64,000 bases of DNA. Source: a bacterium (GTDB taxonomy: Bacteria; Patescibacteriota; Minisyncoccia; Portnoybacterales; GWB1-42-6). The DNA is taken from positions 111,186 to 175,185 of the forward strand of contig JAZDMV010000023.1 of the NCBI GenBank assembly GCA_043800535.1, read 5' to 3'. This document shows positions 1 through 64,000 of this stretch, in pieces. The position numbers were made by a program, and so were the translations under genes. Below the pieces are notes generated by a model. The model made no database searches and was not told the DNA's origin. It was given only the letters and a program-made list of their open reading frames with translations. Position 1 is the stretch's first letter. The number at the start of each line of letters is the position of its first letter.

Positions 1-450
1 TTTTATAAAACTTGTCAGCACAATTAAAAACTTCGCTTTCTGCCAAATCTTCCTGTGAGATTTTTTGATTTTTTCTGGTAGAGAATGGACTTCCAGTGCA
101 AAATCCTCGAAAAATAAACCAGCTGCCCGCTCGCGCGTGTATAAAATATCATAACTTTTGCCTGACAAATAAATTCTTGCCGCGATCAAAAAACTGGCTA
201 ACCTGATCCAGAAATTAAAACGGCCGGCACTGCCGGGATTCAGATCCAGACAAAACAACTGCGTTATTTTAAAATTATCTTTTACGCCGTAATGTGCAAA
301 AAAATCTTCTTTTAAATTTGATGACCGCCGGGGAACCACCAGCTCAACCTCCAGCCCGTTTGCGCCAAACGCCTCGCACATCTTCATTATCTGAATTTCG
401 TGAGCCCAGTTTGCCGGCAAACCGATATTGGCTAAATAGATTAGTTTCAT
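1..450 (-). CDS. Glycosyltransferase family 4 (N-terminal ~150 aa only; the gene continues past the window start)
   Basis: Minus-strand ATG at 450-448 overlaps the gmd stop as ATGA. The translation MKLIYLANIGLPANWAHEIQIMKMCEAFGANGLEVELVVP has the N-terminal GT4 fold signature. The ORF runs open to position 1. Confidence 0.55.
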   Translation of the reverse strand, partial: MKLIYLANIGLPANWAHEIQIMKMCEAFGANGLEVELVVPRRSSNLKEDFFAHYGVKDNFKITQLFCLDLNPGSAGRFNFWIRLASFLIAARIYLSGKSYDILYTRERAAGLFFEDFALEVHSLPEKIKKSHRKIWQKAKFLIVLTSFIK

Positions 451-1451
451 ATGTGCTTCAAAAATTGCTGGCTGTGTTTTAACGGTTCCCGATATTTTTC
501 CAGATCCGCCTCAACCATCATTTTGACCAGTTCCTTAAAGGTGACTTTCGGCTGCCAGCCAAGTTTTTCTCTGGCTTTTGATGGGTCACCCAAAAGATAT
601 TGCACGTCATTTGGCCGATAGAACTTTTTATCCGTCTCTACATATTGGCTCCAATCAAGACCAATACAACCAAAGGCCTCCTGGCAGAACTCTTTGACAG
701 TGTGAGATTCCCCTGTGGCAATAACATAATCATCGGCTTCTTTTTGCTGCAGCATCAACCACATTGCTTTAACATAATCGCCGGCAAATCCCCAATCCCG
801 TTTGGCCTCAAGATTCCCCAAATAGATCTTGTCGCTATAGCCCATTTTAATCCGGGCTGCTCCATCGGTGATTTTTCTGGTCACAAATTCAACCCCCCTA
901 ATGGGTGACTCATGGTTGAATAAGATGCCGGAGCAGGCAAATAGGCCGTAGCCTTTGCGATAGCTTTTGGTGACCCAGTGGGCATAGAGCTTGGCCGCCG
1001 CATACGGACTGTTTGGCTCAAAAGGTGTATTCTCGTTTTGTGGCGGCGGCGCGTCACCGAACAATTCCGAGGTTGAGGCCTGATAAAATCTTATTTTTGG
1101 ATCCAATATGCGGATAGAATCCAGGATCCTTGTGACGCCAAGACCCGTTATTTCTCCCGTGGCGATTGCTTCATCAAACGAGACGCCGACAAAGCTTTGG
1201 GCGGCCAGATTATAGATCTCATCGGGCTCACACTGCTTGATGGCGGATAAAATGGAGGTCTGGTCAAGCAAGTCCAGCGGAATGAGTTCGATGTTCTTTT
1301 TGACATCAAGATAATGCAGGCGCCAAAAATTTCTGGTGCTTGAACGCCTATAGCCGCCATAAACTTTGTATCCTTTCTCGATCAAAAATTTGGCCAGATA
1401 CGGCCCGTCCTGGCCGGTAATGCCTGTGATTAAAGCGCGTTTGTTGAACAT
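447..1451 (-). CDS. gmd: GDP-mannose 4,6-dehydratase
   Basis: Rossmann N-terminus ALITGITGQDGPYLAKFLIEKGY. YAAAKLY is the SDR YxxxK motif. Length 334 aa is typical for Gmd. Confidence 0.9.
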   Translation of the reverse strand: MFNKRALITGITGQDGPYLAKFLIEKGYKVYGGYRRSSTRNFWRLHYLDVKKNIELIPLDLLDQTSILSAIKQCEPDEIYNLAAQSFVGVSFDEAIATGEITGLGVTRILDSIRILDPKIRFYQASTSELFGDAPPPQNENTPFEPNSPYAAAKLYAHWVTKSYRKGYGLFACSGILFNHESPIRGVEFVTRKITDGAARIKMGYSDKIYLGNLEAKRDWGFAGDYVKAMWLMLQQKEADDYVIATGESHTVKEFCQEAFGCIGLDWSQYVETDKKFYRPNDVQYLLGDPSKAREKLGWQPKVTFKELVKMMVEADLEKYREPLKHSQQFLKHI

Positions 1452-1492
1452 AGTTTTTTTTAATTTTAATAATAAATTTGTCTTTTAATATT

Positions 1493-3058
1493 CTATTCCC
1501 AGCCCAAAATTTCGGGAATTTTATCTTTTATCTTTTCGTAATTGCGCTCTTTGATGATATCGTAGGCCAAATTAAAAATTTTCATCACGTCTTCTTTGCT
1601 AAAATCCTTGGTCTGAACCACCGGCATATCGGGCCTCAATCTCAGCTTATCAAGCTCAAGATTGTTGTCCAGTGCCCCCATTTCCTGGGCCATTTGGAAT
1701 GCTTTGGTGCCGGGCAATGGTTGAAAAACATAGAATCTGGCTCCATCCATGCCCGATTCAAAGGCGAATTTTAACGTTTTTATCATGGTCTGACGCGTCT
1801 CGCCCGGATAGCCAAAGATAAAAAATCCACGGGTGCGCAAGCCAACCTCTTTTGCCTGCGCAATAATTTCTTTAATTTTTTCTAGCCTCAGGTTTTTACA
1901 GATGACTTTATCCAAAAATTCCTGGTCGCCATTTTCAACGCCAAACTGCAATTCTCTCAAGCCAGCTTTATATAGATATTCAAGGGCTTCTTTGTCAAGC
2001 GAAGGGAGAAAAACGCCGCTGGGCGTGACCAAGCGGACATTATGTTTGCGTTCAATAATACCCTTGCATATCTCAATGGTCCGGGATTTTGAAACGGTAA
2101 AATTATCGTCAACGATAACGATCTCTTTGGCGCCGTGCTTAACTAAAATGTCGATTTCGTCCAAAACATTTTTTGAAGAACGTATCCGATAAGTTTCTCC
2201 CCAAACCGCGTGAATGGCACAAAAGGTGCATCGGTTAGGGCAGCCGCGGCTGGTAATAATAAAACCGTGGGGCATAAAAAGCGCTTTTGGCTTGTTTCTG
2301 TGCCGCCAATTGAAAAATCTGGCAAAAATATAGCGAATTCCGGGGACAGAAAGAGACGCGTATAAAATCCAGCTTTTTACAAGCTTCTTTAAATTAAAAT
2401 GCCTGGAATAACCATAACCGGCTGGCTTTGAATAATTATAAAGTCCAAGAGAGCCGCGATGCGGAAAAATAATTTTATCAAGGTCTGTTTGAACAGGCCG
2501 CGCCTGATTATAAATAATTTCGCCCGAACCGAGTTTACGGAAACAAATTCCTTTGACCGCTGCCAGATTATCTAAATTGTCCGCCAGGTCAACCGCCGTT
2601 TCCTCCCCTTCTCCCAAAACAATCGCGTCAAAGCTTTTGCACTCGCGCATAACCTCGGCCTTGTAAGAAGAAGGGAACGCTCCTCCGCCAAAAACGAAAA
2701 TGTCCTTGTCAGCTTCTTTTGCCAGGTCAGCTGTTTGATAAAAAGAGCTTGCCTGGGCGTAAAACATACCCGAAATCCCGATAATATCCGGCTTAAATTT
2801 TTTGACCTCTTTTGCAATGTGCCGTTTTTCGCTGCCGCAGTGAAAAAGATTTTTTTCAGGCAAAAACCGCACGTTTCTTGGATGCTCGACCAGACAGTCA
2901 TAAATTTTGACTTCGTGGCCATGAGCCAACAATGCTGACTGGATATATTGCAGGCCCAATGGTTCAAAGGGCAAAAAAACCAACTCATTTTCCTGCATTT
3001 CAAAAAAGGGCCTGACCAGCAAAATTCGGTGTTTCCCTTTTTTAAAAACATCATTCAT
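1493..3058 (-). CDS. B12-binding domain radical SAM protein (class B radical SAM, methyltransferase-like)
   Basis: N-terminal cobalamin-binding Rossmann-like region (ILLVRP...LGLQYIQSALLAHGHEV). Radical SAM cluster motif CPNRCTFC (CxxxCxxC). Confidence 0.85.
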   Translation of the reverse strand: MNDVFKKGKHRILLVRPFFEMQENELVFLPFEPLGLQYIQSALLAHGHEVKIYDCLVEHPRNVRFLPEKNLFHCGSEKRHIAKEVKKFKPDIIGISGMFYAQASSFYQTADLAKEADKDIFVFGGGAFPSSYKAEVMRECKSFDAIVLGEGEETAVDLADNLDNLAAVKGICFRKLGSGEIIYNQARPVQTDLDKIIFPHRGSLGLYNYSKPAGYGYSRHFNLKKLVKSWILYASLSVPGIRYIFARFFNWRHRNKPKALFMPHGFIITSRGCPNRCTFCAIHAVWGETYRIRSSKNVLDEIDILVKHGAKEIVIVDDNFTVSKSRTIEICKGIIERKHNVRLVTPSGVFLPSLDKEALEYLYKAGLRELQFGVENGDQEFLDKVICKNLRLEKIKEIIAQAKEVGLRTRGFFIFGYPGETRQTMIKTLKFAFESGMDGARFYVFQPLPGTKAFQMAQEMGALDNNLELDKLRLRPDMPVVQTKDFSKEDVMKIFNLAYDIIKERNYEKIKDKIPEILGWE

Positions 3059-4178
3059 CGGCTAATACACGCTTAAAATTACGGCAGATGAAACTGACTT
3101 GCTTTTCGGTCAGAAGCGTACTGCTTGGCAGACTGATACCGTGCTGATAGGCATATTCAGCATTGGGAAATTTTTGGTTCATGGCATACGGCTGAAAAGG
3201 TTTTTGCAGGTGCAGCGGCTTAAAAAACGGACGGGAGGCAACCCCTTTCTCTGAGAGCTTCTGGCGAACAGCGTCTATATCTTTATTTATTAACACACTG
3301 AAAAGCCAGCAGACGGCCTCGGCTTTTTTATCATTTGAAAGCTGAAAAGTAATGCTAGGGCAATTGGCCAGCAATTTTTCATAAAGCAATTTCATCGTCT
3401 TGCGCGCCTTAAGAAATTTCTGGAATCTTTCAAATTGAGCGCAACCAACAGCCGCTTGAAGATTCGTCATCCTGTAATTGTAGCCAACCACTTCGTGGTC
3501 ATAAACGCCCCGCGAACGCATTCCATGGTTCTTTAAAATGGCCATTTTTTCGTATAGTTCCTGGCTATCGGAAAGACAAACTCCGCCTTCGCCTGTTGTC
3601 AAAATTTTATTACCGTAAAAAGAAAAACAGCTGACTTCGCCAAAGTTGCCGACCGGTTTGCCACCAAAAAAGGCGCCGTGCGATTCAGCTGCATCTTCTA
3701 TCAAAAAGATCTTATGCGCTTTACACCAATGAACAATATAATCGTAATCGCATGGCATACCGTAAGTATCAACTGCTATCAATGCTTTAGTCCTCTTGGT
3801 CAATTTTTTATCCAATTCTTTTACGTCAAGATTCCAGTCGTTTTTATTGATATCGACAAAAACCAGCTTTGCGCCGCAATGGATGACAACCGCGGCCGGC
3901 GCGGCAAAAGTAAAAACTGGCACAATGACTTCGTCCCCTGGCCCAATACCCAGGGCCAGCAGGGCCAGATGCAAAGCCGTAGTTCCGCTTGAACAGCTTA
4001 ACGCAAATTTACGCCCAAAATTTTTGGCGGCCAAAACCTCAAACCTGTCAATATATTTTCCGGCCGAAGAAACTCTGCCTTCATTTTTTATCGCATCAAT
4101 CAGATATTTTACCTCGTTGCCTGAAAGGTCCGGTGCGGCCACTGGTATTTTTTTCATATTTTTATTTGTGCTTAGCAA
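3051..4178 (-). CDS. DegT/DnrJ/EryC1/StrS family PLP-dependent sugar aminotransferase
   Basis: FSFYGNKILTTGEGGV contains the conserved PLP-lysine motif. 375 aa. Overlaps its neighbours by 8 and 17 nt. Confidence 0.85.
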   Translation of the reverse strand: MLSTNKNMKKIPVAAPDLSGNEVKYLIDAIKNEGRVSSAGKYIDRFEVLAAKNFGRKFALSCSSGTTALHLALLALGIGPGDEVIVPVFTFAAPAAVVIHCGAKLVFVDINKNDWNLDVKELDKKLTKRTKALIAVDTYGMPCDYDYIVHWCKAHKIFLIEDAAESHGAFFGGKPVGNFGEVSCFSFYGNKILTTGEGGVCLSDSQELYEKMAILKNHGMRSRGVYDHEVVGYNYRMTNLQAAVGCAQFERFQKFLKARKTMKLLYEKLLANCPSITFQLSNDKKAEAVCWLFSVLINKDIDAVRQKLSEKGVASRPFFKPLHLQKPFQPYAMNQKFPNAEYAYQHGISLPSSTLLTEKQVSFICRNFKRVLADE

Positions 4179-4989
4179 TTATCGTCATGCTTTCCAATTC
4201 TCCTTCACGCTGAATACCCCTGAATTTTCCGCTGGGGAAAATATCAATTATTGATAAACCGACCTTATTTAATATTTTTTTTATTGACCTCTCTGTAAAA
4301 TGCCAGGTATGGTCAACTAAAGATAACCAAGGTCCTTGAGCACTCATTTTAGGAATCCGAATAACAAAAATTCCGTCTTGAGCCAAAAGTGGTTTTATTT
4401 TTTTAATAAACGATGATGGATTCTGAACGTGCTCAAGAAGGCTGTACATCGCGATAACATCGTAACGACTCTTTCTCAAAGAGTTGGTAAAAGAACCTTG
4501 CGGAGGAGAAAAAACCACTTTCAGCCCTTTTTTTTGACAAATTTTTATCGCTTCTTTTGAAAATTCAACGCCATCGGTTGTCTTAAAACCTTTTTCTTTG
4601 GCCGCTATCAAGGTGTGGCCGTAAGCGCAGCCAACCTCTAAAATCGACTCTGGATTCTTTTTGTATTTTAAAATTTCTTCTACCCTTATCTTGGCGATGG
4701 CCGTTGATTTTTCGTCGCTAACCGTTAACCCATACATATCGTCCGTACCTTTAAAATAAGAGGGGTGGTTATAGAGGCTGTCCAGATATTCTGGGCCTGG
4801 CTGAGGGAAAAGGAATAATAAATCATCAGCGACACAATGCCTGATCCTGTAAGTCTCTGCGTTGATGCTGAAAATAAATCTATCCGCTGTTTTATTTTTT
4901 CCGCGACAAAGGCAACAGCGCACAAAATGGCTGTCTTGAGATTTCAGCCACGGGTATTTTAAATTTAATTGGGGAAGATTTTTTTTCAT
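4162..4989 (-). CDS. Class I SAM-dependent methyltransferase (Cys-rich N-terminus)
   Basis: SAM-binding motif I ILEVGCAYGHTL. An acidic motif follows. The N-terminus carries a CCLC...C...C cluster. Confidence 0.7.
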   Translation of the reverse strand: MKKNLPQLNLKYPWLKSQDSHFVRCCLCRGKNKTADRFIFSINAETYRIRHCVADDLLFLFPQPGPEYLDSLYNHPSYFKGTDDMYGLTVSDEKSTAIAKIRVEEILKYKKNPESILEVGCAYGHTLIAAKEKGFKTTDGVEFSKEAIKICQKKGLKVVFSPPQGSFTNSLRKSRYDVIAMYSLLEHVQNPSSFIKKIKPLLAQDGIFVIRIPKMSAQGPWLSLVDHTWHFTERSIKKILNKVGLSIIDIFPSGKFRGIQREGELESMTIIAKHK

Positions 4990-6248
4990 TTCTGATTAAG
5001 CAGCTTTAATATTTCTCCGTACAGCAAGGCCGCTGTATTTTTTATATCAAATAAGGTCTTTGCCTTCGCAATATTGTTCTCTCTGAATACTTTCCTTTCT
5101 TCATCGCTCAAATGCCTCGTTTTTTCCAAGGCGTCGGCTATAGCCTGCCTATCGCCCAAAGGCACCAGAAAGCCGTTCTTTCCGTTTTCAATCGCTTCTT
5201 TGATGCCGCCGACGTCATAAGCGACAATCGGCAAACCAATAGACATTGCTTCTTTCATCGCCATGCCCATACACTGACGAATAGTGGTAGCTGTCACGCA
5301 GAAACAATCCATTGCCGAATAAAGCCGCGCCAAAGTTTCTTCAGTTAAGCCCTGAAATATAAATAATGAATCTAAGGGAAAATTCATTTCCTTGGCGTGT
5401 TTCCACATTTCTTCTGATGACCCCATTCCGCACAAAATAATAGCCATTTCTTTTAATTTTTCTGGTGCCAATTTCAATAAGGCCTCAAAAATATGTTCAT
5501 GTCCTTTTCGCATTGTCAGGGCCCCTACTGACATAACTAAAAATTTATCGTCCGGCAAATTAAACTCCTTCCTCGCGGCTCGCTTATCATTGATCATCTG
5601 CCCGTTAAAAATATCAAAATTCACACCGCTGTAAACTATCCTTATTTTGTCTGGATTTATTGAATACTTTCTCGGACCTTCGGTGCAGTGTTCGCTCGGC
5701 GGCACAACAAGGTCAACCCCGTTTACCAAATAGTTCCATAATGCCGCTTCGTCCTTGTATTGAAGCTCTGCATAATTTTCCAAAATGACCGGCAGCTTAT
5801 GTCGTTTTGCGATTTTCAAGGCGACCAGGCTTTGCAGACCGGCAGTCTCTGTAATGATGATGTCAGGCTTGATACTTTTGATGTTCTGATCCAGATATAC
5901 GGCGCGCCCGGCACAATAAAGAAATCTGGCAAAAATAAATTCCCGAGATAATTTCAATTGTGAATATAACGCCTGAATGAATACACCCGGACCGACAAGA
6001 AAATTTTTAAGCACATACCACAATTTATCAATAATGTCCGGCGTCTTTAAAAAATCATAAAAATACTGCGCTCCTGCTTCAAGGTCTTCTTCCATCTCAT
6101 GCTTTTGCCGGATATGGATAAAAACCTGCGCGCCGTAAGTATTCCATATCTTTGCGTGCAGAAGACAGCGTTTAATAATCCCGCCATAGGGCGGTGGCAA
6201 GCTTTCTCCGTTATCGCCGGTGATCAGAATCTTCATCTGATTATGCAT
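4986..6248 (-). CDS. Glycosyltransferase family 4
   Basis: C-terminal GT-B motif MKEAMSIGLPIVAYDVGGIKEAIENGKNGFLV. 420 aa. Confidence 0.8.
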   Translation of the reverse strand: MHNQMKILITGDNGESLPPPYGGIIKRCLLHAKIWNTYGAQVFIHIRQKHEMEEDLEAGAQYFYDFLKTPDIIDKLWYVLKNFLVGPGVFIQALYSQLKLSREFIFARFLYCAGRAVYLDQNIKSIKPDIIITETAGLQSLVALKIAKRHKLPVILENYAELQYKDEAALWNYLVNGVDLVVPPSEHCTEGPRKYSINPDKIRIVYSGVNFDIFNGQMINDKRAARKEFNLPDDKFLVMSVGALTMRKGHEHIFEALLKLAPEKLKEMAIILCGMGSSEEMWKHAKEMNFPLDSLFIFQGLTEETLARLYSAMDCFCVTATTIRQCMGMAMKEAMSIGLPIVAYDVGGIKEAIENGKNGFLVPLGDRQAIADALEKTRHLSDEERKVFRENNIAKAKTLFDIKNTAALLYGEILKLLNQK

Positions 6249-6326
6249 AATTTACTGTCAATTTAAGCACTCAAATTACATCACTATATTCGCATTTTTT
6301 GAGGTTTTTGTAAAGTTTTATGGACA

Positions 6327-6369
6327 CCTAAAATAAAAGGCTCAGAACTATTTTGAATAGTCCTGAGCC
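6327..6369 (-). terminator. Rho-independent terminator downstream of the 6378-7385 gene
   Basis: Hairpin ggctcag(17-nt loop)ctgagcc. It is followed on the minus strand by ttttatttt. Confidence 0.55.
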
Positions 6370-6377
6370 AAATTTGA

Positions 6378-7385
6378 TTAAATCATTCCTGGGCCTCTCG
6401 TGACCCAAGCATGGATAGCAATAAGGGCAGAGCGCGACTCAGTTGGATTCATGAAATCGCTGTCGATCACCTCAACCGTAGCTGAAATTTCCTGAGAGGA
6501 AGCGTTGATATATCTCACCAGTTCAATAAAATTTTCCTCTCCAATATTTCCCTCACCAGGAATTAGACCCTCTCTGAACCGACAAGTTCCCTCCCGCCAG
6601 ATACCCCAGACGTCAGACATATGGATATGAGGCGTCACGTCCTGCACTTGCTTATAGACATTTACCAAATTACCTTGCGCGCTTAATGTGCCCCAGTGAC
6701 ACGTATCGAATGTCATAAGAAACCCGTTCTTTTTAACGAATCCCCTTATCTCTAAGGGATCCGCGAACAAGGGATCGTAGACCATGTCATTGGAGGAAAA
6801 GAATGTATCGCCCATAAGAGGTACTGGCATGTTCTCGATGGCCAGCCCAACTCCCTGCTTTTTGACCCGCGAAAGGTTTCCAGCGACTTCCGAAAGAAGC
6901 TGGAGTCTATCACGATCAGTCAACCCCTCCATTTCTGCATGGCTCATAAGTGTCTCGGCGTGGACGTTTACCAAACTAGCGCCAATCCTGCTCGCGAGCG
7001 CGAAAACCTCATTGAGGATTTCCACGCTTTCAGGTCGCGAAAGATTGGTCGGCGCAGCCTCGTAATTATCACGGGTCACAGGCGCGTGGACCACGATCCG
7101 TTGCAGAGAAATCTCCTTTCTTGCTGCCTCCAGATTTTTGATGGTGTCATCCGCTTTTGAAACGGTGACAAAATTATCCAACGGCCCCACGATCTCAAGA
7201 CCCGTTGAGACACATAAATGCCGGTATCTCTCAATATGATCAAAGTCTCGAAGGCCCTTCAAAAGATCTACCCTTGTCGCCACATCCTTCTCCTTACTCG
7301 CCCTACAGGGCGTGCAGATAACGATCATCTCCAGTCCCTCCTTTTTTGCTATGGATTTTAGGTACAATCCAATATTATATACCAC
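6378..7385 (-). CDS. Sugar phosphate isomerase/epimerase, xylose-isomerase-like TIM barrel family
   Basis: Metal-ligand style motifs VVHAPV, VNVHAE, LAIENMP and FDTCHWG. The true start may be the internal MIVICTP. Confidence 0.55.
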   Translation of the reverse strand: MVYNIGLYLKSIAKKEGLEMIVICTPCRASKEKDVATRVDLLKGLRDFDHIERYRHLCVSTGLEIVGPLDNFVTVSKADDTIKNLEAARKEISLQRIVVHAPVTRDNYEAAPTNLSRPESVEILNEVFALASRIGASLVNVHAETLMSHAEMEGLTDRDRLQLLSEVAGNLSRVKKQGVGLAIENMPVPLMGDTFFSSNDMVYDPLFADPLEIRGFVKKNGFLMTFDTCHWGTLSAQGNLVNVYKQVQDVTPHIHMSDVWGIWREGTCRFREGLIPGEGNIGEENFIELVRYINASSQEISATVEVIDSDFMNPTESRSALIAIHAWVTRGPGMI

Positions 7386-7498
7386 CGATGACTAAAAGTC
7401 AAGAGCAAACAAAAAAGCCCATATACCTTAAAAATACACGGGCTTTCATATTTTTTATCAGTTGTCTTATCTTTGCTGTCCTAATTACGGAACTATCC

Positions 7499-8899
7499 TC
7501 ATATCCTCTGATAAACTTTGTAAACGCCAAATTCTTTGAGTAGGGCGTATTTTTTATCCAAAACATCCTGATATTGCACGGCATATTCGTCGCCTTTCCA
7601 CAAAACTATAAGTTCGGGCAATTTGTCATCTGAAAACGAAAGCGGATTCTCCCCTATCTGGCGGACGTCGGAAATGACGTGATATTTTTTTTCGGGCGGG
7701 ATAAACGCCGCCACCTGAGAAAGATTAATGATGCCGACGCTCTGGGCGGAGCGGCTGTTCACGAATGAAGACACCTCCTGGGGCCTGGTTGAATAAGCGA
7801 TATCTGAAAAAAAGAACAGCTGGACAACCTGAACTGAAATTAAAATGCCGCAAAAGACCAGTGCCTGCCACTTCTTAAAGATAAGTAAAAAAGAGGGGTA
7901 AATCAAAATAAGCGTTAAAAGCTCCAGGGCAAAAAGATATCTGAACCAGCCGGGGCTGCGCAAAAAATAAATAATAACAAGCGCGCCATAAATGCAGAAA
8001 AATAAAAAGGATTTCTGCCATATTTCCGGGATCGCTTTCCTGTGTCTGACAAAAGCGAAAACAGCCGCAAAGATCAAAAGAGAAAAATAGATCAGCGTGG
8101 TTTGCGAAAAGAACCCGGAAACATTATTCAAAAAATTAGTCGTCAGCGAAGGTGAATCAATGAACGGATTCTGATAAAGCTTATAAATATTTATCCAGCC
8201 GCCCACGGAAAAGAAATCCGGAATGATGAAAATAAAATATAAAAGCACGGGTAAAAAGCCGCCTGCCGCAAATTTAACTATTTTAAAAATTATATCCTTG
8301 CGAAAAAATAAAACATAGATTAAAAAAACCAGGGGTAAAGCGTGATAAATTGAGGGCTTGGCGGCCAAAGCCAGGCCGAAAAACAACCCAACCAACCAAT
8401 AATTCTCTCTTTTTATCAGATAATACAAACCCAGAAGCAAAAAGACAAAGCCCGGCACCTCTCCGGTCACGGGCCGGCCAATGCCAAAAAAAGAAGCGAA
8501 AGTGACGCATAATAATAAAGCATAAATAGCCGCCGGCTTGCCAAAAAAAGACCGCGTGACAAAATAAATCGTTGCTAGGGCGGCCAGGAGCCACAAAATC
8601 ATAAAGATCCTGGCCTGATCCCAGCCGAATCCAAAAATGGAGAAAAATCCCGCCAGAGGGACCATGGCCGGATAATTGCTTGTGACCAGAGTATAGGAAG
8701 CATTTGAAAATATCCCGGGAGCGGTTTGGATGTCCAGTTTGCCAAATAAAGAAAAATTTTGCGCCGCCTCAATATTAAAAGCTTCGTCAGGCCAGATGCT
8801 TGGTTTGGTCGCCAAGTTGTTCAGAGAAAAAACGACAACAAAAGCAAAAACCATTGTCAGTATCAGGACCTCATAATTTTTTTTAAAAAAATCAGCCAT
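7499..8899 (-). CDS. Polytopic membrane glycosyltransferase, GT-C fold (ArnT/PMT, GT39/GT83-like)
   Basis: More than 10 predicted TM helices. DE-type motif IWPDEAF lies in the first loop. AAKPSIYHALPL resembles the ArnT KPPL region. Confidence 0.5.
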   Translation of the reverse strand: MADFFKKNYEVLILTMVFAFVVVFSLNNLATKPSIWPDEAFNIEAAQNFSLFGKLDIQTAPGIFSNASYTLVTSNYPAMVPLAGFFSIFGFGWDQARIFMILWLLAALATIYFVTRSFFGKPAAIYALLLCVTFASFFGIGRPVTGEVPGFVFLLLGLYYLIKRENYWLVGLFFGLALAAKPSIYHALPLVFLIYVLFFRKDIIFKIVKFAAGGFLPVLLYFIFIIPDFFSVGGWINIYKLYQNPFIDSPSLTTNFLNNVSGFFSQTTLIYFSLLIFAAVFAFVRHRKAIPEIWQKSFLFFCIYGALVIIYFLRSPGWFRYLFALELLTLILIYPSFLLIFKKWQALVFCGILISVQVVQLFFFSDIAYSTRPQEVSSFVNSRSAQSVGIINLSQVAAFIPPEKKYHVISDVRQIGENPLSFSDDKLPELIVLWKGDEYAVQYQDVLDKKYALLKEFGVYKVYQRI

Positions 8900-9554
8900 T
8901 TTCTTTTAAAAACAAAATTGAACAATACCAAGAAAAGTTAATCGGCAGCCATCTGGGAAAAATTATCATTTTTTCAACTCTAAAATGTTTTTTTGCCGCC
9001 TCAATGATGTCTTTGTGGCTAGAAGGATGCATCGCTCTGGGGTTCCATTCTTTTTTGCTCCAGCCAAATGTCTGGAAAAAAAAATCCGTTATCATATTGC
9101 GCACGGGAAAGGAAATCACTGCTTTACCGCTTTTTTGCATAACCCTTTTGACTTCAAGAAACGCCTTATCGAGATCATTCGGAAAAATGTGCTCAAAAAT
9201 GCTAACTGCCACCACTCCGTCAAAAAACTCATCCTGATATGGTAATTCAAGAACCGAGCCCTGCAAAAGTTCCGCTTTGACCCCCATTTTTGCAAGCATC
9301 GCCTCAACATCAGGAATTTTTTCGTGGATATCTATTCCAAAAAGATTTTGAGAGCGGCGCGACAATTCCGGCAGAAGGATACCGCTACCAAAGCCGATCT
9401 CCAGCAAGTTTTTATAACTCTTGCCCAAAAGATCCAAGGTGTTCATCAGCCGCTTTTTAAAAACGTAGCCGACCAGAGGAACATAATGATAAAAAATCGG
9501 GTCTCCGGCGTCCGTTTTTAACATTTTTCTCCGCGGCGGCAATAGCATTTTCAT
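8892..9554 (-). CDS. Class I SAM-dependent methyltransferase
   Basis: Motif I LLEIGFGSGILL. Post-I acidic residue in FGIDIHE. Confidence 0.7.
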   Translation of the reverse strand: MKMLLPPRRKMLKTDAGDPIFYHYVPLVGYVFKKRLMNTLDLLGKSYKNLLEIGFGSGILLPELSRRSQNLFGIDIHEKIPDVEAMLAKMGVKAELLQGSVLELPYQDEFFDGVVAVSIFEHIFPNDLDKAFLEVKRVMQKSGKAVISFPVRNMITDFFFQTFGWSKKEWNPRAMHPSSHKDIIEAAKKHFRVEKMIIFPRWLPINFSWYCSILFLKENG

Positions 9555-9561
9555 AATATAT

Positions 9562-10299
9562 TTAGTATCGGGCTCTGATTATCAACGAACCAGAGGCCTC
9601 TCTAAGCACAGGGATTTTTTCCAAAGCCAATCCCAGTCCTGAAACTATTTTTATTAAAAACTGAGGGACAATAGGATGTAAAAAATCATAAGGCAGAACT
9701 TCAACATCTGAAAAATCTTGCCGTCTCAAAAATTTTGCCAACTTCCAGCGTAAAAAAGCTGTCTCTTCGGGCGAATTGAGCAACCAGCGGCCAAAAAATC
9801 TGATATTTCTTTCCAAAAAGATCTCCGGGTTCAGCATATTGGGCTCGGAAAAAAAGATTTTTCCTCCTCTTTTGAGCACCCGCCTTATCTCACGAAAAGT
9901 TTTTTCCATATCAATATGGTGCAAGATCGAATTCCCGACTACCGCATCAAAGGATTGGTCCAAAAAAGGCAGTCCACCCACGTCAGCTACGGCAAAAACA
10001 ACATTGGGGAGCGCCAGGGTTTTTTCCGCGAATCTGATTGATTCGCCTGAAATATCAATGGCCGCAATCTGGGCTGATGGCAGAACAGGGGGAAGATATT
10101 TGGTCAGGTCGCCTATGCCGCAGCCTATTTCCAATATCTTGAGCTGCCCGCCGCTCCCAAGATAATCCGCGATTAAGTTTGCCCGACGAATTAATCTCTG
10201 CTTGCCAGCTTCGGTCTGATGCCCCCACCAGCTTATTCCCTTATTTGTAACTAAATAGTCAAAATGCTCTGCTTCTTTAATTTTTGAATGTTCAATCAT
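9562..10299 (-). CDS. Class I SAM-dependent methyltransferase
   Basis: Motif I ILEIGCGIGDLT. AIDISGESI follows. Motif region DAVVGNSILHH. Confidence 0.75.
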   Translation of the reverse strand: MIEHSKIKEAEHFDYLVTNKGISWWGHQTEAGKQRLIRRANLIADYLGSGGQLKILEIGCGIGDLTKYLPPVLPSAQIAAIDISGESIRFAEKTLALPNVVFAVADVGGLPFLDQSFDAVVGNSILHHIDMEKTFREIRRVLKRGGKIFFSEPNMLNPEIFLERNIRFFGRWLLNSPEETAFLRWKLAKFLRRQDFSDVEVLPYDFLHPIVPQFLIKIVSGLGLALEKIPVLREASGSLIIRARY

Positions 10300-10315
10300 A
10301 AATTATTAATGTCTC

Positions 10316-10687
10316 TTATGGCTTTGTCAATAAAAAGATCCCGCCGATGATCAGGGCCACTCCTAAAATCTGCGCAAAATTAAGACTTTCTTTAAAAATG
10401 ACAGAAGAGGCAATAACGATCGCAATCAAATTTAAGCTGGCTGTAATGGGGTATATAATATTTAAGTTAAGCCGGGAAAGAGTTAAAAGCCACGTTACAA
10501 AACCAAAAACCAAAAGAGCTAATCCTCCCAAAATATAGAAGTTCTTGAAAATTAACAAAAAGGCATTCCATAAATTGGCGAACGATATATCCATCGCCCC
10601 TTGGACTGCCATCCCTTTTTTCAAAAGCAGCTCCGCAGCGGCCAAAAATATAATGTTTGCGGCGACTAGAACATATAATGGTATCAT
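10316..10687 (-). CDS. Small 4-TM SMR/EamA-like membrane protein (ArnE/ArnF-like candidate lipid-linked sugar flippase subunit)
   Basis: 123 aa with four hydrophobic helices. Its size and topology match ArnE/ArnF. It sits between a radical SAM gene and methyltransferase genes. Confidence 0.5.
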   Translation of the reverse strand: MIPLYVLVAANIIFLAAAELLLKKGMAVQGAMDISFANLWNAFLLIFKNFYILGGLALLVFGFVTWLLTLSRLNLNIIYPITASLNLIAIVIASSVIFKESLNFAQILGVALIIGGIFLLTKP

Positions 10688-10695
10688 GATTTGGT

Positions 10696-12099
10696 TTAAT
10701 TATTGCTTAATTTAATAAATCTTAACAAGGCCAGAAGCGATCTAATATCCCGCTTTAGCTCGTCCCAGTTCCTTAATCTCATCAAACGTCGCAGAACAAG
10801 CTTTGGCCGGAAAAAGAATTTTTTATTAGCTAGACGGTAGTAATATTGCAGCTTCTCCCGGCTAAGCCCGGGCAGTTCCAGGACGGCATTTGATAAATTA
10901 TAATCATCCCAGTTAAAACTTTTGATGCATCCTCTTTCTTTTGCCCATTCAAAAAGATAGGTTCCGGGAAATGGAATGGCAACATTAAATTGGGCAATAT
11001 CAAGGTCCAGTTTCAAGGCAAAATCAATTGTTCTTTTTACGGTCTCTTCCGTTTCTCCCTGGTTGCCGAACATAAAAGACGCTCTTGTTTCTATGCCTAT
11101 TTTCCTTGCTGTCTTGATTATTTTTTCCACCCTTTCAAGAGAGATCTTTTTGTTTATAGCTTTTAGGATCTCCTCATCGCCCGACTCGACCCCGAATAAT
11201 ATCTGATAGCAGCCGGCTTTTTTCATTAATTTCAGAAGATCTTCGTCAACATAATCAACCCTGGTGATACAGGACCAGCTGATGTCTATTTTCTCATCAA
11301 TGAGCAGATTGCAAAACTCAACTACAACATCCTTAAAAAGAGTAAAGGTATCGTCCACTATTGATATTCCTTTTATGCCGTAATCCCGCTGCAGCGTTTT
11401 GATCTCATCCACAATATTCCTGGCCGATCTTTTCCTGAGCACGCCCCGGAAACAGCGATAACAAAAGGTACATCTTCCCGGGCAGCCCCTGGTGGCAAAA
11501 ATTGTCATGGCTGGCAATTTTTTGTAATTGCCGGGCGCCGGATAATATTTTTTTATCGGCAGCAAATGGTAGGCAGGATGAGGAATATCGTCCAGGTTTT
11601 TGATCAGAGGCCTCAATTCGTTTCTAATGGTGCGGCCGTTTTCCTTGTAGCATATGCCAAGGATCTCCTTTGGAGATTTTCCTGCCACTATTTCTTTTAT
11701 CGTTTCCTCTCCCTCGTCTATCACCACAAAGTCCACATACGAATGAGATATCACTTCTTCGGGCATAATCGAAGGATGCACGCCTCCCATGACAATTTTG
11801 GCGCTGGGAAATTCTTTTTTTGCAATTTTTGCAATTCTCAACGCATTATTGATCAGGGGGGTGGTGGCGGTCAGGCCAATAAAATCCAAACTATCATATC
11901 TTTTTAAAACCTGGTTCATATCATTGACCGTGTAATGTTCGGCCGAACAGTCAAGATAAAAAACTTTGTGATCCTCTTTTTCCAAGACAGCCGCTATTAA
12001 AGCCAGTCCCAAACTTGGCCAGCAGCCGGCAATTTGCTTCCATAAATTCCTGTCCTCCCCTATGACCCAGGGCGGATTTATCAATAATATCTTTTTCAT
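10696..12099 (-). CDS. B12-binding domain radical SAM protein (paralog of 18962-20383)
   Basis: KKILLINPPWVIGEDRNLWKQIAGCWPSLGLALIAAVLE. CxxxCxxC motif GCPGRCTFC. The likely start is MKKILL at 12099 (the six-frame ORF extends to 12144). Confidence 0.85.
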   Translation of the reverse strand: MKKILLINPPWVIGEDRNLWKQIAGCWPSLGLALIAAVLEKEDHKVFYLDCSAEHYTVNDMNQVLKRYDSLDFIGLTATTPLINNALRIAKIAKKEFPSAKIVMGGVHPSIMPEEVISHSYVDFVVIDEGEETIKEIVAGKSPKEILGICYKENGRTIRNELRPLIKNLDDIPHPAYHLLPIKKYYPAPGNYKKLPAMTIFATRGCPGRCTFCYRCFRGVLRKRSARNIVDEIKTLQRDYGIKGISIVDDTFTLFKDVVVEFCNLLIDEKIDISWSCITRVDYVDEDLLKLMKKAGCYQILFGVESGDEEILKAINKKISLERVEKIIKTARKIGIETRASFMFGNQGETEETVKRTIDFALKLDLDIAQFNVAIPFPGTYLFEWAKERGCIKSFNWDDYNLSNAVLELPGLSREKLQYYYRLANKKFFFRPKLVLRRLMRLRNWDELKRDIRSLLALLRFIKLSNN

Positions 12100-12119
12100 T
12101 TTAACCAAGTTTCTGAATG

Positions 12120-12776
12120 TTATATCCACTTGAACATCTTCCAAAAAATTTTCAACCCATCCTTGAAAGCGTTTACCCGCGAAACATCGGCATACCGCGC
12201 TTTTTCAAAACAAGGCACTTCACCGAACTTATAGCCGGCTTTTTTGGCTTTGGCTAAAAATTCAATGCATAAAGAAAAATCATCGGCCTTCAGATCCAAA
12301 GAGTTAAAAACTTCTTTTTTTGCCGCTACAAAAAAATACAAACTGTCAGAAACCTTTGTGCCGTAAAAAAGATTTGTCAAAAAAGTGAATATTTTATTGC
12401 CTATGCTCCGGATGAAAGTGTCGTCTTCGGTACCTGCGCCTGGCATATAACGGGAGCCCATGGCAATATCGTATCCCTCCGCCAACTTGGCCACCAACCT
12501 TGGGATGTCCTTGGGATTTTGAGAATAATCAGCATCCAGAGTCACAACAATATCGCCGGACGCATTTTTGAAACCATGCCGATAGCCGTCGCCAAATCCT
12601 TTTCCCGGCTGGACCAAAACCCGGCACCCAAGAGATTCTGCGATTTGGGCTGTTCTGTCTTTGGAATGACCGTCAACCACCAATATCTCATCCACCGAAT
12701 CTCTGGGAATATTTTTAATGGTCTGGGCAATACATTTTTCTTCGTTCAAGGCCGCAATTAGGGCTGTGATTTTCAT
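12120..12776 (-). CDS. Glycosyltransferase family 2, polyprenyl-phosphate sugar synthase-like (DPM1/ArnC/GtrB-like)
   Basis: ITALIAALNEEKCIAQTI...VVDGHSKDRT...TLDADYSQNP carries the DxD-type GT-A signature. The short 218-aa form is typical of lipid-phosphate GT2 enzymes. Confidence 0.8.
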   Translation of the reverse strand: MKITALIAALNEEKCIAQTIKNIPRDSVDEILVVDGHSKDRTAQIAESLGCRVLVQPGKGFGDGYRHGFKNASGDIVVTLDADYSQNPKDIPRLVAKLAEGYDIAMGSRYMPGAGTEDDTFIRSIGNKIFTFLTNLFYGTKVSDSLYFFVAAKKEVFNSLDLKADDFSLCIEFLAKAKKAGYKFGEVPCFEKARYADVSRVNAFKDGLKIFWKMFKWI

Positions 12777-13852
12777 AGATAGAAGTTCTTTATTTTATTA
12801 CAAATTAATTTTACCTGATTTTCGGTCAAAGAAACAGAGGACGGCAGCCAAAGGCCGGTTTTCGCGATTTTTTCGGCTATCGGGTAGCGGCCTGGCTTTT
12901 TATAGGCGGGCTGGCTGTGAAGCGCCGGATATATCGGCCGGGAACCTATCTGCTCGTCTTTTAAAAAAGCGATTAATTTTTTCCGGTCAGGCACGAAAAT
13001 ATCCGCAAACCAGGGCGTTGTCTGTTTTAGATCCGTCCCAATGAATTTTATCTGCTTTACGCCGGCCAAAAGCTTTCTATATAAAGCAAATATTTTTTTC
13101 TTTTTGGTCATACGCGCTTTTATTTTTTTCATCTGCGCCACGCCAAAAACCGCCTGCAGATCGGTAAATTTAAAATTCCAGCCGACCTCTTCATAAAAAT
13201 CTGCCCCGCCTTGCAGGCGGCCAAAATCTTTAATCCGTTTAATTTTTTCAAAGATTTTTACGTCGTTTGTCACAAGCGCCCCGCCCTGGCCGGTTGTTAT
13301 GATCTTTGGCGCGCTGAAAGAAAAACTACCGATAACTCCAAAAGTGCCCAGGTGCCGTCCGCGATAAAAAGACCCCAACGACTGAGCCGCGTCCTCAATG
13401 AGATAAACGTGCTTTTTTGAACAAAGCTTTTTTAATTTCGCCAGTTCTCCCGCCCGTCCGTTCAAAGAAACATGCATCACCGCTTTTGTCTTTTTGTTTA
13501 TGGCCTCCGTAACCTTTTCAACGTCAAGGCACAAACTTTTTTCTTCAATATCAACAAAAACCGGTTTGGCGCCCGCCAGAATGACCGCATTAGGAGTGGC
13601 AGCCATTGTGATGTCTGGCACAATGACCTCGTCGCCTGAACCAACGCCCAAAGCACGAAGCGCGACAAATAAGCTGACTGTACCATTGGAAACAACCGAA
13701 CAATACCTAGCGCCACAAAAACGCGCAATCATTTCTTCAAATTCGCGCGTTTTTTTAAATTCCATCAGCCAGCCGCCGGAATTTAAATAATCGCTGACTG
13801 CTTTTATTTCTTCCCGGCCGTAGGATGGCTCAGTCTGGTGAATAAACTTCAT
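12773..13852 (-). CDS. DegT/DnrJ/EryC1/StrS family sugar aminotransferase
   Basis: FSFSAPKIITTGQGGALV is the PLP-Lys motif. 359 aa. ATGA overlap with the GT2 gene. Confidence 0.85.
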   Translation of the reverse strand: MKFIHQTEPSYGREEIKAVSDYLNSGGWLMEFKKTREFEEMIARFCGARYCSVVSNGTVSLFVALRALGVGSGDEVIVPDITMAATPNAVILAGAKPVFVDIEEKSLCLDVEKVTEAINKKTKAVMHVSLNGRAGELAKLKKLCSKKHVYLIEDAAQSLGSFYRGRHLGTFGVIGSFSFSAPKIITTGQGGALVTNDVKIFEKIKRIKDFGRLQGGADFYEEVGWNFKFTDLQAVFGVAQMKKIKARMTKKKKIFALYRKLLAGVKQIKFIGTDLKQTTPWFADIFVPDRKKLIAFLKDEQIGSRPIYPALHSQPAYKKPGRYPIAEKIAKTGLWLPSSVSLTENQVKLICNKIKNFYL

Positions 13853-13895
13853 ATGAAATCTTATAGAAAACTAAGCAGCTATGCCGCTCTTATAA

Positions 13896-14282
13896 TTAAA
13901 TCAAAATTTTATCTTCTATAAAAGGGCCATTTTTCGTCTCAACCATTTCTGCGTCTTCCAGGACATGGATCCCATAACCGCCATGCATCAATACAAAAAA
14001 ATCTCCACCAGATAAATAAATGAATTTTAAAAACTTTTTGTCGGGACCGTAGAGATCAAGTTTTATCCTTCCCTTTTTAACCATCAAAAATTCTTGGAGA
14101 CAATCAGTGGTTCTTTTTCTTGGCTTATGCATATGGGCTTTCAAATAAGCACCATTTTTATGCCGCAAGGTCACCACCTGCAGCGGTTCTTTTCCGTCGG
14201 TCAATGGAATAGACCCTTTTGGCAACGCCTTAACCCGAAAACCAATAAGTTTTTTTTTGTAAAATATTTTTTCCATTTTTTC
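13896..14282 (-). CDS. Cupin-fold WxcM/FdtA-like protein (putative NDP-4-keto-6-deoxyhexose 3,4-ketoisomerase)
   Basis: The HxH...E...G...H pattern (KAHMHKP...QEFLMV...GGDFFVLMHGGYGIHVLEDAEMV) resembles FdtA. The start is taken at the internal MEKIFYKK to avoid overlap with the gmd paralog. Confidence 0.45.
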   Translation of the reverse strand, partial: EKMEKIFYKKKLIGFRVKALPKGSIPLTDGKEPLQVVTLRHKNGAYLKAHMHKPRKRTTDCLQEFLMVKKGRIKLDLYGPDKKFLKFIYLSGGDFFVLMHGGYGIHVLEDAEMVETKNGPFIEDKILI

Positions 14283-14289
14283 AATCACC

Positions 14290-15357
14290 TTACATAAACG
14301 CTTTGCGCACCTTAAAATGCTTCCCCAGTAAGGCCTCCTGCTGCGCAATCTTGAAATCTTCTCTTGCCATGAGCTTGGCTAACGCCCTAAACGTCGTTTT
14401 TGGCCGCCAGCCCAAAACTTCTCTTGCTTTTGAAGAATCCCCTTGCAAAAAATCTACTTCAGACGGCCTGAAATAAAGAGGGTCCACTTTTACGACAACT
14501 TTTCCGGTCTTTTTATCAATGCCCTGCTCATTTAACTTTTTGCCCTTCCAGACAATATCCATACCCAGATTCCTGCCGACTTCTTCAACAAATTCCCTGA
14601 CCGTATGGCTTTCCCCGGTTGCCAGCAAAAAATCATCCGGCTTTTTGTGCTGGAGGATCATCCAAATACCCTCAACATAGTCCTTGGAATAACCCCAGTC
14701 CCTTTTTGAGTCCAGATTTCCGAGCTTTAAGACGTCCTGGAGGCCCAGCTTGACCCTTGATAACCCTAATGAAATTTTACGGGTAACAAAGTTAACCCCT
14801 CTCCTTGGCGATTCGTGATTAAAAAGTATGCCGTTGGAGGCAAAAATCCCGTAGCTGTTGCGGTATACTTTTGTTATATAGAAAGCGAACACCTTTGAAC
14901 ATCCGTAAGGAGACTGTGGATTAAAGTAGGTGTCTAAATTTTGCGGCGCGGGAGCTTTTCCAAACATTTCCGAAGAGCTTGCCTGATAGTATCTGGCAGG
15001 CATTTTGAGATTGTGAATTGCCTCCAGCACCCTTAAGGCACCAAGACCCGTTATGTTGCCGGTATATTCTGGCTTTTCAAAACTTATTCCAACGTGGCTT
15101 TGCGAAGCAAGATTATATATCTCGTCTGGCTCAATTTGAGATAAAACTCTATGTAAGCTGGCACTGTCGCTTAAATCTCCATAAACAGTCATAAAGTTCG
15201 GGAATTCGGGATTGTCGTAAAGATGATCAATTCTAAAAGTATTGGGCACACTTGAGCGCCTTTGAATTCCATATACTTTATAGCCCTTTTCCAGCAATAA
15301 TTCGGCCAAATACGAACCATCCTGGCCTGTTATGCCGGTAATTAATGCCTTTTTCAT
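14290..15357 (-). CDS. gmd: GDP-mannose 4,6-dehydratase (second paralog)
   Basis: ALITGITGQDGSYLAELLLEKGYKVYGIQRRSS. YGCSKVF is the YxxxK motif. 355 aa. Confidence 0.9.
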   Translation of the reverse strand: MKKALITGITGQDGSYLAELLLEKGYKVYGIQRRSSVPNTFRIDHLYDNPEFPNFMTVYGDLSDSASLHRVLSQIEPDEIYNLASQSHVGISFEKPEYTGNITGLGALRVLEAIHNLKMPARYYQASSSEMFGKAPAPQNLDTYFNPQSPYGCSKVFAFYITKVYRNSYGIFASNGILFNHESPRRGVNFVTRKISLGLSRVKLGLQDVLKLGNLDSKRDWGYSKDYVEGIWMILQHKKPDDFLLATGESHTVREFVEEVGRNLGMDIVWKGKKLNEQGIDKKTGKVVVKVDPLYFRPSEVDFLQGDSSKAREVLGWRPKTTFRALAKLMAREDFKIAQQEALLGKHFKVRKAFM

Positions 15358-15429
15358 ATGGGTTTATATTACACGAAAATATGTTTTTTGACAATATCGT
15401 TCGGCAATGTCTTTAATGCGTGAATACAC

Positions 15430-15467
15430 GAAGAAAACCCCTGACTTGGATTGTTCCAAGTCAGGGG
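15430..15467 (-). terminator. Rho-independent terminator after the Dabb gene
   Basis: 12-bp GC-rich stem cccctgacttgg/ccaagtcagggg. It is followed on the minus strand by ttttctt. Confidence 0.55.
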
Positions 15468-15490
15468 CTGTTGATCTTTCTAAATTATGT

Positions 15491-15814
15491 CTATGGCGGC
15501 ATCGGCGCGTATATATCGCCGGTCCACCAGTCGGCAATCTGCTTCATTAATTCGCCAATCTCTTTGTGCTTCGGGTGGTCTTTGAACTTCCGCAGGGCGG
15601 CATAGTTTTTAAAAGCAGAGACTTCTACTAAATGCACGCTTTTGCGCAAATCCATATTCTCTCTTACTGTCCAAAAAAGAATCCCCGCCTCTTTGCCTCC
15701 GCAATCCTCACCCATGGATTGTAGCCTCAAAAACGCTTCCTGTCTCTGCCCCTCTGTCGATCCGGGCTTAAAAGAAAAAAGGATAACATGAAAAACATTT
15801 TCATCCTTCTGCAT
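15491..15814 (-). CDS. Dabb (stress-responsive dimeric alpha/beta-barrel) family protein
   Basis: 107 aa. The pattern HVILFSFKPG...LVEVSAFKNYAALRKF is characteristic of the Dabb domain. Confidence 0.55.
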   Translation of the reverse strand: MQKDENVFHVILFSFKPGSTEGQRQEAFLRLQSMGEDCGGKEAGILFWTVRENMDLRKSVHLVEVSAFKNYAALRKFKDHPKHKEIGELMKQIADWWTGDIYAPMPP

Positions 15815-15947
15815 CTCTCTCTCCTTTCCCTCGGATTTTTACCCAAATTTGAAGAACAATAAAGCAGGATAACATCTTTCTGTTTTTCTGTCAAACGGAA
15901 AAGCCAAAGCACATGATCACCTAGGCTAACATTACAAAACTGTTTCT

Positions 15948-17615
15948 TTATTCGCAAACAGTTATTTCTTTTAACTCGTTGTTTGTATTTTCTGTGATGA
16001 TTTCTGTTAATTCTTTATCATAGCCAGCAAAACTGGTAATGCCGTATTTTTTAAAAACCTGCTTAAGCTCGTTTTTAGCGGCCAGCTTTTTGATCGTAGA
16101 GGGCGCAAAATAAATAAAATTTCTGTCCAGATAATAAGCCAGCGCTTCAGGCATTTCAGACGCCCAGCCCACGACCGTCACGCCGTTTTTACCAAATAAA
16201 TTTTTATTTTCTTCATTCCTGGCGAAAGCCAGGATCTGACGTGTCTGGCCAGGATTGGCATATGCCTCGTGAAGATTCCACCAGCTGATCTGAAAAAAGA
16301 AAAATACCAAAACTGCTGTTACGCCCCCCATTATCATTTTCGCGGATTTTTGTTCTAGATCAAAATGTTCCGCCGCCAGTTTGGCGATACGGCTGATGCC
16401 CAACGCCAAAAAAATCGAAGCCGGCAGATTCAAAACTGCCAAATGTGCAAAATTGGAAGTTTTCAAAAACGTCAAAATTGCCAGCCATGAAACGATGAAT
16501 GACAAGCCAAAAACAAACCAATTGTGCTTTTTCTGCCGCCAGAGTTCCTGCCCGCCCAAGAAAATCAAAAGCCAAGAAAAAGCCCCGCCAAAAACAATTA
16601 GAGAAAGAAACAGCCCCTTAAAATACATCCAGGCCGAAAAAGCACGTGTTACAATTTCGCTTTTGAAAAAACCTATGGATACGCCGTAATCCTTAAAGAA
16701 CATTCCGAAATCGCCCCAGAAACTAAACTGTTTTATCAACGAAATTCCCTGATTTTGGACATAAACTTCCCGCAAAAATTCCTGCCTTTTATTATAAAAT
16801 GTGTAAGGGTCAGGAAAAACATAACCATAGATATAAGATGGCTCGTTGGGGCTTTGATTGACTCCCAACATTACTCCAAAATAGGAATTTCCGCCGATCA
16901 AGAAGAAAGGGAACGCCACCAACAGGAACGATAAACCAAACCAGAAACATCTTTGCAGCGCAATTTTCAGGTTTTTCCTCTGCGCCAAAAATTCGAGAAC
17001 TAAAAATGCCGGGAACGCTACTATAAAATTATTCTTTGCCGCGGCTGATAGCCCCAAAAATAATCCGGCCAAGAGCAGATAGATTATTTTTCTGTCTTTC
17101 GGCCAAAAATAAATAAAAGACGCGATCGTCAAAAAAAGATATGCCCACTCCTGCGTGCCGGCCGCGTTAGAAAATGGCAAAGCGTATGGAGCAAGGATCG
17201 CCAAAAATGCCGCCGTGAGCGCTATTTCACGCCTAAAATGTCTGCTCGCGATAAAATATAAAATTACAGCGCAAAGTGAATAAATAAAAAAAGAAACAAA
17301 AATCGGCAGATCGGGATGGAATCCAGTAGTTCTGAATAGTAGACCGTAAAGTAAAAAGGTCAGTTTGTTTCCCAACTCTGCCCCCACTCCCTGCGTTTTT
17401 ACCGCTTCCAGCGATAAAACAGCACCGTTAGCGTTTTCATATGCAAAACTGTTGTTCTCGGACCAATTGCGCGAAACTAAAAGATTAAAATAAGAAGTGC
17501 TGGTAAGGCCAATAGCCCGATACACAAAATAATGCGCAAAAAAACTGAACAAAAAAATAACGGCCACTAAAATAATAACTCTGGCGATTTTATTTTCTTT
17601 AAGAAATTTGTTCAT
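15948..17615 (-). CDS. Polytopic membrane protein, GT-C fold glycosyltransferase-like (ArnT/PMT-like)
   Basis: 555 aa with more than 10 TM helices. An AAKNNF region follows TM. Its topology resembles ArnT/PMT-family transferases. Confidence 0.45.
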   Translation of the reverse strand: MNKFLKENKIARVIILVAVIFLFSFFAHYFVYRAIGLTSTSYFNLLVSRNWSENNSFAYENANGAVLSLEAVKTQGVGAELGNKLTFLLYGLLFRTTGFHPDLPIFVSFFIYSLCAVILYFIASRHFRREIALTAAFLAILAPYALPFSNAAGTQEWAYLFLTIASFIYFWPKDRKIIYLLLAGLFLGLSAAAKNNFIVAFPAFLVLEFLAQRKNLKIALQRCFWFGLSFLLVAFPFFLIGGNSYFGVMLGVNQSPNEPSYIYGYVFPDPYTFYNKRQEFLREVYVQNQGISLIKQFSFWGDFGMFFKDYGVSIGFFKSEIVTRAFSAWMYFKGLFLSLIVFGGAFSWLLIFLGGQELWRQKKHNWFVFGLSFIVSWLAILTFLKTSNFAHLAVLNLPASIFLALGISRIAKLAAEHFDLEQKSAKMIMGGVTAVLVFFFFQISWWNLHEAYANPGQTRQILAFARNEENKNLFGKNGVTVVGWASEMPEALAYYLDRNFIYFAPSTIKKLAAKNELKQVFKKYGITSFAGYDKELTEIITENTNNELKEITVCE

Positions 17616-17619
17616 ACGA

Positions 17620-18978
17620 TTAAAAAAGCCCGATCTTCTCCTTGAATCTTTCCAGATTCAGCAATAGATCGACCAGTCCGTTTAAAAAAATTAAACCTAT
17701 CGCGGCCCACAAAATTTTATTATACGCCCAGGTTTTTATTCTGCCCAGCGCCACCAAAAAATAAGCGGCAAAGATCGCCAAAGCCGGATAAATCTGGAAA
17801 CGGTATCTGGTTTCCACCACCGTCACAAAAACAAGCAAAGAAACACTCAAGGCAAAAACTGCTAGATACGCCAACGCTTCTCGCTGCGTTTCTTTTTTAA
17901 AAAATACTGACTTTATTATTCCGCCAAGTCCCAGAACAAATAAAAAACAAGAAGCCAAAGCAGAAGACAAAACAAATAACATCTGTCCAAGGCCGGTCTG
18001 GTAGAACCAGAATCCCATTGGTCTGGCGACGCTGAAATACTTGCTTATCCTAAAAATCGTCAGTTTTAAAAATTCAGCCGGGTAATCGCGCAAAAATTCC
18101 TTAAACCGCGCTAGCGACTCGCCATTGATGTTTTTCACTTCCTCTGTGGCGGCAAACTGACGCTGTTCGTCCGTCGGCTCTTGTTCGCCGTTGCCGTTGT
18201 GATAATTGCCTATCCAGAAATTAAAATTGCCCGCGGCGCCAAACGGCATAAATTCTTGATACACCGCATAATTTCTGACTGTCCAGGGCGTAAAAACCGC
18301 TGCTAAAATTATCAAAAACAAAATTCCCTGGCGCCACAGTTTTCCTCGATAAAAATAAAAAATAATAACCGGAGTGAATAAAAGAACTGTCGGCCGCGCC
18401 AGAACCGCCAGCCCGGAAGCCAAAGCTAAACAAGCAACCAGCCAATAACTTTTCTGCCGGAAGTGCCAAAAGAAAAAATAAAGCATCAGGCACAATAAAA
18501 AAAGATACAATGTTTCGCTCATCAGCATCGCCGAAATTTCTATCAGGTCCGGATAAAATCCGAAAATTGCCGATGCCCACAATCCTATTGTTTTTTTCCT
18601 TTCGGAATTGAAAAATATTAAAAGTACCGTAAGATAGACCAGCCACGCCGATAAAGCGTGAACTACCGCCTGCAAAATCCAGACCGGCCGCAAGTCATGC
18701 CCGAAAATTTTATATGCACCCGCCAAAAAATACTGATACAGCGGCCCGACTCTGGCAATCGCGTAGTCATGCGCCAAATCTTTGTCCAAATCTTCCCGAT
18801 ATCCCTGGCCGCTGACGATATTGAAAGCGATCTTATCATAAGCCCGCGCGTCCACCAGAGGCTTGATCTTAAAATGGAAAGAATAAAATAAGCTGGCGCA
18901 AAAAGACAGCAACAAAATTATGAGCAAAATCTTGTTGTTTTTTAAAAAATCCTTAAGCTCGCTATTTAAGATTTTCAT
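17620..18978 (-). CDS. Polytopic membrane protein, GT-C fold glycosyltransferase-like (ArnT/PMT-like)
   Basis: 452 aa with multiple TM helices. The first-loop acidic motif is DARAYDKIAF. Its start overlaps the radical SAM gene stop by 17 nt. Confidence 0.45.
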   Translation of the reverse strand: MKILNSELKDFLKNNKILLIILLLSFCASLFYSFHFKIKPLVDARAYDKIAFNIVSGQGYREDLDKDLAHDYAIARVGPLYQYFLAGAYKIFGHDLRPVWILQAVVHALSAWLVYLTVLLIFFNSERKKTIGLWASAIFGFYPDLIEISAMLMSETLYLFLLCLMLYFFFWHFRQKSYWLVACLALASGLAVLARPTVLLFTPVIIFYFYRGKLWRQGILFLIILAAVFTPWTVRNYAVYQEFMPFGAAGNFNFWIGNYHNGNGEQEPTDEQRQFAATEEVKNINGESLARFKEFLRDYPAEFLKLTIFRISKYFSVARPMGFWFYQTGLGQMLFVLSSALASCFLFVLGLGGIIKSVFFKKETQREALAYLAVFALSVSLLVFVTVVETRYRFQIYPALAIFAAYFLVALGRIKTWAYNKILWAAIGLIFLNGLVDLLLNLERFKEKIGLF

Positions 18979-20383
18979 AGATAAATTTAAGCAGGACCAG
19001 TCCGCCTTTGAATTCCTGCTTGAACTGCTCCCAGCTTCTTATATGTGCCAGACGCCGCAAAATTATTTTTGGCCGGAAATAAAATTTTCGGTGCGCCAGC
19101 TCGTAATAATGCTGGAGCGTTTTTGCGTTTAGGCCCGGCACCTCCCAGACCACGTTTGACATGCTATAATCGTCCCAGTCAAAGCTTTTTACATATCCTT
19201 TCTTCCTGGCCCAATCAAAAAGTTCGGTTCCTGGATACGCTGTGGCGATGTTAAACTGCACCTCGTCAGGATCAAGCTTAATCGCAAAATCAATCGTCTT
19301 TTTTATCGTTTCTTCCGTCTCCCCCTGATTGCCGAACATGAACGAAGCGCGCGTTTCAATCCCCACGCGCCTGGCCGCCCTTACAACCTGCCTGACCTGG
19401 TCCAAAGAGATCCGCTTATTGATATTTTCCAAAATTTGCTCGTCAGCCGATTCCACTCCAAATAAAATCAGATGGCAGCCGGCCTGTTTCATCAGCGACA
19501 AAAGCTCCTCGTCAACCCGATCAACCCTGGTAAAACACGACCAGGTTATGTCAATTCCCTCTTCGATTATTGTACCACAGAATTCCCTGACCACATCTTT
19601 GAACAAAGTAAACGTGTCATCGTAAAAAGCCACTTCCTTTATGCCATAATTTTTCTGCAGGATTTTAATTTCGTTTAAAATATCGGCCGCCGATCGCTTT
19701 CTGACAATTCCTCGAAACGCGCGGTGGCAAAAGGTACATCTTCCCGGACACCCCCGCGTGGCAAACAATATCATGGCCGGCAGGCGTTTGTAACTGCCAA
19801 TTGCCGGATAATATTTTCCCATCGGCAGAAGATGATAAGATGGCGGCGGAATGGTATCCAGATCACTTATCAACGGCCGTGATTCGTTTTTAATAACCTG
19901 GCCGCTATCTTTAAAAACCAATCCTAAAATTTCTTTGGGATCCCGGCCAACAACTAATTCTTTCATCGTTTCTTCTCCCTCGTCAACAACCACAAAATCA
20001 ACATTCTCGTCCGCGATGACTTCTTCTGGCATAACCGAAGGATGAACACCGCCCAGCACTATTTTCGCTTCCGGAAAAACTCTTCTGGCTTGCCGCGCGA
20101 TAGCCAAAGCGTTATTGATCATCGGCGTTGTGGCGGTCAGGCCGACAAAATCGGGCTTTTCGCCCAGGCTTTTAAGAAATTCACCGGTTTCGCCAACAGT
20201 GTATCGCTCGGCCGTGCAGTCAAGGTATCGAACAATGTGCCCTCCCTGTTCCAAGACCGCCGCAATATAAGCCAAACCTAAACTCGGCCAGCAACTGGCT
20301 ACTTGCTCCCACAAATTCTTATTTTCGCCTATAACCCAGGGTGGATTAATGAGTAAAACTTTTTTTGCCGAGCCAATATTCAT
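18962..20383 (-). CDS. B12-binding domain radical SAM protein (paralog of 10696-12099)
   Basis: KKVLLINPPWVIGENKNLWEQVASCWPSLGLAYIAAVLE. Cluster motif GCPGRCTFC. High similarity to 10696-12099 along the whole length. Confidence 0.85.
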   Translation of the reverse strand: MNIGSAKKVLLINPPWVIGENKNLWEQVASCWPSLGLAYIAAVLEQGGHIVRYLDCTAERYTVGETGEFLKSLGEKPDFVGLTATTPMINNALAIARQARRVFPEAKIVLGGVHPSVMPEEVIADENVDFVVVDEGEETMKELVVGRDPKEILGLVFKDSGQVIKNESRPLISDLDTIPPPSYHLLPMGKYYPAIGSYKRLPAMILFATRGCPGRCTFCHRAFRGIVRKRSAADILNEIKILQKNYGIKEVAFYDDTFTLFKDVVREFCGTIIEEGIDITWSCFTRVDRVDEELLSLMKQAGCHLILFGVESADEQILENINKRISLDQVRQVVRAARRVGIETRASFMFGNQGETEETIKKTIDFAIKLDPDEVQFNIATAYPGTELFDWARKKGYVKSFDWDDYSMSNVVWEVPGLNAKTLQHYYELAHRKFYFRPKIILRRLAHIRSWEQFKQEFKGGLVLLKFIYENLK

Positions 20384-21072
20384 TTCTTAAACCTATATTT
20401 TAACAGAGTGACTACTGCCTTAAACGCGTCGCGCCAGCCGATTTTTTTCCCTTCGTTTTTATGACGTGGTGAATAACTTATCGGCACCTCATAAATAGGG
20501 ATTTTTCTTTTAGCGACCTTGGCCGTCACCTCGGGACAGAATTCAAAACGCTGGCATTCCAGGTTTATGCTTTTGAGTAGCTCTGTTTTAAACATCTTAT
20601 AGCAGGTCGGCTCGTCCGTGATTTTTATTCCGTACAATAAATTCGTCACCCAGGTCAAAAATATCCCGCCCAAAGCAAAAATATGACCAGAATGACGCCG
20701 CTTAAAGTAGCTGTGATGAAGGCGCCGCGAGCCGTAAACCACTTTCACCTGCACTTCTTTGGCCTTTCCAACCAATAATTTCAAATCATTCGGGTCATAT
20801 TCCAGGTCCGCATCCTGTATCACTACCCAGTCGCCGCTCGCGTTTGCAAGCCCGGTCCGAATGGCCTTCCCCTTACCATGGTTTTTTTCATGACGCAGAA
20901 CGATATATTTATCTCTATATTTTTCTAGAATTTCTCTGGTGCCGTCTGTCGAGCAATCGTCCACAATAATAATTTCTTTTTCCACTCCCAAATCAGCATT
21001 TTGGACTTTGGCCAGCAGCTCTTCAATGGTCTGCGCTTCATTGAACACTGGAATGATAATAGACAGCTTCAT
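20380..21072 (-). CDS. Glycosyltransferase family 2, polyprenyl-phosphate sugar synthase-like (DPM1/ArnC-like)
   Basis: MKLSIIIPVFNEAQTIEELL...IIVDDCSTDGT...VIQDADLEYDP. Paralog of 27070-27765. Confidence 0.8.
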   Translation of the reverse strand: MKLSIIIPVFNEAQTIEELLAKVQNADLGVEKEIIIVDDCSTDGTREILEKYRDKYIVLRHEKNHGKGKAIRTGLANASGDWVVIQDADLEYDPNDLKLLVGKAKEVQVKVVYGSRRLHHSYFKRRHSGHIFALGGIFLTWVTNLLYGIKITDEPTCYKMFKTELLKSINLECQRFEFCPEVTAKVAKRKIPIYEVPISYSPRHKNEGKKIGWRDAFKAVVTLLKYRFKK

Positions 21073-22145
21073 TATTTTAAATCTATTAAATTAAAAATTT
21101 CTAAAAGTTTGGCCACAAGTCGTTTTAAACTGTGCTCCTTGACTATAATTTCCCTCAGGCGGCGGCCGATTTCCTGGCGCTCCTGCCTATCAATACCCGC
21201 CAGCCAAAGAATTCTTTTTGCCAGTTCCTCGCTGTCTTTTTCTTTAAAAATTAATTTGTCGGCCAGATCAGGCGGGAAAATATCACAAAAAGATCGGTTA
21301 CAAACTAAAACTGGCCGTTCACAGGCCATTGCTTCGAGCGTTGTTTTATCAAAACTGCCCGTGCGCGTCAGATTAATAAAAATGTCGTTTTTGTTATAAA
21401 ACTTCAGTGTTTCTCTGTTACTGACTTTCCCCCAAAATTTTACCACTTCAGATAATCCGAGCTCCTCTACCAAATTTTTTATACCGTCAGAATATTTTTC
21501 GTCGGCAGGAGTCGGCGCACCGACGATAGTTAAATAAATGCCGCCGCTCTGCTGTCTGGCAAGACCGACGGCTCGAATCAAAGTTTCCAAATCCTTAACC
21601 GGCGAAATTCGGCCCAAAAACAGAAAATTTATTTGACCTCCAAAAACGTAATCACTCAGATCTCTGAAGTATTCAGTGTCTATTCCCTGGCCGACGACCA
21701 TTAGCTTGACGGATTTTAGCTTACAGGCAAAGCTGGTTGAGGTGACAACGCGGTGCGATAAAAGCGCGGCTAATTTTATCCGCCAGTCAATAAGATAATG
21801 GGCATACCAAAGAATGACCTTTTTGCCCAAAAGCCGCCACAAAAGACCGCCGAACAACACGTATTCACAGTTCATATGGACAAAAATATAGTCATATTGC
21901 CTCCGCTCGCGCCAGATATGTTTGTAAAAGTTGAATATATATTTTAGACGCGACGCACCTTTCTCTTTGCCAAGCGAAAGAACCTTAACGTTTTGCGGCA
22001 GATCATAGCTTCCGGCACCAAGACAAATTGCTGTCACCTGCTCGCAACGGTTAGCAAACTCTTTTACCCAGCCATGCATAAAACCAAGCAGGTCGTCATT
22101 TTGGTCAATTTTTTGCGTTAAAATAAGAATTCTCATTTTAAACAA
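21072..22145 (-). CDS. Glycosyltransferase family 4
   Basis: GT-B C-terminal domain with FDKTTLEAMACERPVLV. Confidence 0.75.
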   Translation of the reverse strand: MFKMRILILTQKIDQNDDLLGFMHGWVKEFANRCEQVTAICLGAGSYDLPQNVKVLSLGKEKGASRLKYIFNFYKHIWRERRQYDYIFVHMNCEYVLFGGLLWRLLGKKVILWYAHYLIDWRIKLAALLSHRVVTSTSFACKLKSVKLMVVGQGIDTEYFRDLSDYVFGGQINFLFLGRISPVKDLETLIRAVGLARQQSGGIYLTIVGAPTPADEKYSDGIKNLVEELGLSEVVKFWGKVSNRETLKFYNKNDIFINLTRTGSFDKTTLEAMACERPVLVCNRSFCDIFPPDLADKLIFKEKDSEELAKRILWLAGIDRQERQEIGRRLREIIVKEHSLKRLVAKLLEIFNLIDLK

Positions 22146-23266
22146 AACTCCCAGGAGTTTTTATATTTAGCAAAATACTCTTCCTTCGTCATCAGAAAGT
22201 CTTTTATTTTTAAACCTGACTCTTTAAATTTTTGGATCAGCGCCGGCTCGCTTATGATTCTTTCAATCGTCTCGCAAACCGCCGCCCTGTCATTGACCGG
22301 CACGACAAGGCCGTTTTCATTATTCACTACGACCTCGCCCGCGCAACCGACATCTGTCATCAAAACCGGACAGCCAGCTGCCATGGCTTCTGGCACGCTC
22401 ATCCCCCAACCCTCATAGTTAGAAGCCAGCAGGAATAGATCCGCGCTTTTATAATATGAAGCTAGATCATCTGCCCGGGGCTCGAAAACAACAGAATCAG
22501 CCAACTTTAAATTTCTAACTTTTGACTTTAAACTTTCTTCCTCGTCGCCCGAGCCGACTACTATCAGACCGGCTTTTGGATATTTTTTTATAATATCTAA
22601 CATCGCTTCAATCGCCAGTCCAATATTTTTTTCACGGCTTAAGCGGGAAGCCATCAATATTAAAAAATCAAACTGCGGATACTTTTCTTTTAAGCTCGCG
22701 CCAGGCAAGGACGCCTGAATTTTCCCAACATCAACAAAGATCGGCAGAACAAAAATTTTTTCTTCGACCACGCCAAGAGCTATTAACGACATTTTTATCC
22801 TCTCGCTGACCACCCGAAAACCGTCGGCTCGGCGGATTAAAAACTTGCCCAGCCGCACCCGAAGCTTATTAGCCAAGGATTCGCGCCAAAAATATGGGCT
22901 CAAAAAATCAGTGTGTACCTGTAATTGCAGTCTGGTTCTATTTTTTCTGGCAATAAACCATCCTGCCAATCCCGTTTCAAACGGATCTTGCGTGAATATA
23001 AGATCGATTTTATGCTCTTTTAATATCTTACGGCTGATCTTAAAAGTATCAAAATAGTATGAAAGGCGGCTCGCGGAATTAGTCGGATAAATAAAAAGCT
23101 TGTTCTCAAAAACAATCGGCTCTTCTTTGTTTCTTGTCCATACAATAACAAAAATCTTATCAACCAGCTGGCTGTATTCTTTCAATCTTTCCAGGCTCTT
23201 TGAGCCAGGCGAGAAAATCGCTTTATCCAGATTTATTACAAGAATGTTCATCTTACTGTTTTTCAA
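22133..23266 (-). CDS. Glycosyltransferase family 4
   Basis: YEGWGMSVPEAMAAGCPVLMTDVGCAGEVV contains the E-x7-E-like GT4 motif. Confidence 0.8.
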   Translation of the reverse strand: MKNSKMNILVINLDKAIFSPGSKSLERLKEYSQLVDKIFVIVWTRNKEEPIVFENKLFIYPTNSASRLSYYFDTFKISRKILKEHKIDLIFTQDPFETGLAGWFIARKNRTRLQLQVHTDFLSPYFWRESLANKLRVRLGKFLIRRADGFRVVSERIKMSLIALGVVEEKIFVLPIFVDVGKIQASLPGASLKEKYPQFDFLILMASRLSREKNIGLAIEAMLDIIKKYPKAGLIVVGSGDEEESLKSKVRNLKLADSVVFEPRADDLASYYKSADLFLLASNYEGWGMSVPEAMAAGCPVLMTDVGCAGEVVVNNENGLVVPVNDRAAVCETIERIISEPALIQKFKESGLKIKDFLMTKEEYFAKYKNSWEFCLK

Positions 23267-23969
23267 AAATGCAGACGAGCGACTGGCCGAGTTTTTTAAA
23301 AATCGGAAGTCGGCAAAAAAAATTATCTAAAGCGTGAATAAATTTATTAGAAAACCAAAATTTCGGGATCCCCAAATAATGCAAAGGCGGCCAAAGGGTG
23401 CTGGCACGGCTTTTGACAAGGCGAAAGCCACCGTTTTCCAAAATCCTCTGCCATTTTTTAAGATCATAGGGGTATTGATGGGCGTCCGGGTCCCAGCCCG
23501 TCTTCTTGACGGTTTTCCCTTTTCGTCTCAGAACTTTACGTCCAACAAACCTGAAAAAATTCTCCCATTTGTCGTGCATCGCCGGGAAAGTGACCAAAAC
23601 CCGGCCGCCGTCCTTAAGCAGGCGCCATAGCTCTTTTACCACGCTTTCCGGGTGTTCTACATGCTCAATTATATCAATCGCTATGGCTTTATCAAATTTT
23701 TCATCAAGCGGAATTTTTTCAACGTTAGCACGAAGCGACTGCCAGTTTTGAATACCGTTTGCCTCGGCCAATTGACGCGCCACCAAAAGCCGATCTTCAT
23801 TTATGTCCACGCCCGTCATTTTTTTAAAATTCCCTTTGTATATGACCGCCTGCACGCCGTCGCCGCAGCCGATATTCAATACTAAATCCTCTTTTGAGAA
23901 CGGAAAAAATTCTGGATAGATGATGCCGGATAACAATTTTCCGCGGTTAAAATTAATTTCCTCTGACAT
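23253..23969 (-). CDS. Class I SAM-dependent methyltransferase
   Basis: Motif I VLNIGCGDGVQA. TGVDINE follows. 238 aa. Confidence 0.7.
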   Translation of the reverse strand: MSEEINFNRGKLLSGIIYPEFFPFSKEDLVLNIGCGDGVQAVIYKGNFKKMTGVDINEDRLLVARQLAEANGIQNWQSLRANVEKIPLDEKFDKAIAIDIIEHVEHPESVVKELWRLLKDGGRVLVTFPAMHDKWENFFRFVGRKVLRRKGKTVKKTGWDPDAHQYPYDLKKWQRILENGGFRLVKSRASTLWPPLHYLGIPKFWFSNKFIHALDNFFCRLPIFKKLGQSLVCIFEKQ

Positions 23970-23972
23970 AAA

Positions 23973-25403
23973 TTATTTTTTTGATTTAACTAAACTGTAT
24001 GTTCGCCGCAAGAACTTACCCAACCAGTTTTTTTCCTCAATCGCCAGCCCGGCCAAAAATTCAATAAAATAAATATCCAGCGGCAGGGCAAAAAATCTGT
24101 GTCTGATCCTAAATTCAAACCATCTGTTTGCCGGCCCCAGTTTGAATTTCAGCAATTTAAAACACTCCCTTATCCGCCAGACGTATCCGCCATCAACCCA
24201 GGGCGAAGCAAAATCCTTTCTGAACCTATCAATCCTGCCCCAATCCTCGGTCCGCTCCGGCGGTCTGAACCCTTTTTCTTTCGCAAGCTCGTACATGGTC
24301 GAGCCGGGATACGGCATATAGGCGCCGAGAGTAAAAGCGGCTCTGGGATGAATTTTGTAGATCGTATAAAGCAGGTCTATGGTTGACTCAAATTCTTCTT
24401 TCGTTTCCGTCGGCAAACCCACAATTGCCGAATAACTGGCTGGCACGTCATATTTGGCCAGCGACCTGACCGCTGAAATAATTCTTTCTACGGTTATTCT
24501 TTTATTGATCATCTCAAGAATCCTGTCGCTGCCTGACTCAACGCCTATCAAAAGGTCAAAAACGCGTAACTCTTTAAGCCGTCTCGCTAATTCGTCATCG
24601 ATCATATCAATCCGCACTTCAAGATGCGCCGGCAAATTTATTTTTTCCAGGATCTCAAGCGCCCTTGCCTTATCAACGAAAAAATTGTCGTCGTAAAACT
24701 TAATGGCATCAATATGGTATTTTTGCTTCAAGAATTCTATATCCTTGGCCACCATATCAGACGACCAGGCGCGCCAACGATTTTGGTTAAAGATCTTATT
24801 GTAACAAAACCCGCAGCTAAAAGGGCAACCGCGGCTTGCTTTGTAAGCAACAACTCTTTTGTATCTGTCCAGCCTATAAACATATTTCTCCATATCCAGC
24901 AGCGAAAAATCCAATGGCCAATCGTCCAAATTTTTAATCAAGGGCCTTGAATCACCAAGATGCGCCTGACCATCTTTTTTGTAGCCGAGGCCAAGAACAT
25001 TATCAAATGCCTCGCCCTGGCTTAATTTTTGTGAAAATTCCACAATCGTCTCTTCGCCTTCGCCTACAATTACAAAATCTATATAAGATTCCGCGAGGCA
25101 CTGTTCAGGCAAAAGAGACGGGTGAATGCCGCCCCAAACGACTTTAACCGCCAAACTCTCTTTTATTTTTTTTGACAGCTCGGCGCTGTGCTTTGTCTGG
25201 ATACCTGTCATAACAGAGATTCCCACAAAAAGAGGGTTTTTGGCCGCAATGTAAGCAGCGGTTTTTTCTATCTCTTTTTCCGTGATATTTAAAAGCTCCA
25301 CAAAAAAACCATGCTTTTTTAAAGCGCTGCCAATGGATAATATCCCAAGCGGCAGAATCTTTTCTGAATGGTCTTCTGAATAATTTATCTGGACTAAAAT
25401 AAT
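23973..25403 (-). CDS. B12-binding domain radical SAM protein
   Basis: Cluster motif GCPFSCGFC. A B12-domain-like N-terminus (LGILSIGSALKKHGFFV). The start is taken at the internal MIILVQ to avoid overlap with the upstream methyltransferase (the six-frame ORF reaches 25478). Confidence 0.8.
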   Translation of the reverse strand: MILVQINYSEDHSEKILPLGILSIGSALKKHGFFVELLNITEKEIEKTAAYIAAKNPLFVGISVMTGIQTKHSAELSKKIKESLAVKVVWGGIHPSLLPEQCLAESYIDFVIVGEGEETIVEFSQKLSQGEAFDNVLGLGYKKDGQAHLGDSRPLIKNLDDWPLDFSLLDMEKYVYRLDRYKRVVAYKASRGCPFSCGFCYNKIFNQNRWRAWSSDMVAKDIEFLKQKYHIDAIKFYDDNFFVDKARALEILEKINLPAHLEVRIDMIDDELARRLKELRVFDLLIGVESGSDRILEMINKRITVERIISAVRSLAKYDVPASYSAIVGLPTETKEEFESTIDLLYTIYKIHPRAAFTLGAYMPYPGSTMYELAKEKGFRPPERTEDWGRIDRFRKDFASPWVDGGYVWRIRECFKLLKFKLGPANRWFEFRIRHRFFALPLDIYFIEFLAGLAIEEKNWLGKFLRRTYSLVKSKK

Positions 25404-25407
25404 CATC

Positions 25408-25965
25408 TTATTTAAAAGCCCGCGCAAAAAGATTATAACCGAATTCAAATTTCTCAATAATAATTTTATCTTTTTCAAAACCGGCCGCCGCCAACAAGAT
25501 AGATAATGTTTCCCTGCTAAAATAATTTACGTGGCCTCTAATCTGCTCTCTCGAAACAATTCCTAATTTGAGCGAAAGAAATTCAAGCAGGCCCCGGCCG
25601 CTCAGATCTGGAGTCGTTAAAAGCAGCAACCCGCCCGGCTTTAAAATTCTTAGACATTCTTTTAAAATCTCTTCCGGTTTTCCAAGATGCTCCAGCGCCG
25701 CTAGCATTGTGATACAATCAAAATGATCGGATTCTTCAGGAATTTTTCCAAGCAGCTCAGTTTTTTTCAGAGTGATATTGCCCGTTTTCTGCTCATTGAC
25801 TTCTTTGTCATAGCCAACGCCTTCGACTATTAAATCCTTGACCTCAAAAAGAAGCTGGCCTTGAGCGCCGCAGCAAATATCGCAAACTCTTCCGGCCTTG
25901 GGAATATACTTTTTTATCTTGGCAAATCGCAGGCAGAAAAGTATCGGTTCCAAAAATGGCGTCAT
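25408..25965 (-). CDS. Class I SAM-dependent methyltransferase
   Basis: VCDICCGAQGQLL. LLLTTPD. 185 aa. Confidence 0.65.
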   Translation of the reverse strand: MTPFLEPILFCLRFAKIKKYIPKAGRVCDICCGAQGQLLFEVKDLIVEGVGYDKEVNEQKTGNITLKKTELLGKIPEESDHFDCITMLAALEHLGKPEEILKECLRILKPGGLLLLTTPDLSGRGLLEFLSLKLGIVSREQIRGHVNYFSRETLSILLAAAGFEKDKIIIEKFEFGYNLFARAFK

Positions 25966-25969
25966 TGCT

Positions 25970-27073
25970 TTAATAAGTTATCTTAAATAAGCCGTTTATC
26001 AGCAAGCGCAGCCCATCGTCGTATATTAACCAGAAATAATTGCCCGCCAGAATTATTGTAAGCAAGAGAGCATAAGCGTAAGTTTTGTGCACCCAGTTGC
26101 CCAAGTTAACCATCCCGAAGCTGGCAAAAATACAGAGCAAAAATGCAATTACGTAAAAGAGACGGGAAGAGGCGCCTATCCAGAGAAGCGGCAAAAGAGA
26201 CGGCGCAAAAAGCGCTAATAAAATTTTCTTATTCTCGTTTGCCATCTTTTTTATTTTCAAAACGCCGGCAAAAACTAAAAGCCAACCCAGCAAGAAAGTT
26301 GCGCCTAAACTTTTGGCCACTACCTGAACAAGCTGCTCTTTATACAGTTCGGCCCGACCCAACGAAAACCAGTCAAAATATGAAAAATGGAATTTAAAAT
26401 AAACAAATGCCTGCCAAGCCAGAAACACAGGCGCAAAAAACAAGCCATAAACCGCCAGATACTTTATTTTCTGCAAAAAATCTCCTTTATAAATAAAAAA
26501 CAGGCAAATGAAAAAAAACAGGATCCCGACCGCGGCATATTCTTTTGTCAAGAACCCGGCTAGGCAAATCAAGCCGTTTAAAATTATCCATTTGTATCGC
26601 GGCTCTTTCAAAAAAACCAGCGTCAAATAGATCGAAAGCGCGCAGAAAAACCAGCTTGCCAGATCCGTCATATAAGTTATGCCGTATTCCAGCATCGGAT
26701 AGCTGGCTAAAAAAAGAACCGAAGCAATAAACGCCTGCTTATCGTCGTCAAACATCAACTTCACTATTTTAAAAATGACGAAAGCTATCAAAAAATAAAA
26801 AATACTGTTCAAAAAAAGGAAAGACGCCTTAAGGCCGAACACATACGAGCTTATTGCGATAAAAAAAGGCATTAATGGTTTAAGCAGGCGCTGGGCCACG
26901 GGCGCTGCCTCCCCCCTAAAATATTGGGCTGTCATGGCATAGCCTTCTGAATCAGAGCTGAAAGGAGCGGTAAATTTCAACAAAAAAACATTTATAATAA
27001 AAATATTAAGCAGGGCAAAGATCGCCAGGCCGACAAAATAACTCCGCGGAATTTTTGAATCCAAAACGTTCAT
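25970..27073 (-). CDS. Polytopic integral membrane protein of unknown function (possible GT-C-like transferase or polymerase)
   Basis: 367 aa, about 10 hydrophobic helices and no soluble domain recognised. It sits between a GT2 gene and a methyltransferase gene. Confidence 0.4.
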   Translation of the reverse strand: MNVLDSKIPRSYFVGLAIFALLNIFIINVFLLKFTAPFSSDSEGYAMTAQYFRGEAAPVAQRLLKPLMPFFIAISSYVFGLKASFLFLNSIFYFLIAFVIFKIVKLMFDDDKQAFIASVLFLASYPMLEYGITYMTDLASWFFCALSIYLTLVFLKEPRYKWIILNGLICLAGFLTKEYAAVGILFFFICLFFIYKGDFLQKIKYLAVYGLFFAPVFLAWQAFVYFKFHFSYFDWFSLGRAELYKEQLVQVVAKSLGATFLLGWLLVFAGVLKIKKMANENKKILLALFAPSLLPLLWIGASSRLFYVIAFLLCIFASFGMVNLGNWVHKTYAYALLLTIILAGNYFWLIYDDGLRLLINGLFKITY

Positions 27074-27765
27074 CGCAGTAAATTAAATCTTATGATATGC
27101 CAAAAAGTGGCCAGGCCGTCTTTCCAATTGATTTTTTTGCCCTCCTGGTATGTCCTGCCTGAATACGAAATGCCAATTTCGTAAATTCTGAATTTGCCCT
27201 TGGCAAAACGTGCCGTCAACTCCGGCTCAATGCCAAAGCGCCTTGACTTAAGTTTTGGCAGAATTTTATCCAGAACTTCCTTGGTAAAACATTTATAGCA
27301 GGTTTCCATGTCCGTTAACGTCAAATTCGTCAGCATATTTGAAAAGAATGTCAGCAACTTATTGCCCAAATAATGCCAAAAGAACAGAACCCGATGAGGA
27401 TTGGCCGTCAGCATGCGCGAACCATAAACAACATCTGCTTTGCCTTTAAGAATCGGTTCGAGCATTGTCGGATATTCGGCCGGGTCATATTCAAGGTCCG
27501 CGTCTTGGATGATAATAATGTCTCCTGAGGCCTGCAAAAAGCCGCTGCGCAGTGCCGCTCCCTTGCCGTAATTTTTGTCGTGAAAAATAATTTTATAATT
27601 ACCCTGCAACGCCTTAAGAATTTCCCGCGTGCCGTCATCTGAAAAATCATCCACCAAAATTATTTCTTTTGCCAGGTTTTCGGCCGGGCTTTTTTCTACG
27701 CGCCTGACAATTTCGCGGATCGTATTTTTTTCGTTATAAACAGGGATAACAATAGAAAGTTTCAT
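27070..27765 (-). CDS. Glycosyltransferase family 2, polyprenyl-phosphate sugar synthase-like (DPM1/ArnC-like)
   Basis: MKLSIVIPVYNEKNTIREIV...ILVDDFSDDGT...IIQDADLEYDP. Confidence 0.8.
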   Translation of the reverse strand: MKLSIVIPVYNEKNTIREIVRRVEKSPAENLAKEIILVDDFSDDGTREILKALQGNYKIIFHDKNYGKGAALRSGFLQASGDIIIIQDADLEYDPAEYPTMLEPILKGKADVVYGSRMLTANPHRVLFFWHYLGNKLLTFFSNMLTNLTLTDMETCYKCFTKEVLDKILPKLKSRRFGIEPELTARFAKGKFRIYEIGISYSGRTYQEGKKINWKDGLATFWHIIRFNLLR

Positions 27766-27774
27766 AATTTATAA

Positions 27775-29226
27775 TTAAGCAGTCCTCTTTTTAAAAAAGA
27801 AGGAGAGCAGCGCCAATCCTCCGCTTAGCATAATTCTTATATCGCCCAGCGACCTTATGCCAAAAATCTTTTTTAGGATATATTTTGGCCGGAAATAAAA
27901 ACTACGATACATTATCTGATACAGCCCGGATATCTCATTCTCGGTCAGATTTTCCAGACGCATGACGGGCTTGGCCAAAGTATAATCATCCCAGTCATAA
28001 GTCAGAAGTAATTTCCGTTCGTGGGCCCATTTAAACATTTCGGTGCCGGGAAAAGGGGTAGTTATATTTACAATCAACAGATCAGGATTTATTCTGTTCA
28101 CGAATTTGATATTCTTTTTTATAACCTCAAGATCGTCACCCGGATTTCCCACCATAAAAGCGAGGCGGCATTCAATCCCCGCTTTTTTTGTCCAGGAAAC
28201 AGCATTTATTACCTGCTCAAGATTTATTTTCTTATTGATATTTTTCAAAACTGTTTCATCGATATTTTCCACGCCATACATTATCTGATGACAACCGGCT
28301 TGTTTCATTTTTGCCAGCATTTCTTCGTCAACGAAATCCACCCGCGCAAAACACGTCCAGGTTAGGTCTATTTTATTTTTGAGCAACAAATCGCAAAGTT
28401 TAATTACGTTATCTTTGAAGACAGTAAAGGTGTCGTCATAAAACAAAATTTCCTTAATGCCATAGTTGCCAATCAAAAATTCTATTTCCTTAAAAATCGC
28501 CTCAGCGGACTTAAAAACCATCTGTTCGCCGAGGGTCTTTGAGCAAAAAGTACACCTGCCCGGACAGCCACGCGAAGTCATCATGCTCATTGCCGGCAGG
28601 CGTTTATATGAGCCCTTGGCAGGCCGGTATTTTTCAACAGGCAAAAGGTCATAAGCCGGCATGGGCAACGAATCCAAATCCGTAATGCGTTCTCTTGGTT
28701 TGTTTTTTATTATTTTTACTCCGCCAGGCAAATTCTTTTTAAAAACGATCCCATCTATTTCTTCTAAATTTTTCCCGGCTACAAGCTCCCCTGCCGTTAT
28801 CTCACCTTCGCCTACAACCACGACGTCAATAAATTCTTTGGCAATTACTTCGCCAACCACAAAGGTTGGATGCACTCCGCCAAAAACAATCAACGCTTCA
28901 GGGTATAATCTCTTGCATATTTGCGAGATCTCGTACGCTTTTTTTATTGTGCCCGTCACGGCCGTTATCCCGATTACTTTTATTTTATCAAATTTTTCGC
29001 TGAAGTTCTGCCGGAAATACTGTTCAAAAGCGTCAACCGACGGACAGAATATGTCGCAATCAAGGATCCGGACAGAGTGGCTTTTACTGCGCACATAGCC
29101 CGCTATGGAAGCCAGGCCGAGCGGCGGAAAATTTGAATTTATTCGCTTCCAGATGTTTTCGTCGTCCTTATAAAACATGGGTGGCGAGATCAGGAGGCAA
29201 TCCAACTGTCTGTTTTTTTCTTCCAT
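27775..29226 (-). CDS. B12-binding domain radical SAM protein
   Basis: GCPGRCTFC. The N-terminal B12-binding region LGLASIAGYVRSKSHSVRILDC. Confidence 0.85.
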   Translation of the reverse strand: MEEKNRQLDCLLISPPMFYKDDENIWKRINSNFPPLGLASIAGYVRSKSHSVRILDCDIFCPSVDAFEQYFRQNFSEKFDKIKVIGITAVTGTIKKAYEISQICKRLYPEALIVFGGVHPTFVVGEVIAKEFIDVVVVGEGEITAGELVAGKNLEEIDGIVFKKNLPGGVKIIKNKPRERITDLDSLPMPAYDLLPVEKYRPAKGSYKRLPAMSMMTSRGCPGRCTFCSKTLGEQMVFKSAEAIFKEIEFLIGNYGIKEILFYDDTFTVFKDNVIKLCDLLLKNKIDLTWTCFARVDFVDEEMLAKMKQAGCHQIMYGVENIDETVLKNINKKINLEQVINAVSWTKKAGIECRLAFMVGNPGDDLEVIKKNIKFVNRINPDLLIVNITTPFPGTEMFKWAHERKLLLTYDWDDYTLAKPVMRLENLTENEISGLYQIMYRSFYFRPKYILKKIFGIRSLGDIRIMLSGGLALLSFFFKKRTA

Positions 29227-29228
29227 AA

Positions 29229-30695
29229 TTAAGCGTTTGTAATGAATCTTTTTGCGAATTTGTACTCAACCGGCCATTTAAAAAATCTTAACTTCCAGCG
29301 CAATTTGCAGATAAGTGAAAATCCTAACTTCAGAATTTTTGAACTTTGCACCGTTGAACTCATGGCGCTCGCTAGGCTATGGGCACCAAATCTTGTATAG
29401 GCCTCAAGCGAATCAACCAGATCCGGGTTAGCAACCCAGGGAAAGTGATATGGCGTCAGATAATTCATTTCGTTTTCCACCGCTTCGGCCCAGGCCTTAA
29501 GGCCGCTAGGCGCCTGCCAGCCAGAAGCCAGACATTCCTCATAAAGAGTTGAGCCAGGATACGGCCTGAACGCCTGCGGCCCCAAAATCTGGATCTTCGG
29601 GCTTAGCCGCACCAACTCATCAATTAAACTTATTGTCTGCCGAATATCGTCTTTGGTTTCACCTGGCAGGCCGACCATAAACGAATACTGCGGGATAATA
29701 TCGTGTTTAAGACATTTTCGCGCTGAACCAAGAATTTCCTCACGAGTGATATCTTTATCTATTTTTTTTAGCATTCTTGCCGAGCCGGATTCCGCGCCAA
29801 AAGACAAAAGATAGCAACCGCTGATGCGAAGTTTTGCCAAAAAATCATCCGTCATTTCCGGCCGCGAAAAATAATCCGCCCGAATGGTCGTCTCCCAAGG
29901 AATAGCCAAATTTTCGTTTATCATTCCATCTATAATTTCTTCAACGCGCTTAATGTCAACAAAAAAATTCTCGTCCCAGAAGCGCAATTTCTTGACCGAA
30001 AACTCGGGCTTTGATCTTATGATCTGCAGATCCTGTAAAACAGCTTCTGGCTTTCTCATGCGCCAGCGATTTTTGGTTATCGCGTTGATGCAAAAAGCGC
30101 ATCTATGGGGACAGCCCCGCGAGGTATGCGTTGGCACAAGTTCCAGGCGCTCCAAAACTTCTCCCGGCATCAAGTCCCAATTTGGCAGAGGGATTTGGTC
30201 CATCATCAAAAGTTCTCTTTTTTCGTTAATAAAAATTTTATCATTATCTTTCCAGCCAAGCCCCTTAATTTTTGAAAAATCCTGATGTCTCACGTCTTCC
30301 AGCATAGAAAGCAATTCCCAGAGCGTTTCTTCACCTTCATTTAAAATGACAAAATCAACCAGATTGCTTTTGAGCATCTCTTCGGGGAAAAAAGTGGCGT
30401 GCGGCCCGCCCCAGATCAGTCTTATGCGCGAGCCGGCCTGCCGCACCCGCCAGGCAATTTGCATAGCTGAAGGAATCTGCGTCGTCATGACAGATAAACC
30501 GACATAACTGGCAGAAGACAATTCCTCGTCCAGAATTTTTGACCAGTTTTCCTGCCGCGCGCAGTCAATAATTTTTACCGGCACGCCTTTTTTATAAAGA
30601 TAAGAAGCCAGACATAAAAGCCCAACAGATAAGCTCGTATCATATTTTGACTTGACGATATTAAAAGATGGATTGATAAGAATTAATTTTCTCAT
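29229..30695 (-). CDS. B12-binding domain radical SAM protein
   Basis: GCPHRCAFC. N-terminal VGLLCLASYLYKKGVPVKIIDC. Confidence 0.85.
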   Translation of the reverse strand: MRKLILINPSFNIVKSKYDTSLSVGLLCLASYLYKKGVPVKIIDCARQENWSKILDEELSSASYVGLSVMTTQIPSAMQIAWRVRQAGSRIRLIWGGPHATFFPEEMLKSNLVDFVILNEGEETLWELLSMLEDVRHQDFSKIKGLGWKDNDKIFINEKRELLMMDQIPLPNWDLMPGEVLERLELVPTHTSRGCPHRCAFCINAITKNRWRMRKPEAVLQDLQIIRSKPEFSVKKLRFWDENFFVDIKRVEEIIDGMINENLAIPWETTIRADYFSRPEMTDDFLAKLRISGCYLLSFGAESGSARMLKKIDKDITREEILGSARKCLKHDIIPQYSFMVGLPGETKDDIRQTISLIDELVRLSPKIQILGPQAFRPYPGSTLYEECLASGWQAPSGLKAWAEAVENEMNYLTPYHFPWVANPDLVDSLEAYTRFGAHSLASAMSSTVQSSKILKLGFSLICKLRWKLRFFKWPVEYKFAKRFITNA

Positions 30696-31837
30696 AAGTT
30701 ACTTCCCGCCAAATCCTTAAATATGGCGGCCGTTTTTTCTATAACATCGCCCCATTTGAATTTTTCCGCCATTTTTTTGCCGGCAACAATAAATTTTTCA
30801 CGCAGGTCCTCATTTTCCAAAAGCTGTCTTATCGCTTTCTCCCAGGCGCGTTCATAGTTATACGGCACCAGCAGCCCGCTTTCTTCATCTTCAATAAGTT
30901 CCGGGTTGCCGCCAACAGGAGTCGTGATGACCGGCACACCCACCTGCATGGCGTTTAATATCGCATGCGACAGGCCTTCATAATTTGTGTTCAGAACGAA
31001 AATTGTTGAACGGGCAAAAATTTTATGGGTTTCCTGTTCCGAAATCTTGCCGTGGAATCTGACGTTTTTTTCCAGCTCCAGCTCCCGTACCAGCTTTTTT
31101 AATTTTCCCAACTCGCTCCCGCTCCCCAAAACATCAAAAATTATATCAGGATACTGCGTTTTGAGTCTGGTCACAATTTTAACAAGCATGTCCACACCCT
31201 TCCAGGGAGTGAGGCGTCCCGAAAAAACCAGGGTCGGCGAATCAGGCATCTGGCGCTCGGGCAGGACGCCAAAAAAATCAACTGCGTTGTAAATAACTCT
31301 AACTTTTTTGGAAGAGACGCCGATCCTGATTGCCAGATCCCGCATAAAATTACTGACCGCTACAACCGTGTTTGCTGACTTTAAAATTTTTGTTCTTTGG
31401 TTTTTTCGCTTCTCGATATATCCGCCGTATGTTCTTTCCTGAAAAACCAAAATGTCATCACCTGTTAAGCCGCGGTTGGCGGCCGCTTCCCAGGCCGAAT
31501 CGCCGGCAAAACGGACAATAAATTTCTTGCGCCAGAATTTGGCAGCCAGCATTGAGCTGTAGCCGGGCGCGTATAGATCGGTTGTGTAAATAATGTCTGC
31601 ATGGCGCGCCAGAAAAAAAGTCCTGATAAGAAACATCATCTGGCGCAAACCCGCCGGCCACCGCCGCGAAACGCTCGCTAGCTTAAACGGCCGCGCCTTT
31701 TTTTCTGGCGCGCCATAAGTCAAAACTGTTATTTCAAAACCGGCCCCGCTTAAATCCGAAGCCAGCCGCTCAATAAAAGTGGCCGGGCCGCCAATATCGG
31801 GCGGAAAAATTCCGGTGGTAATTAGTACTTTTTTCAT
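30692..31837 (-). CDS. Glycosyltransferase family 4
   Basis: YEGLSHAILNAMQVGVPVITTPVGGNPELIEDEESGLLV. Confidence 0.8.
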   Translation of the reverse strand: MKKVLITTGIFPPDIGGPATFIERLASDLSGAGFEITVLTYGAPEKKARPFKLASVSRRWPAGLRQMMFLIRTFFLARHADIIYTTDLYAPGYSSMLAAKFWRKKFIVRFAGDSAWEAAANRGLTGDDILVFQERTYGGYIEKRKNQRTKILKSANTVVAVSNFMRDLAIRIGVSSKKVRVIYNAVDFFGVLPERQMPDSPTLVFSGRLTPWKGVDMLVKIVTRLKTQYPDIIFDVLGSGSELGKLKKLVRELELEKNVRFHGKISEQETHKIFARSTIFVLNTNYEGLSHAILNAMQVGVPVITTPVGGNPELIEDEESGLLVPYNYERAWEKAIRQLLENEDLREKFIVAGKKMAEKFKWGDVIEKTAAIFKDLAGSNL

Positions 31838-31841
31838 CAGA

Positions 31842-32372
31842 TTAATTTTCCTGTATTGCCAGATGACGCCGCGCCGCCAAATATAAAATCAATTCATAGG
31901 CCCCGAAAAAGATCGCTGAATAAACCAGATCCCCTGCCAATGTGTTGCGGAAAAACGGCAAAGCTAAGGTAAAGCAGGAAATAAGGCCGGCGAAAGTATG
32001 CGGATACCAACTGAAAAATGCCCAAACCGCAAAGTTAGTGACTATAAAAAACGCGACAGACGAAAGCAAAGAAGCAAAACCGACATTATACCATTTAAGA
32101 TGTTTGCTCAAAAACCAGCCGATGACAAAAGCCAACGCCAAAGAAATATAAACCGATAACATCACCTGCCAATCATAAAACCCGATAAAAAAATCACTGA
32201 CAAACATAGCGGCTAACGGCAAAATAACCCCCCATTTTTTACCTAAATAACAGCCGGCAAACAAACTCATCGCTGCGATCGGCGCAAAATTAAAGGGGTG
32301 CTTAACCAGCCGCGAAGCAGCTGCCAACAAGATTATCAAAGCCGCAATAATAATTTTTGTTTTTTTACTCAT
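31842..32372 (-). CDS. Small polytopic membrane protein (5-6 TM), possibly an ECF-transporter S-component-like substrate-binding protein
   Basis: 176 aa, hydrophobic throughout. The assignment rests on size and topology only; no diagnostic motif was seen. Confidence 0.35.
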   Translation of the reverse strand: MSKKTKIIIAALIILLAAASRLVKHPFNFAPIAAMSLFAGCYLGKKWGVILPLAAMFVSDFFIGFYDWQVMLSVYISLALAFVIGWFLSKHLKWYNVGFASLLSSVAFFIVTNFAVWAFFSWYPHTFAGLISCFTLALPFFRNTLAGDLVYSAIFFGAYELILYLAARRHLAIQEN

Positions 32373-32381
32373 AATATTTTA

Positions 32382-33560
32382 TTATTTATTATTAATTATT
32401 ATCTGATTAAAAATATTCTTAATTTCCTCAGTGATTAAATTCCAATCATATTTTTCTTCAACCAGTTTTTTTGCGTTAACAATAAGTTTCTGCCGCAGCT
32501 CGTTGTTTTCTAAAATCATTTTTACTTTTTCCGCGATGCTTTCGGGATTTTTCACTTCACAAAATAGACCCGTAGCTTGCTCTAAGCTTGTCGAAGGGTC
32601 TTTTAAAAAATCAGGAATTCCGCCAACAGCCGTTCCGATAATCGGCACTCCAGCCGCCATTGCTTCTAAAAAAGAATTGCCCAGCCCTTCGGATAACGCC
32701 GGCCTGACAAACACATCCGAGATCGCCAAGTATTCGGGCACCTTATCGTTCGAAACATTCCCCAAAAATAGGACCCTATCCTGCAACTTCAAACTTTTGA
32801 CTTTTGACTTTAAGCTTTCCTCCAACTCGCCCGTGCCAAGAATTAAAAATTTTATATTCTCCGGCAGATATTGCATCGCGTCAATTATGTCCCCAACCGC
32901 GTTCTTCTTCACCAGCCGCGACGTGGTAATTACTACTTTTTCACCGTCTCTTATCCCTAATTTCTGCTTTAATTCATCAATTTTAAACTTTTCACTTTGC
33001 ATTTTAAACTTTTCTATGTCCACTCCATTTGGCACAATTTCAATAGGACATTTCGCACCCATTTCCCCTGCCCAATCAACTAAAAATCTGCTTATACATT
33101 GAATACGGTCAGCCTGAACAAAAATTTGTCTGAATCTGCCCTGCGCCATCCCCACTCTCTTTCTTATATATTCCGGGTCATCGCCCTCTTGTAAGGTAAG
33201 CAAAAACGGGATTTCTTTGTTTCTATTTTTAAAAGACAGCGCCGCAAAACCGCCATAGCTTGCCATTACTGACCAGATCGCATCATACTTGTTTCTCTCA
33301 TGCATTTTCTGCGCCAGGCGGCCGCCAAAAAATGACAGCCAATATTTATCAAACTTTGCGACTCCAATGCCAATTCTAAAAACATTGACATTACCCACGC
33401 GCTCTTCTTTTGGTAATTTCCTGTCCAGCCGCGCCGTTATCATGTCAAACTGAAATCCGCCAGCTGGCGGACTGGGCAGCCGATCGGTGATCTCCTTGAC
33501 CGCCACCTCTGCCCCGCCGACAAACGGAAAATATGCAGTTGAAAAAATAAGAATGCGCAT
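32382..33560 (-). CDS. Glycosyltransferase family 4
   Basis: EGLGNSFLEAMAAGVPIIGTAVGGIPDFL. Confidence 0.8.
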   Translation of the reverse strand: MRILIFSTAYFPFVGGAEVAVKEITDRLPSPPAGGFQFDMITARLDRKLPKEERVGNVNVFRIGIGVAKFDKYWLSFFGGRLAQKMHERNKYDAIWSVMASYGGFAALSFKNRNKEIPFLLTLQEGDDPEYIRKRVGMAQGRFRQIFVQADRIQCISRFLVDWAGEMGAKCPIEIVPNGVDIEKFKMQSEKFKIDELKQKLGIRDGEKVVITTSRLVKKNAVGDIIDAMQYLPENIKFLILGTGELEESLKSKVKSLKLQDRVLFLGNVSNDKVPEYLAISDVFVRPALSEGLGNSFLEAMAAGVPIIGTAVGGIPDFLKDPSTSLEQATGLFCEVKNPESIAEKVKMILENNELRQKLIVNAKKLVEEKYDWNLITEEIKNIFNQIIINNK

Positions 33561-33568
33561 TTTAGCGG

Positions 33569-34534
33569 TTAAATAATTTTTCTAAAATATTCTATTGTTT
33601 TTTTAAGCCCCCCTTCAAGCGGAATTTTCGGCTGCCAGCCCAGCATCTTTTTGGCCAAGGAAATATCGGGCCGCCGCTGTTTCGGGTCGTCGGAAGGCAA
33701 CGGCTTAAAAACAATTTTGCTTTTTGAACCGGTCAATTTAATTACTTTAGCTGCTAATTCTTTTATGGCGAACTCATTCGGATTGCCAAGATTAACCGGC
33801 CCGACGAAATTTTCCTCCTTCATCATCAAAATCAGCCCTTTGATCAAATCGTCTATGTAACAAAAACTTCTTGTCTGGCTACCATCGCCATAAATTGTAA
33901 TTGGATCTCCTTTCAATGCATGAAAAATAAAATTCGGCACCGCCCTTCCGTCATTATGGCTCATTCTTGACCCATAGGTGTTAAAAATTCTGACCACTTT
34001 TATATCAACGCCGTATTCGTTCCAATAATCAAAAAATAAAGTTTCGGCACATCGCTTCCCTTCGTCATAACAGCTTCGCAAGCCGAACGGATTGACATTA
34101 CCCCAGTAACTTTCCGGCTGCGGATGAATTTCCGGGTCTCCATATATTTCAGAAGTTGAGGTTTGCAAAACCCGGCATTTTAATTTTTTAGCCAACTCTA
34201 AGGCGTTAATCGCGCCCAAGATATTCGTCTTAACGGTTTTGACGGGATCTTTCCGATACCAAATCGGGGCGGCCGGACAAGCCAAATTATAAATCTCGTC
34301 TACTTTGAAATAATAAGGTTTTTCTGCGTCATGTTTAACCAGCTTAAAACTTTTATTTTTTAAAAGATGAGCGATATTGTTGCGCGAGCCCGCAAAAAAA
34401 TTATCAAGGCAGATAACTTTATCGCCCCGCCTAATCAGATATTCGCACAAATGCGAGCCGATAAAACCGGCGCCGCCGGTTACCAAAGCGGTTTTTTGAT
34501 TTTTCGATTTTTTACCTGTCTTTTGCCTGTTCAT
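33569..34534 (-). CDS. UDP-glucuronate decarboxylase (UDP-xylose synthase)-type NAD-dependent epimerase/dehydratase
   Basis: [27 protein letters not shown] is the YxxxK motif. Strong overall similarity to UXS/ArnA-decarboxylase family members. Confidence 0.8.
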
Positions 34535-35315
34535 CTTTCTTTATAAGTTCGTCATTAATCTTCTCCGCTATTTTTAGCAACTTAAGGTCAACGCCCAAAT
34601 CATCCCCTTTTTGGATTAAGGCCTTGATATCTTTTGGTAGGCATTTACCGCCATAGCCGCGATATCCTTTATGGAAAATTTCAAGATGCGTCCGGCCGAT
34701 TCTTTTGTCAGCCGCGGCGCATTCCATCATCCGGCTATAATCTATTTTCAGGGCCTGGCAAAGATCATACATCTGGTTGGCAAAAATCACTTTCACCGAA
34801 AACCATGTATTGCCAAAATATTTGATCATTTCCGCTTCGGTAGCCGGGATAATTCTTTCAAGCGGGGCCAAGGGCAAAATTTGCATGATATCGCCGGCGA
34901 TGCTATAACTCTTTTTTGTGTAGCCGACAATCTGCCGGTCAGGATAGCGCATATCCTGATCAGCGGACAGCTCGGTCAAAAATTCAGGATTGAACAAAAT
35001 TTTGTGCCGGGGATATTTTTTCTGAAAATATTCCGTGGTGCCGGGCAAAACAGTTGATTTGATGACAACGATTCTCGGGCCATTTAACAATTTAAAGGCC
35101 TCTTCCACCGCCGACAGGTCAAATCCACCTCTTTTATCAAAAGGCGTCGGCACGCATATAAAAATGACATCTGCTTTATTGACGTCTTTTGACGAACCCA
35201 GGCCTGCGTACTTATCATACAAAAGCGGCTTTTCCCCGCTCGACTCAAAATAACGGACCATTGCTCCGCCCACCATGCCAACTCCAATAATGCCAATTTT
35301 ATGTTTTTTTATCAT
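34512..35315 (-). CDS. Nucleotide-sugar (UDP-glucose/GDP-mannose) 6-dehydrogenase family, short form lacking the C-terminal NDP-sugar-binding domain
   Basis: [33 protein letters not shown] carries the catalytic Cys motif. Only 267 aa, and it ends right after the central domain. Confidence 0.65.
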
Positions 35316-35343
35316 TGGCTTGCTTATTTGTTCGTTATTTTAT

Positions 35344-35372
35344 ATTCTAAATTGAGAAGGGCTAAAAGTCAA
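35344..35372 (-). promoter_or_regulatory. Sigma70-like promoter for the long minus-strand glycan operon
   Basis: Minus strand reads TTGACT, a 17-nt spacer, then TAGAAT. It lies about 25 nt upstream of the 35315 start codon. Confidence 0.4.
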
Positions 35373-35375
35373 TTT

Positions 35376-36521
35376 ATGGACCAGACGAAAAAAAGAATCC
35401 TATATCTAATAACCCAATCAAATTTTGGCGGCGCCCAAAAATACGTTTTTGATTTGGCGACCAATCTAGATAAGCGTGATTTTGATGTGGCGGTGGCAGC
35501 TGGCGGCAATGGCGAACTTTTTTCTCGTCTTGGGGCAGCGGGAATCAAGGTTTTCGAGCTCAAATGGCTACGCCGTTCAATCCTCAACCCAATAGCCGAC
35601 TTAATGGCTTATTTTGAGATTAAAAAACTGCTTGAAACCTGGCAGCCGGATGTACTCCATCTTAATAGCTCAAAAATCTCGGTTTTAGGCGCTTTAGCCG
35701 CCCGCAACCTGCCTATAAAAGTTATCTACACAGTTCATGGCGTTGTTTTTAAAGGGTCTTTCTCCTGGCTGGCAAAAAGGTTTTTCCTTTGGGCCGAAAC
35801 TTGGACCGCCCAATTCAAACACAAGATCATCTGCGTTTCCGAATACGACCGCGCTCTTTGGCAAAGGCATTGCGTTGCTCCGCCAGAAAAATTAATCACC
35901 ATCCACAACGGCATAGATTTAAACATGAATTTTCTGCCCAAAGACCAGGCGCGAAAAATCATTTTTAATAATTGCGCGCTGCCGGACAATTGTCATATCG
36001 TCGGCTGGCTCGGCTATTTTTACCCTGAAAAGAATCTTCTTACTTTGCTTACCGCCGCCGAGCTCCTTTTGCCTGTTCAAAGGACTAAACGCAAAAACGT
36101 AATTTTTGCCATTATCGGCAACGGGCAACTGGAAAAGGAGTTAAAAGCAAAAGTAAAAAATTCCGGCCTGCAGGACAAAATCCTGTTTTTTGGCGCAATT
36201 CAGGAAGCCAAACAATATATCAAGGCCTTTGATGTTTTAACTTTACCCTCTACCAAAGAAGGCCTGCCCTACACAATTATGGAAGGGATGGCCGCCGGCG
36301 TGCCAATTGTGGCAAGCCGCGTTGGCGGTATACCGGAAATGATAACTGACAATTTCAACGGATTCTTAATTTCGCCAAGAGACCCAGAAGCATTAGCCGA
36401 AAAAATAATGCAGATCATTGAAAACCCGGCGCTCGCCCGCCAGTTTTCCCAAAATTCGCTCCAGCGCGTTAAGGAATTTTCTCTGGAAAAAATGACCATG
36501 CAAACCCAGGCGTTGTATTAA
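35376..36521 (+). CDS. Glycosyltransferase family 4 (divergently transcribed)
   Basis: RILYLITQSNFGGAQKYVF. EGLPYTIMEGMAAGVPIVASRVGGIPEMI. The start is taken at MDQTKK (the six-frame ORF starts at 35301). Confidence 0.8.
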   Translation: MDQTKKRILYLITQSNFGGAQKYVFDLATNLDKRDFDVAVAAGGNGELFSRLGAAGIKVFELKWLRRSILNPIADLMAYFEIKKLLETWQPDVLHLNSSKISVLGALAARNLPIKVIYTVHGVVFKGSFSWLAKRFFLWAETWTAQFKHKIICVSEYDRALWQRHCVAPPEKLITIHNGIDLNMNFLPKDQARKIIFNNCALPDNCHIVGWLGYFYPEKNLLTLLTAAELLLPVQRTKRKNVIFAIIGNGQLEKELKAKVKNSGLQDKILFFGAIQEAKQYIKAFDVLTLPSTKEGLPYTIMEGMAAGVPIVASRVGGIPEMITDNFNGFLISPRDPEALAEKIMQIIENPALARQFSQNSLQRVKEFSLEKMTMQTQALY

Positions 36522-36539
36522 CAGTACTTTCACATTTTT

Positions 36540-36582
36540 ATCCCCACACCAGACCATGGTCTTATGCCTGTGGTGTGGGGAT
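36540..36582. repeat. Palindromic hairpin element with a 12-bp stem atccccacacca/tggtgtggggat (copy 1 of 2)
   Basis: Perfect 12-bp inverted repeat with a 19-nt loop. The identical stem recurs at 53002-53046. It sits just 3-prime of the GT4 gene. Confidence 0.5.
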
Positions 36583-36645
36583 TTATCTGCGGCAGTCGGC
36601 TAGGACTTATAAAAACTTTTCTACCTAAGCGAAAGGAGGCCCGCT

Positions 36646-36978
36646 ATGAATAGTAAAAAACACTGGTATCTGGCACTGATCAAGATTTGGATTTTTGTTG
36701 TAATCGTCTATGATGCAATCTGCCTCTATTTCCTCTTCACTGAATCCTGGATTTTTTCATACACCTACCAAGATGGCATGCCCGCTCTTTTGGCGCTTGT
36801 CCTTTTCTCCTTTTTCACTCTCACGGCAGCAGCCATCTTTTTGTTCTACTGCCCTCCTATATCGGCAGAAAAAACCCAGCAACCTGCCCCTAATCACAAA
36901 AGTCGATTTCACGATTTATGCCATAGACTGTCCGGATCCATTTCTTCGTTCTTCCACAGACCCAGACCCGCAACTTAA
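36646..36978 (+). CDS. Small hypothetical membrane protein
   Basis: Strong Shine-Dalgarno aaaggagg 8 nt upstream of the ATG. Two or three predicted TM helices. 110 aa. Confidence 0.45.
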   Translation: MNSKKHWYLALIKIWIFVVIVYDAICLYFLFTESWIFSYTYQDGMPALLALVLFSFFTLTAAAIFLFYCPPISAEKTQQPAPNHKSRFHDLCHRLSGSISSFFHRPRPAT

Positions 36979-37055
36979 CTGCATAATCCCGCCGCCAATC
37001 AAAAAAGGCCCTGCAACCGCCGGGCCTTTTAAAATTCTTACATAATATTTATTTC

Positions 37056-37095
37056 ATGTAATTCTTTCATACTTGCAAGTATGAAAGAATTACAT
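37056..37095. terminator. Perfect 40-bp palindrome between convergent genes, likely a bidirectional terminator
   Basis: atgtaattctttcatacttg/caagtatgaaagaattacat. AT-rich flanks and a T-run follow. Confidence 0.4.
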
Positions 37096-37130
37096 AGACG
37101 CATTTTTCCCTCTTCGCATCAAAATCCCAA

Positions 37131-37176
37131 TCGTACATACACTCCCGTGCTCGGGAGCACGGGAGTGTATGTACGA
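37131..37176. repeat. Palindromic repeat family A copy 1 (core actcccgtgctcgggagcacgggag)
   Basis: 22-bp perfect stem with a gg loop. It lies immediately after the stop of 37193-41011. Confidence 0.5.
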
Positions 37177-37192
37177 TACTAAATTAAAGGTG

Positions 37193-40100
37193 TCACTCAA
37201 CCTGTCCGCTGGTATAGTAAACTTGATAATTCTGCGCACCGCCGTAAAAGACGAGACGCAAAATATTCTGAGCGTCTATCACTCCCCTTGCCCACCTGAC
37301 GTAAAACGGAAATTCAAGAATTTTTCTGGGTTGCCGCCACCGGCCACCTTCTCTTTGCAAAACCATATACATTTCATAATTAACTCCGTTGTTGGCACAA
37401 AAAATCAAATACGGCTTACCCGAACTATTCAAAATTAATTCCGGCAAACTTAGAATTTCTGCGGGGTCGCCCAATGAAAAAACTTGCACTGTTGAGGTAG
37501 CAATACCGTCAAATTCTATCATGCGAATCTCGCGAACCCTCCATTCCCAACTAATTAAAAGCTTGCCCTCTTTATTAAATATCATTTCCGGCTTTTCACC
37601 GAGCGACCACACCTCGCTGAAGTTAAAAATTTTCCGTGCTTCGCTCCAGCCAAAACCATCCTGATTATTAAATGCATAATAGATGCCGTCACAAGCCCCA
37701 CTCTGGCAGCGATACCAGACCGCATGCAATTTCCCATTTCCGTCTAAAACTATATTTGGCGTAACGCCATAATCAGAATCAATAATTTTTTCAATAGCCT
37801 CCGCAAACGAACCGTCTGCGCCGAGCTTTCTATAAAGTATTGCCGAAACGTATGAAGTCGTGGAGACTGTGCCTTGCCAAATAATATGAGTGCTGCCAGT
37901 TTGATCAATTACGCCAGACGGCGAAAAATTATTACGGCCGTCTCCGGAAACATTCTGCACCGCCTCCCAAACGCCAGCGTTATAGCGCGAATAAAAAACA
38001 TCAAAACCCGGCGGGCTGCCCCAGGGCCGCGGTTTCACTTCCCCGTCAAAAATGACACTCACATTGTTTTCTCTTATAAAGATTTGCGGCGGATAGCTCC
38101 ACGGACCAAATTCGCTTCCGATGTTTTCAATCTCGCCCCAGCTGCCACCGCTATTTTTATTTGAAACAGCAATAAAAGTATTCTCTGTTGTATAAGCAAA
38201 ATGCCAAATAACCGATGGCCTGCTTTCGCTGTTTAAAACAATCCCCGGCAAAACAGAAGTTGTTGTTGTCGCATTGCCCGAAATTATTTCCGGCTCAGCC
38301 AAAGAGATTGGGAATATTACAGAAGTCGTTGAAGCGACATTACTGAAAACACAATAATCCAAATTATCACAGGCCGCAATCCTGTAATAATAATCTGTTT
38401 CTGATTCTAATGTGGTGTCACGAAAATTTGTCGCGCTAATATTATCTGTGACACTCGTCGTCGCAAATGAATTATCATAAGACCGGATCACTTTATATTT
38501 TTCCAGGCCCGGCAGGGCGCTCGCTGTCCATTCAAGCAAAGTTGATGTCGCGGTTGTTTCTTTGACGGGATAAAGATAGAAAAATTCCAAATTGAAAACA
38601 CTGTTTTGGGATTTTGGAGTACCATTTATTGCCCGGCCGTCCGCGTTAATGCCCGAACGCGTGCTGGTGCTATTACTTTTCCAATTCCCAGGCACATCCC
38701 AGGCCAAATAAGGATTTACGCGTTCCATGCTCAAGTAGTGCGGGCCAGCCGTGCCTGCTGGCCAGCCGATTGAAAAATCAGCCCAATCAATTATCCCGCC
38801 AGTATTATCTATAAGGCGCAAATTTTCTCCAGAGTTTGATAGACCGCTCCCGCCAAAACTATGTGCTAAATCAGCCACTATGTCACTAACCGTGCCATCG
38901 TCTCCGCGTTCAATTAAATAATATGATCTTGGCGCTATCGTATTTTGCAAATTTGCCACAGTGGTCGTGGCGCCTACTACCTCCGCTATTTGCCAACCGG
39001 TTAAATCTATTGTTCCGTCCGTTTTATTATAGAGTTCTATCCACTCGTCAGCCGAAGTCGAAGCGCTTGTCCCTGCCCAGGCAATTTCGTTAATAACGAC
39101 GGGATAAAAATTTATTGACGCGGCAACTTCCTGCCATTCGCCTGCGCTGCTGCTTGCGTTAGTAGCGCGTGCCCGAAAATAATAAATTGTTAAATCCTGC
39201 GACCCCTCAAAAATTTTGCTTTCGCTCGTTGTCGCAATTTCCCAATCCTGCCAAACAATAGCCGAGCTTGAGCCAATTTTGTATTGAACGCTATAGGACG
39301 CAACGTCTGTTGATGAACTATGCCAATTGACGTCAAAACTTCGCGCTGCATTTTTGTAATCCGAAAGCCAAATTGAAATTTCGGGCGGCGAACTGCTATT
39401 TTCATCTGGCTCTTCTGATTCATCTTGCGTTCCTGACTGTTCATCTCCTATTTCATCGGAGCTACTGCTCCGATGAAAAATAGCTCGCTCATGTAGCGGG
39501 CTTGATGTCGCTTTTGGTAAATTTAATTTAAAAATCTGTTCTGAAATTTGCGGTGTTTCTGGTGCAAAAACCTCTTCTGTTATTTGCGGCTGTTGCGGCA
39601 AATTACCGCTAGAATCGGTTTGGATGACATTGGCCGGCATTATTGGTTTTTGCGGAGCAGCTGTTCCGAGAACTAAATTTTTTGACGTCTGCGCTGATGT
39701 TGCGGCCGGCGGCGAACTGACCACCGATGGCTTAGCAACCTGACCCGTATCGCCTTGGGAAACCTGCGTCTGCGTTGAAAAAAACAAAGATGCAAATAAG
39801 CCAGAAACACCATTGTATGTTGTGCCCCAGGCCGACGATATCTGACCAAAAATGTCCTGTATCCCCGGCCAAATTTTTATAAACTCTCCATATGGAGAAA
39901 ATAATGGAGTCAGCTCGCGCGCCGAAAGAATGGCGGTCAAGCCGGTTGTAAACTTAAGCATGCCATTTGAAACATTCGGCGGCGGCTTTAATAAATTTCT
40001 GTCTTTTTCCGCTTTGGCGACTTCTTCGTGAAAAATTCTGATAACCTCCGTTCCGGCTAAGACGGCCTGTTTGGAAAGAAGACGCCAATAGGAGGACAGG

Positions 40101-41011
40101 ACTACTTTTTGGCTCACTAAAATTTCTCCGCTTCTCATGTCTTTTTCTGCCATTATATATTCTTCGCCTTTAGAATCTATTCTATAATATTCCTCAAAAA
40201 TTCCTACAATTTCTTTTCTGTCAGCGATTATTCTTTTATATGCGACGTCATTAATGCTATTAGCGCTAAAAAAATTCTCATTTGAGTATCTGGCAACTTT
40301 CACAAAGCAATCGTCTAAATTTGAACAATAAAAGTTTTCCTGCCGTAAATTTAAATTGTTAATATGCGATAGATCAGTATTCTCTTTTGCCCATTTTTCA
40401 TACGGCTCGCCCGGATCGCCGGCCAGGCCATCAACATGCGTGTCCTGCCGCGTGTGCGCCGGAACTGACATATCTTCTATTAGATGCAGAATATGGCCAA
40501 GCGACTTAAGTGCCTCTTTTTTGTCACCGTTGACGTAATCATAGACAGCTTTCTCAAAAGTCCGGTTGCCTTCGTAGCGCGCGTATTGGCTCTGCAAGCC
40601 CTGGTTATGCAGCCAATCAAGAGCCGAAACAGCACTTTCGGCTGAAAGCCCGATTTCCGACAAAAGCCGCACCATTGCCGGCGAAACACTGCCCAGCCGC
40701 TCGCCCTGCCAGCCAAGACCAGTTGTCGGGTCGTAAAAATGGTTAATCCAGCGTGGCGGTGTATCTTCATTTCGGGCGCCTTCGGCTATCAAGTTGATTT
40801 CCTCGCTGCTTAACGGCCTACCTAATTGGCCATAAATTTCTGCCGACTTTCTAGCTAATGAAGAATGGGTCGGATCCGGCTCATATGCCTGCGCGTAAAA
40901 AAATACAACCGCAAAAACCAACAAAAAAAGCCAAACGCAAAAGCATGGCTTCTTAAATAATGCCCTCCTCATTATTACATAAGCAAAACGTAAATTTTTT
41001 ATTTTGTGCAC
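37193..41011 (-). CDS. Large secreted multidomain protein: N-terminal Zn-dependent phospholipase C-like domain, fibronectin-III-like and lamin-tail (LTD) domains, C-terminal beta-rich repeats
   Basis: N-terminal signal/TM segment. NHFYDP and LHLIEDMSVPAHT match the Zn-PLC signature HxxxDxxxPxH. The LTD motif is NEIAWAGTS...EWIELYN...LTGW...NSGENLRLID. Confidence 0.65.
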   Translation of the reverse strand: MHKIKNLRFAYVIMRRALFKKPCFCVWLFLLVFAVVFFYAQAYEPDPTHSSLARKSAEIYGQLGRPLSSEEINLIAEGARNEDTPPRWINHFYDPTTGLGWQGERLGSVSPAMVRLLSEIGLSAESAVSALDWLHNQGLQSQYARYEGNRTFEKAVYDYVNGDKKEALKSLGHILHLIEDMSVPAHTRQDTHVDGLAGDPGEPYEKWAKENTDLSHINNLNLRQENFYCSNLDDCFVKVARYSNENFFSANSINDVAYKRIIADRKEIVGIFEEYYRIDSKGEEYIMAEKDMRSGEILVSQKVVLSSYWRLLSKQAVLAGTEVIRIFHEEVAKAEKDRNLLKPPPNVSNGMLKFTTGLTAILSARELTPLFSPYGEFIKIWPGIQDIFGQISSAWGTTYNGVSGLFASLFFSTQTQVSQGDTGQVAKPSVVSSPPAATSAQTSKNLVLGTAAPQKPIMPANVIQTDSSGNLPQQPQITEEVFAPETPQISEQIFKLNLPKATSSPLHERAIFHRSSSSDEIGDEQSGTQDESEEPDENSSSPPEISIWLSDYKNAARSFDVNWHSSSTDVASYSVQYKIGSSSAIVWQDWEIATTSESKIFEGSQDLTIYYFRARATNASSSAGEWQEVAASINFYPVVINEIAWAGTSASTSADEWIELYNKTDGTIDLTGWQIAEVVGATTTVANLQNTIAPRSYYLIERGDDGTVSDIVADLAHSFGGSGLSNSGENLRLIDNTGGIIDWADFSIGWPAGTAGPHYLSMERVNPYLAWDVPGNWKSNSTSTRSGINADGRAINGTPKSQNSVFNLEFFYLYPVKETTATSTLLEWTASALPGLEKYKVIRSYDNSFATTSVTDNISATNFRDTTLESETDYYYRIAACDNLDYCVFSNVASTTSVIFPISLAEPEIISGNATTTTSVLPGIVLNSESRPSVIWHFAYTTENTFIAVSNKNSGGSWGEIENIGSEFGPWSYPPQIFIRENNVSVIFDGEVKPRPWGSPPGFDVFYSRYNAGVWEAVQNVSGDGRNNFSPSGVIDQTGSTHIIWQGTVSTTSYVSAILYRKLGADGSFAEAIEKIIDSDYGVTPNIVLDGNGKLHAVWYRCQSGACDGIYYAFNNQDGFGWSEARKIFNFSEVWSLGEKPEMIFNKEGKLLISWEWRVREIRMIEFDGIATSTVQVFSLGDPAEILSLPELILNSSGKPYLIFCANNGVNYEMYMVLQREGGRWRQPRKILEFPFYVRWARGVIDAQNILRLVFYGGAQNYQVYYTSGQVE

Positions 41012-41066
41012 TTTTTTAAATTTTTACCCCAAAACAGAATTAAAAAATCATTTATCTAGCCAAATT

Positions 41067-41603
41067 CTACAAACTGTAAATTTTCCAGATATTAGCGTAC
41101 TTGTTTAATTGAAATGTCACCGTGCCGCTATATGTGCCCGCCTCTAAAATTGCATTCCTGCCAAGAAGTTCGTCAAAATACTCTCTATCTTTTTCCACGA
41201 TAAAAGTAAACGAATATTGTTTCCCATCCTTATCCCAATACTCCTCCTCTTTCATCTCCTCCCATTTCGGCAAATCATCAATATACTTCTGCAATTCGCC
41301 TTTGGCGGCCAAGTCCTGCAATTTGGCTTTTTGCCCGTCTTCTTTCTGAAAATAAAAATAGCGGCTGGCTGATTCCAGGTCTCCACGTTTCAAAGCCGCG
41401 ACATACAAATCGTACGTTTCCTGCGGCGTTGCGCCGCCGTATGTGTCGCTCTTAAAATAACTAGTCAGCTCATTCTCAACTGCCTGCCAGTCACGGCCGA
41501 TCTTCCAGCTTTGATAATAAGGCCAGGCAAAAAAATAAACCACCCAGATAAAGGCGGCCGCAATTAAAATAAAAATCCCGCTTGCAATAATTTTTTTTCG
41601 CAT
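41067..41603 (-). CDS. Hypothetical membrane-anchored protein
   Basis: Single N-terminal TM segment (IIASGIFILIAAAFIWVVYFF) then a charged soluble domain. The start is taken at the internal MRKK. Confidence 0.4.
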   Translation of the reverse strand: MRKKIIASGIFILIAAAFIWVVYFFAWPYYQSWKIGRDWQAVENELTSYFKSDTYGGATPQETYDLYVAALKRGDLESASRYFYFQKEDGQKAKLQDLAAKGELQKYIDDLPKWEEMKEEEYWDKDGKQYSFTFIVEKDREYFDELLGRNAILEAGTYSGTVTFQLNKYANIWKIYSL

Positions 41604-41723
41604 ATTTATTTTCAATCTAAATATAAACCAGCTGATTTTTCCTGCCTCTATTCTAAAACCAATGTCCACCGCTGTCTATCCCCAATTCTTTCTTCCCGCG
41701 GCCACCAATTTCGCAATCTTGCA

Positions 41724-41772
41724 ATCGCACATAAACTCCCGCGCTCGGGAGCACGGAAGTTTATGTCTGATC
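41724..41772. repeat. Palindromic repeat family A copy 2
   Basis: aatcgcacataaactcccgcgctcgggagcacggaagtttatg. It shares the core with copies at 37131 and 42320 and overlaps the stop of 41761-42303. Confidence 0.5.
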
Positions 41773-42303
41773 GTTGATTTTGATAGTTTTGAAAGCCGAA
41801 TTTATTTGCTTATACAGGGCTGATTTTTTATCCATTTTAGCAATCGCAGCTTTTAATCTGTTTTTATTACGGTAATTCGCCGCCTTAATTATTTCTTCCA
41901 AAACAATCTGCGGCCAGTAGTAAGATGGGTACCTCTTTTTTATTTGTTCAAAAGGCGTTTTCTCTCCGTAATTTTTTTTCACTCCTTTATTCTTTTTTGT
42001 CCTTTCTAGTACTAAACGATATCCTTCGCCTGAATATTTTAACCATTCTCCCACCCGCGCTATTTTTGATGCTCCGACTTTCAAATGACGCATTATCTCT
42101 GTATAACCAAATCCGTCAAGCAATAATTCTGCTATCTTTAACCTTTTAGCCAGCATTTCCAGCTCCTGCACAGTGATTAGATCGCGCATAAATTCTGCCG
42201 CTTCAACAGAATCTCGCAGAGACGCCAAAGCTTCACAGAACTGTATCGTCAATCTCTCGATCTCTTCCTTGCTAAGCTTTGAATTTATACTAAATTTATT
42301 CAT
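41761..42303 (-). CDS. TrpR/YerC/YecD-family helix-turn-helix DNA-binding protein
   Basis: EFMRDLITVQELEMLAKRLKIAELLLDGFGYTEIMRHLKVGASKIARV is the TrpR-like HTH. The start is taken at MNKFSIN. Confidence 0.55.
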   Translation of the reverse strand: MNKFSINSKLSKEEIERLTIQFCEALASLRDSVEAAEFMRDLITVQELEMLAKRLKIAELLLDGFGYTEIMRHLKVGASKIARVGEWLKYSGEGYRLVLERTKKNKGVKKNYGEKTPFEQIKKRYPSYYWPQIVLEEIIKAANYRNKNRLKAAIAKMDKKSALYKQINSAFKTIKINDQT

Positions 42304-42319
42304 TTTAACGCCCAAATAT

Positions 42320-42368
42320 AATCGCACAGAAACTCCCACGCTCCCGAGCACGGGAGAAGACGTGCGAT
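42320..42368. repeat. Palindromic repeat family A copy 3
   Basis: atcgcacagaaactcccacgctcccgagcacgggagaagacgtgcgat. It lies between the stop of 42397-44652 and the start of the TrpR-like gene. Confidence 0.45.
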
Positions 42369-42396
42369 AGCGAATTCAGAAAATGACGGAAAATGC

Positions 42397-44652
42397 CTAG
42401 AGGCCGGAAGCTTTCAGAAACTGATCAACGTAATCTTTTTGCGAGGGGTCGATCTCAACCACTTTCAAAGCCGCTTCTTTCGCCTTGTCTCGCTGTCCGT
42501 CTGCCAGATAACTGTCTGCCAAAGCGGCATAGATGTCCGCGTTTTGCGGCGAGAGCTGCAGGCCTTTCAATAAACAAGAGATGGAACGACCAAGATCGTT
42601 ATTGTTCCGCAGAATCATCCCCAGTCTTAAATAATTGCTGGCGGTCAGGGCGTCAGGCCCGAATCTTTGCTGAATATCGGCGAGCTTCGCTTCGCCGTCC
42701 TGTATCCTGCCAATCGCAAAATACATCAATGCTAAATTCCAATGAGGATCAAGAATTTTATCGTTCAGGGCGATCGCTTTTTTGAAAAGCTCCAGCCCCT
42801 CGTCGATTTTGCCAAGCCGCAGTTTCGTCTCCCCAAGCCCGAAATAGAGAAGTTCTTTTGTCGGGCTAAGTTTTAAGGTGTCAGAAAAAATTTCTTCAGC
42901 GCGCACAAGGCGGCTGGCATCCATTGGCACGGCGGCAAGATTCAATTCACCGATGCTCACGGCATAACGGGCGTCCTGCGGCCTTTCTTTTATATTTTTG
43001 TCGCCTTCCTCAAGCGCCAAACGGACAAAATCATCCACCGGCCCTTTATTCTGATATTTGTCGTAACTAGTCATCAGATTTTTTGCTATGTCAAAAAGCT
43101 GAAGCCGCACCTCAAACCGGCCAAAAGTCCCGTAGCTCAATGCTTTTCTAAAATTAGCGTCAACCGCCTGCAGGCTTTCCTGCTGGGCGGCTAAGGCCTT
43201 TATGCCCCAGATCCCCGCCAAAGCCGGCTTAATGTTCAAAAAATAACCAAAGAAAATAAGAACGACAGCCACTGCCACCTGCAGAAAAACATTTGGCCTG
43301 ATAGGATGCGGAGTCGCGACAGCGCGTTTCTCTGATTTACCAATCCAGTCAATAAACGCCAAGAAAGTAAAAAGTGGCAAATAAGAGTAAATCATATCAA
43401 AAACGAAAAAGTCCTGCGCCAGATATCCAAGCGGCAAGATCGCAAAAAGCGCGGCGTTCAGAAAATCAATTCTTTTTTGTTTATAGGCGCGCCAGATAAT
43501 GACCAGAACCAAACCAAAAATAGAAAGAAAACTCAAAAATCCCAAAAAACCAGTTGTAACAAGCGTGTCAAAAACAATGTTGTGCGCCCGGTCAAACCAG
43601 TTCTCAACCGGATAGAGCTGCGGATCGTAGAATTTATTAAACACCACGTTATAGTTTTCCCAGCCCCAGCCCAAGATCGGCCTCTCCTTGACCCCTTCCC
43701 AGCTCATTCCCCAGGCCAGAAGCCGTGTCTGGGAAGTGGTCTCGCTTGCAGAGATATTTGCCAAACGCCGCAGGGTATAGGAGTTCCGGACCCATCCCGA
43801 ATTTTTGAAAACAAAAACTGATGCGGAAAACAGGACAAAACAAATTAAGATCACGGCAGAAATTCTTTTCAGTTTTTTCCTGATTGTAGCAAAAGCAGGC
43901 GTTTCTTCGACGCTTCTCGGCCAAAAAATCATGGCCACAAGGAACAGAATAAGCGAAGCGCCAAAAGCCAGCAAACCGCCTCTGGTCTGCGTCCAGAAAA
44001 GGATCACAAACGCAAAAAGGAAAGCGGCCGCGTAATAGATCCTGGCCAAATTTCGGCGCCGCTGAAAATACATAAAAACGATGAAAAACAGAAGAAACAA
44101 AAGATAGGCGGCAAAATAAGCACCGTTGCCAAAAGTCGCCGAAATTCTGCCAACACCGGCCAGAAAAAATCCCTGAACTCCCAGTTTTTGGAAAAGACCG
44201 ATAAAGCAAAGCGCCAGGCCAGCTGCGATAAAAAAGTCAAAAACCATCAGCCAGTCCTTTTTGGTCTTAAAAACAGAGCTCAAGATCACAAAAAGCGCAA
44301 AATAATGCAGCATGGTGATAAATCCGGTCATTCTTTCATACGAACTCCAGAAGCTTAGGAAAAAATCAACTCCCAAAACGCCGCTCAAAAAAACAATGAA
44401 CATAAAAACGGCGACCACCCAAAAAAGGCGCGAAAGCCGCGGCCGGAATTCCGGGCGATCAAACATCAAAAGAAGCCAGGCAAAAAAAGCGATTTCAACC
44501 AGAACCTGGAAAAGCGCGGTTTTGGGAAAAACAAAAGGAAAAATAAAAGCGTCGCTGACAAAAAGCGGCGTGAAAAAAGAAGCGATAACGGCCGCCTTAA
44601 CAATAAACAGCAAGATTGAATTTTTTGTCCCATTGGAAATTTGGTTGTTCAT
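42397..44652 (-). CDS. O-antigen ligase (Wzy_C) family membrane protein with C-terminal TPR repeats
   Basis: About 12 TM helices. FWTQTRGGLLAFGASL is the Wzy_C loop motif. The C-terminal roughly 250 aa carry TPR-like repeats (ALNDKILDPHWNLALMYFAIGR...). Confidence 0.7.
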   Translation of the reverse strand: MNNQISNGTKNSILLFIVKAAVIASFFTPLFVSDAFIFPFVFPKTALFQVLVEIAFFAWLLLMFDRPEFRPRLSRLFWVVAVFMFIVFLSGVLGVDFFLSFWSSYERMTGFITMLHYFALFVILSSVFKTKKDWLMVFDFFIAAGLALCFIGLFQKLGVQGFFLAGVGRISATFGNGAYFAAYLLFLLFFIVFMYFQRRRNLARIYYAAAFLFAFVILFWTQTRGGLLAFGASLILFLVAMIFWPRSVEETPAFATIRKKLKRISAVILICFVLFSASVFVFKNSGWVRNSYTLRRLANISASETTSQTRLLAWGMSWEGVKERPILGWGWENYNVVFNKFYDPQLYPVENWFDRAHNIVFDTLVTTGFLGFLSFLSIFGLVLVIIWRAYKQKRIDFLNAALFAILPLGYLAQDFFVFDMIYSYLPLFTFLAFIDWIGKSEKRAVATPHPIRPNVFLQVAVAVVLIFFGYFLNIKPALAGIWGIKALAAQQESLQAVDANFRKALSYGTFGRFEVRLQLFDIAKNLMTSYDKYQNKGPVDDFVRLALEEGDKNIKERPQDARYAVSIGELNLAAVPMDASRLVRAEEIFSDTLKLSPTKELLYFGLGETKLRLGKIDEGLELFKKAIALNDKILDPHWNLALMYFAIGRIQDGEAKLADIQQRFGPDALTASNYLRLGMILRNNNDLGRSISCLLKGLQLSPQNADIYAALADSYLADGQRDKAKEAALKVVEIDPSQKDYVDQFLKASGL

Positions 44653-44802
44653 ATTTTTGATAATTATTAATTTTGTTTAGAACAAGTATCAAATTGCTTT
44701 AATTAAAATGAAATAACTCCTTATCGATCAAAAAACGGGATTGCTTCGTCGTCCCGCACTGTGCGGGGCTCCTCGCAATGACATGCTTTATAACTTAATC
44801 TC

Positions 44803-47046
44803 CTATTGCCCCATTTTTTTCCTGACGACTTCAATAAATTTATCCACGGTTTCTTTGGTAGAAGGATTAAGCTCGGCTGATTTTTGCGCTGCTTCAATCG
44901 CCTTTTGGTATTGTCCAGTTTGATAATAAGCGTTGGCCAGAGAGGAATAATAGAGATAGTTGGTTGTGCCGTTCTTTATCACAAGATTAAGCCAGCGAAT
45001 TTCATTCTCTTTGCTTGAAGCCGGCGCAAAAAGCGGCATAAACCTGTCTAAATTTTCCTGGCCCACGTGATGTCCCATATCAATGGCTTTGACAAATGCC
45101 TCTTTGGCATTTTCAAAGTCCTGTTTCTGGAATAGGATCTTTGCCAATTCCCAATAGGAACCGGGGACTTTATCGTTCAGCGCGATCGCTTTTTCAATGA
45201 CACTCTGCGCCGCGTCAAATTTTCCGGCAAACATCAGGTTTTCCATCAAAATATAATAAAGCGTGACGCGGTTGGGGGAGCTGGCGATCGCTTTATCAAT
45301 ATAGATTTTGGCTTCGTCCCTGAAGCGCGTGTCCAGATCAGTGGCATATCGGACGTCAAGCAGTTCGGCCAGCTTATAGTTGTAATAAGTATCGTCCGGC
45401 ACATATCTTAAATTCTGCTTGTGCAGATCAATGGCAAAGTCCAGATCAAATTTCTGGTTGGGGTTTTGGGCCACGGCCGTGTAATAATTATGGATCGCGT
45501 TGGCCGCCACGGTTTTCAGATCCAGGTCCCAGAAAGTGTTATAGGAAACTGATTTTTTCAGATAGCTCATGCCAGCCTGATACGCCTGCTGCTGCTGGCC
45601 TTCATAGGGCTGGAAAAGATAGACCTGGGCCATGACACTGTCTTTGAAGGCCTTATATGGCTTTACGACAAAAAGATTCGTTGAATAGTAAAGACCTGCC
45701 CCAAAAATGATTGCGGCCACAATAACTAAAGCGGGCCGAAATTTTAGCGCCGAAACTTTTTGTGCGCCTGGCTCCTGTTTTTCGTCAGCCCAAAATTTCC
45801 CGACAAAAACTAAGAGTACAGACAAACCAAGCAAGGCGGGCAGAGAGTCAAACAAAAACAGATTCTGGACAAAATACGCGATGACTAGGCCGCCAAAAGC
45901 ACCCAAAAAGACAAAATCCTTGTCTTTTTTGTAGAGCTTGACTACGCAGTAAAAAACGCAGGACAAGAATACAAGATATGTTAGCAGCCCTAAAATTCCG
46001 GTTGCGGCCAGGTGCTCAATTATGACATTGTGCGCTCGGTCAAAATATTCTTCAGCCGCAAAATTATAGTATCTGGCATCAAAATATTTATTGAACGGCT
46101 GGGTAAAATTTTCATATCCCCAGCCAAGCACTGGCTTATCCAAAAACCCCAGCCAACCGGCTTTCCAGGCGATAAGACGGCCTTGGATAGTTGCGTCTCC
46201 GGATGAAAAATGCACGAGCCGATACAAATAGGCACTGTTTTTTATGAAGCCTTGGTTCTGCAGCGCGAAAAACATGCCATACACCGCCACCAAAAAAAGA
46301 AATCCGGCAACCAGGCCCCTGCGCAATTTAGGACTGCCCAAATTTTTGACGATCGCAAAGAAAGCGAAAACAAAACCGACGGCAATTCCCAAAAAAGCAC
46401 CGCGGGTCCCAGTCAGAAAAATAGCCAGGCCGTGAATCGCAAAAACGCCGCCATAAACAACACGCCAGGACCATTTTGAATTTTTCAGGCAGAGATATGC
46501 GGAGAAGAACAAGCCAAAAATAAGATAGGCCGCCAGTTTGGCCGCGTTGCCAAACATGGCAAAAATTCTATTCTCGCCGGCGATGCTGGTCAGCCCAAGT
46601 TTCTGCAAAAGCCCATAGACGGCAACAATAGTGCTGGCCGCCAAAAAAACATTAAGCAAAAAGTTGACTTCTTTTTTTTCACCAAAGATGCTCGTGCCGA
46701 CCAGAAACAAAACAAAGAAATAAAGCATGCCAAACAATCCCGTCATTCTTTCCACGTCCCCCCAGAAACTTAAGAACGGACTGGCGCTAAAAACAGTTGA
46801 AGCCGCCAAAGCCAAAAGATAAAGGCCGAAAGACCCGAGCAAAATGCTGAAGCGCGGCCGTTCTTTTGGAAAAAGCAAAATAAAAACCAGCCAGGCAAAA
46901 AATAAGATGTTGACAACTAGACGGAAAAATAAAGTGCTTGAAGAAACATAAGGGAAAAAAAGATAACGGTCAATCACCAGAGGAGAAAATAAAGAAACAA
47001 AAAATAAAATTTGGAGGATTCGTTTAAAGATATTTTGTTTGGGCAT
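44803..47046 (-). CDS. O-antigen ligase (Wzy_C) family membrane protein with C-terminal TPR repeats (tandem paralog)
   Basis: FLTGTRGAFLGIAVGF is the Wzy_C motif. TPR-like C-terminus (AIALNDKVPGSYWELAKILFQKQDFENAKEAF). Confidence 0.7.
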   Translation of the reverse strand: MPKQNIFKRILQILFFVSLFSPLVIDRYLFFPYVSSSTLFFRLVVNILFFAWLVFILLFPKERPRFSILLGSFGLYLLALAASTVFSASPFLSFWGDVERMTGLFGMLYFFVLFLVGTSIFGEKKEVNFLLNVFLAASTIVAVYGLLQKLGLTSIAGENRIFAMFGNAAKLAAYLIFGLFFSAYLCLKNSKWSWRVVYGGVFAIHGLAIFLTGTRGAFLGIAVGFVFAFFAIVKNLGSPKLRRGLVAGFLFLVAVYGMFFALQNQGFIKNSAYLYRLVHFSSGDATIQGRLIAWKAGWLGFLDKPVLGWGYENFTQPFNKYFDARYYNFAAEEYFDRAHNVIIEHLAATGILGLLTYLVFLSCVFYCVVKLYKKDKDFVFLGAFGGLVIAYFVQNLFLFDSLPALLGLSVLLVFVGKFWADEKQEPGAQKVSALKFRPALVIVAAIIFGAGLYYSTNLFVVKPYKAFKDSVMAQVYLFQPYEGQQQQAYQAGMSYLKKSVSYNTFWDLDLKTVAANAIHNYYTAVAQNPNQKFDLDFAIDLHKQNLRYVPDDTYYNYKLAELLDVRYATDLDTRFRDEAKIYIDKAIASSPNRVTLYYILMENLMFAGKFDAAQSVIEKAIALNDKVPGSYWELAKILFQKQDFENAKEAFVKAIDMGHHVGQENLDRFMPLFAPASSKENEIRWLNLVIKNGTTNYLYYSSLANAYYQTGQYQKAIEAAQKSAELNPSTKETVDKFIEVVRKKMGQ

Positions 47047-47079
47047 TTGTTTATTAGCGCTTAAATTAAATTATGTTTC

Positions 47080-47139
47080 AAAATCTCCCCTAGCCCCTCC
47101 CCGTATCAAGTACGGGGTAAACTCTAAAGGAGGGGAACT
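47080..47139. repeat. Short direct-repeat element (aaatctcccctNNcccctcc ... actctaaaggaRgggaact), left copy flanking DUF559
   Basis: Nested hairpins cccctcc/ggagggg and ccccgta/tacgggg. The same motifs recur at 47549-47581 and 47607-47707. Confidence 0.5.
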
Positions 47140-47174
47140 CGGTCTCCCTCCCTTTAGGGAGGGCTGGGGAGGAT

Positions 47175-47528
47175 TTATATTTCGTTATATATTTTTTCTA
47201 CTACATTCTCAATATTTTTCAAAACGTCCAAGTTTGTAAATCGCAAAATGCGTAAATTTAATCTATTCAAAGATTCTTCCCGTTTTTTATCTTCTTCTAT
47301 ATTTTTATTTTCGTAATGCTGTCCCCCATCAATTTCTATCACAAGCCTAGCATCTTTGCAATAAAAATCAGCGATATAATTGTCTATCGGTTTTTGTCTG
47401 TAAAATTGAAAGTCCTTTATCTGCCGCCTTCTTATCTTTGACCATAATAATTTTTCTGCGTCTGTAGAATTTCTACGCAACTGACGGCTTAGTGATTTAA
47501 GATTTTCGCCGTATGAGAAAAATTCCAT
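47175..47528 (-). CDS. DUF559 endonuclease-domain protein (restriction-endonuclease-like fold)
   Basis: ADFYCKDARLVIEIDGGQH is the signature DUF559 motif. 117 aa. Confidence 0.65.
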   Translation of the reverse strand: MEFFSYGENLKSLSRQLRRNSTDAEKLLWSKIRRRQIKDFQFYRQKPIDNYIADFYCKDARLVIEIDGGQHYENKNIEEDKKREESLNRLNLRILRFTNLDVLKNIENVVEKIYNEI

Positions 47529-47548
47529 TTTAAATCTTGCCGAGTTTA

Positions 47549-47581
47549 AAAAATCTCCCCTAACCCCTCCTAAAGGAGGGG
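47549..47581. repeat. Direct-repeat element, short copy (aaaatctcccctaacccctcc with hairpin)
   Basis: cccctcc taaa ggagggg hairpin. Matches the 5-prime part of the 47080 copy. Confidence 0.45.
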
Positions 47582-47606
47582 AAAATTAAATATGTCCAAA
47601 TTTAAT

Positions 47607-47707
47607 AAATCTCCCCTCGCCCCTCCCTTCGACCCATTCGACTACCGCTCAGGGTGGTGAGCAAAGTTGAACCACAAGCTCAGGACAGACTCTAAAGGAA
47701 GGGAACT
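47607..47707. repeat. Direct-repeat element, right copy flanking DUF559
   Basis: aaatctcccctcgcccctcc ... actctaaaggaagggaact. It matches both ends of the 47080-47139 copy. Confidence 0.45.
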
Positions 47708-47740
47708 TTTAGGGGAACCTAAAAGAAATATACCAAACTT

Positions 47741-47784
47741 TTTTAAAAAAAACAACACCCCGCTAGTCACAAGCAAGCGGGGTG
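47741..47784 (-). terminator. Rho-independent terminator of the surface-protein gene
   Basis: caccccgc(13-nt loop)gcggggtg. On the minus strand it is followed by ttgtttttttt. Confidence 0.6.
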
Positions 47785-47834
47785 TTTTGGAAATAGTCGC
47801 TAAAGAGGGACGACTATTTAATCCTTATTAAGTT

Positions 47835-50800
47835 TTACGGAGTAAGAGTGATAGATGGCAATGGCAAACTCTTTACGAGGAAGCCGTTAAACCAGTCAGC
47901 TGAAACACTGCCCGAAGTGCTCACATGAGGTATAACGCTGCGGTCTGACCAGATGAAGTAGTAGAACGTTGAAGCGTCGCCAGTGTTGCTGTCATCCAAT
48001 CCCCAATAAGTACTGGCTGGATAGTTGGCATACAACTTGGTGCGTTCAAGGTTCGTTGTATCTTTGGTCAGAGTTAAGGTCACGCTGTCGGAGCTGGTCG
48101 TGCCCTTGTCAAACAATCTTGGCGTGGCCTTCAGAGTAAACTCTGTGGCCGTTGTGACTGTTTTTTCCGTCGGGAAAGCGACTATCAAGCCCTTGGTCGT
48201 GTCTGCTTCTGTAATACCGCTGTTTCCGGTCGCGTCACCGGTTGTGCCGTCGTCCTTAATCGTGGCTGCAGCCGTAATGTCAGTAGCGCCTTCGTAGAGC
48301 AACCAATAATCCAGTTCCAGGGTGTCCACTGTCGGACCAGCATCAGTCCAGGCCACGTCAAATCCGATCTGTTTCAAAGAAACAGAGCCGCCGGCCGAAG
48401 GAGTGACTGTGAATTTCGCCACTTCGCCTGAAACGTTGTTTGTGATGGTCTTGCCGGACGAACTGGTCAGGGCTAATGTCGGATAGCTCTTATAGACAAC
48501 AACAGCATTGCCTTCGCGGTCAGTGCTTTCATAGGTAGGCGTGCCGTTTGAGTCATAGATATAGAGCGTATCCAGCGTGGTTGAAGCATTCAAGGCCGCG
48601 TTAGTCGCGCCAGTGCCAATTGTGTTAAGCCCGAGCTTAACGGTCAGGGTCTTGGTTGTGTTGGAAGGAATCTGCCAGGACAAACCAGTGGTCGTGGAAA
48701 TACCGCTGCCGTCAACCACTGAGCCACCCGGATTCAGCAGGGTTGCACCGTCGTACAAGAGAACCGAATTGACAACTGCCGCCTGGGTCACGTTGCGGAA
48801 TTTGATAGCAATCTGATTAACGGTGTAAGTGTCGCTGGCTGCCGTTAGATCAAAGTTGGCTGCTTCAATTGTCTGGCCGCCGTAGGCCAGTTGGTCAAGC
48901 GGGGTCTCGGTAGCGGCGGTTGTGAATGAACCACTGCCCCAGGTGATGGTTTGACCCAGAACCTCGCTTGCGTTAGCAGTAGCTCCGGAGTTTGCGGCTG
49001 TGCCGCCAACTGCGGTTCTGATGCCTGTAGTGCCTGAAATTGTGGTGTTGGTGGTGCAGTAGAGCGCAATAGGAATCGTGGCGCCGGGCTGCAACGTATA
49101 GCTAACTGAAAAGCTCTCTGAAGTTGAAGAGGTGAGTGTGCTCTTGAGCGACGTTGTCTTGTCAGCGTAGGTGTAGTAACAATTTGACAGGTCAGCGACG
49201 CCAAGGATTGAGTTCTCCGCGTCCTCAAAGTCAGGCGATATGCTTGTCAGATTGACCGGTTCGGTTGTCCCGGACGTCAGCCGCCATTCGCCCAATTTAA
49301 AGGCGGTCTTTGGCGGAACTGCGGTTTGACTGGTATAGCCGGTGTATTTAACTATGGTTATGGTCCCCTCTTTAACGGTCAAAACGTTGCCTGATTTTAT
49401 CGTGGCGGGAGAAACAAAATAAGTGCCGGAGACCGTTCTCTGCGCATTACTGACTGCGCTTGCAAGAACATCGCCGCGCACTTGCCAGTCAGCTACCACC
49501 TGGTTTGTTCCATCGTTGTCATAAATGTCCATTCTGATCTCTAAAACTCTATCAGTGCCAGGAGTGACAACTAAGGAAGAACCAAGAGAAAAGCGGGTAT
49601 ACTGGGCTGTCACATCATTGTCAGATGAGATAGATTGTGTGCTGCCGACCTGAATGCCGTCAGCGAACAAAGCGCCGTTCCGCCATGTGACTGCATCGGT
49701 ATTGGCTGTAGCCGAAGAAGTATAGATCGCAATATCAAGCGACTCAATCTTAATCGGTTCGCCCAGCGCCTTTAAGTCAAATTTAGCTATGGTAGCGCTG
49801 CTGCCGCCATTGGTAACATTGCCCGAAGGCGAAGTAGTTGCCTTGGATATCGTCAAACTGCCGGCCGCAATGGTTTGGGCAGTTGAGCTCTGGGCAGAAA
49901 ATGTGGTGCTAGCTGCCTGAACGAGAATTGTTGAGGCATATTCACTATCAGTGAAAATAACATCTGCCGCGTATCTCAATGACAAGCTAGTGGTTCTGGT
50001 TGAACCACCAACGATATCTACCAAAACTTTGAACTCGCGGGCGCCTGTCTGCAGTGTCTTGGGCGAGCTGGTTATGTCAAAAGCGACATATCCATTAGCA
50101 TCCATGGCCGCCACAGTTGAACCAACCTGAACGCCGTCAACTAACAGCTTGAAATTGGCCAGGTCGGCTGTATTAACCGAACCGATCTGTCTGAATGTTA
50201 TGTATTTCAGATAAACGGATCTGGTTGAAATAGTGACTGTGCTCTGCCAGAGATTGAATTCGGTCTGAGGGCTTGGCGTGCCATCAGATGAAGGCGTCAC
50301 TGTGCCAAAACTGACTCCGCCCAAAGTACCAGACGCGATAGTGTGGAAATTACCGTTGATCGGGAAACTGCCGGTGACAGTCGCGCCATCGGTCACGATA
50401 TAGCTGCTTTCAAACATGCTGACTCCAATCGTTTCGCCGGCTGTGCCGTCAATGTCTGATTTGACAGTGATGGTTTTGGTTGTGCCGGCAGGGATCGTGA
50501 AGATTCCCGTGCTGTTATTCCAAGATACGATGTTTGAGCTAACCGAAGCGTTGTCGGTTATTCTGGTGTTACCATCGTAAAGATAAACATTCGTCAAAGT
50601 GGCATCAGCTGAAACGCCGATTCTCTTGACCTTGAAGGTGGTCACCTTAACAGCGCCGTTTGAAGGAGCCGTCAAATTGAACGAAGCCAAAGGATTAGCC
50701 GCCGAACCGTCAACAATGGTTGTTGATGGCTGGGTGTTTGGAGACAGGGTCACTTGTAAAGTGGTGCCCGGCGTTATGCCGCTGCCTTCAGTTGACAAAG

Positions 50801-51308
50801 TGCAAGTCGTGTCATCGTTGCTTGCAGTGTAGCTGTCACGGTCAACAGTGTTAATCTGATAAACTGAATCCCAATCAAACAAGGCGTTGCTTGAATTGCA
50901 AGCAGTAAACTGTTCTGCGGTCATGTTGACCCAGTGTTTGCCGCCATTATCGCTATTGGCAACTGGGGCCAGGTTATAGACCTTTGGGTCGCCAACGGCT
51001 CTCACCAAAGTGGAAATCGTGAACTGATCCATTGTCGCCTGGCTGACGGTCTTGACATTGCTCCAGCTAAGATGTCCGTAGCTATTGAAAACGCTCGGGC
51101 TAAGAATCAATCTCTTGAAAGCCTTGGCTCCGAGATATTTTGCAATATAAACATCAGGACTGGCGGCCGTCTTTATAAGCGCGCCCTCGGCGATGTTGTC
51201 AATGACAGCGTTAGCCATCATTGGAGCAAGCATACCGATACCGCTCATAGTCGCGATCGTTGCGATAGAAGCCGTAACAGAAATAAGTTTTTGAATTTTT
51301 TTACTCAT
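47835..51308 (-). CDS. Large (1157 aa) Thr/Ser/Gly-rich secreted cell-surface protein with repeated beta-rich (Ig-like) regions; candidate S-layer/adhesin-like glycoprotein
   Basis: N-terminal signal peptide (ISVTASIATIATMSGIGMLAPMMANA). Extreme T/S/G/A/V-rich composition with repeated TxTV-type beta-strand patterns. Its own promoter, leader and terminator. Confidence 0.6.
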   Translation of the reverse strand: MSKKIQKLISVTASIATIATMSGIGMLAPMMANAVIDNIAEGALIKTAASPDVYIAKYLGAKAFKRLILSPSVFNSYGHLSWSNVKTVSQATMDQFTISTLVRAVGDPKVYNLAPVANSDNGGKHWVNMTAEQFTACNSSNALFDWDSVYQINTVDRDSYTASNDDTTCTLSTEGSGITPGTTLQVTLSPNTQPSTTIVDGSAANPLASFNLTAPSNGAVKVTTFKVKRIGVSADATLTNVYLYDGNTRITDNASVSSNIVSWNNSTGIFTIPAGTTKTITVKSDIDGTAGETIGVSMFESSYIVTDGATVTGSFPINGNFHTIASGTLGGVSFGTVTPSSDGTPSPQTEFNLWQSTVTISTRSVYLKYITFRQIGSVNTADLANFKLLVDGVQVGSTVAAMDANGYVAFDITSSPKTLQTGAREFKVLVDIVGGSTRTTSLSLRYAADVIFTDSEYASTILVQAASTTFSAQSSTAQTIAAGSLTISKATTSPSGNVTNGGSSATIAKFDLKALGEPIKIESLDIAIYTSSATANTDAVTWRNGALFADGIQVGSTQSISSDNDVTAQYTRFSLGSSLVVTPGTDRVLEIRMDIYDNDGTNQVVADWQVRGDVLASAVSNAQRTVSGTYFVSPATIKSGNVLTVKEGTITIVKYTGYTSQTAVPPKTAFKLGEWRLTSGTTEPVNLTSISPDFEDAENSILGVADLSNCYYTYADKTTSLKSTLTSSTSESFSVSYTLQPGATIPIALYCTTNTTISGTTGIRTAVGGTAANSGATANASEVLGQTITWGSGSFTTAATETPLDQLAYGGQTIEAANFDLTAASDTYTVNQIAIKFRNVTQAAVVNSVLLYDGATLLNPGGSVVDGSGISTTTGLSWQIPSNTTKTLTVKLGLNTIGTGATNAALNASTTLDTLYIYDSNGTPTYESTDREGNAVVVYKSYPTLALTSSSGKTITNNVSGEVAKFTVTPSAGGSVSLKQIGFDVAWTDAGPTVDTLELDYWLLYEGATDITAAATIKDDGTTGDATGNSGITEADTTKGLIVAFPTEKTVTTATEFTLKATPRLFDKGTTSSDSVTLTLTKDTTNLERTKLYANYPASTYWGLDDSNTGDASTFYYFIWSDRSVIPHVSTSGSVSADWFNGFLVKSLPLPSITLTP

Positions 51309-51667
51309 TTTTTATTTTAATTTTGATCACTCCGGGATTGATTTTCGAAAATCAAGCCAGGAGTTTGTTGAGATGTTTTAAAGGAAGTCAAACTTCCCAA
51401 ACCTTTCGGTTTTATTTAAGCGACTGCTTCGACATCGCAGTCTACTCTCCCCCCGCTTTAATAAGCGAGGTGTCCTCGAGGTTGTCCTTACACCCCCCCT
51501 ATTTCTTTACGGGGGTAACATCTCTTTTTTACTATCCGGCTATGCCTGGAGTTCTACTCCGGCCAGCCGAACGGATTATTTTTCTGTCTTTCTCAAAAAT
51601 AAAACAAGAACAAACCCCCGGGGAGTTTCACCCCACGGGCTGTCGACCTTTTCCTTGTTTCTTCCAA

Positions 51668-51697
51668 ATTTTAGCTTTTTTAGCATGTAATTGTCAA
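51668..51697 (-). promoter_or_regulatory. Sigma70-like promoter for the surface-protein gene, giving a roughly 350-nt leader
   Basis: Minus strand reads TTGACA, a 17-nt spacer (attacatgctaaaaaag), then CTAAAAT. Confidence 0.5.
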
Positions 51698-51764
51698 ATT
51701 TTTACCTGTGGATAAAAAAAACGGTTTTATATGCCAACCACACCTTTTAACCTTAATTTTCCGC

Positions 51765-52934
51765 CTAAAAAGTCGTTACCTGGATAGGAGCCGGCGGGAT
51801 GGTTAACGGCAATTCAATGTATGAGCTGGTAGAAGTCGCACTCGGCAAGGCATTTTCCGTGCTGGAAGCGTTTTTCTTATCGGAAACCGGCTCGGCCGCT
51901 TTATCAGCATCAGAACCAGCCGCTGGCGTGGCATTCCCGCTTTCTACTATCTTTTCAGCGTTTTTTACCATTTCGTTGATGGCCTTGATCATCTCCAACG
52001 CCGCGACTGTGTCATTGTTCTGCAAACTCTCTTTTGCCTGGCTGACCGCCTTATCTGATTCATCAAGAATGATTGTCGCGTTTATCGCCAATTTATTGGA
52101 AATCGTTGAACTGGCAACTGACATTTCCAAATTCTTTATTCTCATTTCCGTTTTTTGTATCTTCTCGCCTAAATTGGCAACAATATCTGCCTGGTCTCCG
52201 GCATCGCTTTGTTTACTCATCATCATTTCCAGCGCTTTTGTGCTGGTTTTATCCGCCTCATCAGCCGCTTCGGTTATTTTTTCTGCTAAACTTGGCTTCA
52301 TTTCTGCAGAAAGCGTCAATCTTGCCTGGCCTAACGCATGCTCGGCCTGAACCGCGTTTTTATCTATTTTTTTAGCTACCTCAACCGCTTTTTTTGCGTC
52401 TGTTCCGCTTAATTTTGGCAAATCGTCTTTCGCGGTCAGAAGATACCTCTGCAAATTAGTGACTGCCTGTTCAATCCTCGGCTGCCTTGCCTCAATGGAA
52501 TCACTGGCATTTATCACCCTATTCAACTCATCAAGCCGAGAGGCAATCATTTCGCTCTGAAACTCTGCCTTTCCTTCGGCAGAAGTAGTTGTAAAAAGCC
52601 GGGCTTGTTCAAGCGCGATTTTAACCGAATAAAGGCGGTCGCCGGGCAAACTCTCTTTTGCCATAGTCAATGCGCCTAAGCTGCTGCTAAAAATAAGCAC
52701 AAAAACAACTGTCATTATAGATATTGGCTTTAGAGCAGGCCCGAATACATTTAACTGGCGCAGCCAGGTGAAAAATCCGATTGAATTGGCATTGACTGCC
52801 ATTTTCTGTTCCCGGCCATTCTCAAACATTGAAACCAGATTTTGCCGACAAAAAACCGCCCAATTTTCATCAGGGGTTATTTCCTTTAATTCGCGAAGCC
52901 GTTCTATAAGCTGGTTTTCGGTTATTTTTGTCAT
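51765..52934 (-). CDS. DUF5667-like membrane protein, putative anti-sigma factor partner of the upstream ECF sigma factor
   Basis: N-terminal cytoplasmic segment, one TM helix (ISIMTVVFVLIFSSSLGAL), then a long helical extracytoplasmic domain with a low-complexity tail. It lies immediately downstream of the ECF sigma gene. Confidence 0.45.
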   Translation of the reverse strand: MTKITENQLIERLRELKEITPDENWAVFCRQNLVSMFENGREQKMAVNANSIGFFTWLRQLNVFGPALKPISIMTVVFVLIFSSSLGALTMAKESLPGDRLYSVKIALEQARLFTTTSAEGKAEFQSEMIASRLDELNRVINASDSIEARQPRIEQAVTNLQRYLLTAKDDLPKLSGTDAKKAVEVAKKIDKNAVQAEHALGQARLTLSAEMKPSLAEKITEAADEADKTSTKALEMMMSKQSDAGDQADIVANLGEKIQKTEMRIKNLEMSVASSTISNKLAINATIILDESDKAVSQAKESLQNNDTVAALEMIKAINEMVKNAEKIVESGNATPAAGSDADKAAEPVSDKKNASSTENALPSATSTSSYIELPLTIPPAPIQVTTF

Positions 52935-53001
52935 CCTAATAAATAAGACGGAAAAACGCCTATTCTATTACACCTGGGACACGAACAAAATAAGCATATA
53001 A

Positions 53002-53046
53002 ATCCCCACACCATGGGCTTACGCAGAGTTTTTCTGGTGTGGGGAT
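53002..53046. repeat. Palindromic hairpin element with a 12-bp stem atccccacacca/tggtgtggggat (copy 2 of 2)
   Basis: The stem is identical to the one at 36540-36582. The 21-nt loop is different. It lies between the sigma and anti-sigma genes. Confidence 0.5.
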
Positions 53047-53104
53047 AAACAAAAACAGTCCCGACGTGATATCGGGACCGCTTTAAATCCATAGTTTATC
53101 CTCA

Positions 53105-53632
53105 TTACCGATTATTAGCCCTTTTTGCCTCTAAAACGGCCTTTAGAGCCCCTATTGCCCTGGAAAGCGAGGTTCTGACCGCTCCTTCTGATTTACCCCA
53201 AATTTCACAGATTTCAGGCACGCTGAAGTCGTCAATATAGTGCCAGATAATAAGCTCCTGATATTCGTCTTTCAGCTCTCGCAAGCATTCTCTGACCTTA
53301 TCCAATTCCAGGCCTGTTTCCGCGCCACCAATCACTTCTTCCTCTGATTCGCTTAAATCCAATTCGGAAGTCGTTTCCAAAGATATTGGCAATTTGGAAA
53401 CGTTCCGGAAATTATCGGCAATCATATTTCGGCAAATTTGGTAGACCATTGCCGATAAATTTCCAATTTCTTTTCCGCCTTTTATGTACTGCCACATCTT
53501 CATAAAGGCCTCTGCTGATATATCCTGAGCGACTTGTTCCGAGCCAACCCGAAAATAAACATAGCGATAAATCTTCGTTATGCTTTGATCGTAAAATTCA
53601 AGAAATTTTCGTTCATTTTCCGCTAATGTCAT
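53105..53632 (-). CDS. RNA polymerase sigma-70 family ECF sigma factor
   Basis: Region 2 (FYDQSITKIYRYVYFRV...AEAFMKMW). Region 4 HTH (ELIIWHYIDDFSVPEICEIWGKSEGAVRTSLSRA). 175 aa. Confidence 0.8.
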   Translation of the reverse strand: MTLAENERKFLEFYDQSITKIYRYVYFRVGSEQVAQDISAEAFMKMWQYIKGGKEIGNLSAMVYQICRNMIADNFRNVSKLPISLETTSELDLSESEEEVIGGAETGLELDKVRECLRELKDEYQELIIWHYIDDFSVPEICEIWGKSEGAVRTSLSRAIGALKAVLEAKRANNR

Positions 53633-53645
53633 TATTTATGCAATA

Positions 53646-54509
53646 TCACTGGCAATTCTTATCAATGAATGCCTTCAAATCATCTTTCAGGTCTTCCCGG
53701 TCCAGCGCATATTTCAATGTGGCTTTTAAATAGTTTAACGGGTCTCCTGTTGTCAGCCATTCGCCGCCTTCAACCTTTTTGGCCAAAAATTTGCCGCCCG
53801 TTTTAATATAAGATCTGATTGCGTCAGTCAGCCAAAGCTCATTGCCCTTACCCAAGGCCGTTTCTCTTAAAACCTCAACAATTTCCGGATTCAAGATCAT
53901 CCGGCCAAACGCAGCAAAGCGTGATGGCGTTTCTTCAACTTTGGGCTTTTCAACAATGTCTTCTATTTCCATCGTGCCCTCTTTAAGTTTTACTATCCCG
54001 TAACGCACCACGTCTTCCAGTGCTATTTCCTGAACACCCATTATCATCTGGCCGTGTTTCTCATAATCATCAACCATTTGTTTTGTAAAAGAAACTTTGG
54101 ATTTAACCAGATCATCGCCAAAACAAAAAACAAATGGTTCGTCATCAACCAAGCTCGCTGCCGAGAGCACGGGCGTGCCGTTGCCATAGGGCCCCTTCTG
54201 TCTGATATAAACAAAATTGGCCGATTCAGATATCTTTTTTATTTTTTCCCAGAGTTCAATCTTGCCGGCCTTTTTGAGCTCATCGGCCAGCGCCCAATTG
54301 TGGTCAAAATGATCTTCCAGCGGCTTTTTATCCCATTTTGTGACCAAAATTATATCCTCAATTCCGCCATCAACCAGCTCCTCAACAATAAGTTGGATTA
54401 TTGGTTTATCCACTATCGGCAGCATTTCTTTGGGCATGGCCTTGGTCACGGGCAGAAATCTTGTACCGGAACCTGCCACCGCCACTACCGCTTTTTTAAT
54501 TTTCTTCAT
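53646..54509 (-). CDS. galU: UTP--glucose-1-phosphate uridylyltransferase
   Basis: AVVAVAGSGTRFLPVTKAMPKEMLPIVDKPIIQ is the canonical GalU N-terminus. 287 aa. Confidence 0.85.
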   Translation of the reverse strand: MKKIKKAVVAVAGSGTRFLPVTKAMPKEMLPIVDKPIIQLIVEELVDGGIEDIILVTKWDKKPLEDHFDHNWALADELKKAGKIELWEKIKKISESANFVYIRQKGPYGNGTPVLSAASLVDDEPFVFCFGDDLVKSKVSFTKQMVDDYEKHGQMIMGVQEIALEDVVRYGIVKLKEGTMEIEDIVEKPKVEETPSRFAAFGRMILNPEIVEVLRETALGKGNELWLTDAIRSYIKTGGKFLAKKVEGGEWLTTGDPLNYLKATLKYALDREDLKDDLKAFIDKNCQ

Positions 54510-54549
54510 AGATTAAGTGCAAACTGTTATTAGCAAGCGAACAAAAAAA

Positions 54550-55191
54550 TTATACCAACATATACCTTGCCCCTCTGCGGCTGCCTATTCTTTTTATGAG
54601 GTTTTTATCCATTAATTCGGTCAGGTCGTTCCTGATAGTCCGCTCGCTCACGCCCGAAACCACACCCAATAGATCAGGCACTTTTGCTTCGCCATTTTTT
54701 GAAAAATGGCCAAGGATCAATCTCTGGCGCTTTTCCATTTCAGCAAAAATCAGCCTGTATTTCGGCTTTTTTTCGGCTTTTTGCGCGTTATCTTTTCTTT
54801 CTTCTGCAATTAATTTTGGCGATGGGGGAGTCATGTTTTCTTTTTTTTCTGTCCCCTCTTTTACTTTGTCTTCCGCCTGCGCCAGCGCCTCAATAAACAT
54901 AGAATAAGCCGTTTTCAATAAATCAAAATTTATGGACTTAACCCATTCCTGTTCTCGCGCAATCGCAAGATAAATTTTTATTTCTTCTCCTTTTAAAATT
55001 GTATCACGAATCCTTTCCTGCGCCAACAGAACAATTATTTTTGCCGCGGCGGCCCGCAATTGTTTTGTCAGAATTTCGCCTGGCGGAAAAATTTTTGTCA
55101 CCCGATATATTGCCAGGCATAACTCAAAAGCCCTCCTCTTTAAATTTTCCAAATTTTTTGCCCCAATTCGGCAATCGTCGCTCTGCAACAT
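54550..55191 (-). CDS. Hypothetical protein with a C-terminal DeoR-type winged-helix HTH
   Basis: C-terminal LILGHFSKNGEAKVPDLLGVVSGVSERTIRNDLTELMDKNLIKRIG. The N-terminal domain is of unknown function. Confidence 0.4.
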   Translation of the reverse strand: MLQSDDCRIGAKNLENLKRRAFELCLAIYRVTKIFPPGEILTKQLRAAAAKIIVLLAQERIRDTILKGEEIKIYLAIAREQEWVKSINFDLLKTAYSMFIEALAQAEDKVKEGTEKKENMTPPSPKLIAEERKDNAQKAEKKPKYRLIFAEMEKRQRLILGHFSKNGEAKVPDLLGVVSGVSERTIRNDLTELMDKNLIKRIGSRRGARYMLV

Positions 55192-55290
55192 ATTTAATCT
55201 ATTCTATTTGCCAAATTGCCGAAATGTCAAGCAAATTAAAATGGCCTCGGTAACAACCGAGGCCATTTGTACATAAAATGACATCTAGAA

Positions 55291-56817
55291 CTATTGTATG
55301 CTGGCAGGTTCCAGCATCTCTCTGATCTTGGCGGACGGCTCAAGCGTCCGCTCTTTCAGATCTGCCAAAGAGATCTCTTCCACTTTTTTAAGAAGTATGG
55401 AAAGATCTCCATCAATGGGAGTGGCAACAACCCTGATCCCTTGCTTAGTCCGTGAATTAAATACCACAAAACAATCAGACTCCGCGCCATCGCCCTTGAA
55501 CAAATGGAAGGCCGCCTCGGGAACCTGCACCATTACCGCACCATCGATTGGACGGATTACAGCAAGAGGATGATGATTTATTTCGGCCGGAACCTGGTTT
55601 GGTGCAGACGCAGAAGATGGAACCGATTCTTTCTTGTCTTCTGTTACCGCTTTCCCCTTGCTCATGAGCTCGCGGCAGAATTCCGTCAATTCCCCAATCG
55701 ACTTATTTTTTTCGAGTTTCCTGGCCAGGTCTTTGTTCAACTTCATGTTGAAATCAGCTGGTTCAAGTCCGAAAAGCACTTTTACCAAAGCCGCGGGTGG
55801 CACTTTAAAAAGGTCGTAGAGCTTGAAATAAAGATCTCCTCTCGCTGGATTCTTATCCCCGGTGTGTGATTTGATTGCGTTCCAAAGGGTTTCTAACCCC
55901 TCCTTCTGCCTCACCGAAATGTCACGTGTATCCCTTTCCTTTTTCATATCCCTCTCTCCTTTTTTGCCTTTTTCTGCTGACCGTTTTCCGTTTGCCGATA
56001 GTTCAGACGCTTGGTCAACCCGAATATCAATAGTTGGCGTATCTTTGGGTGGTAATGAAAATTCCGGAGATGTTGGCTTCGAATCTTTTTGCCGTGGCTC
56101 TGACCTGGCTTCCTCAAATTTTGCCTCTAACTGCACCTTCTCTTTTTCTACAGAACCCATCTCTGCCAAAATTTCTTCTTCTTGCCCTAATTCTTCCACC
56201 AACTCTTCTGCTCCCTCTCCGGATTCCGTTGTCTTTTCCTCAAGCTCCGCTATCTTGTCGGAAGCAAACCGCTCTCTGCTCGGTCTAAAATTCATGGCGT
56301 CTAATGCCCCTGGTCTGCGATTGTGACTCTTTTCCACTTCAATCTCTTCTTGTTCATCCATCTCGCTCCGCGGAATAAACGGCAGATTGTGCCCCGGCCG
56401 CAGAACGTTTTTTTGACTGCTTCGCTGGACACGGGGCTCGTCCTTGATATTCTTTGCCAATTCAAGAATCTTATTTTTGCCTTCGCCATCAAGACGCTCA
56501 ATGATTCTCTTAAACTCCGGCCTGCTTAATCTGACGCCTCCGGAAATGCCATGTTGCTTGCACCCTTCTTTTACCGTCTTAAATGCAAGTTTCCCGTCTT
56601 CATCCAGAATTATTACCGGCTTAATAATTTTAGGACAACGCTCCCAGCTATTCTTGCCGCTAAGGCCGGCCTCATTGGCGCAGGTAAAAGGCGGAAGAGA
56701 AATTAGAAAGACCAAACTCCCAAAAATATCAGCAATCCTTGTTTTTATGAACTCTGGAATATCAATATCCCTGAACCGGATCTTTTCAAAAACAAGCTCC
56801 TGTCCCATTCTTTTCAC
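55291..56817 (-). CDS. Hypothetical protein with a long acidic low-complexity central region
   Basis: 508-aa ORF. Conserved-looking N- and C-terminal domains flank an E/K-rich disordered stretch. No recognisable motif. Confidence 0.35.
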   Translation of the reverse strand: MKRMGQELVFEKIRFRDIDIPEFIKTRIADIFGSLVFLISLPPFTCANEAGLSGKNSWERCPKIIKPVIILDEDGKLAFKTVKEGCKQHGISGGVRLSRPEFKRIIERLDGEGKNKILELAKNIKDEPRVQRSSQKNVLRPGHNLPFIPRSEMDEQEEIEVEKSHNRRPGALDAMNFRPSRERFASDKIAELEEKTTESGEGAEELVEELGQEEEILAEMGSVEKEKVQLEAKFEEARSEPRQKDSKPTSPEFSLPPKDTPTIDIRVDQASELSANGKRSAEKGKKGERDMKKERDTRDISVRQKEGLETLWNAIKSHTGDKNPARGDLYFKLYDLFKVPPAALVKVLFGLEPADFNMKLNKDLARKLEKNKSIGELTEFCRELMSKGKAVTEDKKESVPSSASAPNQVPAEINHHPLAVIRPIDGAVMVQVPEAAFHLFKGDGAESDCFVVFNSRTKQGIRVVATPIDGDLSILLKKVEEISLADLKERTLEPSAKIREMLEPASIQ

Positions 56818-57239
56818 CCCCTCCCTTTCTGAGTTTTAATGCGTTACCAAATAGATTTTTAATGACCTGGCCAAACAATAAACTTACAGACAATCATTTG
56901 TTGTTTTATAGCACAAGCAGGGGACAAACGCAAATTGTTTTGGCAATGCCGGACACCGTCATTGAACTATGTCTCTTTAGGAATAAAACACACAGCCAAA
57001 CGCGTTACGACTTTAGACATTATATTTTTTACACTTCTCATATTGTGCGACATAATATTCGCAGTTTTCTGAAAATAAATTTTACGAAAAATCTATTTAG
57101 AATTTTGCTAATAAAAATCAGGAAGCAAAAATTTATTTTTTGACAAATAATTTTTGCCTGTTGATACATAAATATCAGTCGCGTCCAATATACTCCCCTA
57201 TCGCTATCCCCTTCTGTGGAACAAAAATTTTTGCGGATA

Positions 57240-57285
57240 AATTAAAAACCCCGCCACGCAAAATGCGGGGCGTGGGGTGTTTTCT
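57240..57285 (-). terminator. GC-rich hairpin with T-runs on both strands (terminator after 57299-58084)
   Basis: aaaaaccccgccacgcaaaatgcggggcgtggggtgtttt. Confidence 0.45.
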
Positions 57286-57298
57286 AAAAAAATACCTC

Positions 57299-58084
57299 TT
57301 ATTTCATTAAGTCCCTAATCTGCGAAACCACGACTATTTTGCCTTGTCCGCTTGCATCAACCAGATTCATTCCAATTATTTCACTCTTTACACTAAATAT
57401 CGGGCTGCCGTTGCTATCCTTACCTAAAAAATCAATTGCCAAAGCCGGCGAAGTTTGCTTGGCCAGGCTCAAGTCAGTAAATTTTGAAACTTGATTCTGG
57501 CCATTTGCCAGAACCGTATTTTTCGCTCCGACAAGAAACAACCGCTCACCTAATTTTACATTCTGCTCCAAAAACGGCAGGACCGGCAGATTATTTTCAT
57601 TTATTTTGAGCAAGGCCAGGCCAGAATTTTTGTCGCGTTTTCTGATTTCAGCAGTCGCTTCTTTTCCGCCAAAAGACACCGCTATTTTCTGCGCAGTTTC
57701 CGGAACTAAATTATCCGCTGTCACAACCAGGCCGTCGCTTGAAACAATAAATCCTGAGCCCTGCGCCAGAATTTCCGCTTTTGCCAACGCCACCTTCTTT
57801 CCCCCAACAATTTTTTCTGTTTTTTGCGCCGTTACCATAACCACTATGTTCTGCGCTTTATCTATTGCCTGTTCAAACGCCTCGTTTTCAGTCACCACTA
57901 TCCTCTCCGTTTTGTTGATGATAGTTACGCCTTCGCGGATTTCTCGCAGCCAGGCAATTTTATTAAAAATCGGAATGCCGCCCAACCACGGCAAGAAAAC
58001 CTGACAGCCGATAACCCCAGCCATTCCGCCCACAACAAAAATCACCGCCAATTCAGACAATCTGTTTTTTGCCTTATTTTCCAT
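57299..58084 (-). CDS. Membrane-anchored trypsin-like (HtrA/S1C-like) peptidase-domain protein, possibly catalytically inactive
   Basis: An N-terminal TM helix. GSGFIVSSDGLVVTADNLV aligns to the HtrA His region, but N replaces the catalytic His. The Ser region is altered to KDSNGSPI. No PDZ domain. Confidence 0.45.
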   Translation of the reverse strand: MENKAKNRLSELAVIFVVGGMAGVIGCQVFLPWLGGIPIFNKIAWLREIREGVTIINKTERIVVTENEAFEQAIDKAQNIVVMVTAQKTEKIVGGKKVALAKAEILAQGSGFIVSSDGLVVTADNLVPETAQKIAVSFGGKEATAEIRKRDKNSGLALLKINENNLPVLPFLEQNVKLGERLFLVGAKNTVLANGQNQVSKFTDLSLAKQTSPALAIDFLGKDSNGSPIFSVKSEIIGMNLVDASGQGKIVVVSQIRDLMK

Positions 58085-60720
58085 TAAATTGTCTTGGAGG
58101 TGACCTTTTCCGCTTCTTTAATCGTTACCTCTCCTGAAACTTCGTCAAAAGTGATTGTGTCCCCCTCTTTTATTTTTCCGTCAATAATATCGCGCGCGAT
58201 TCTGTCCAGGATCACCTGCTGGATAACACGTTTTAGCGGCCGCGCCCCGTAATTTGGGTCGTAGCCATTCTGGGCCAGCAGCTTTTTGGCTTCTTTGGTC
58301 ACTCTAATTTTGATTTTTTTGGCAGCCAGCCGTTTCTGCACTTCTTCAATCTGCAGGTCAACAATTTTTGCCAGGTCTTCGGGCGTCAAAGAATCAAAAA
58401 CGACAATCTCGTCAACGCGATTGAGAAACTCCGGCTTGAACTGCTGCCGCAACGCTTCAAGAACCTTATTTTTCATCTGCTGGGCTTCGCGTTCCATCCG
58501 TTCTGCCGCAAAACCAAGAACGTATTGCTTAACAATTTCGTTGCCAACGTTTGAAGTCATGATTATAATCGCATTTTTGAAATTCACGTGCCTGCCTTTT
58601 GCATCAGTCAAGCGACCATCGTCCAAAATTTGCAGAAGTATGTTAAAAATTTCCGGATGCGCTTTTTCAATTTCGTCAAACAAAACAACACTGTATGGCC
58701 GGCGCCTGATTGATTCAGTCAATTGGCCGCCTTCCTCAAACCCAATGTAGCCCGGAGGAGAACCGATCATGCGCGCGACCGTGTGCTTTTCCATATATTC
58801 TGACATGTCCAACCGCACCAGCGCGTTTTCATCATTAAACATAAATTCGGCGAGCGCCTTGGCCAATTCTGTTTTGCCAACACCCGTCGGCCCCAAAAAT
58901 ATGAACGAGCCGATCGGTTTTTTCTCTTCCGAAATTCCCGCCCGCGCCCGCCTGACGGCATTTGCCACCGCCTTGATTGCCGCTTCCTGGTCAATAATCC
59001 GCTTATGCAATTCTTCCTCCATGCGCGAAAGCTTTGTCATCTCGCCTTCAAGCATTTTTTGCACCGGAATACCCGTCCATCGCGAGACAACCCGCGCCAC
59101 ATCCTGCTCGCCGATCTCTTCCTTGAGCAACGGGTTGCCCCGTTGCACCTCAACAAGTTTTTTTTGCAGCACCTTAATTTCCTTATCCATGCCCGGAATT
59201 TTGCCGTATCTTATTTCCGCCACCTTCTGCAGGTTTGCCTGGCGTTCGGCAATCTCCGCCTCCTGTTTCAAAACATCTATCTGTTTTTTTGTTTCCCGGA
59301 TTTTGGCGATAATATCATGCTCTGCCCGCCATCTAAGCTCCATGCCGTGACTTTTTTCTTTAAGCTCGCCTAGCGCCTTGTTCACTTTTCTCAACTGCTG
59401 CTGAGCATCTTTTGTCTTTTCTTTTTTAAGCGCCTGCGCTTCAATTTCAAGTTTCATGATCTGACGCTTGGCCTGGTCCAGATCAGAAGGCATGCTATCG
59501 ATTTCCATCCGCAGCGCCGAGGCGGCTTCATCTATCAGGTCAACCGCTTTATCCGGCAGAAACCTATCTGAAATATAACGGGCCGAGAGCGTGGCCGCCG
59601 CGATGAGCGCCGCGTCAGTTATGCGCACGCCGTGATGGACTTCATATTTTTCTTTGATGCCGCGCAAAATGGCGATTGTATCTTCAATTGACGGCTCCGA
59701 AACAAACACTGGCTGGAATCGCCGCGCCAGAGCCGGGTCTTTTTCAATATATTTCTGGTATTCTTTCAGGGTTGTCGCGCCGATGGCATGCAATTCGCCT
59801 CTGGCCAAAGCCGGTTTCAACAAATTAGACGCGTCAATCGCGCCCTCGGCCGCACCCGCGCCGACCAAGGTGTGCAACTCGTCAATGAATAACATAAATT
59901 TTCCTGCCGAGCGCTCAATTTCTTTCAGCACCGCCTTAATCCTATCTTCGAATTCGCCGCGGAATTTTGTGCCCGCAACAAGACCACCCAAATCAAGACC
60001 GATAAGTTCTTTATCTTTTAAGCTTTCAGGCACGTCGCCCGCCACAATCCGCTGGGCCAAGCCCTCAACGATCGCTGTTTTTCCTACGCCCGCTTCACCG
60101 ATCAGAACCGGGTTATTTTTTGTCCGCCGGCTCAATACCTGCATCACCCGCCTTATTTCTTCATCGCGGCCGATAACCGGGTCCAGCTTTTCTTTGCGCG
60201 CCAGATCCGTTAAGTTCCGCGTGTATTTTTCCAAAACCTGATATTTGCTTTCCGGCTCCATGTCTGTGACGTGCTGGCCGCCCCTGACTTCTTCAACCAC
60301 ATTAAGAATTTTTTGCTTGTCCACACCAAATAGTCCCAAGATTTCTTTGATTTTGACTGAGCTTTCAAAAATTGCCAGAAGCAGATGTTCGCAGCTAATA
60401 AATTCATCTTTCAGATTCTGCGCTTCTTTGCTGGCCTGGTTAATAAGGCGACCGAGCTCCGGGCTCAAAAAAACCTGACCAAATGGTACTTCGCCGGAAA
60501 CCTTTGGCAGGCGTGCCAGTTCTTTTTCGATTTCACCTTCAAGCAAAGCCAGGTTGACACCTAACCGCTGCAGAATCGCCACCACTATGCTTTCTCCCTG
60601 CCAAATCAAAGCCAACGCCAGATGTGCCACGTCAATCTGCTGCTGGCCGCGCTCGCTCGCCAGATTATGCGCGTCTCTTAGCGCCTCCTGGGCTTTTATT
60701 GTAAATTTGTCTATCTGCAT
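58084..60720 (-). CDS. clpB: ATP-dependent chaperone ClpB
   Basis: Clp N domain. Two AAA+ modules with Walker A GEAGVGKT and GPTGVGKT. A long coiled-coil M-domain sits between them. 878 aa. Confidence 0.9.
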
Positions 60721-60749
60721 ACTCTTAAAAATTTATACTTTTACAAAAA

Positions 60750-61115
60750 CTATTTTTTTGACCGATAATCTTCAATCGCTTTTTTCAACGCTTCGGCCGC
60801 CATGTTTGAACAGTGTATTTTTATCGGCGGCAGGCCGCCAAGCTCTTTGGCCACGTCATCACGTGTCAGTCTCTCCGCCTCTTCAATTGTTTTGCCTTTC
60901 GCCATTTCCGTTATCATTGAAGAAGTAGCGATAGCGGCCGCGCAACCAAACGACTCAAACTTAATATCCGCTATCACGTCATTTTTTATCTTTATATAAA
61001 GTGTCATCTGGTCGCCACACATAATATTGCCGACTGTTCCCACACCATCGGCATTCTCCATCCCACCCATATTTTTTGGGTGCAAAAATTGTTCAATGAC
61101 CTCTTTGGAATACAT
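60750..61115 (-). CDS. iscU: Fe-S cluster assembly scaffold, IscU/NifU N-terminal domain family
   Basis: NIMCGDQMTLYIKI. FESFGCAAAIATSS. IHCSNMAAEAL carries the three conserved Cys. 121 aa. Confidence 0.8.
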   Translation of the reverse strand: MYSKEVIEQFLHPKNMGGMENADGVGTVGNIMCGDQMTLYIKIKNDVIADIKFESFGCAAAIATSSMITEMAKGKTIEEAERLTRDDVAKELGGLPPIKIHCSNMAAEALKKAIEDYRSKK

Positions 61116-61158
61116 CTGATTGAATTATGGCAAATAAAGATCAAAGTTGCAGTAAATT

Positions 61159-62391
61159 TTAGCAGCCAAAGTCATCGGGCAGCTTCTTTTTGGCGTTTTG
61201 TCCGCTGCCGCTGATCTGGCGCAAACGTTCAACTACCTTTGGCAAAACTTCCAGAAATTTCTCAACCTCCTCTTCGGTTGTGTATTTTCCTAACGTAACC
61301 CTAATGCTTGTGTGCGAGTCCTCCGGCGCAAGGCCCAGGGCGGTTAAAACATGTGAGGGCTGAAGATTTTCAGAAGCGCAGGCCGAGCCCGTTGAGACAG
61401 CAATACCTTCCAAGTCCAAAGCCATCATTATCGCCTCACCCTCTGCCCCGCGTAAACTAAAATTACAGTTATTGACAAGCCGTTTGTCGGCCGAGCCATT
61501 AACTTTAGAATCTGGAACATTTTCTAAAACGCCTTCTATCATTTTGTCACGTAATTTTTTGACCCGTTCTGCTGTTTCTTGGCTAACCATAGAAATTGCC
61601 TTGCCCAGCCCGACAATTCCTGGAATATTATAGGTTCCGGCCCGCAGATCAAATTCATGCGCTCCGCCTTCCTGGATTTTTTTTATCGGTGTCCCTTTTC
61701 TTATAAATAACGCACCCACTCCCTTTGGCCCGTAAAACTTATGGCCTGACATAGAAAGCATATCAACACCAAGCTCGTCAACTTTGCAGCCTAGATAATT
61801 TATCGCCTGGACAGCGTCGGTGTGAAAATATATCTTGCTTTCAGGCGAGCGACTGTGGTTCGTCTTTTCTACAAGCTGACCACTTTCGGCAATCGGCTGG
61901 ACCGTCCCGATCTCGTTATTGGCATACATTATGGAAACAAGAACGGTATTCTCTTTTATTGCTTTCTGGACCGCTTCAATTTCAACCAGGCCTTCTCTAT
62001 TGACCGGCAAAAATGTCACCTCTGCCAGACCGTCTTGCTCCAAGCTTTTGCACGTATCCATCACGCAATGATGTTCTATCTGTGAAGTAATTATATGCGG
62101 TTTATTGTTAAGTTTCCTGCTTACTGCCTTAATAACGCCCTTGATCCCTAAGTTGTTACTTTCCGTCGCCCCGCTGTTAAAAATGACTTCCTGGGGCTGG
62201 CAACCCAAAAATTCCGCCACCTGAGAACGCGCGTTATCAAGCGCGGCCCTCGCCTCCTGGCCAAATTGATGGGCCGAAGAAGCATTGCCAAATTTTTCGC
62301 AAAAATACGGCTTCATCGTCAAAAAAACCTCCTCGTCAACCGGGGTTGTCGCAGCGTAATCAAAATAGATCCTGGCTCTTTCTCTTCCCAT
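61159..62391 (-). CDS. iscS: Cysteine desulfurase (NifS/IscS family)
   Basis: IYFDYAATTP. SMSGHKFYGPKGVGALFIRKG is the PLP-Lys motif. 410 aa. Confidence 0.9.
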   Translation of the reverse strand: MGRERARIYFDYAATTPVDEEVFLTMKPYFCEKFGNASSAHQFGQEARAALDNARSQVAEFLGCQPQEVIFNSGATESNNLGIKGVIKAVSRKLNNKPHIITSQIEHHCVMDTCKSLEQDGLAEVTFLPVNREGLVEIEAVQKAIKENTVLVSIMYANNEIGTVQPIAESGQLVEKTNHSRSPESKIYFHTDAVQAINYLGCKVDELGVDMLSMSGHKFYGPKGVGALFIRKGTPIKKIQEGGAHEFDLRAGTYNIPGIVGLGKAISMVSQETAERVKKLRDKMIEGVLENVPDSKVNGSADKRLVNNCNFSLRGAEGEAIMMALDLEGIAVSTGSACASENLQPSHVLTALGLAPEDSHTSIRVTLGKYTTEEEVEKFLEVLPKVVERLRQISGSGQNAKKKLPDDFGC

Positions 62392-62589
62392 AAATTTATG
62401 TATAATTTTGCTCCTTACGCAATAATTTTAGCAGAAAACATTACCGCAGTCAATTAGCGAATTACGGCAAAAAATAAGACCCCGCCTAAAAAGACAGGGC
62501 CAAAACTTGATTATGCCGATGATTGAGGCCGGACGCGATAAATAGTGAAGTGTGCCTTTGATATTTCCGGTTCACATTTGTCGCAGCCC

Positions 62590-62784
62590 TTAGTTGCGAT
62601 TGAAGCGCCGATTTTCAATCTTTTTGTGAAAGGTGGCTTCAATCAACTCCTGATCCTGATTGGTTATATCCATTTTTGCCCCGCATGCAGTACAAGTCAC
62701 AATAATCTTCAACGGGTCCCCGCACTCTCCGCAAATGCCATCTTCCTCTGCCACAACGCCACAAATCACGCATTTACCGCCCAT
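62590..62784 (-). CDS. Small zinc-ribbon protein
   Basis: Four CxxC pairs: CVICG...CGEC...CTAC. 64 aa. Confidence 0.4.
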   Translation of the reverse strand: MGGKCVICGVVAEEDGICGECGDPLKIIVTCTACGAKMDITNQDQELIEATFHKKIENRRFNRN

Positions 62785-62811
62785 ATGGCCTCCTTTTTGA
62801 TAGGAACTTTG

Positions 62812-63429
62812 CTATTTTTGAAGTTGTTTTCCTTTTTCTGTCTTTGCCTGCAAGACCTCAAAAAACTGTTTGGCGTAATTGTCCGCCACCTCCACTATCC
62901 GTTTATCAAAACTTTCATCGCTTGGGTCTGGCACGTCATTTCCCACAACCACATCAACGCTCGGCCTCTTTATTTTCTCTTCTTTCTCCGTGATGTCAAA
63001 CACAATTGTATTCTCCTTGCCGTTTTTGTCTGCATAACTGATGAAAAAATCAGCTCCATGATAGAAATCAGCCGGGCTGATCTTTGCCTCTCCTTCTCCT
63101 CCGACGCCCGTATAAATCTTTATCCTCTCCATTTCTTCATCACTCTCCAGCCCAAGCTTTTCAGCGCAGGCAATTCTTAACTCCCTGGCAAACGGCCTCT
63201 TTGGGTTTGTCGGGTCGTCTGACTGAAACTCTTTTGCCAGCTACAGGGCCTCGCCAAAAGGCAAATAGAACGGTTTTCCTTCTTCAAATTTAAAACCTCT
63301 TTTTTCAGCCCCCTTCCTCAATTCAGCCAGCCTGGCAAAGTATTTCGGGTCCTCAAAATTAATCTCGCCTACCAGATCAAATTCATATACTTTACCCGGA
63401 TATTTTTTGTCAATTCTTTCAAATCTCAT
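62812..63429 (-). pseudogene. Hypothetical gene interrupted by a single in-frame TAG (ORFs 63241-63429 and 62812-63132 share a frame)
   Basis: Translation reads ...YLPFGEAL*LAKEFQSDDPTNPKRPFARELRIACAEKLGLESDEEMERIKIY... The reading frame is open on both sides of the TAG at 63241-63243. Confidence 0.3.
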
Positions 63430-63466
63430 AATCGATATTACATTTAGTCATAAATCTAGGTAAATG

Positions 63467-64000
63467 TCAATCGGCGACATCAAACAGCAGCGCCGCGCCC
63501 AGTGCCCCGCCTAAGCGGCCAAGTTCAGAAAATAAAATTTTTGTCTCTTTGGCCGCCGGCGAAATAACGTATTTTTCAATAGATTCGCTGATTCCCGCCA
63601 ATATAAAATCTTTTGATCCAGCAATCCCTCCGCTCAAAATTATTGCCTCGGGGTCAAAAGAATTGATGATGTTGGCAATGCCAATGCCCAGATTTTTACC
63701 CAGTTCATAAAAAGTTTTTAAAGCCGCCTCGTCTCCGGACTGCGCCATTTTATGCGCTTCCATAGAACCAACCTTCAACGTTCTTTTAATAAATTTATTG
63801 GAAGCCACTTCTTCCAAATCAACGCCATTTACAATATCAACTATCGTATGACCGACTTCGCTTGAGGCGCCGTGCGCTCCCAAAATTATTTTTCCGTCAA
63901 TCATATAAGCGCCGCCGATGCCTGTACCCAGCGTCAGATAAAATACGTTTTTTAAATCCTTTGCCAGACCAGCTTCTTTTTCCGCCAGCAAAAAGCAATC
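63467..64000 (-). CDS. ROK family sugar kinase/regulator (C-terminal part; N-terminus beyond the window end)
   Basis: LTLGTGIGGAYMIDGKIILGAHGASSEVGH is the ROK signature region. The ORF is open to the window edge. Confidence 0.65.
   Translation of the reverse strand, partial: DCFLLAEKEAGLAKDLKNVFYLTLGTGIGGAYMIDGKIILGAHGASSEVGHTIVDIVNGVDLEEVASNKFIKRTLKVGSMEAHKMAQSGDEAALKTFYELGKNLGIGIANIINSFDPEAIILSGGIAGSKDFILAGISESIEKYVISPAAKETKILFSELGRLGGALGAALLFDVAD

Follow-up and report, generated by a model that had tools for sequence, protein, structure and literature searches.

The two tandem genes described here encode membrane proteins which may be O-oligosaccharyltransferases of the WsfB/PglL kind for secreted surface proteins, the upstream one as a dedicated and the downstream one as a general enzyme. 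This assignment is tentative, with somewhat less than an even chance; what the analysis shows is which domains the proteins contain, their predicted fold and topology, their catalytic residues, how widely the family is spread among taxa, and its gene linkage. The initial annotation had proposed the same activity; the idea gained from the fold, the residues, the predicted outside position of the TPR domain, the lineage without LPS, the linkage and the precedent of WsfB, but not from the PglL-specific Pfam models PglL_A and Wzy_C_2, which matched neither paralog.

Sequence and predicted structure of the tandem pair

Two paralogous Wzy_C-TPR proteins of about 750 aa had been annotated in the 64,000-nt stretch analysed (the window), and both are real and exactly delimited on the minus strand: the upstream, WT2-type paralog (747 aa) at 44803..47046 and the downstream, WT1-type paralog (751 aa), which is of the lineage-wide Wzy_C-TPR type, at 42397..44652. 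The recommended scoring against Pfam Wzy_C put both clearly over the 31.7-bit gathering threshold, with 80.8 bits (E 1.2e-22) for aa 209-376 of the 751-aa protein (43525..44028, minus strand) and 76.1 bits (E 3.1e-21) for aa 202-358 of the 747-aa protein (45973..46443, minus strand). Several Pfam TPR families matched both paralogs at aa ~600-740. The TPR domain of the upstream paralog spans about aa 490-740 (44827..45579, minus strand), with TPR_2/8/16 among the Pfam matches, which cover aa 519-734; that of the downstream paralog is, from Pfam and the model, a superhelix of ~14 helices at aa 494-748 (42409..43173, minus strand), with matches to OGT, consensus TPRs and MamA. The paralogs are homologous over their full length (30% identity, E 7e-99). 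Identity is 24.9% in the TPR domain versus 34.5-45.5% otherwise (34.5% in the membrane domain), so that the TPR appears to be the most diverged part, as would be expected if it sets partner specificity.

The TRGG motif claimed for both proteins occurs in the 751-aa protein only (TQTRGG, aa 221-226); in the 747-aa protein the corresponding sequence is TGTRGA, in which the Arg is family-invariant. In the family alignment, R, R, E, D and H columns are invariant and common to both paralogs, namely R224, R310, E332, D354 and H357 downstream, and upstream the columns within TGTRGA, QGRLIAW (its conserved Arg), GWGYENF and FDRAHN. R224, R310 and H357 are invariant across 40 family members, both paralogs included, and correspond to the functional Arg/Arg/His of WaaL (R215/R288/H338 in E. 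coli) and PglL (R224/R298/H349; PMC3643930). No NCBIfam model reached its cutoff for either paralog. On sequence grounds, these results support the view that both proteins are WaaL-fold Wzy_C enzymes with apparently intact catalytic residues. The fold and the triad are, however, common to lipid-acceptor ligases (WaaL, TacL) and protein oligosaccharyltransferases and would not by themselves distinguish the class of acceptor.

Profile alignment to WaaL (7TPG) gave an E value of 4.8e-11, with the TRG, R-L..W, G-x-G and H-A-H-N motifs lining up, and WaaL, a lipid-acceptor ligase, is the closest solved relative of the pair. The predicted fold consists of twelve WaaL-like transmembrane helices and a thirteenth helix, and the catalytic residues of the downstream paralog lie in or around a large outside loop (aa 282-358). 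In the same paralog, the thirteenth helix (aa 455-477; 43222..43290, minus strand), defined by the DSSP helices of the model and by hydropathy, has a mean Kyte-Doolittle hydropathy of 1.9 and is predicted to return the chain from the cytoplasmic to the outer side. Over 40 sequences, K+R was 17.0 in the 'in' loops versus 6.0 in the short 'out' loops. The count of thirteen helices, together with the positive-inside rule, predicts an extracytoplasmic TPR domain on the side of the catalytic loop. TPR domains are also found in polysaccharide export scaffolds, and their presence is therefore no proof of a protein substrate.

Host lineage and neighbourhood of the family

The host is an uncultured, ultra-small bacterium of the Parcubacteria/CPR. 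Absence of lipid A/LPS genes has been reported for this lineage (PMC5220378, PMC10221324), and a true O-antigen ligase role is therefore unlikely. The annotation was also right that the window is devoid of LPS core genes, as no Lpx/Kds/Waa-type domain was found in the 48 larger ORFs scanned.

At least 570 species genomes encode the Wzy_C-TPR architecture; the family is near-universal, usually as one copy. It is typically surrounded by an initiating phosphoglycosyltransferase, a flippase, nonulosonic-acid genes, and MurB or SecA. Among 80 broad-family loci, 26 had a Bac_transf phosphoglycosyltransferase, 10 a Wzx-like protein, 14 an ABC exporter and 11-20 NeuA/NeuB/NeuC. The commonest neighbours thus belong to a polyprenyl-PP-glycan pathway, and the frequent MurB and SecA point to a housekeeping envelope role. 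Pilins are the classic neighbours of PglL/TfpO, and their genes were near the family in only 2/80 loci.

Linkage to surface proteins

Some homologs are indeed linked to genes for S/T-rich surface proteins, as the initial annotation required, but this holds for the WT2 clade (7/7 contigs) and not for most broad-family loci, ~85% of which are without an S/T-rich secreted neighbour. A second S/T-rich secreted family lies no more than three genes from the WT1 type, on the same strand, in 10/80 loci (10/363 near genes versus 1/471 far genes; Fisher p=0.0015).

The candidate acceptor in the window is a 1157-aa secreted surface protein (47835..51308, minus strand) with a signal helix, two small alpha/beta domains and ~8 Ig-like beta-sandwiches. 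Its N-terminus is signal-peptide-like and its Ser+Thr content is 26.6%, versus 9.2% in 30 other window proteins. It had no match in Pfam or NCBIfam, and Foldseek with its AF2 model (pLDDT 82) returned only generic multi-Ig proteins, e.g., PrgB and integrins. The Ser/Thr residues are spread over the model (23% of strands, 30% of loops), with no mucin-like linker or acceptor tract in their distribution; this is a dispersed compositional richness, which counts against the acceptor reading. There are at least 508 homologs in Patescibacteria, some with an N-terminal PG_binding_1 domain.

The WT2-type clade is small (~22 orthologs at 42-61% identity, after which identity falls to 31% or less), and in all seven informative contigs the gene just upstream of its member encodes an ortholog of the 1157-aa protein. 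These orthologs have 23-27% S+T, and the other flanks differ between contigs. The synteny comes from one clade, and shared ancestry may be part of its cause. Of four homologs of the 1157-aa protein from more distant genomes, only one was encoded within 8 kb of a Wzy_C-TPR gene, and a member of its family occurred in only 4/80 broad-family loci (Poisson p about 0.08). Upstream of the surface-protein gene lie a DUF5667 gene (51765..52934, minus strand) and, further upstream, a gene for an ECF-type sigma-70 factor (53105..53632, minus strand; Pfam Sigma70_r2/r4). The DUF5667 and surface-protein arrangement recurs in L083, L084 and L087 and the sigma factor is in the equivalent position in L083, L087 and L090; the DUF5667 gene belongs to a sigma/DUF5667/surface-protein module that recurs.

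The second large secreted protein, with LTD and fn3 domains (1272 aa; 37193..41011, minus strand), was said to be Ser/Thr-rich as well; strong richness holds only for the 1157-aa protein, against 16.4% S+T in this one, which is a weaker acceptor candidate. The pair had been placed between the glycan locus and both large proteins. It actually lies between the two, and the 1272-aa protein separates it from the locus; an ortholog of this protein is at the equivalent relative position in L082.

Proposed function and known systems

The donor, acceptor, chemistry and division of labour that we infer are as follows. Homology with WaaL and PglL suggests that the Arg residues bind the diphosphate of a polyprenyl-PP-linked glycan and that attack on C1 by a hydroxyl group of the acceptor releases polyprenyl-PP. 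As the lineage is without lipid A-core, secreted proteins of the cell surface are proposed to accept the glycan on a Ser/Thr (or Tyr) side chain, and the TPR domain may present these proteins. The upstream paralog (44803-47046) could be dedicated to the adjacent Thr/Ser-rich multi-Ig-like protein (47835-51308), and the downstream paralog (42397-44652) could be the general, lineage-wide enzyme.

The eukaryotic TMTC1-4 proteins are membrane glycosyltransferases fused to lumenal TPRs which act on proteins. A similar fusion of a polytopic membrane glycosyltransferase to TPRs, also acting on protein, is TfpW of P. aeruginosa (10.1101/2020.04.19.049825). These systems are alike in outline, with a polyprenyl-linked donor and a TPR, extracytoplasmic or lumenal, as the presumed binding site of the protein substrate, but they have the GT-C fold (PMT/ArnT-like) and not the Wzy_C/WaaL fold, and the likeness is analogy, not homology.

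The closer precedent is WsfB, an S-layer protein O-oligosaccharyltransferase of the Gram-positive Paenibacillus alvei with Wzy_C and a C-terminal TPR motif; in Geobacillus stearothermophilus, the genes for WsaB and the TPR protein WsaA are neighbours (PMC2943079). WsfB/WsaB resemble the present case in the monoderm host and in combining Wzy_C with TPR in the same protein or next door (PMC2943079), and also in a gene in or beside a surface-glycan locus, near a surface-protein gene, and a lipid-linked glycan donor with Bac_transf-type initiation (PMC2943079; 10.1101/2020.05.20.105809). WsfB differs in acting on Tyr of an SLH-domain S-layer protein, whereas the candidate here is an unrelated multi-Ig-like protein without SLH; moreover, in the CPR family the TPR part is a full superhelix of ~250 aa, attached via the thirteenth helix, WsfB being compared by description. 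PglL, PilO (TfpO) and PglS share Wzy_C and the conserved Arg/Arg/His, and their genes often adjoin that of the acceptor protein (PMC3643930), but they are Gram-negative enzymes, whereas here the host is monoderm, the TPR domain is large, the PglL-specific models do not match and pilins are rare neighbours.

Alternative functions and the glycan locus

It is possible, though rather unlikely, that the pair are lipid-anchor ligases (TacL/WaaL-like), which would transfer a polyprenyl-PP-linked polymer to a membrane glycolipid and yield a lipoglycan or lipoteichoic-acid-like product for the envelope of these monoderm CPR cells, with the TPR domain as a scaffold for partner proteins or polymer. The lipid acceptor of the closest solved relative is in line with this, as is a near-universal, usually single-copy family often found among housekeeping envelope genes (MurB, SecA). 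TacL of Streptococcus pneumoniae is likewise a monoderm Wzy_C protein, joining polyprenyl-PP-linked teichoic acid chains to a non-LPS acceptor, a glycolipid; however, TacL (397 aa) and WaaL, both ~400 aa, are without a TPR domain (PMC5727136). WaaL of Cupriavidus metallidurans (PDB 7TPG/7TPJ) shares only 15% identity and has 12 helices, and its acceptor, lipid A-core, is the one reported absent from CPR (PMC5220378, PMC10221324), with no LPS core locus here. Nothing of the choline-teichoic-acid pathway of TacL was seen, and neither the window nor the 80 loci showed a teichoic-acid-type gene next to the family. The 7/7 association between the WT2 type and one surface-protein gene would be left unexplained.

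A role in wall glycopolymers is also doubtful: the pair would be Wzy-like polymerases or would ligate glycan to peptidoglycan, a secondary wall polymer or a protein-borne glycan primer, and the neighbouring surface proteins would bind the polymer instead of accepting it. The Pfam Wzy_C family also includes polymerases; Wzx-like flippase, initiating phosphoglycosyltransferase and MurB genes often adjoin the family; and PG_binding_1 marks some homologs of the 1157-aa protein as wall-anchored, with a possible need for a wall glycopolymer. Moreover, a separate 'ligase' adding outer glycan to core glycan has been proposed in Bacteroidota (PMC12871550). On the other hand, the invariant His and both Arg match functional residues of WaaL/PglL (PMC3643930), in a comparison made with ligases and oligosaccharyltransferases; no Wzz-type chain-length regulator is within the window; and known monoderms use LCP enzymes, not Wzy_C proteins, for attachment to peptidoglycan (PMC5727136).

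The possible donor pathway lies in a glycan biosynthesis and modification locus (447..36521; Pfam) with three GDP-Man-dehydratase-like, two DegT and seven B12-radical SAM genes, SAM methyltransferases, seven GT4, three GT2 and four PMT_2 GT-C genes, and DUF6580. Synteny extends to its proximal part (GT4, epimerase, GT4, DUF6580, GT4, rSAM, GT2), which comes immediately after the pair in L081 and follows the LTD protein in L082. The annotation's claim that the 'heavily modified glycan' of this locus is transferred was not borne out beyond such synteny in close relatives, and no initiating Bac_transf transferase, Wzx or ABC exporter is within the window. Alternatively, the PMT_2 enzymes could glycosylate the Ser/Thr-rich surface proteins, the donors being polyprenyl-P-monosaccharides from paired short GT2 enzymes and the Wzy_C-TPR genes lying nearby through envelope-gene clustering. 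Ser/Thr-rich secreted proteins are O-mannosylated by PMT-family enzymes in Actinobacteria and eukaryotes, and the three short GT2 genes are beside or near the four PMT_2 genes; this is nevertheless improbable, as it would leave no function for a family in at least 570 species genomes, and the WT2-surface-protein adjacency is kept in L083-L085, where the PMT_2-containing locus is not adjacent. It is most improbable that the pair are IctB-like proteins transporting bicarbonate or another solute with no glycan transfer: the best NCBIfam match is the IctB family TIGR00947 (48.3 and 40.5 bits) and a single JGI homolog carries the name 'putative inorganic carbon transporter', but these scores are far under the 366-bit cutoff, the transferase residues are invariant and the neighbours are glycan-pathway genes.

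Domains and fold of the paired proteins

Two open reading frames on the minus strand, WT1 (42397-44652, 751 aa) and WT2 (44803-47046, 747 aa), were proposed in the initial annotation to be protein O-oligosaccharyltransferases (O-OTases) rather than O-antigen ligases. Both frames are present and each encodes a Wzy_C domain (80.8 bits for WT1 and 76.1 bits for WT2; Pfam PF04932 gathering score 31.7) followed at the C-terminus by several TPR families of Pfam. The two proteins are paralogous, as had been supposed, and could be aligned end to end with 30% identity (E 7e-99). The TRGG motif ascribed to both was found in WT1 (TQTRGG), but WT2 has TGTRGA. Best NCBIfam matches, i.e., IctB, the exosortase-associated 'PEP_O_lig_1' and PrsT, were all below threshold. 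The pair had also been placed between the glycan locus and two very large secreted proteins; large proteins are indeed nearby, but the pair sits between them, with a 1272-aa protein (37193-41011, 16.4% Ser+Thr) that carries Lamin Tail Domain (LTD) and fn3 domains separating it from the 36-kb glycan locus. Scans of 41000-53800 for promoters (20 versus 15.9±4.3 in shuffled sequence) and terminators (23 versus 16.5±4.4) gave numbers not above expectation.

In the AlphaFold2 model of WT1, which was built with 40 homologs (pLDDT 92.3, pTM 0.89), the protein is a WaaL-type polytopic transferase with 13 membrane helices, a large outside loop after helix 9 and a TPR domain joined through the extra 13th helix. 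When the full protein was searched against PDB sequences only TPR proteins were returned, and the profile of the N-terminal 450 aa had WaaL as its sole match (E 4.8e-11), the alignment bringing together the TRG, R-L..W, G-x-G and H-A-H-N motifs; PglL, PilO, WsfB and Wzy_C-type Wzy were not matched by this profile in the PDB copy searched. The Arg/Arg/His set of the ligase/OTase branch of the Wzy_C superfamily is intact in both paralogs. No variation occurs at R224, R310, E332, D354 and H357 among the 40 sequences, which include WT2, and R224/R310/H357 match R215/R288/H338 of Escherichia coli WaaL and R224/R298/H349 of Neisseria PglL (PMC3643930). Over the same 40 sequences, K+R was 17.0 in loops assigned inside versus 6.0 in the short outside loops, and from this bias the N-terminus is predicted to lie inside, and the catalytic loop (aa 282-358) and the TPR domain (aa 494-748) outside. 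Identity between WT1 and WT2 is highest in the catalytic loop (45.5%) and lowest in the TPR domain (24.9%).

Distribution and the O-antigen ligase annotation

An NCBI protein annotated as 'MAG: O-antigen ligase family protein [bacterium]' has exactly the sequence of WT1, and the homologs of WT1 with a named source belong to Portnoy-, Nealson-, Kuenen-, Harrison- and Sungbacteria and further Parcubacteria/Patescibacteria. A scan with one genome per species found relatives encoded in at least 570 genomes; among the 80 retained, 76 were labelled Patescibacteria/CPR, three had a generic label only and one was labelled Spirochaetia. In a profile search of 1.84 billion representatives clustered at 50% identity, the best 150 clusters all had E <1e-199, most being of 700-850 aa and matched over the full length. 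Such a spread over species-level genomes, together with the strength of the cluster matches, points to a role at the core of CPR cell-surface assembly. Parcubacteria and CPR bacteria in general are reported to lack lipid A/LPS genes and to have a Gram-positive-like appearance (PMC5220378, PMC10221324), so the name 'O-antigen ligase family protein', given to these proteins in public databases generally, is unlikely to fit the function and is, in these bacteria reported to be without O-antigen and lipid A, probably a misnomer. The earlier statement that LPS core genes are absent from the window holds as well, since none of its 48 larger ORFs has a domain of LPS-core type (Lpx/Kds/Waa). Nothing specific was found in the published literature on the Wzy_C-TPR family in CPR.

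Glycan genes near the family and in the window

ORFs were called in 80 loci of the broad family (Wzy_C-TPR proteins across CPR) and clustered, and representatives were checked against Pfam. The genes most often near the family were those of a divergent Bac_transf initiating phosphoglycosyltransferase (26/80 loci), SecA (23/80), MurB (19/80), CTP_transf_3/NeuA-like proteins (17/80), an ABC exporter (14/80), NeuB (12/80), UDP-GlcNAc 2-epimerase (11/80) and a Polysacc_synt/Wzx-type flippase (10/80). The family is thus frequently linked to genes of a polyprenyl-diphosphate-linked glycan pathway, often with nonulosonic acid, and its setting is amid housekeeping envelope genes. A tandem pair is rare and was present in only two of these loci (L001 and L002).

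Bac_transf, Wzx, ABC exporter and nonulosonic-acid genes were not found within the window, which leaves the donor pathway incomplete as far as it is visible here. The association of the pair with the glycan locus is supported by synteny, only among close relatives: on contig L081, GT4, epimerase, GT4, DUF6580, GT4, B12-radical SAM and GT2 genes stand directly after the pair, in the gene order of window 27070-36521, and on contig L082 these glycan genes come after the LTD/fn3 protein. The glycan locus as a whole (447-36521) is unusually rich in modification enzymes, with seven B12-binding radical SAM enzymes, about six class-I SAM methyltransferases, two DegT aminotransferases, three GDP-mannose-dehydratase-like enzymes and DUF6580, besides seven GT4 enzymes and four PMT_2 GT-C enzymes, three short GT2 genes being scattered among the latter.

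Ser/Thr-rich surface proteins

WT2-type genes are closely linked to one Thr/Ser-rich surface protein. Upstream of the pair lies a 1157-aa protein (47835-51308) with a signal-peptide-like N-terminus and 26.6% Ser+Thr, compared with 9.2% in 30 other proteins of the window. The clade of WT2 is small, with about 22 proteins at 42-61% identity, and identity to the remaining family members is 31% or lower. Seven contigs show what lies upstream of a WT2-type gene (the window, L001, L081, L083, L084, L085 and L086), and in all of them an ortholog of the 1157-aa protein is encoded immediately upstream on the same strand. These orthologs have 41-56% identity and 23-27% Ser+Thr, and a signal peptide was found wherever the N-terminus is present. 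The other flanks of WT2 vary; a WT1-type gene comes next in six of eight contigs and different genes in L083 and L084.

At least 508 homologs of the 1157-aa protein, about 1100-1250 aa long, occur in Patescibacteria; the family is unannotated, and an N-terminal PG_binding_1 domain is present in some of its members. The model of the 1157-aa protein (pLDDT 82) contains about eight Ig-like sandwiches besides a signal helix and two small alpha/beta domains, and its Ser/Thr residues are dispersed (23% in strands, 30% in loops), with no mucin-like tract. The label 'S-layer protein' cannot be claimed because Foldseek gave only generic Ig-repeat proteins as matches. Directly upstream of its gene are ECF-type sigma-70 and DUF5667 genes (51765-53632), and the same arrangement recurs by members of the 1157-aa family in distantly related Patescibacteria (L083, L084, L087 and L090), which suggests a dedicated sigma/anti-sigma-like control module for the surface protein.

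It had been anticipated that homologs of the pair would be linked to Ser/Thr-rich surface proteins. This is borne out for the WT2 type and by a second secreted family, but a member of the 1157-aa family was present in only 4/80 broad-family loci (Poisson p about 0.08), and away from the WT2 clade the general link between the two families is weak. For distant homologs of the 1157-aa protein, a Wzy_C-TPR gene was found within 8 kb in one of four cases and glycosyltransferase genes nearby in all four. The second secreted family (300-460 aa, 17-29% Ser+Thr) occurs on the same strand within three genes of a WT1-type gene in 10/80 loci from several candidate phyla, i.e., 10/363 near genes versus 1/471 farther genes (Fisher p 0.0015). 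When secreted proteins with at least 20% Ser+Thr were screened for in a crude way, with a signal-peptide rule that missed L001, they were enriched close to the gene (14/369 near versus 4/517 far, p 0.003), these matches not being independent. Three Paceibacteria loci (L016, L024 and L037) have two tandem secreted proteins of 300-470 aa with 25-36% Ser/Thr after the Wzy_C-TPR gene, the +2 genes belonging to the second family.

Proposed function and alternatives

Based on these results, we consider protein O-OTase activity of the paralogs a real possibility, although slightly short of probable, with WT2 standing somewhat higher than this general estimate and WT1 lower. In such a mechanism, the Arg residues would bind the diphosphate of a flipped polyprenyl-diphosphate-linked glycan, the TPR domain would present a secreted protein, and a Ser/Thr (or Tyr) hydroxyl would take the glycan en bloc. 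The reading given in the initial annotation is supported in part, its strongest new evidence being the pairing of WT2 with the Thr/Ser-rich protein; the 1157-aa protein is a candidate acceptor and the donor glycan is putative. The closest functional precedent, likened by published description, is WsfB, the S-layer O-OTase of the Gram-positive Paenibacillus alvei, which has Wzy_C with a C-terminal TPR motif and is encoded with an S-layer glycan locus; the gene of the Geobacillus Wzy_C protein WsaB has that of a TPR protein, WsaA, for a neighbour (PMC2943079). As in WsfB/WsaB, again compared by description, Wzy_C is combined with C-terminal TPRs in both paralogs and the pair sits with a surface-glycan locus and a surface-protein gene, an order repeated in L081 and L082. 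TfpW could be regarded as a mechanistic analogue, since it is also a membrane transferase with TPR acting on proteins, although its fold differs. TMTC enzymes likewise combine a membrane transferase with TPR and act on proteins, with a fold unlike that of the paralogs. On the other hand, the PglL-type O-OTases (Schulz et al. 2013) are set apart by the PglL_A (PF15864) and PglL_B-type Wzy_C_2 (PF11846) domains on either side of Wzy_C, which were absent from both paralogs at E<=0.01; among the matches listed for 120 homologs, PF11846 was recorded for one (P0054). Prepilin-like genes, the classic neighbours of PglL/TfpO, were near the family in only 2/80 loci and none is in the window, whereas WT2-type genes have the Thr/Ser-rich protein beside them.

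Transfer of the glycan to a glycolipid anchor by a TacL- or WaaL-like ligase (PMC5727136) would also agree with the Wzy_C domain and the WaaL-type fold, and is judged unlikely. WaaL sensu stricto is a protein of about 400 aa with 12 helices and no extra domain, compared with 751/747 aa, 13 helices and TPR in the paralogs, whose neighbours are surface-protein and glycan genes and not waa genes; genes for its acceptor, lipid A-core, are absent from the window and reported absent in Parcubacteria/CPR (PMC5220378, PMC10221324). TacL, the lipoteichoic acid ligase, is a Wzy_C protein of about 400 aa from which the paralogs differ in size and TPR, and no TacF/Lic teichoic acid genes were found within the window. 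Activity as a wall-polymer ligase, a polymerase or a glycan-on-glycan ligase seems equally improbable to us. It would suit the glycan genes around the family, and of the partners of a Wzy polymerase (Wzx and Wzz/PCP), a Wzx-like protein accompanies the family in the 10 loci with a flippase; within the window there is none, nor was a Wzz/PCP domain seen in its ORFs. The PMT_2 GT-C enzymes of the glycan locus could glycosylate Ser/Thr or decorate the glycan outside the cell, and we give a rather small chance to their being the real protein glycosylators, in which case the adjacency of Wzy_C-TPR genes would be incidental. An IctB-like transporter is hardly credible, the scores of the pair against the IctB family (TIGR00947), although its name is among their best matches, being 48.3 and 40.5 bits versus a cutoff of 366.4.

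The paralogs are best filed as uncharacterised, very widespread Wzy_C-family glycan ligases/O-OTases for which a TPR-bearing precedent is already known. More speculatively, and with about one chance in its favour for two against, they could belong to a CPR-wide system of OTase-dependent general O-glycosylation, built on a WaaL fold and an external TPR recognition domain, in which the duplicate of one clade would be dedicated to a major wall-associated, S-layer-like multi-Ig protein under the ECF sigma/DUF5667 module. The CPR surface is the interface by which these ultra-small episymbionts attach to their hosts. [quoted passage not shown] If true, a phylum-wide monoderm system would widen this Gram-negative-centred picture and would give glycoengineering new O-OTases that bring their own substrate-binding domain. 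The main value of the present analysis is that a paralog and its neighbouring surface-protein gene provide a concrete, testable enzyme-substrate pair in a poorly understood CPR envelope.

Additional observations

The labelled Spirochaetia member (L013, VFJS01000003.1) is full-length, with 772 aa, and lies on a 408-kb MAG contig; it could represent a rare occurrence outside CPR, or else a problem of binning or labelling. In a collection of 5.8 billion proteins, WT1 and the 1157-aa protein, both encoded on the contig of WT2, were present at 100%, but no entry was identical or more than 61% identical to WT2; the WT2 ORF is intact, although the source record may carry it as a pseudogene or without annotation. 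Between WT2 and the surface-protein gene is a 117-aa DUF559 gene (Vsr-like endonuclease fold, 47175-47528), which looks recently inserted, as no more than a 325-nt gap separates the corresponding genes in L001, the closest relative. L082 encodes a 1164-aa LTD/fn3 protein (6234-9728) in a position equivalent to that of the 1272-aa protein, and the N-terminal residues 29-380 of the latter are about 30% identical to it. A small protein of the Trp_repressor family (YerC/YecD-like) is encoded after the WT1-type gene both in the window (41761-42351) and in L086 (8127-8690).

Follow-up and report, generated by a model that had tools for sequence, protein, structure and literature searches.

Upstream of a gene for a large, putatively secreted surface protein, we found a predicted 5' leader RNA of ~353 nt that is a member of a conserved structured RNA family absent from the RNA databases and the literature searched. 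In the reading that we favor, to which we assign a probability of roughly 55%, the leader acts in cis: its 5' stem would stabilize the mRNA, its core and the hexamer GGUCGA would dock a partner, and leader and gene together would form the expression unit of the main surface protein secreted by an uncultured, ultra-small bacterium of the Parcubacteria (Patescibacteria/CPR). We refer to the whole stretch of DNA analyzed, 64 kb, as the window. The gene and the start of its product lie as follows:

47835-51308, minus strand: surface-protein gene, an ORF of 1157 aa with an ATG start
51207-51308, minus strand: putative signal peptide, residues 1-34, from N-terminal sequence features

The N terminus of the protein, with a KK n-region, a hydrophobic core and A-N-A ahead of residue 35, reads as a signal peptide, in line with the initial annotation of this DNA, and residues 1-34 are the sole long low-confidence segment of an AlphaFold model that is otherwise all-beta (mean pLDDT 82.5). 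The signal peptide is followed by an N-terminal alpha/beta domain and tandem Ig-like beta-sandwich domains. Foldseek matches are multi-Ig-domain proteins (PrgB, complement MG domains and integrins), and no sequence match was obtained in Pfam, NCBIfam or PDB. Besides being beta-rich, the acidic protein, which has four cysteines, is as rich in Thr (15.4%) and Ser (11.2%) as had been proposed, with 308 such residues (26.6%); the other window proteins contain ~4% and ~6%. We found at least 508 homologues of 1100-1250 aa; where the source is named, it is a Patescibacteria or an unclassified 'bacterium' genome. The codon bias of the gene is mildly elevated (Nc 49.4 vs. a mean of 53.1). The expression evidence is indirect: the metatranscriptome of a Yanofskyibacterium shows high expression of a secreted protein whose gene adjoins a DUF5667 gene (PMC10936435), a case that we liken to the present one by this neighbor alone. 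An S-layer role, abundance and glycosylation are all plausible for the 1157-aa protein, whose gene has the following neighbors:

53105-53632, minus strand: ECF-type sigma factor, conserved upstream neighbor (Pfam/NCBIfam)
51765-52934, minus strand: DUF5667 membrane protein, conserved upstream neighbor (Pfam/NCBIfam)
44803-47046, minus strand: Wzy_C + TPR protein, conserved downstream neighbor (PF04932)
42397-44652, minus strand: Wzy_C + TPR protein, conserved downstream neighbor (PF04932)

Of 80 species loci, at least 27 have an ECF sigma factor upstream of the homologue, and at least 34 have there a DUF5667 gene, whose product looks like an anti-sigma factor; both are also found upstream in the main-clade locus L141. 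Wzy_C/TPR genes occur downstream in at least 20-22 of the 80 loci and in locus L002 too. The products of the window's two genes match PF04932 (E = 3e-21), the domain family of the PglL/PilO protein O-oligosaccharyltransferases, and are candidate O-glycosylation ligases. Because these genes lie downstream, glycosylation of the surface protein is a reasonable idea.

Three elements frame the transcription unit:

51707-51715, minus strand: TTATCCACA, identical to the DnaA-box consensus 9-mer, 9 nt upstream of the -35 hexamer
51668-51697, minus strand: sigma-70-type promoter, TTGACA (51692-51697), 18-nt spacer, TAAAAT (51668-51673)
47745-47788, minus strand: intrinsic terminator (z = -5.5), in which U8 comes after a G+C-rich stem of 11 bp (47754-47786)

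The gene has the near-consensus sigma-70 site of its own that had been annotated, although the spacer becomes 18 nt instead of 17 nt if TAAAAT is the -10 hexamer. With 11 of 12 consensus matches, this promoter ranks best among seven promoter-like sites in a 6-kb scan, which by itself is little proof because shuffled sequences gave 6.4 sites on average. The pattern TTGACA-N17/18-TAnAAT recurs at equal distance to the conserved leader start in loci L091, L108, L002 and L003 and in main-clade loci, and we infer that transcription starts at ~51661, ~353 nt before the ATG, with TTATCCACA flanking the promoter upstream. This 9-mer is a single copy in the window. Upstream of the homologues, 24 of 74 species loci have it on the sense strand within 700 nt of the ATG and none has it on the antisense strand (~25x background, Poisson P ~4e-25), invariably 30-41 nt upstream of a TATAAT-like hexamer, and it is found in close-lineage and main-clade loci alike. 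DnaA-box-dependent promoters serve dnaA, nrdAB and other genes in model bacteria; the present arrangement resembles them in that a perfect TTATCCACA stands beside the promoter with position and orientation kept, but differs in having one box, a putative DnaA site. Our literature search returned no report that ties a surface-protein gene to DnaA, nor any paper combining the TTATCCACA motif with CPR bacteria. At the other end of the unit, the terminator is as strong as had been claimed, while the label 'bidirectional' is weakly true, with four U on the reverse strand.

Between promoter and start codon, the leader is laid out as follows:

51309-51662, minus strand: 5' leader RNA, ~353 nt, from fold z, conserved blocks, covariation and no Rfam match
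51592-51666, minus strand: 5' domain, whose long stem begins no more than 2 nt from the inferred 5' end
51534-51576, minus strand: lineage-variable hairpin between 5' domain and core, in the minimum-free-energy fold
51370-51524, minus strand: central domain, closed by a long-range helix of GAGAUGUU (51517-51524) with AACAUCUC (51370-51377)
51509-51515, minus strand: CCCCCGU strand, central domain
51490-51499, minus strand: GGGGGGGUGU, central domain
51465-51482, minus strand: invariant 18-mer ACCUCGAGGACACCUCGC, central domain
51447-51456, minus strand: GCGGGGGGAG, central domain
51422-51442, minus strand: hairpin with UGUCGA loop, central domain
51400-51411, minus strand: ACC-GAAA-GGU hairpin, central domain
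51382-51398, minus strand: extra hairpin, central domain
51330-51363, minus strand: 3' hairpin CUCCUGG...CCCGGAG, 97% of cells paired
51309-51329, minus strand: A-rich stretch without Shine-Dalgarno sequence, then the ATG

The region 51309-51662 folds at -133.7 kcal/mol vs. -91.0 +/- 5.3 kcal/mol for dinucleotide shuffles (z = -8.0; 0 of 100 shuffles matched it), which bears out the long structured leader of the initial annotation; its description as GC-rich did not hold, as its 44% G+C equals the window mean of 43.8%. In its predicted fold, the leader has three parts. The first is a long irregular stem at the very 5' end, in which an outer helix (51653-51661 with 51601-51609) encloses an inner hairpin (51631-51643 with 51610-51623) whose UGAAAC loop is conserved, a 5' bulge bears an invariant GGUCG (GGUCGA at 51643-51648) and the 3' strand is U-rich; in the fold from the inferred start, nt 2-11 lie in a stem. 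The second, separated from the first by a position at which other lineages carry different hairpins, is a multi-helix center with its long-range closing helix, invariant C- and G-rich strands, and hairpins with a GUCGA loop and a GAAA tetraloop. The third is the 3' hairpin, ~20 nt ahead of the A-rich start region. This hairpin was ruled out as a terminator, as no U-tract follows it. Most window genes likewise have no Shine-Dalgarno sequence.

The leader is linked exclusively to the surface-protein gene family. Its blocks and helices are found again ahead of ~40 homologous genes, the proteins of which share 34-85% identity, the conserved blocks preceding, among others, homologues with 52-63% protein identity. 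The 18-mer ACCTCGAGGACACCTCGC is exact in ~39 leaders (AT-rich metagenome loci), and a homologue starts (query residue 1 or 4) 127-280 nt downstream of it in 34 of 38 loci tested; at the remaining four, the contigs end before the gene position can be reached. R1, a covariance model of the 5' domain built from 22 main-clade sequences only, with the window left out, finds the window's 5' domain at E = 1.9e-8 and matches 40 places, comprising every true locus with sufficient upstream DNA. It had no strong match in ~60 chance G+C-rich loci, and its other matches were two weak ones (E ~0.005) elsewhere in L118 and L141.

That the leader is an independent non-coding RNA gene merely situated upstream of the surface-protein gene is extremely unlikely. 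Its size (350-650 nt across loci) and complexity are like those of stand-alone large ncRNAs, and it has its own promoter; yet it always lies on the same strand directly upstream of one gene family, its core separated from the ATG by 127-280 nt, and GIY-YIG and other insertions are tolerated inside variable hairpins only. Between leader and ATG, the terminator scan found no separating terminator and the 6-kb promoter scan no second promoter-like site. OLE, GOLLD, ROOL and HEARO resemble the leader in size, structural complexity, lineage restriction and a biochemistry that is not known, but these are separate genes, whereas the leader is fused to one protein-coding gene family and has no Rfam similarity.

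Covariation supports the fold. In a close-lineage alignment, 16 of 73 pairs show compensatory changes on both sides and 97% of cells are paired (slid controls, 44-54%), and none of 500 shuffles equaled this covariation, a control that overstates significance because the aligned sequences are kin. For the 5' domain, both-sided changes were seen in 17 of 25 pairs of the seed alignment and in 22 of 25 when 32 distinct sequences were fitted to the covariance model. Three pairs covary in the long-range helix (GAGAUGU/ACAUCUC in the window, GAGGUGU/ACACCUC in L091, a relative of the window that is 85% identical, and GAAGUGC/GCACUUC in L128), as do all four of the UGUCGA-loop hairpin; the 3' hairpin has compensatory variants in L001 and further ones, recognized by eye, in L002, L003 and the main clade. 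The pairing of the invariant C-rich and G-rich strands is without covariation support because these strands never vary. A known housekeeping RNA, which the initial annotation had named beforehand as an outcome that would refute its reading, was not encountered: no covariance model identified the leader, and the search gave no Rfam match.

Covariation also bears on the idea that the 5' domain is an attenuator. Here, its G+C-rich hairpin and UUGUUCUUGUUUUAUUUUU would form an intrinsic terminator at which most transcripts end after ~70 nt, leaving a short RNA as the default product unless a factor at the GGUCG bulge prevents the stop. The terminator scan flags 51635-51619 and 51628-51612 in the 5' hairpin, the U-rich tract is kept in the close lineage, and main-clade 5' domains terminate in GGCUUUUU. 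However, the U-tract is the 3' strand of a helix whose other strand is the A-rich 5' end, and the two covary (AAACAAG/CUUGUUU vs. AAGCAA/UUGCUU), so that selection acts on their pairing; moreover, long-range pairing closes the main-clade stem beside the U-run, which is a weak stem, and an alternative anti-terminator pairing is not evident. We consider attenuation quite unlikely.

The central domain might instead be an aptamer for a small molecule, e.g., an envelope or glycan precursor, whose binding would make the 3' hairpin and the start region more or less accessible. This riboswitch-like sensor is unlikely, though worth weighing: invariant unpaired or junction blocks set in covarying helices, with variable hairpins at the helix tips, are an aptamer-typical pattern, AACC occurs twice (in AACCUCGAGG and in AACC-GAAA-GGUU), and the G-rich strands can pair in more than one register, so alternative pairings are possible; as no Rfam family matches, it would be a new class. 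Yet no recognizable expression platform was found, the core is not followed by a terminator, the A-rich start region is partly paired only, and, as the genome barely uses Shine-Dalgarno sequences, there is none to sequester. The leader shares with riboswitches, T-box and ribosomal-protein leaders its cis-acting 5' position, its covarying helices around invariant junctions and its variable peripheral stems, but it differs in having no Rfam match, expression platform or ligand clue, and the product of its gene is a structural surface protein rather than an enzyme or transporter. The class-wide motif, furthermore, is no longer than a hexamer, as would be expected of a protein-binding site more than of a ligand pocket.

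This motif emerged from the leaders of 76 Parcubacteria species, whose sequences differ, yet are long and structured: in 23 distant species, the predicted leaders are 433 nt long at the median, and their median z is -4.4, compared with -1.6 for coding controls (Wilcoxon P = 1e-4). GGTCGA occurs on the sense strand within 400 nt upstream in 52 of the 76 species (57 sense vs. 9 antisense copies), at a density of 1.88 per kb vs. a background of 0.16 per kb (~12x), while ten control 5- and 6-mers, Shine-Dalgarno-like and anti-Shine-Dalgarno-like words included, showed no enrichment in these species. When we tested in a simple way whether stems flank GGUCGA, the overall result was not significant, and loop presentation is clear in a subset only. 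As in CsrA/RsmA control through GGA, a short motif on one strand recurs one to three times per leader, with some copies in hairpin loops or bulges, but the motif is GGUCGA and not A(N)GGA, its looped form is clear in that subset only, and neither a CsrA homologue nor another binding protein was identified here.

The control words also speak to a stabilizer of the STAB-SD type, reportedly described by Agaisse and Lereclus in 1996 for cryIIIA of Bacillus thuringiensis, the mRNA of which is very highly expressed and stable. Here, as there, Shine-Dalgarno-like purine tracts lie far upstream of the start codon in a long leader: AAGGGGGGUGG and GCGGGGGGAG would bind 30S subunits, which would block exonucleases or load ribosomes, and CACCUC strands would mimic the 16S rRNA 3' end and mask the G-rich strands. 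AAGGGGGGUG equals the extended Shine-Dalgarno consensus AAGGAGGUGA save one position (A to G), at which a wobble pair between the G and the rRNA U is still possible, and GGACACCUCGCUU resembles the 16S 3' end GGAUCACCUCCUU, which may not be the host's. Against this, the genome's genes almost never use Shine-Dalgarno sequences, the strands in question are predicted to be paired, and such words are not enriched in the other 76 species; we regard it as very unlikely.

In Lactobacillus slpA, a stable 5' UTR stem-loop stabilizes the transcript (half-life ~15 min), and truncation of the 5' UTR lowers expression (PMC10221546). In the present locus, too, a secreted surface-protein gene is preceded by a long 5' UTR and a strong promoter, with a 5'-end stem-loop proposed to stabilize the mRNA and to leave the start region exposed; however, the known cases are stem-loops, whereas here stabilization is putative and the leader comprises a multi-helix core with 18-20 invariant nucleotides, covariation over ~40 genes and a class-wide hexamer. 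We are aware of no conserved RNA family defined among the 5' UTR stabilizers of S-layer mRNAs. The 'stabilizing hairpins' annotated initially captured a structured leader but underdescribed its 18-20-nt invariant stretches, long-range helix and class-wide motif. Because conservation is so high, the leader points to specific recognition by a partner and not to stability alone, and because stabilization alone needs no 18-20 invariant nucleotides, the stabilizer role may be minor.

We suggest, from the sequence comparisons, that in our preferred reading of a cis-acting leader with a docked partner, the 5'-terminal stem would shield the mRNA from decay that begins at the 5' end, as in other surface-layer mRNAs, while the invariant core and the repeated GGUCGA would serve as docking sites for a trans-acting partner, most likely a protein. 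Once docked, this partner would govern how stable this one, presumably very abundant mRNA is or how well it is translated, and the leader would probably control how much of the putative main coat protein is made.

We found the leader of the surface-protein gene to be a conserved, folded RNA that is linked in cis to its gene, and it belongs to a family of structured leader RNAs that has not been described before, that accompanies a major surface-protein gene of Parcubacteria and whose function we infer. The leader (51309-51662, minus strand) folds much better than shuffled versions of itself (z = -8.0), and the regions upstream of three homologues with 52-63% protein identity contain perfectly identical blocks, e.g. 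AACCTCGAGGACACCTCGCT, ACCGAAAGGTTT and GGAAAAAGGTCGACAG, separated by hairpins that differ in sequence and keep their complementarity. An exact search for ACCTCGAGGACACCTCGC in a metagenome collection returned 102 loci, ~60 of them chance matches in G+C-rich coding DNA and ~39 of them AT-rich leaders. Using tblastn, we located the start of a homologue (query residue 1 or 4; 34-85% identical to the query protein) 127-280 nt past ACCTCGAGGACACCTCGC in 34 of 38 loci, while the contigs of the remaining 4 end too early for this test. Hence, the element is tied to the surface-protein family and is conserved far beyond the protein level. The gene and the parts of its leader are as follows.

47835-51308, minus strand: surface-protein gene, a 1157-aa ORF
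51330-51363, minus strand: leader 3' hairpin, followed by ~20 A-rich nt and then the ATG
51370-51524, minus strand: leader central domain, with CCCCCGU, GGGGGGGUGU, the 18-mer (the invariant motif of the leader core), GCGGGGGGAG, a UGUCGA-loop hairpin and an ACC-GAAA-GGU hairpin
Between the central domain and the 5' domain: a variable hairpin
51592-51666, minus strand: leader 5' domain, a stem of A-rich 5' and U-rich 3' strands, with invariant GGUCG in a bulge and an inner UGAAAC-loop hairpin

A stand-alone ncRNA that merely happens to lie here is contradicted by the arrangement of the loci: the element is strictly linked to the gene, on the same strand and at a fixed position upstream of its orthologues, with no terminator between leader and ATG, and the 5' module accompanies the core in 40/40 hits of R1, a covariance model of the 5' domain built from 22 main-clade sequences without the window. 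Taking a covariance-model score at or above the family gathering threshold as membership (families including RNase P, tmRNA, 6S, SRP, riboswitches and leaders), Rfam 15 gave no match in the window, in 16 homologous loci or in 13 leader-bearing metagenome loci; at E <= 10, the segment 51200-51800 gave only chance-level matches, the best being a snoRNA (E = 0.25). ARAGORN called neither a tRNA nor a tmRNA, and the idea of a diverged tmRNA or RNase P RNA, suggested by GUGAAA and ACAGAA-like strings, was dropped because neither Rfam nor ARAGORN returned a match. The identity that the initial annotation had named in advance as speaking against it, a known housekeeping ncRNA, thus found no support among the Rfam 15 models. 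We also rejected an upstream ORF, ATGTCGAAGCAGTCGCTTAAATAA (MSKQSLK), which occurs in L091, the window's 85%-identical relative, but lacks its ATG in the homologous locus L108 and differs in frame in L128 and L001; what is conserved at this site is a GUCGA hairpin. In the literature we found no published description of this leader or of any CPR leader RNA.

Some leaders carry additional sequence. In L001, a ~130-nt insertion rich in inverted repeats (L001:60-190) separates the -10 hexamer from the start of the conserved leader; it is missing from the other close relatives. In L119 and L120, a variable leader hairpin located past the R1 5' domain and ahead of the core motif contains a small GIY-YIG nuclease ORF (PF01541, E = 3e-18), which looks like a homing-type insertion tolerated by the RNA.

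Compensatory changes in the leader were commoner than in controls in each of three alignments. Six full leaders of the close lineage (alignment A4) share nine helices with 73 pairs, 97% of whose cells are paired; 16 of the 73 pairs changed on both sides, and 0/500 shuffles did as well, with 44-54% pairing in slid controls. For the 5' domain, 17/25 pairs covary among 22 main-clade sequences (A5) and 22/25 among 32 distinct sequences (A6), again with 0/500 shuffles as good in either case and 36-58% pairing in slid controls over the three alignments, figures to be read with the mutual relatedness of the sequences in mind and, for A6, with a lean towards R1, to which it was fitted. Together with the folding score, this covariation bears out the structured leader that had initially been proposed. 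Most telling among the A4 helices is the long-range helix closing the central domain, which reads GAGAUGU/ACAUCUC in the window, GAGGUGU/ACACCUC in the closest relative (85% protein identity) and GAAGUGC/GCACUUC in L128. We take its support from A4 because a crude search for it over all leaders was weak (5/29 at P < 0.05), a test weakened by A+U-rich nulls and imperfect picking of landmarks. The U-tract of the 5' hairpin, which could suggest an attenuator formed by hairpin and U-tract, itself covaries as a helix strand, which argues against termination there.

R1 recovered the 5' domain of the window, which is outside its seed, at E = 1.9e-8, and detected all 40 true leader loci with no strong match in the chance loci. 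Apart from these, R1 matched only twice, weakly (E ~0.005), at other places in L118 and L141, where the matched element is not a leader but a terminator-like hairpin that lies between the genes for the sigma factor and the DUF5667 protein. RNAalifold returned no structure for a mixed-clade 5' alignment (A3) because of a one-column register shift between clades, a problem solved by separate clade alignments and the covariance model. The 5' stem begins 1-2 nt past the transcription start predicted from the -10 hexamer (~51661), and likewise in the main clade, whose leaders gain an outer helix (AAAAAGACCAU paired to AUGGCUUUUU) and numerous hairpin insertions and reach up to ~650 nt. For the pairing of the invariant C and G strands, RNAalifold prefers C1:G2 enclosing G1:C2b, and a few flank changes favor C1:G2 (GCCCCC/GGGGGU versus UCCCCC/GGGGGA, and CCCCAUU/AAUGGGG in L167). 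A pseudoknot of ACCUC with a downstream AGAGGU is possible.

A stem at the very 5' end would shield the mRNA, in the manner of the S-layer slpA mRNA, in which a stable 5' UTR stem-loop stabilizes the transcript (half-life ~15 min) and truncation of the UTR reduces expression (PMC10221546). Because the invariant core and the GGUCGA sites exceed the needs of stability, they would in addition be sites of specific recognition. The conservation pattern is aptamer-like, as a riboswitch would predict, and the 3' hairpin ends ~20 nt ahead of the ATG with alternative pairings possible in the leader, but we recognized no expression platform, with neither a terminator past the core nor a Shine-Dalgarno sequence to hide. 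The genome, at ~44% G+C, hardly uses such sequences: most of the 46 window genes examined have none in the 20 nt ahead of the start codon, where the start regions are A/U-rich instead. This also speaks against a STAB-SD-like binding site for the 30S subunit in the leader, as does the predicted pairing of its Shine-Dalgarno-like tracts.

Upstream of the leader and downstream of the gene, we located the following signals.

51707-51715, minus strand: DnaA-box consensus TTATCCACA, 9/9 match, 9 nt upstream of the -35
51697-51668, minus strand: sigma-70-type promoter TTGACA-18-TAAAAT, 11/12 consensus matches
47745-47788, minus strand: intrinsic terminator, an 11-bp G+C-rich stem followed by U8 (z = -5.5)

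Promoter-like sites are no rarity in such DNA (7 in 6 kb versus 6.4 expected, i.e. not significant alone), and the promoter call carries weight because orthologous loci, at least 8 of them, keep the site at an equal distance from the conserved leader start. With its -35 and -10 hexamers at sigma-70 spacing and this conserved position, the gene's own promoter, as first proposed, held up as a predicted site, and so did the strong terminator, a G+C-rich hairpin and U-run past the stop codon. The stop codon and the terminator are separated by a second hairpin (AAUAGUCGUC...GACUAUU; 47795-47825, minus strand), and an additional GGTCGA is found at 47629-47634 (minus strand) in the spacer past the terminator.

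The DnaA box occurs once in the 64-kb window. The 700 nt upstream of the gene contain a perfect sense-strand TTATCCACA in 24/74 species loci and an antisense one in none, ~25 times the background (P ~4e-25), and the box always lies 30-41 nt ahead of a TATAAT-like hexamer (L018, L021, L029, L030, L034, L047, L052-L055, L057, L064, L070, L071, L073 and L075-L083). This placement suggests that DnaA or another factor may regulate the surface-protein gene; our literature search returned no report on TTATCCACA in CPR bacteria. Some Paceibacterota loci (L073, L078 and L081) have a second sense-strand copy just past the end of the surface-protein gene (~5990-6070, plus strand), which may precede another regulated gene.

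More distant Parcubacteria share a much shorter element. Neither the 18-mer nor the R1 domain occurs in 80 loci of GTDB species representatives, which were recruited via the surface protein alone and cover Uhrbacteria, Staskawiczbacteria, Yanofskybacteria, Kaiserbacteria, Lloydbacteria and other groups. In 52 of 76 species, the 400 nt preceding the ATG contain GGTCGA in the sense orientation, with 57 sense versus 9 antisense copies over this interval. Its density in these leaders (L004-L083), which cannot otherwise be aligned, is 1.88 per kb versus a background of 0.16 per kb, a 12-fold enrichment (Poisson P ~1e-39), and ten control words showed no enrichment. In many lineages it lies in a hairpin loop or 5' bulge; a simple statistic for flanking stems did not reach significance overall, and at least 7 consecutive flanking pairs surround 9/57 leader copies versus 7/203 background copies. 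That the class-wide element is a hexamer, strand-specific and present one to three times, suggests that its partner may be a protein. We rejected GGTCGA as a -10 element, since other lineages have no consistent -35-like element 16-17 nt upstream, and as a DNA palindrome or operator, since GGTCGAC occurs in some copies only and the strand bias is strong (57 versus 9). An ECF promoter was likewise dropped (main-clade 5' domains have GGAAC...CGTC, but with a spacing of ~7 nt), as was Shine-Dalgarno/anti-Shine-Dalgarno mimicry as a class-wide feature, whose words are not enriched. Uhrbacteria leaders share a module of their own, UUAAUU-CACGAG...AAAGGUCGAG-hairpin...CUCGUAAUUAA, in which a second GGUCG could compete for the same GACC partner. 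Setting the leader start at 45 nt past TTATCCACA, we obtained predicted leaders in 23 species, for which the median length is 433 nt and the median z -4.4, versus -1.6 for matched coding controls (Wilcoxon P = 1e-4). Long, structured leaders thus characterize the gene family as a whole, including members whose leader sequences cannot be aligned.

The protein behind this leader has at least 508 homologues of ~1100-1250 aa, the named sources of which are Patescibacteria or unclassified 'bacterium' genomes. Its N-terminus reads as a signal peptide (KK, a hydrophobic core and A-N-A preceding residue 35), and its composition resembles that of secreted S-layer proteins: acidic (D+E 96 versus K+R 68), poor in Cys (4) and rich in Thr (15.4%) and Ser (11.2%; T+S 26.6%). 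No family was matched in Pfam, NCBIfam or PDB sequences, and neither these searches nor Foldseek revealed SLH, CWB2 or other anchoring or lattice domains or a likeness to solved S-layers. An AlphaFold model (29 homologues used; mean pLDDT 82.5) predicts, after the signal peptide, an N-terminal alpha/beta domain and a string of beta-sandwich domains, for which Foldseek returned only multi-Ig-domain proteins (PrgB Ig-like domains, complement MG domains and integrins); in some homologues, PF01471 (peptidoglycan-binding) takes the place of the N-terminal domain. A secreted, Thr/Ser-rich beta-repeat protein is thus what had been annotated from the outset.

The gene neighborhood is conserved as well. 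In GTDB loci, the upstream genes encode an ECF sigma factor and a membrane protein with DUF5667 and the downstream ones Wzy_C/TPR proteins, the Wzy_C genes being syntenic in 20-22 of 80 loci; a Wzy_C protein (PF04932, E = 3e-21) encoded beside a putative substrate is the arrangement of PglL/PilO-type O-glycosylation. A DUF559 (Vsr-like endonuclease) ORF (47175-47528, minus strand) separates the terminator of the surface-protein gene from the Wzy_C/TPR genes; it has no equivalent in any of the 80 homologous loci and is therefore probably a mobile insertion. A few genes downstream of the surface-protein gene there is a second very large ORF (1272 aa; 37193-41011, minus strand) with a hydrophobic N-terminal segment, a possible signal peptide or membrane anchor; its relatives stand upstream of the surface-protein gene in 6/80 loci. 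The proposal of an abundant, glycosylated S-layer protein fits the composition, signal peptide, Ig-like repeats and Wzy_C neighbors. The initial annotation stands in its observations and is only partly supported in its interpretation. Codon bias is only mildly elevated (Nc 7th lowest of 44) and was dropped as too weak a proxy for expression. In a Paceibacteria metatranscriptome, the top-expressed secreted proteins include peptidoglycan-binding and Ig-like folds, and one highly expressed secreted protein, PMX_810_sub_00350, has a DUF5667 gene as neighbor (PMC10936435), a suggestive hint, by analogy with another lineage, that the surface-protein family may be highly expressed.

We tentatively propose, at a probability of about 0.3, that the leader represents a novel class of large regulatory RNAs, 350-650 nt long and specific to CPR/Parcubacteria, in which the invariant core would be a specific receptor for a protein or metabolite and GGUCGA the class-wide recognition element, and which, together with the DnaA-box promoter and the ECF sigma/DUF5667 pair, might form a dedicated circuit coupling surface-layer synthesis to the cell cycle or envelope state. 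The CPR, including Parcubacteria, account for much of bacterial diversity while their gene regulation and envelope are almost unknown; the structure of their cell envelope has been described as still unclear (PMC5220378), and we found no regulatory RNA specific to them described in the literature. Cultured or enriched relatives with metatranscriptomes exist (PMC10936435, PMC12281837), and predictions at the transcript level can therefore be checked quickly. Overall, the locus supplies a candidate main surface protein that is widespread (at least 508 homologues) and has conserved partner genes, a covariation-backed RNA family whose precisely defined invariant elements can be mutated or used as bait, and two short, testable cis-elements common to the class, the RNA motif GGUCGA and the promoter motif TTATCCACA.
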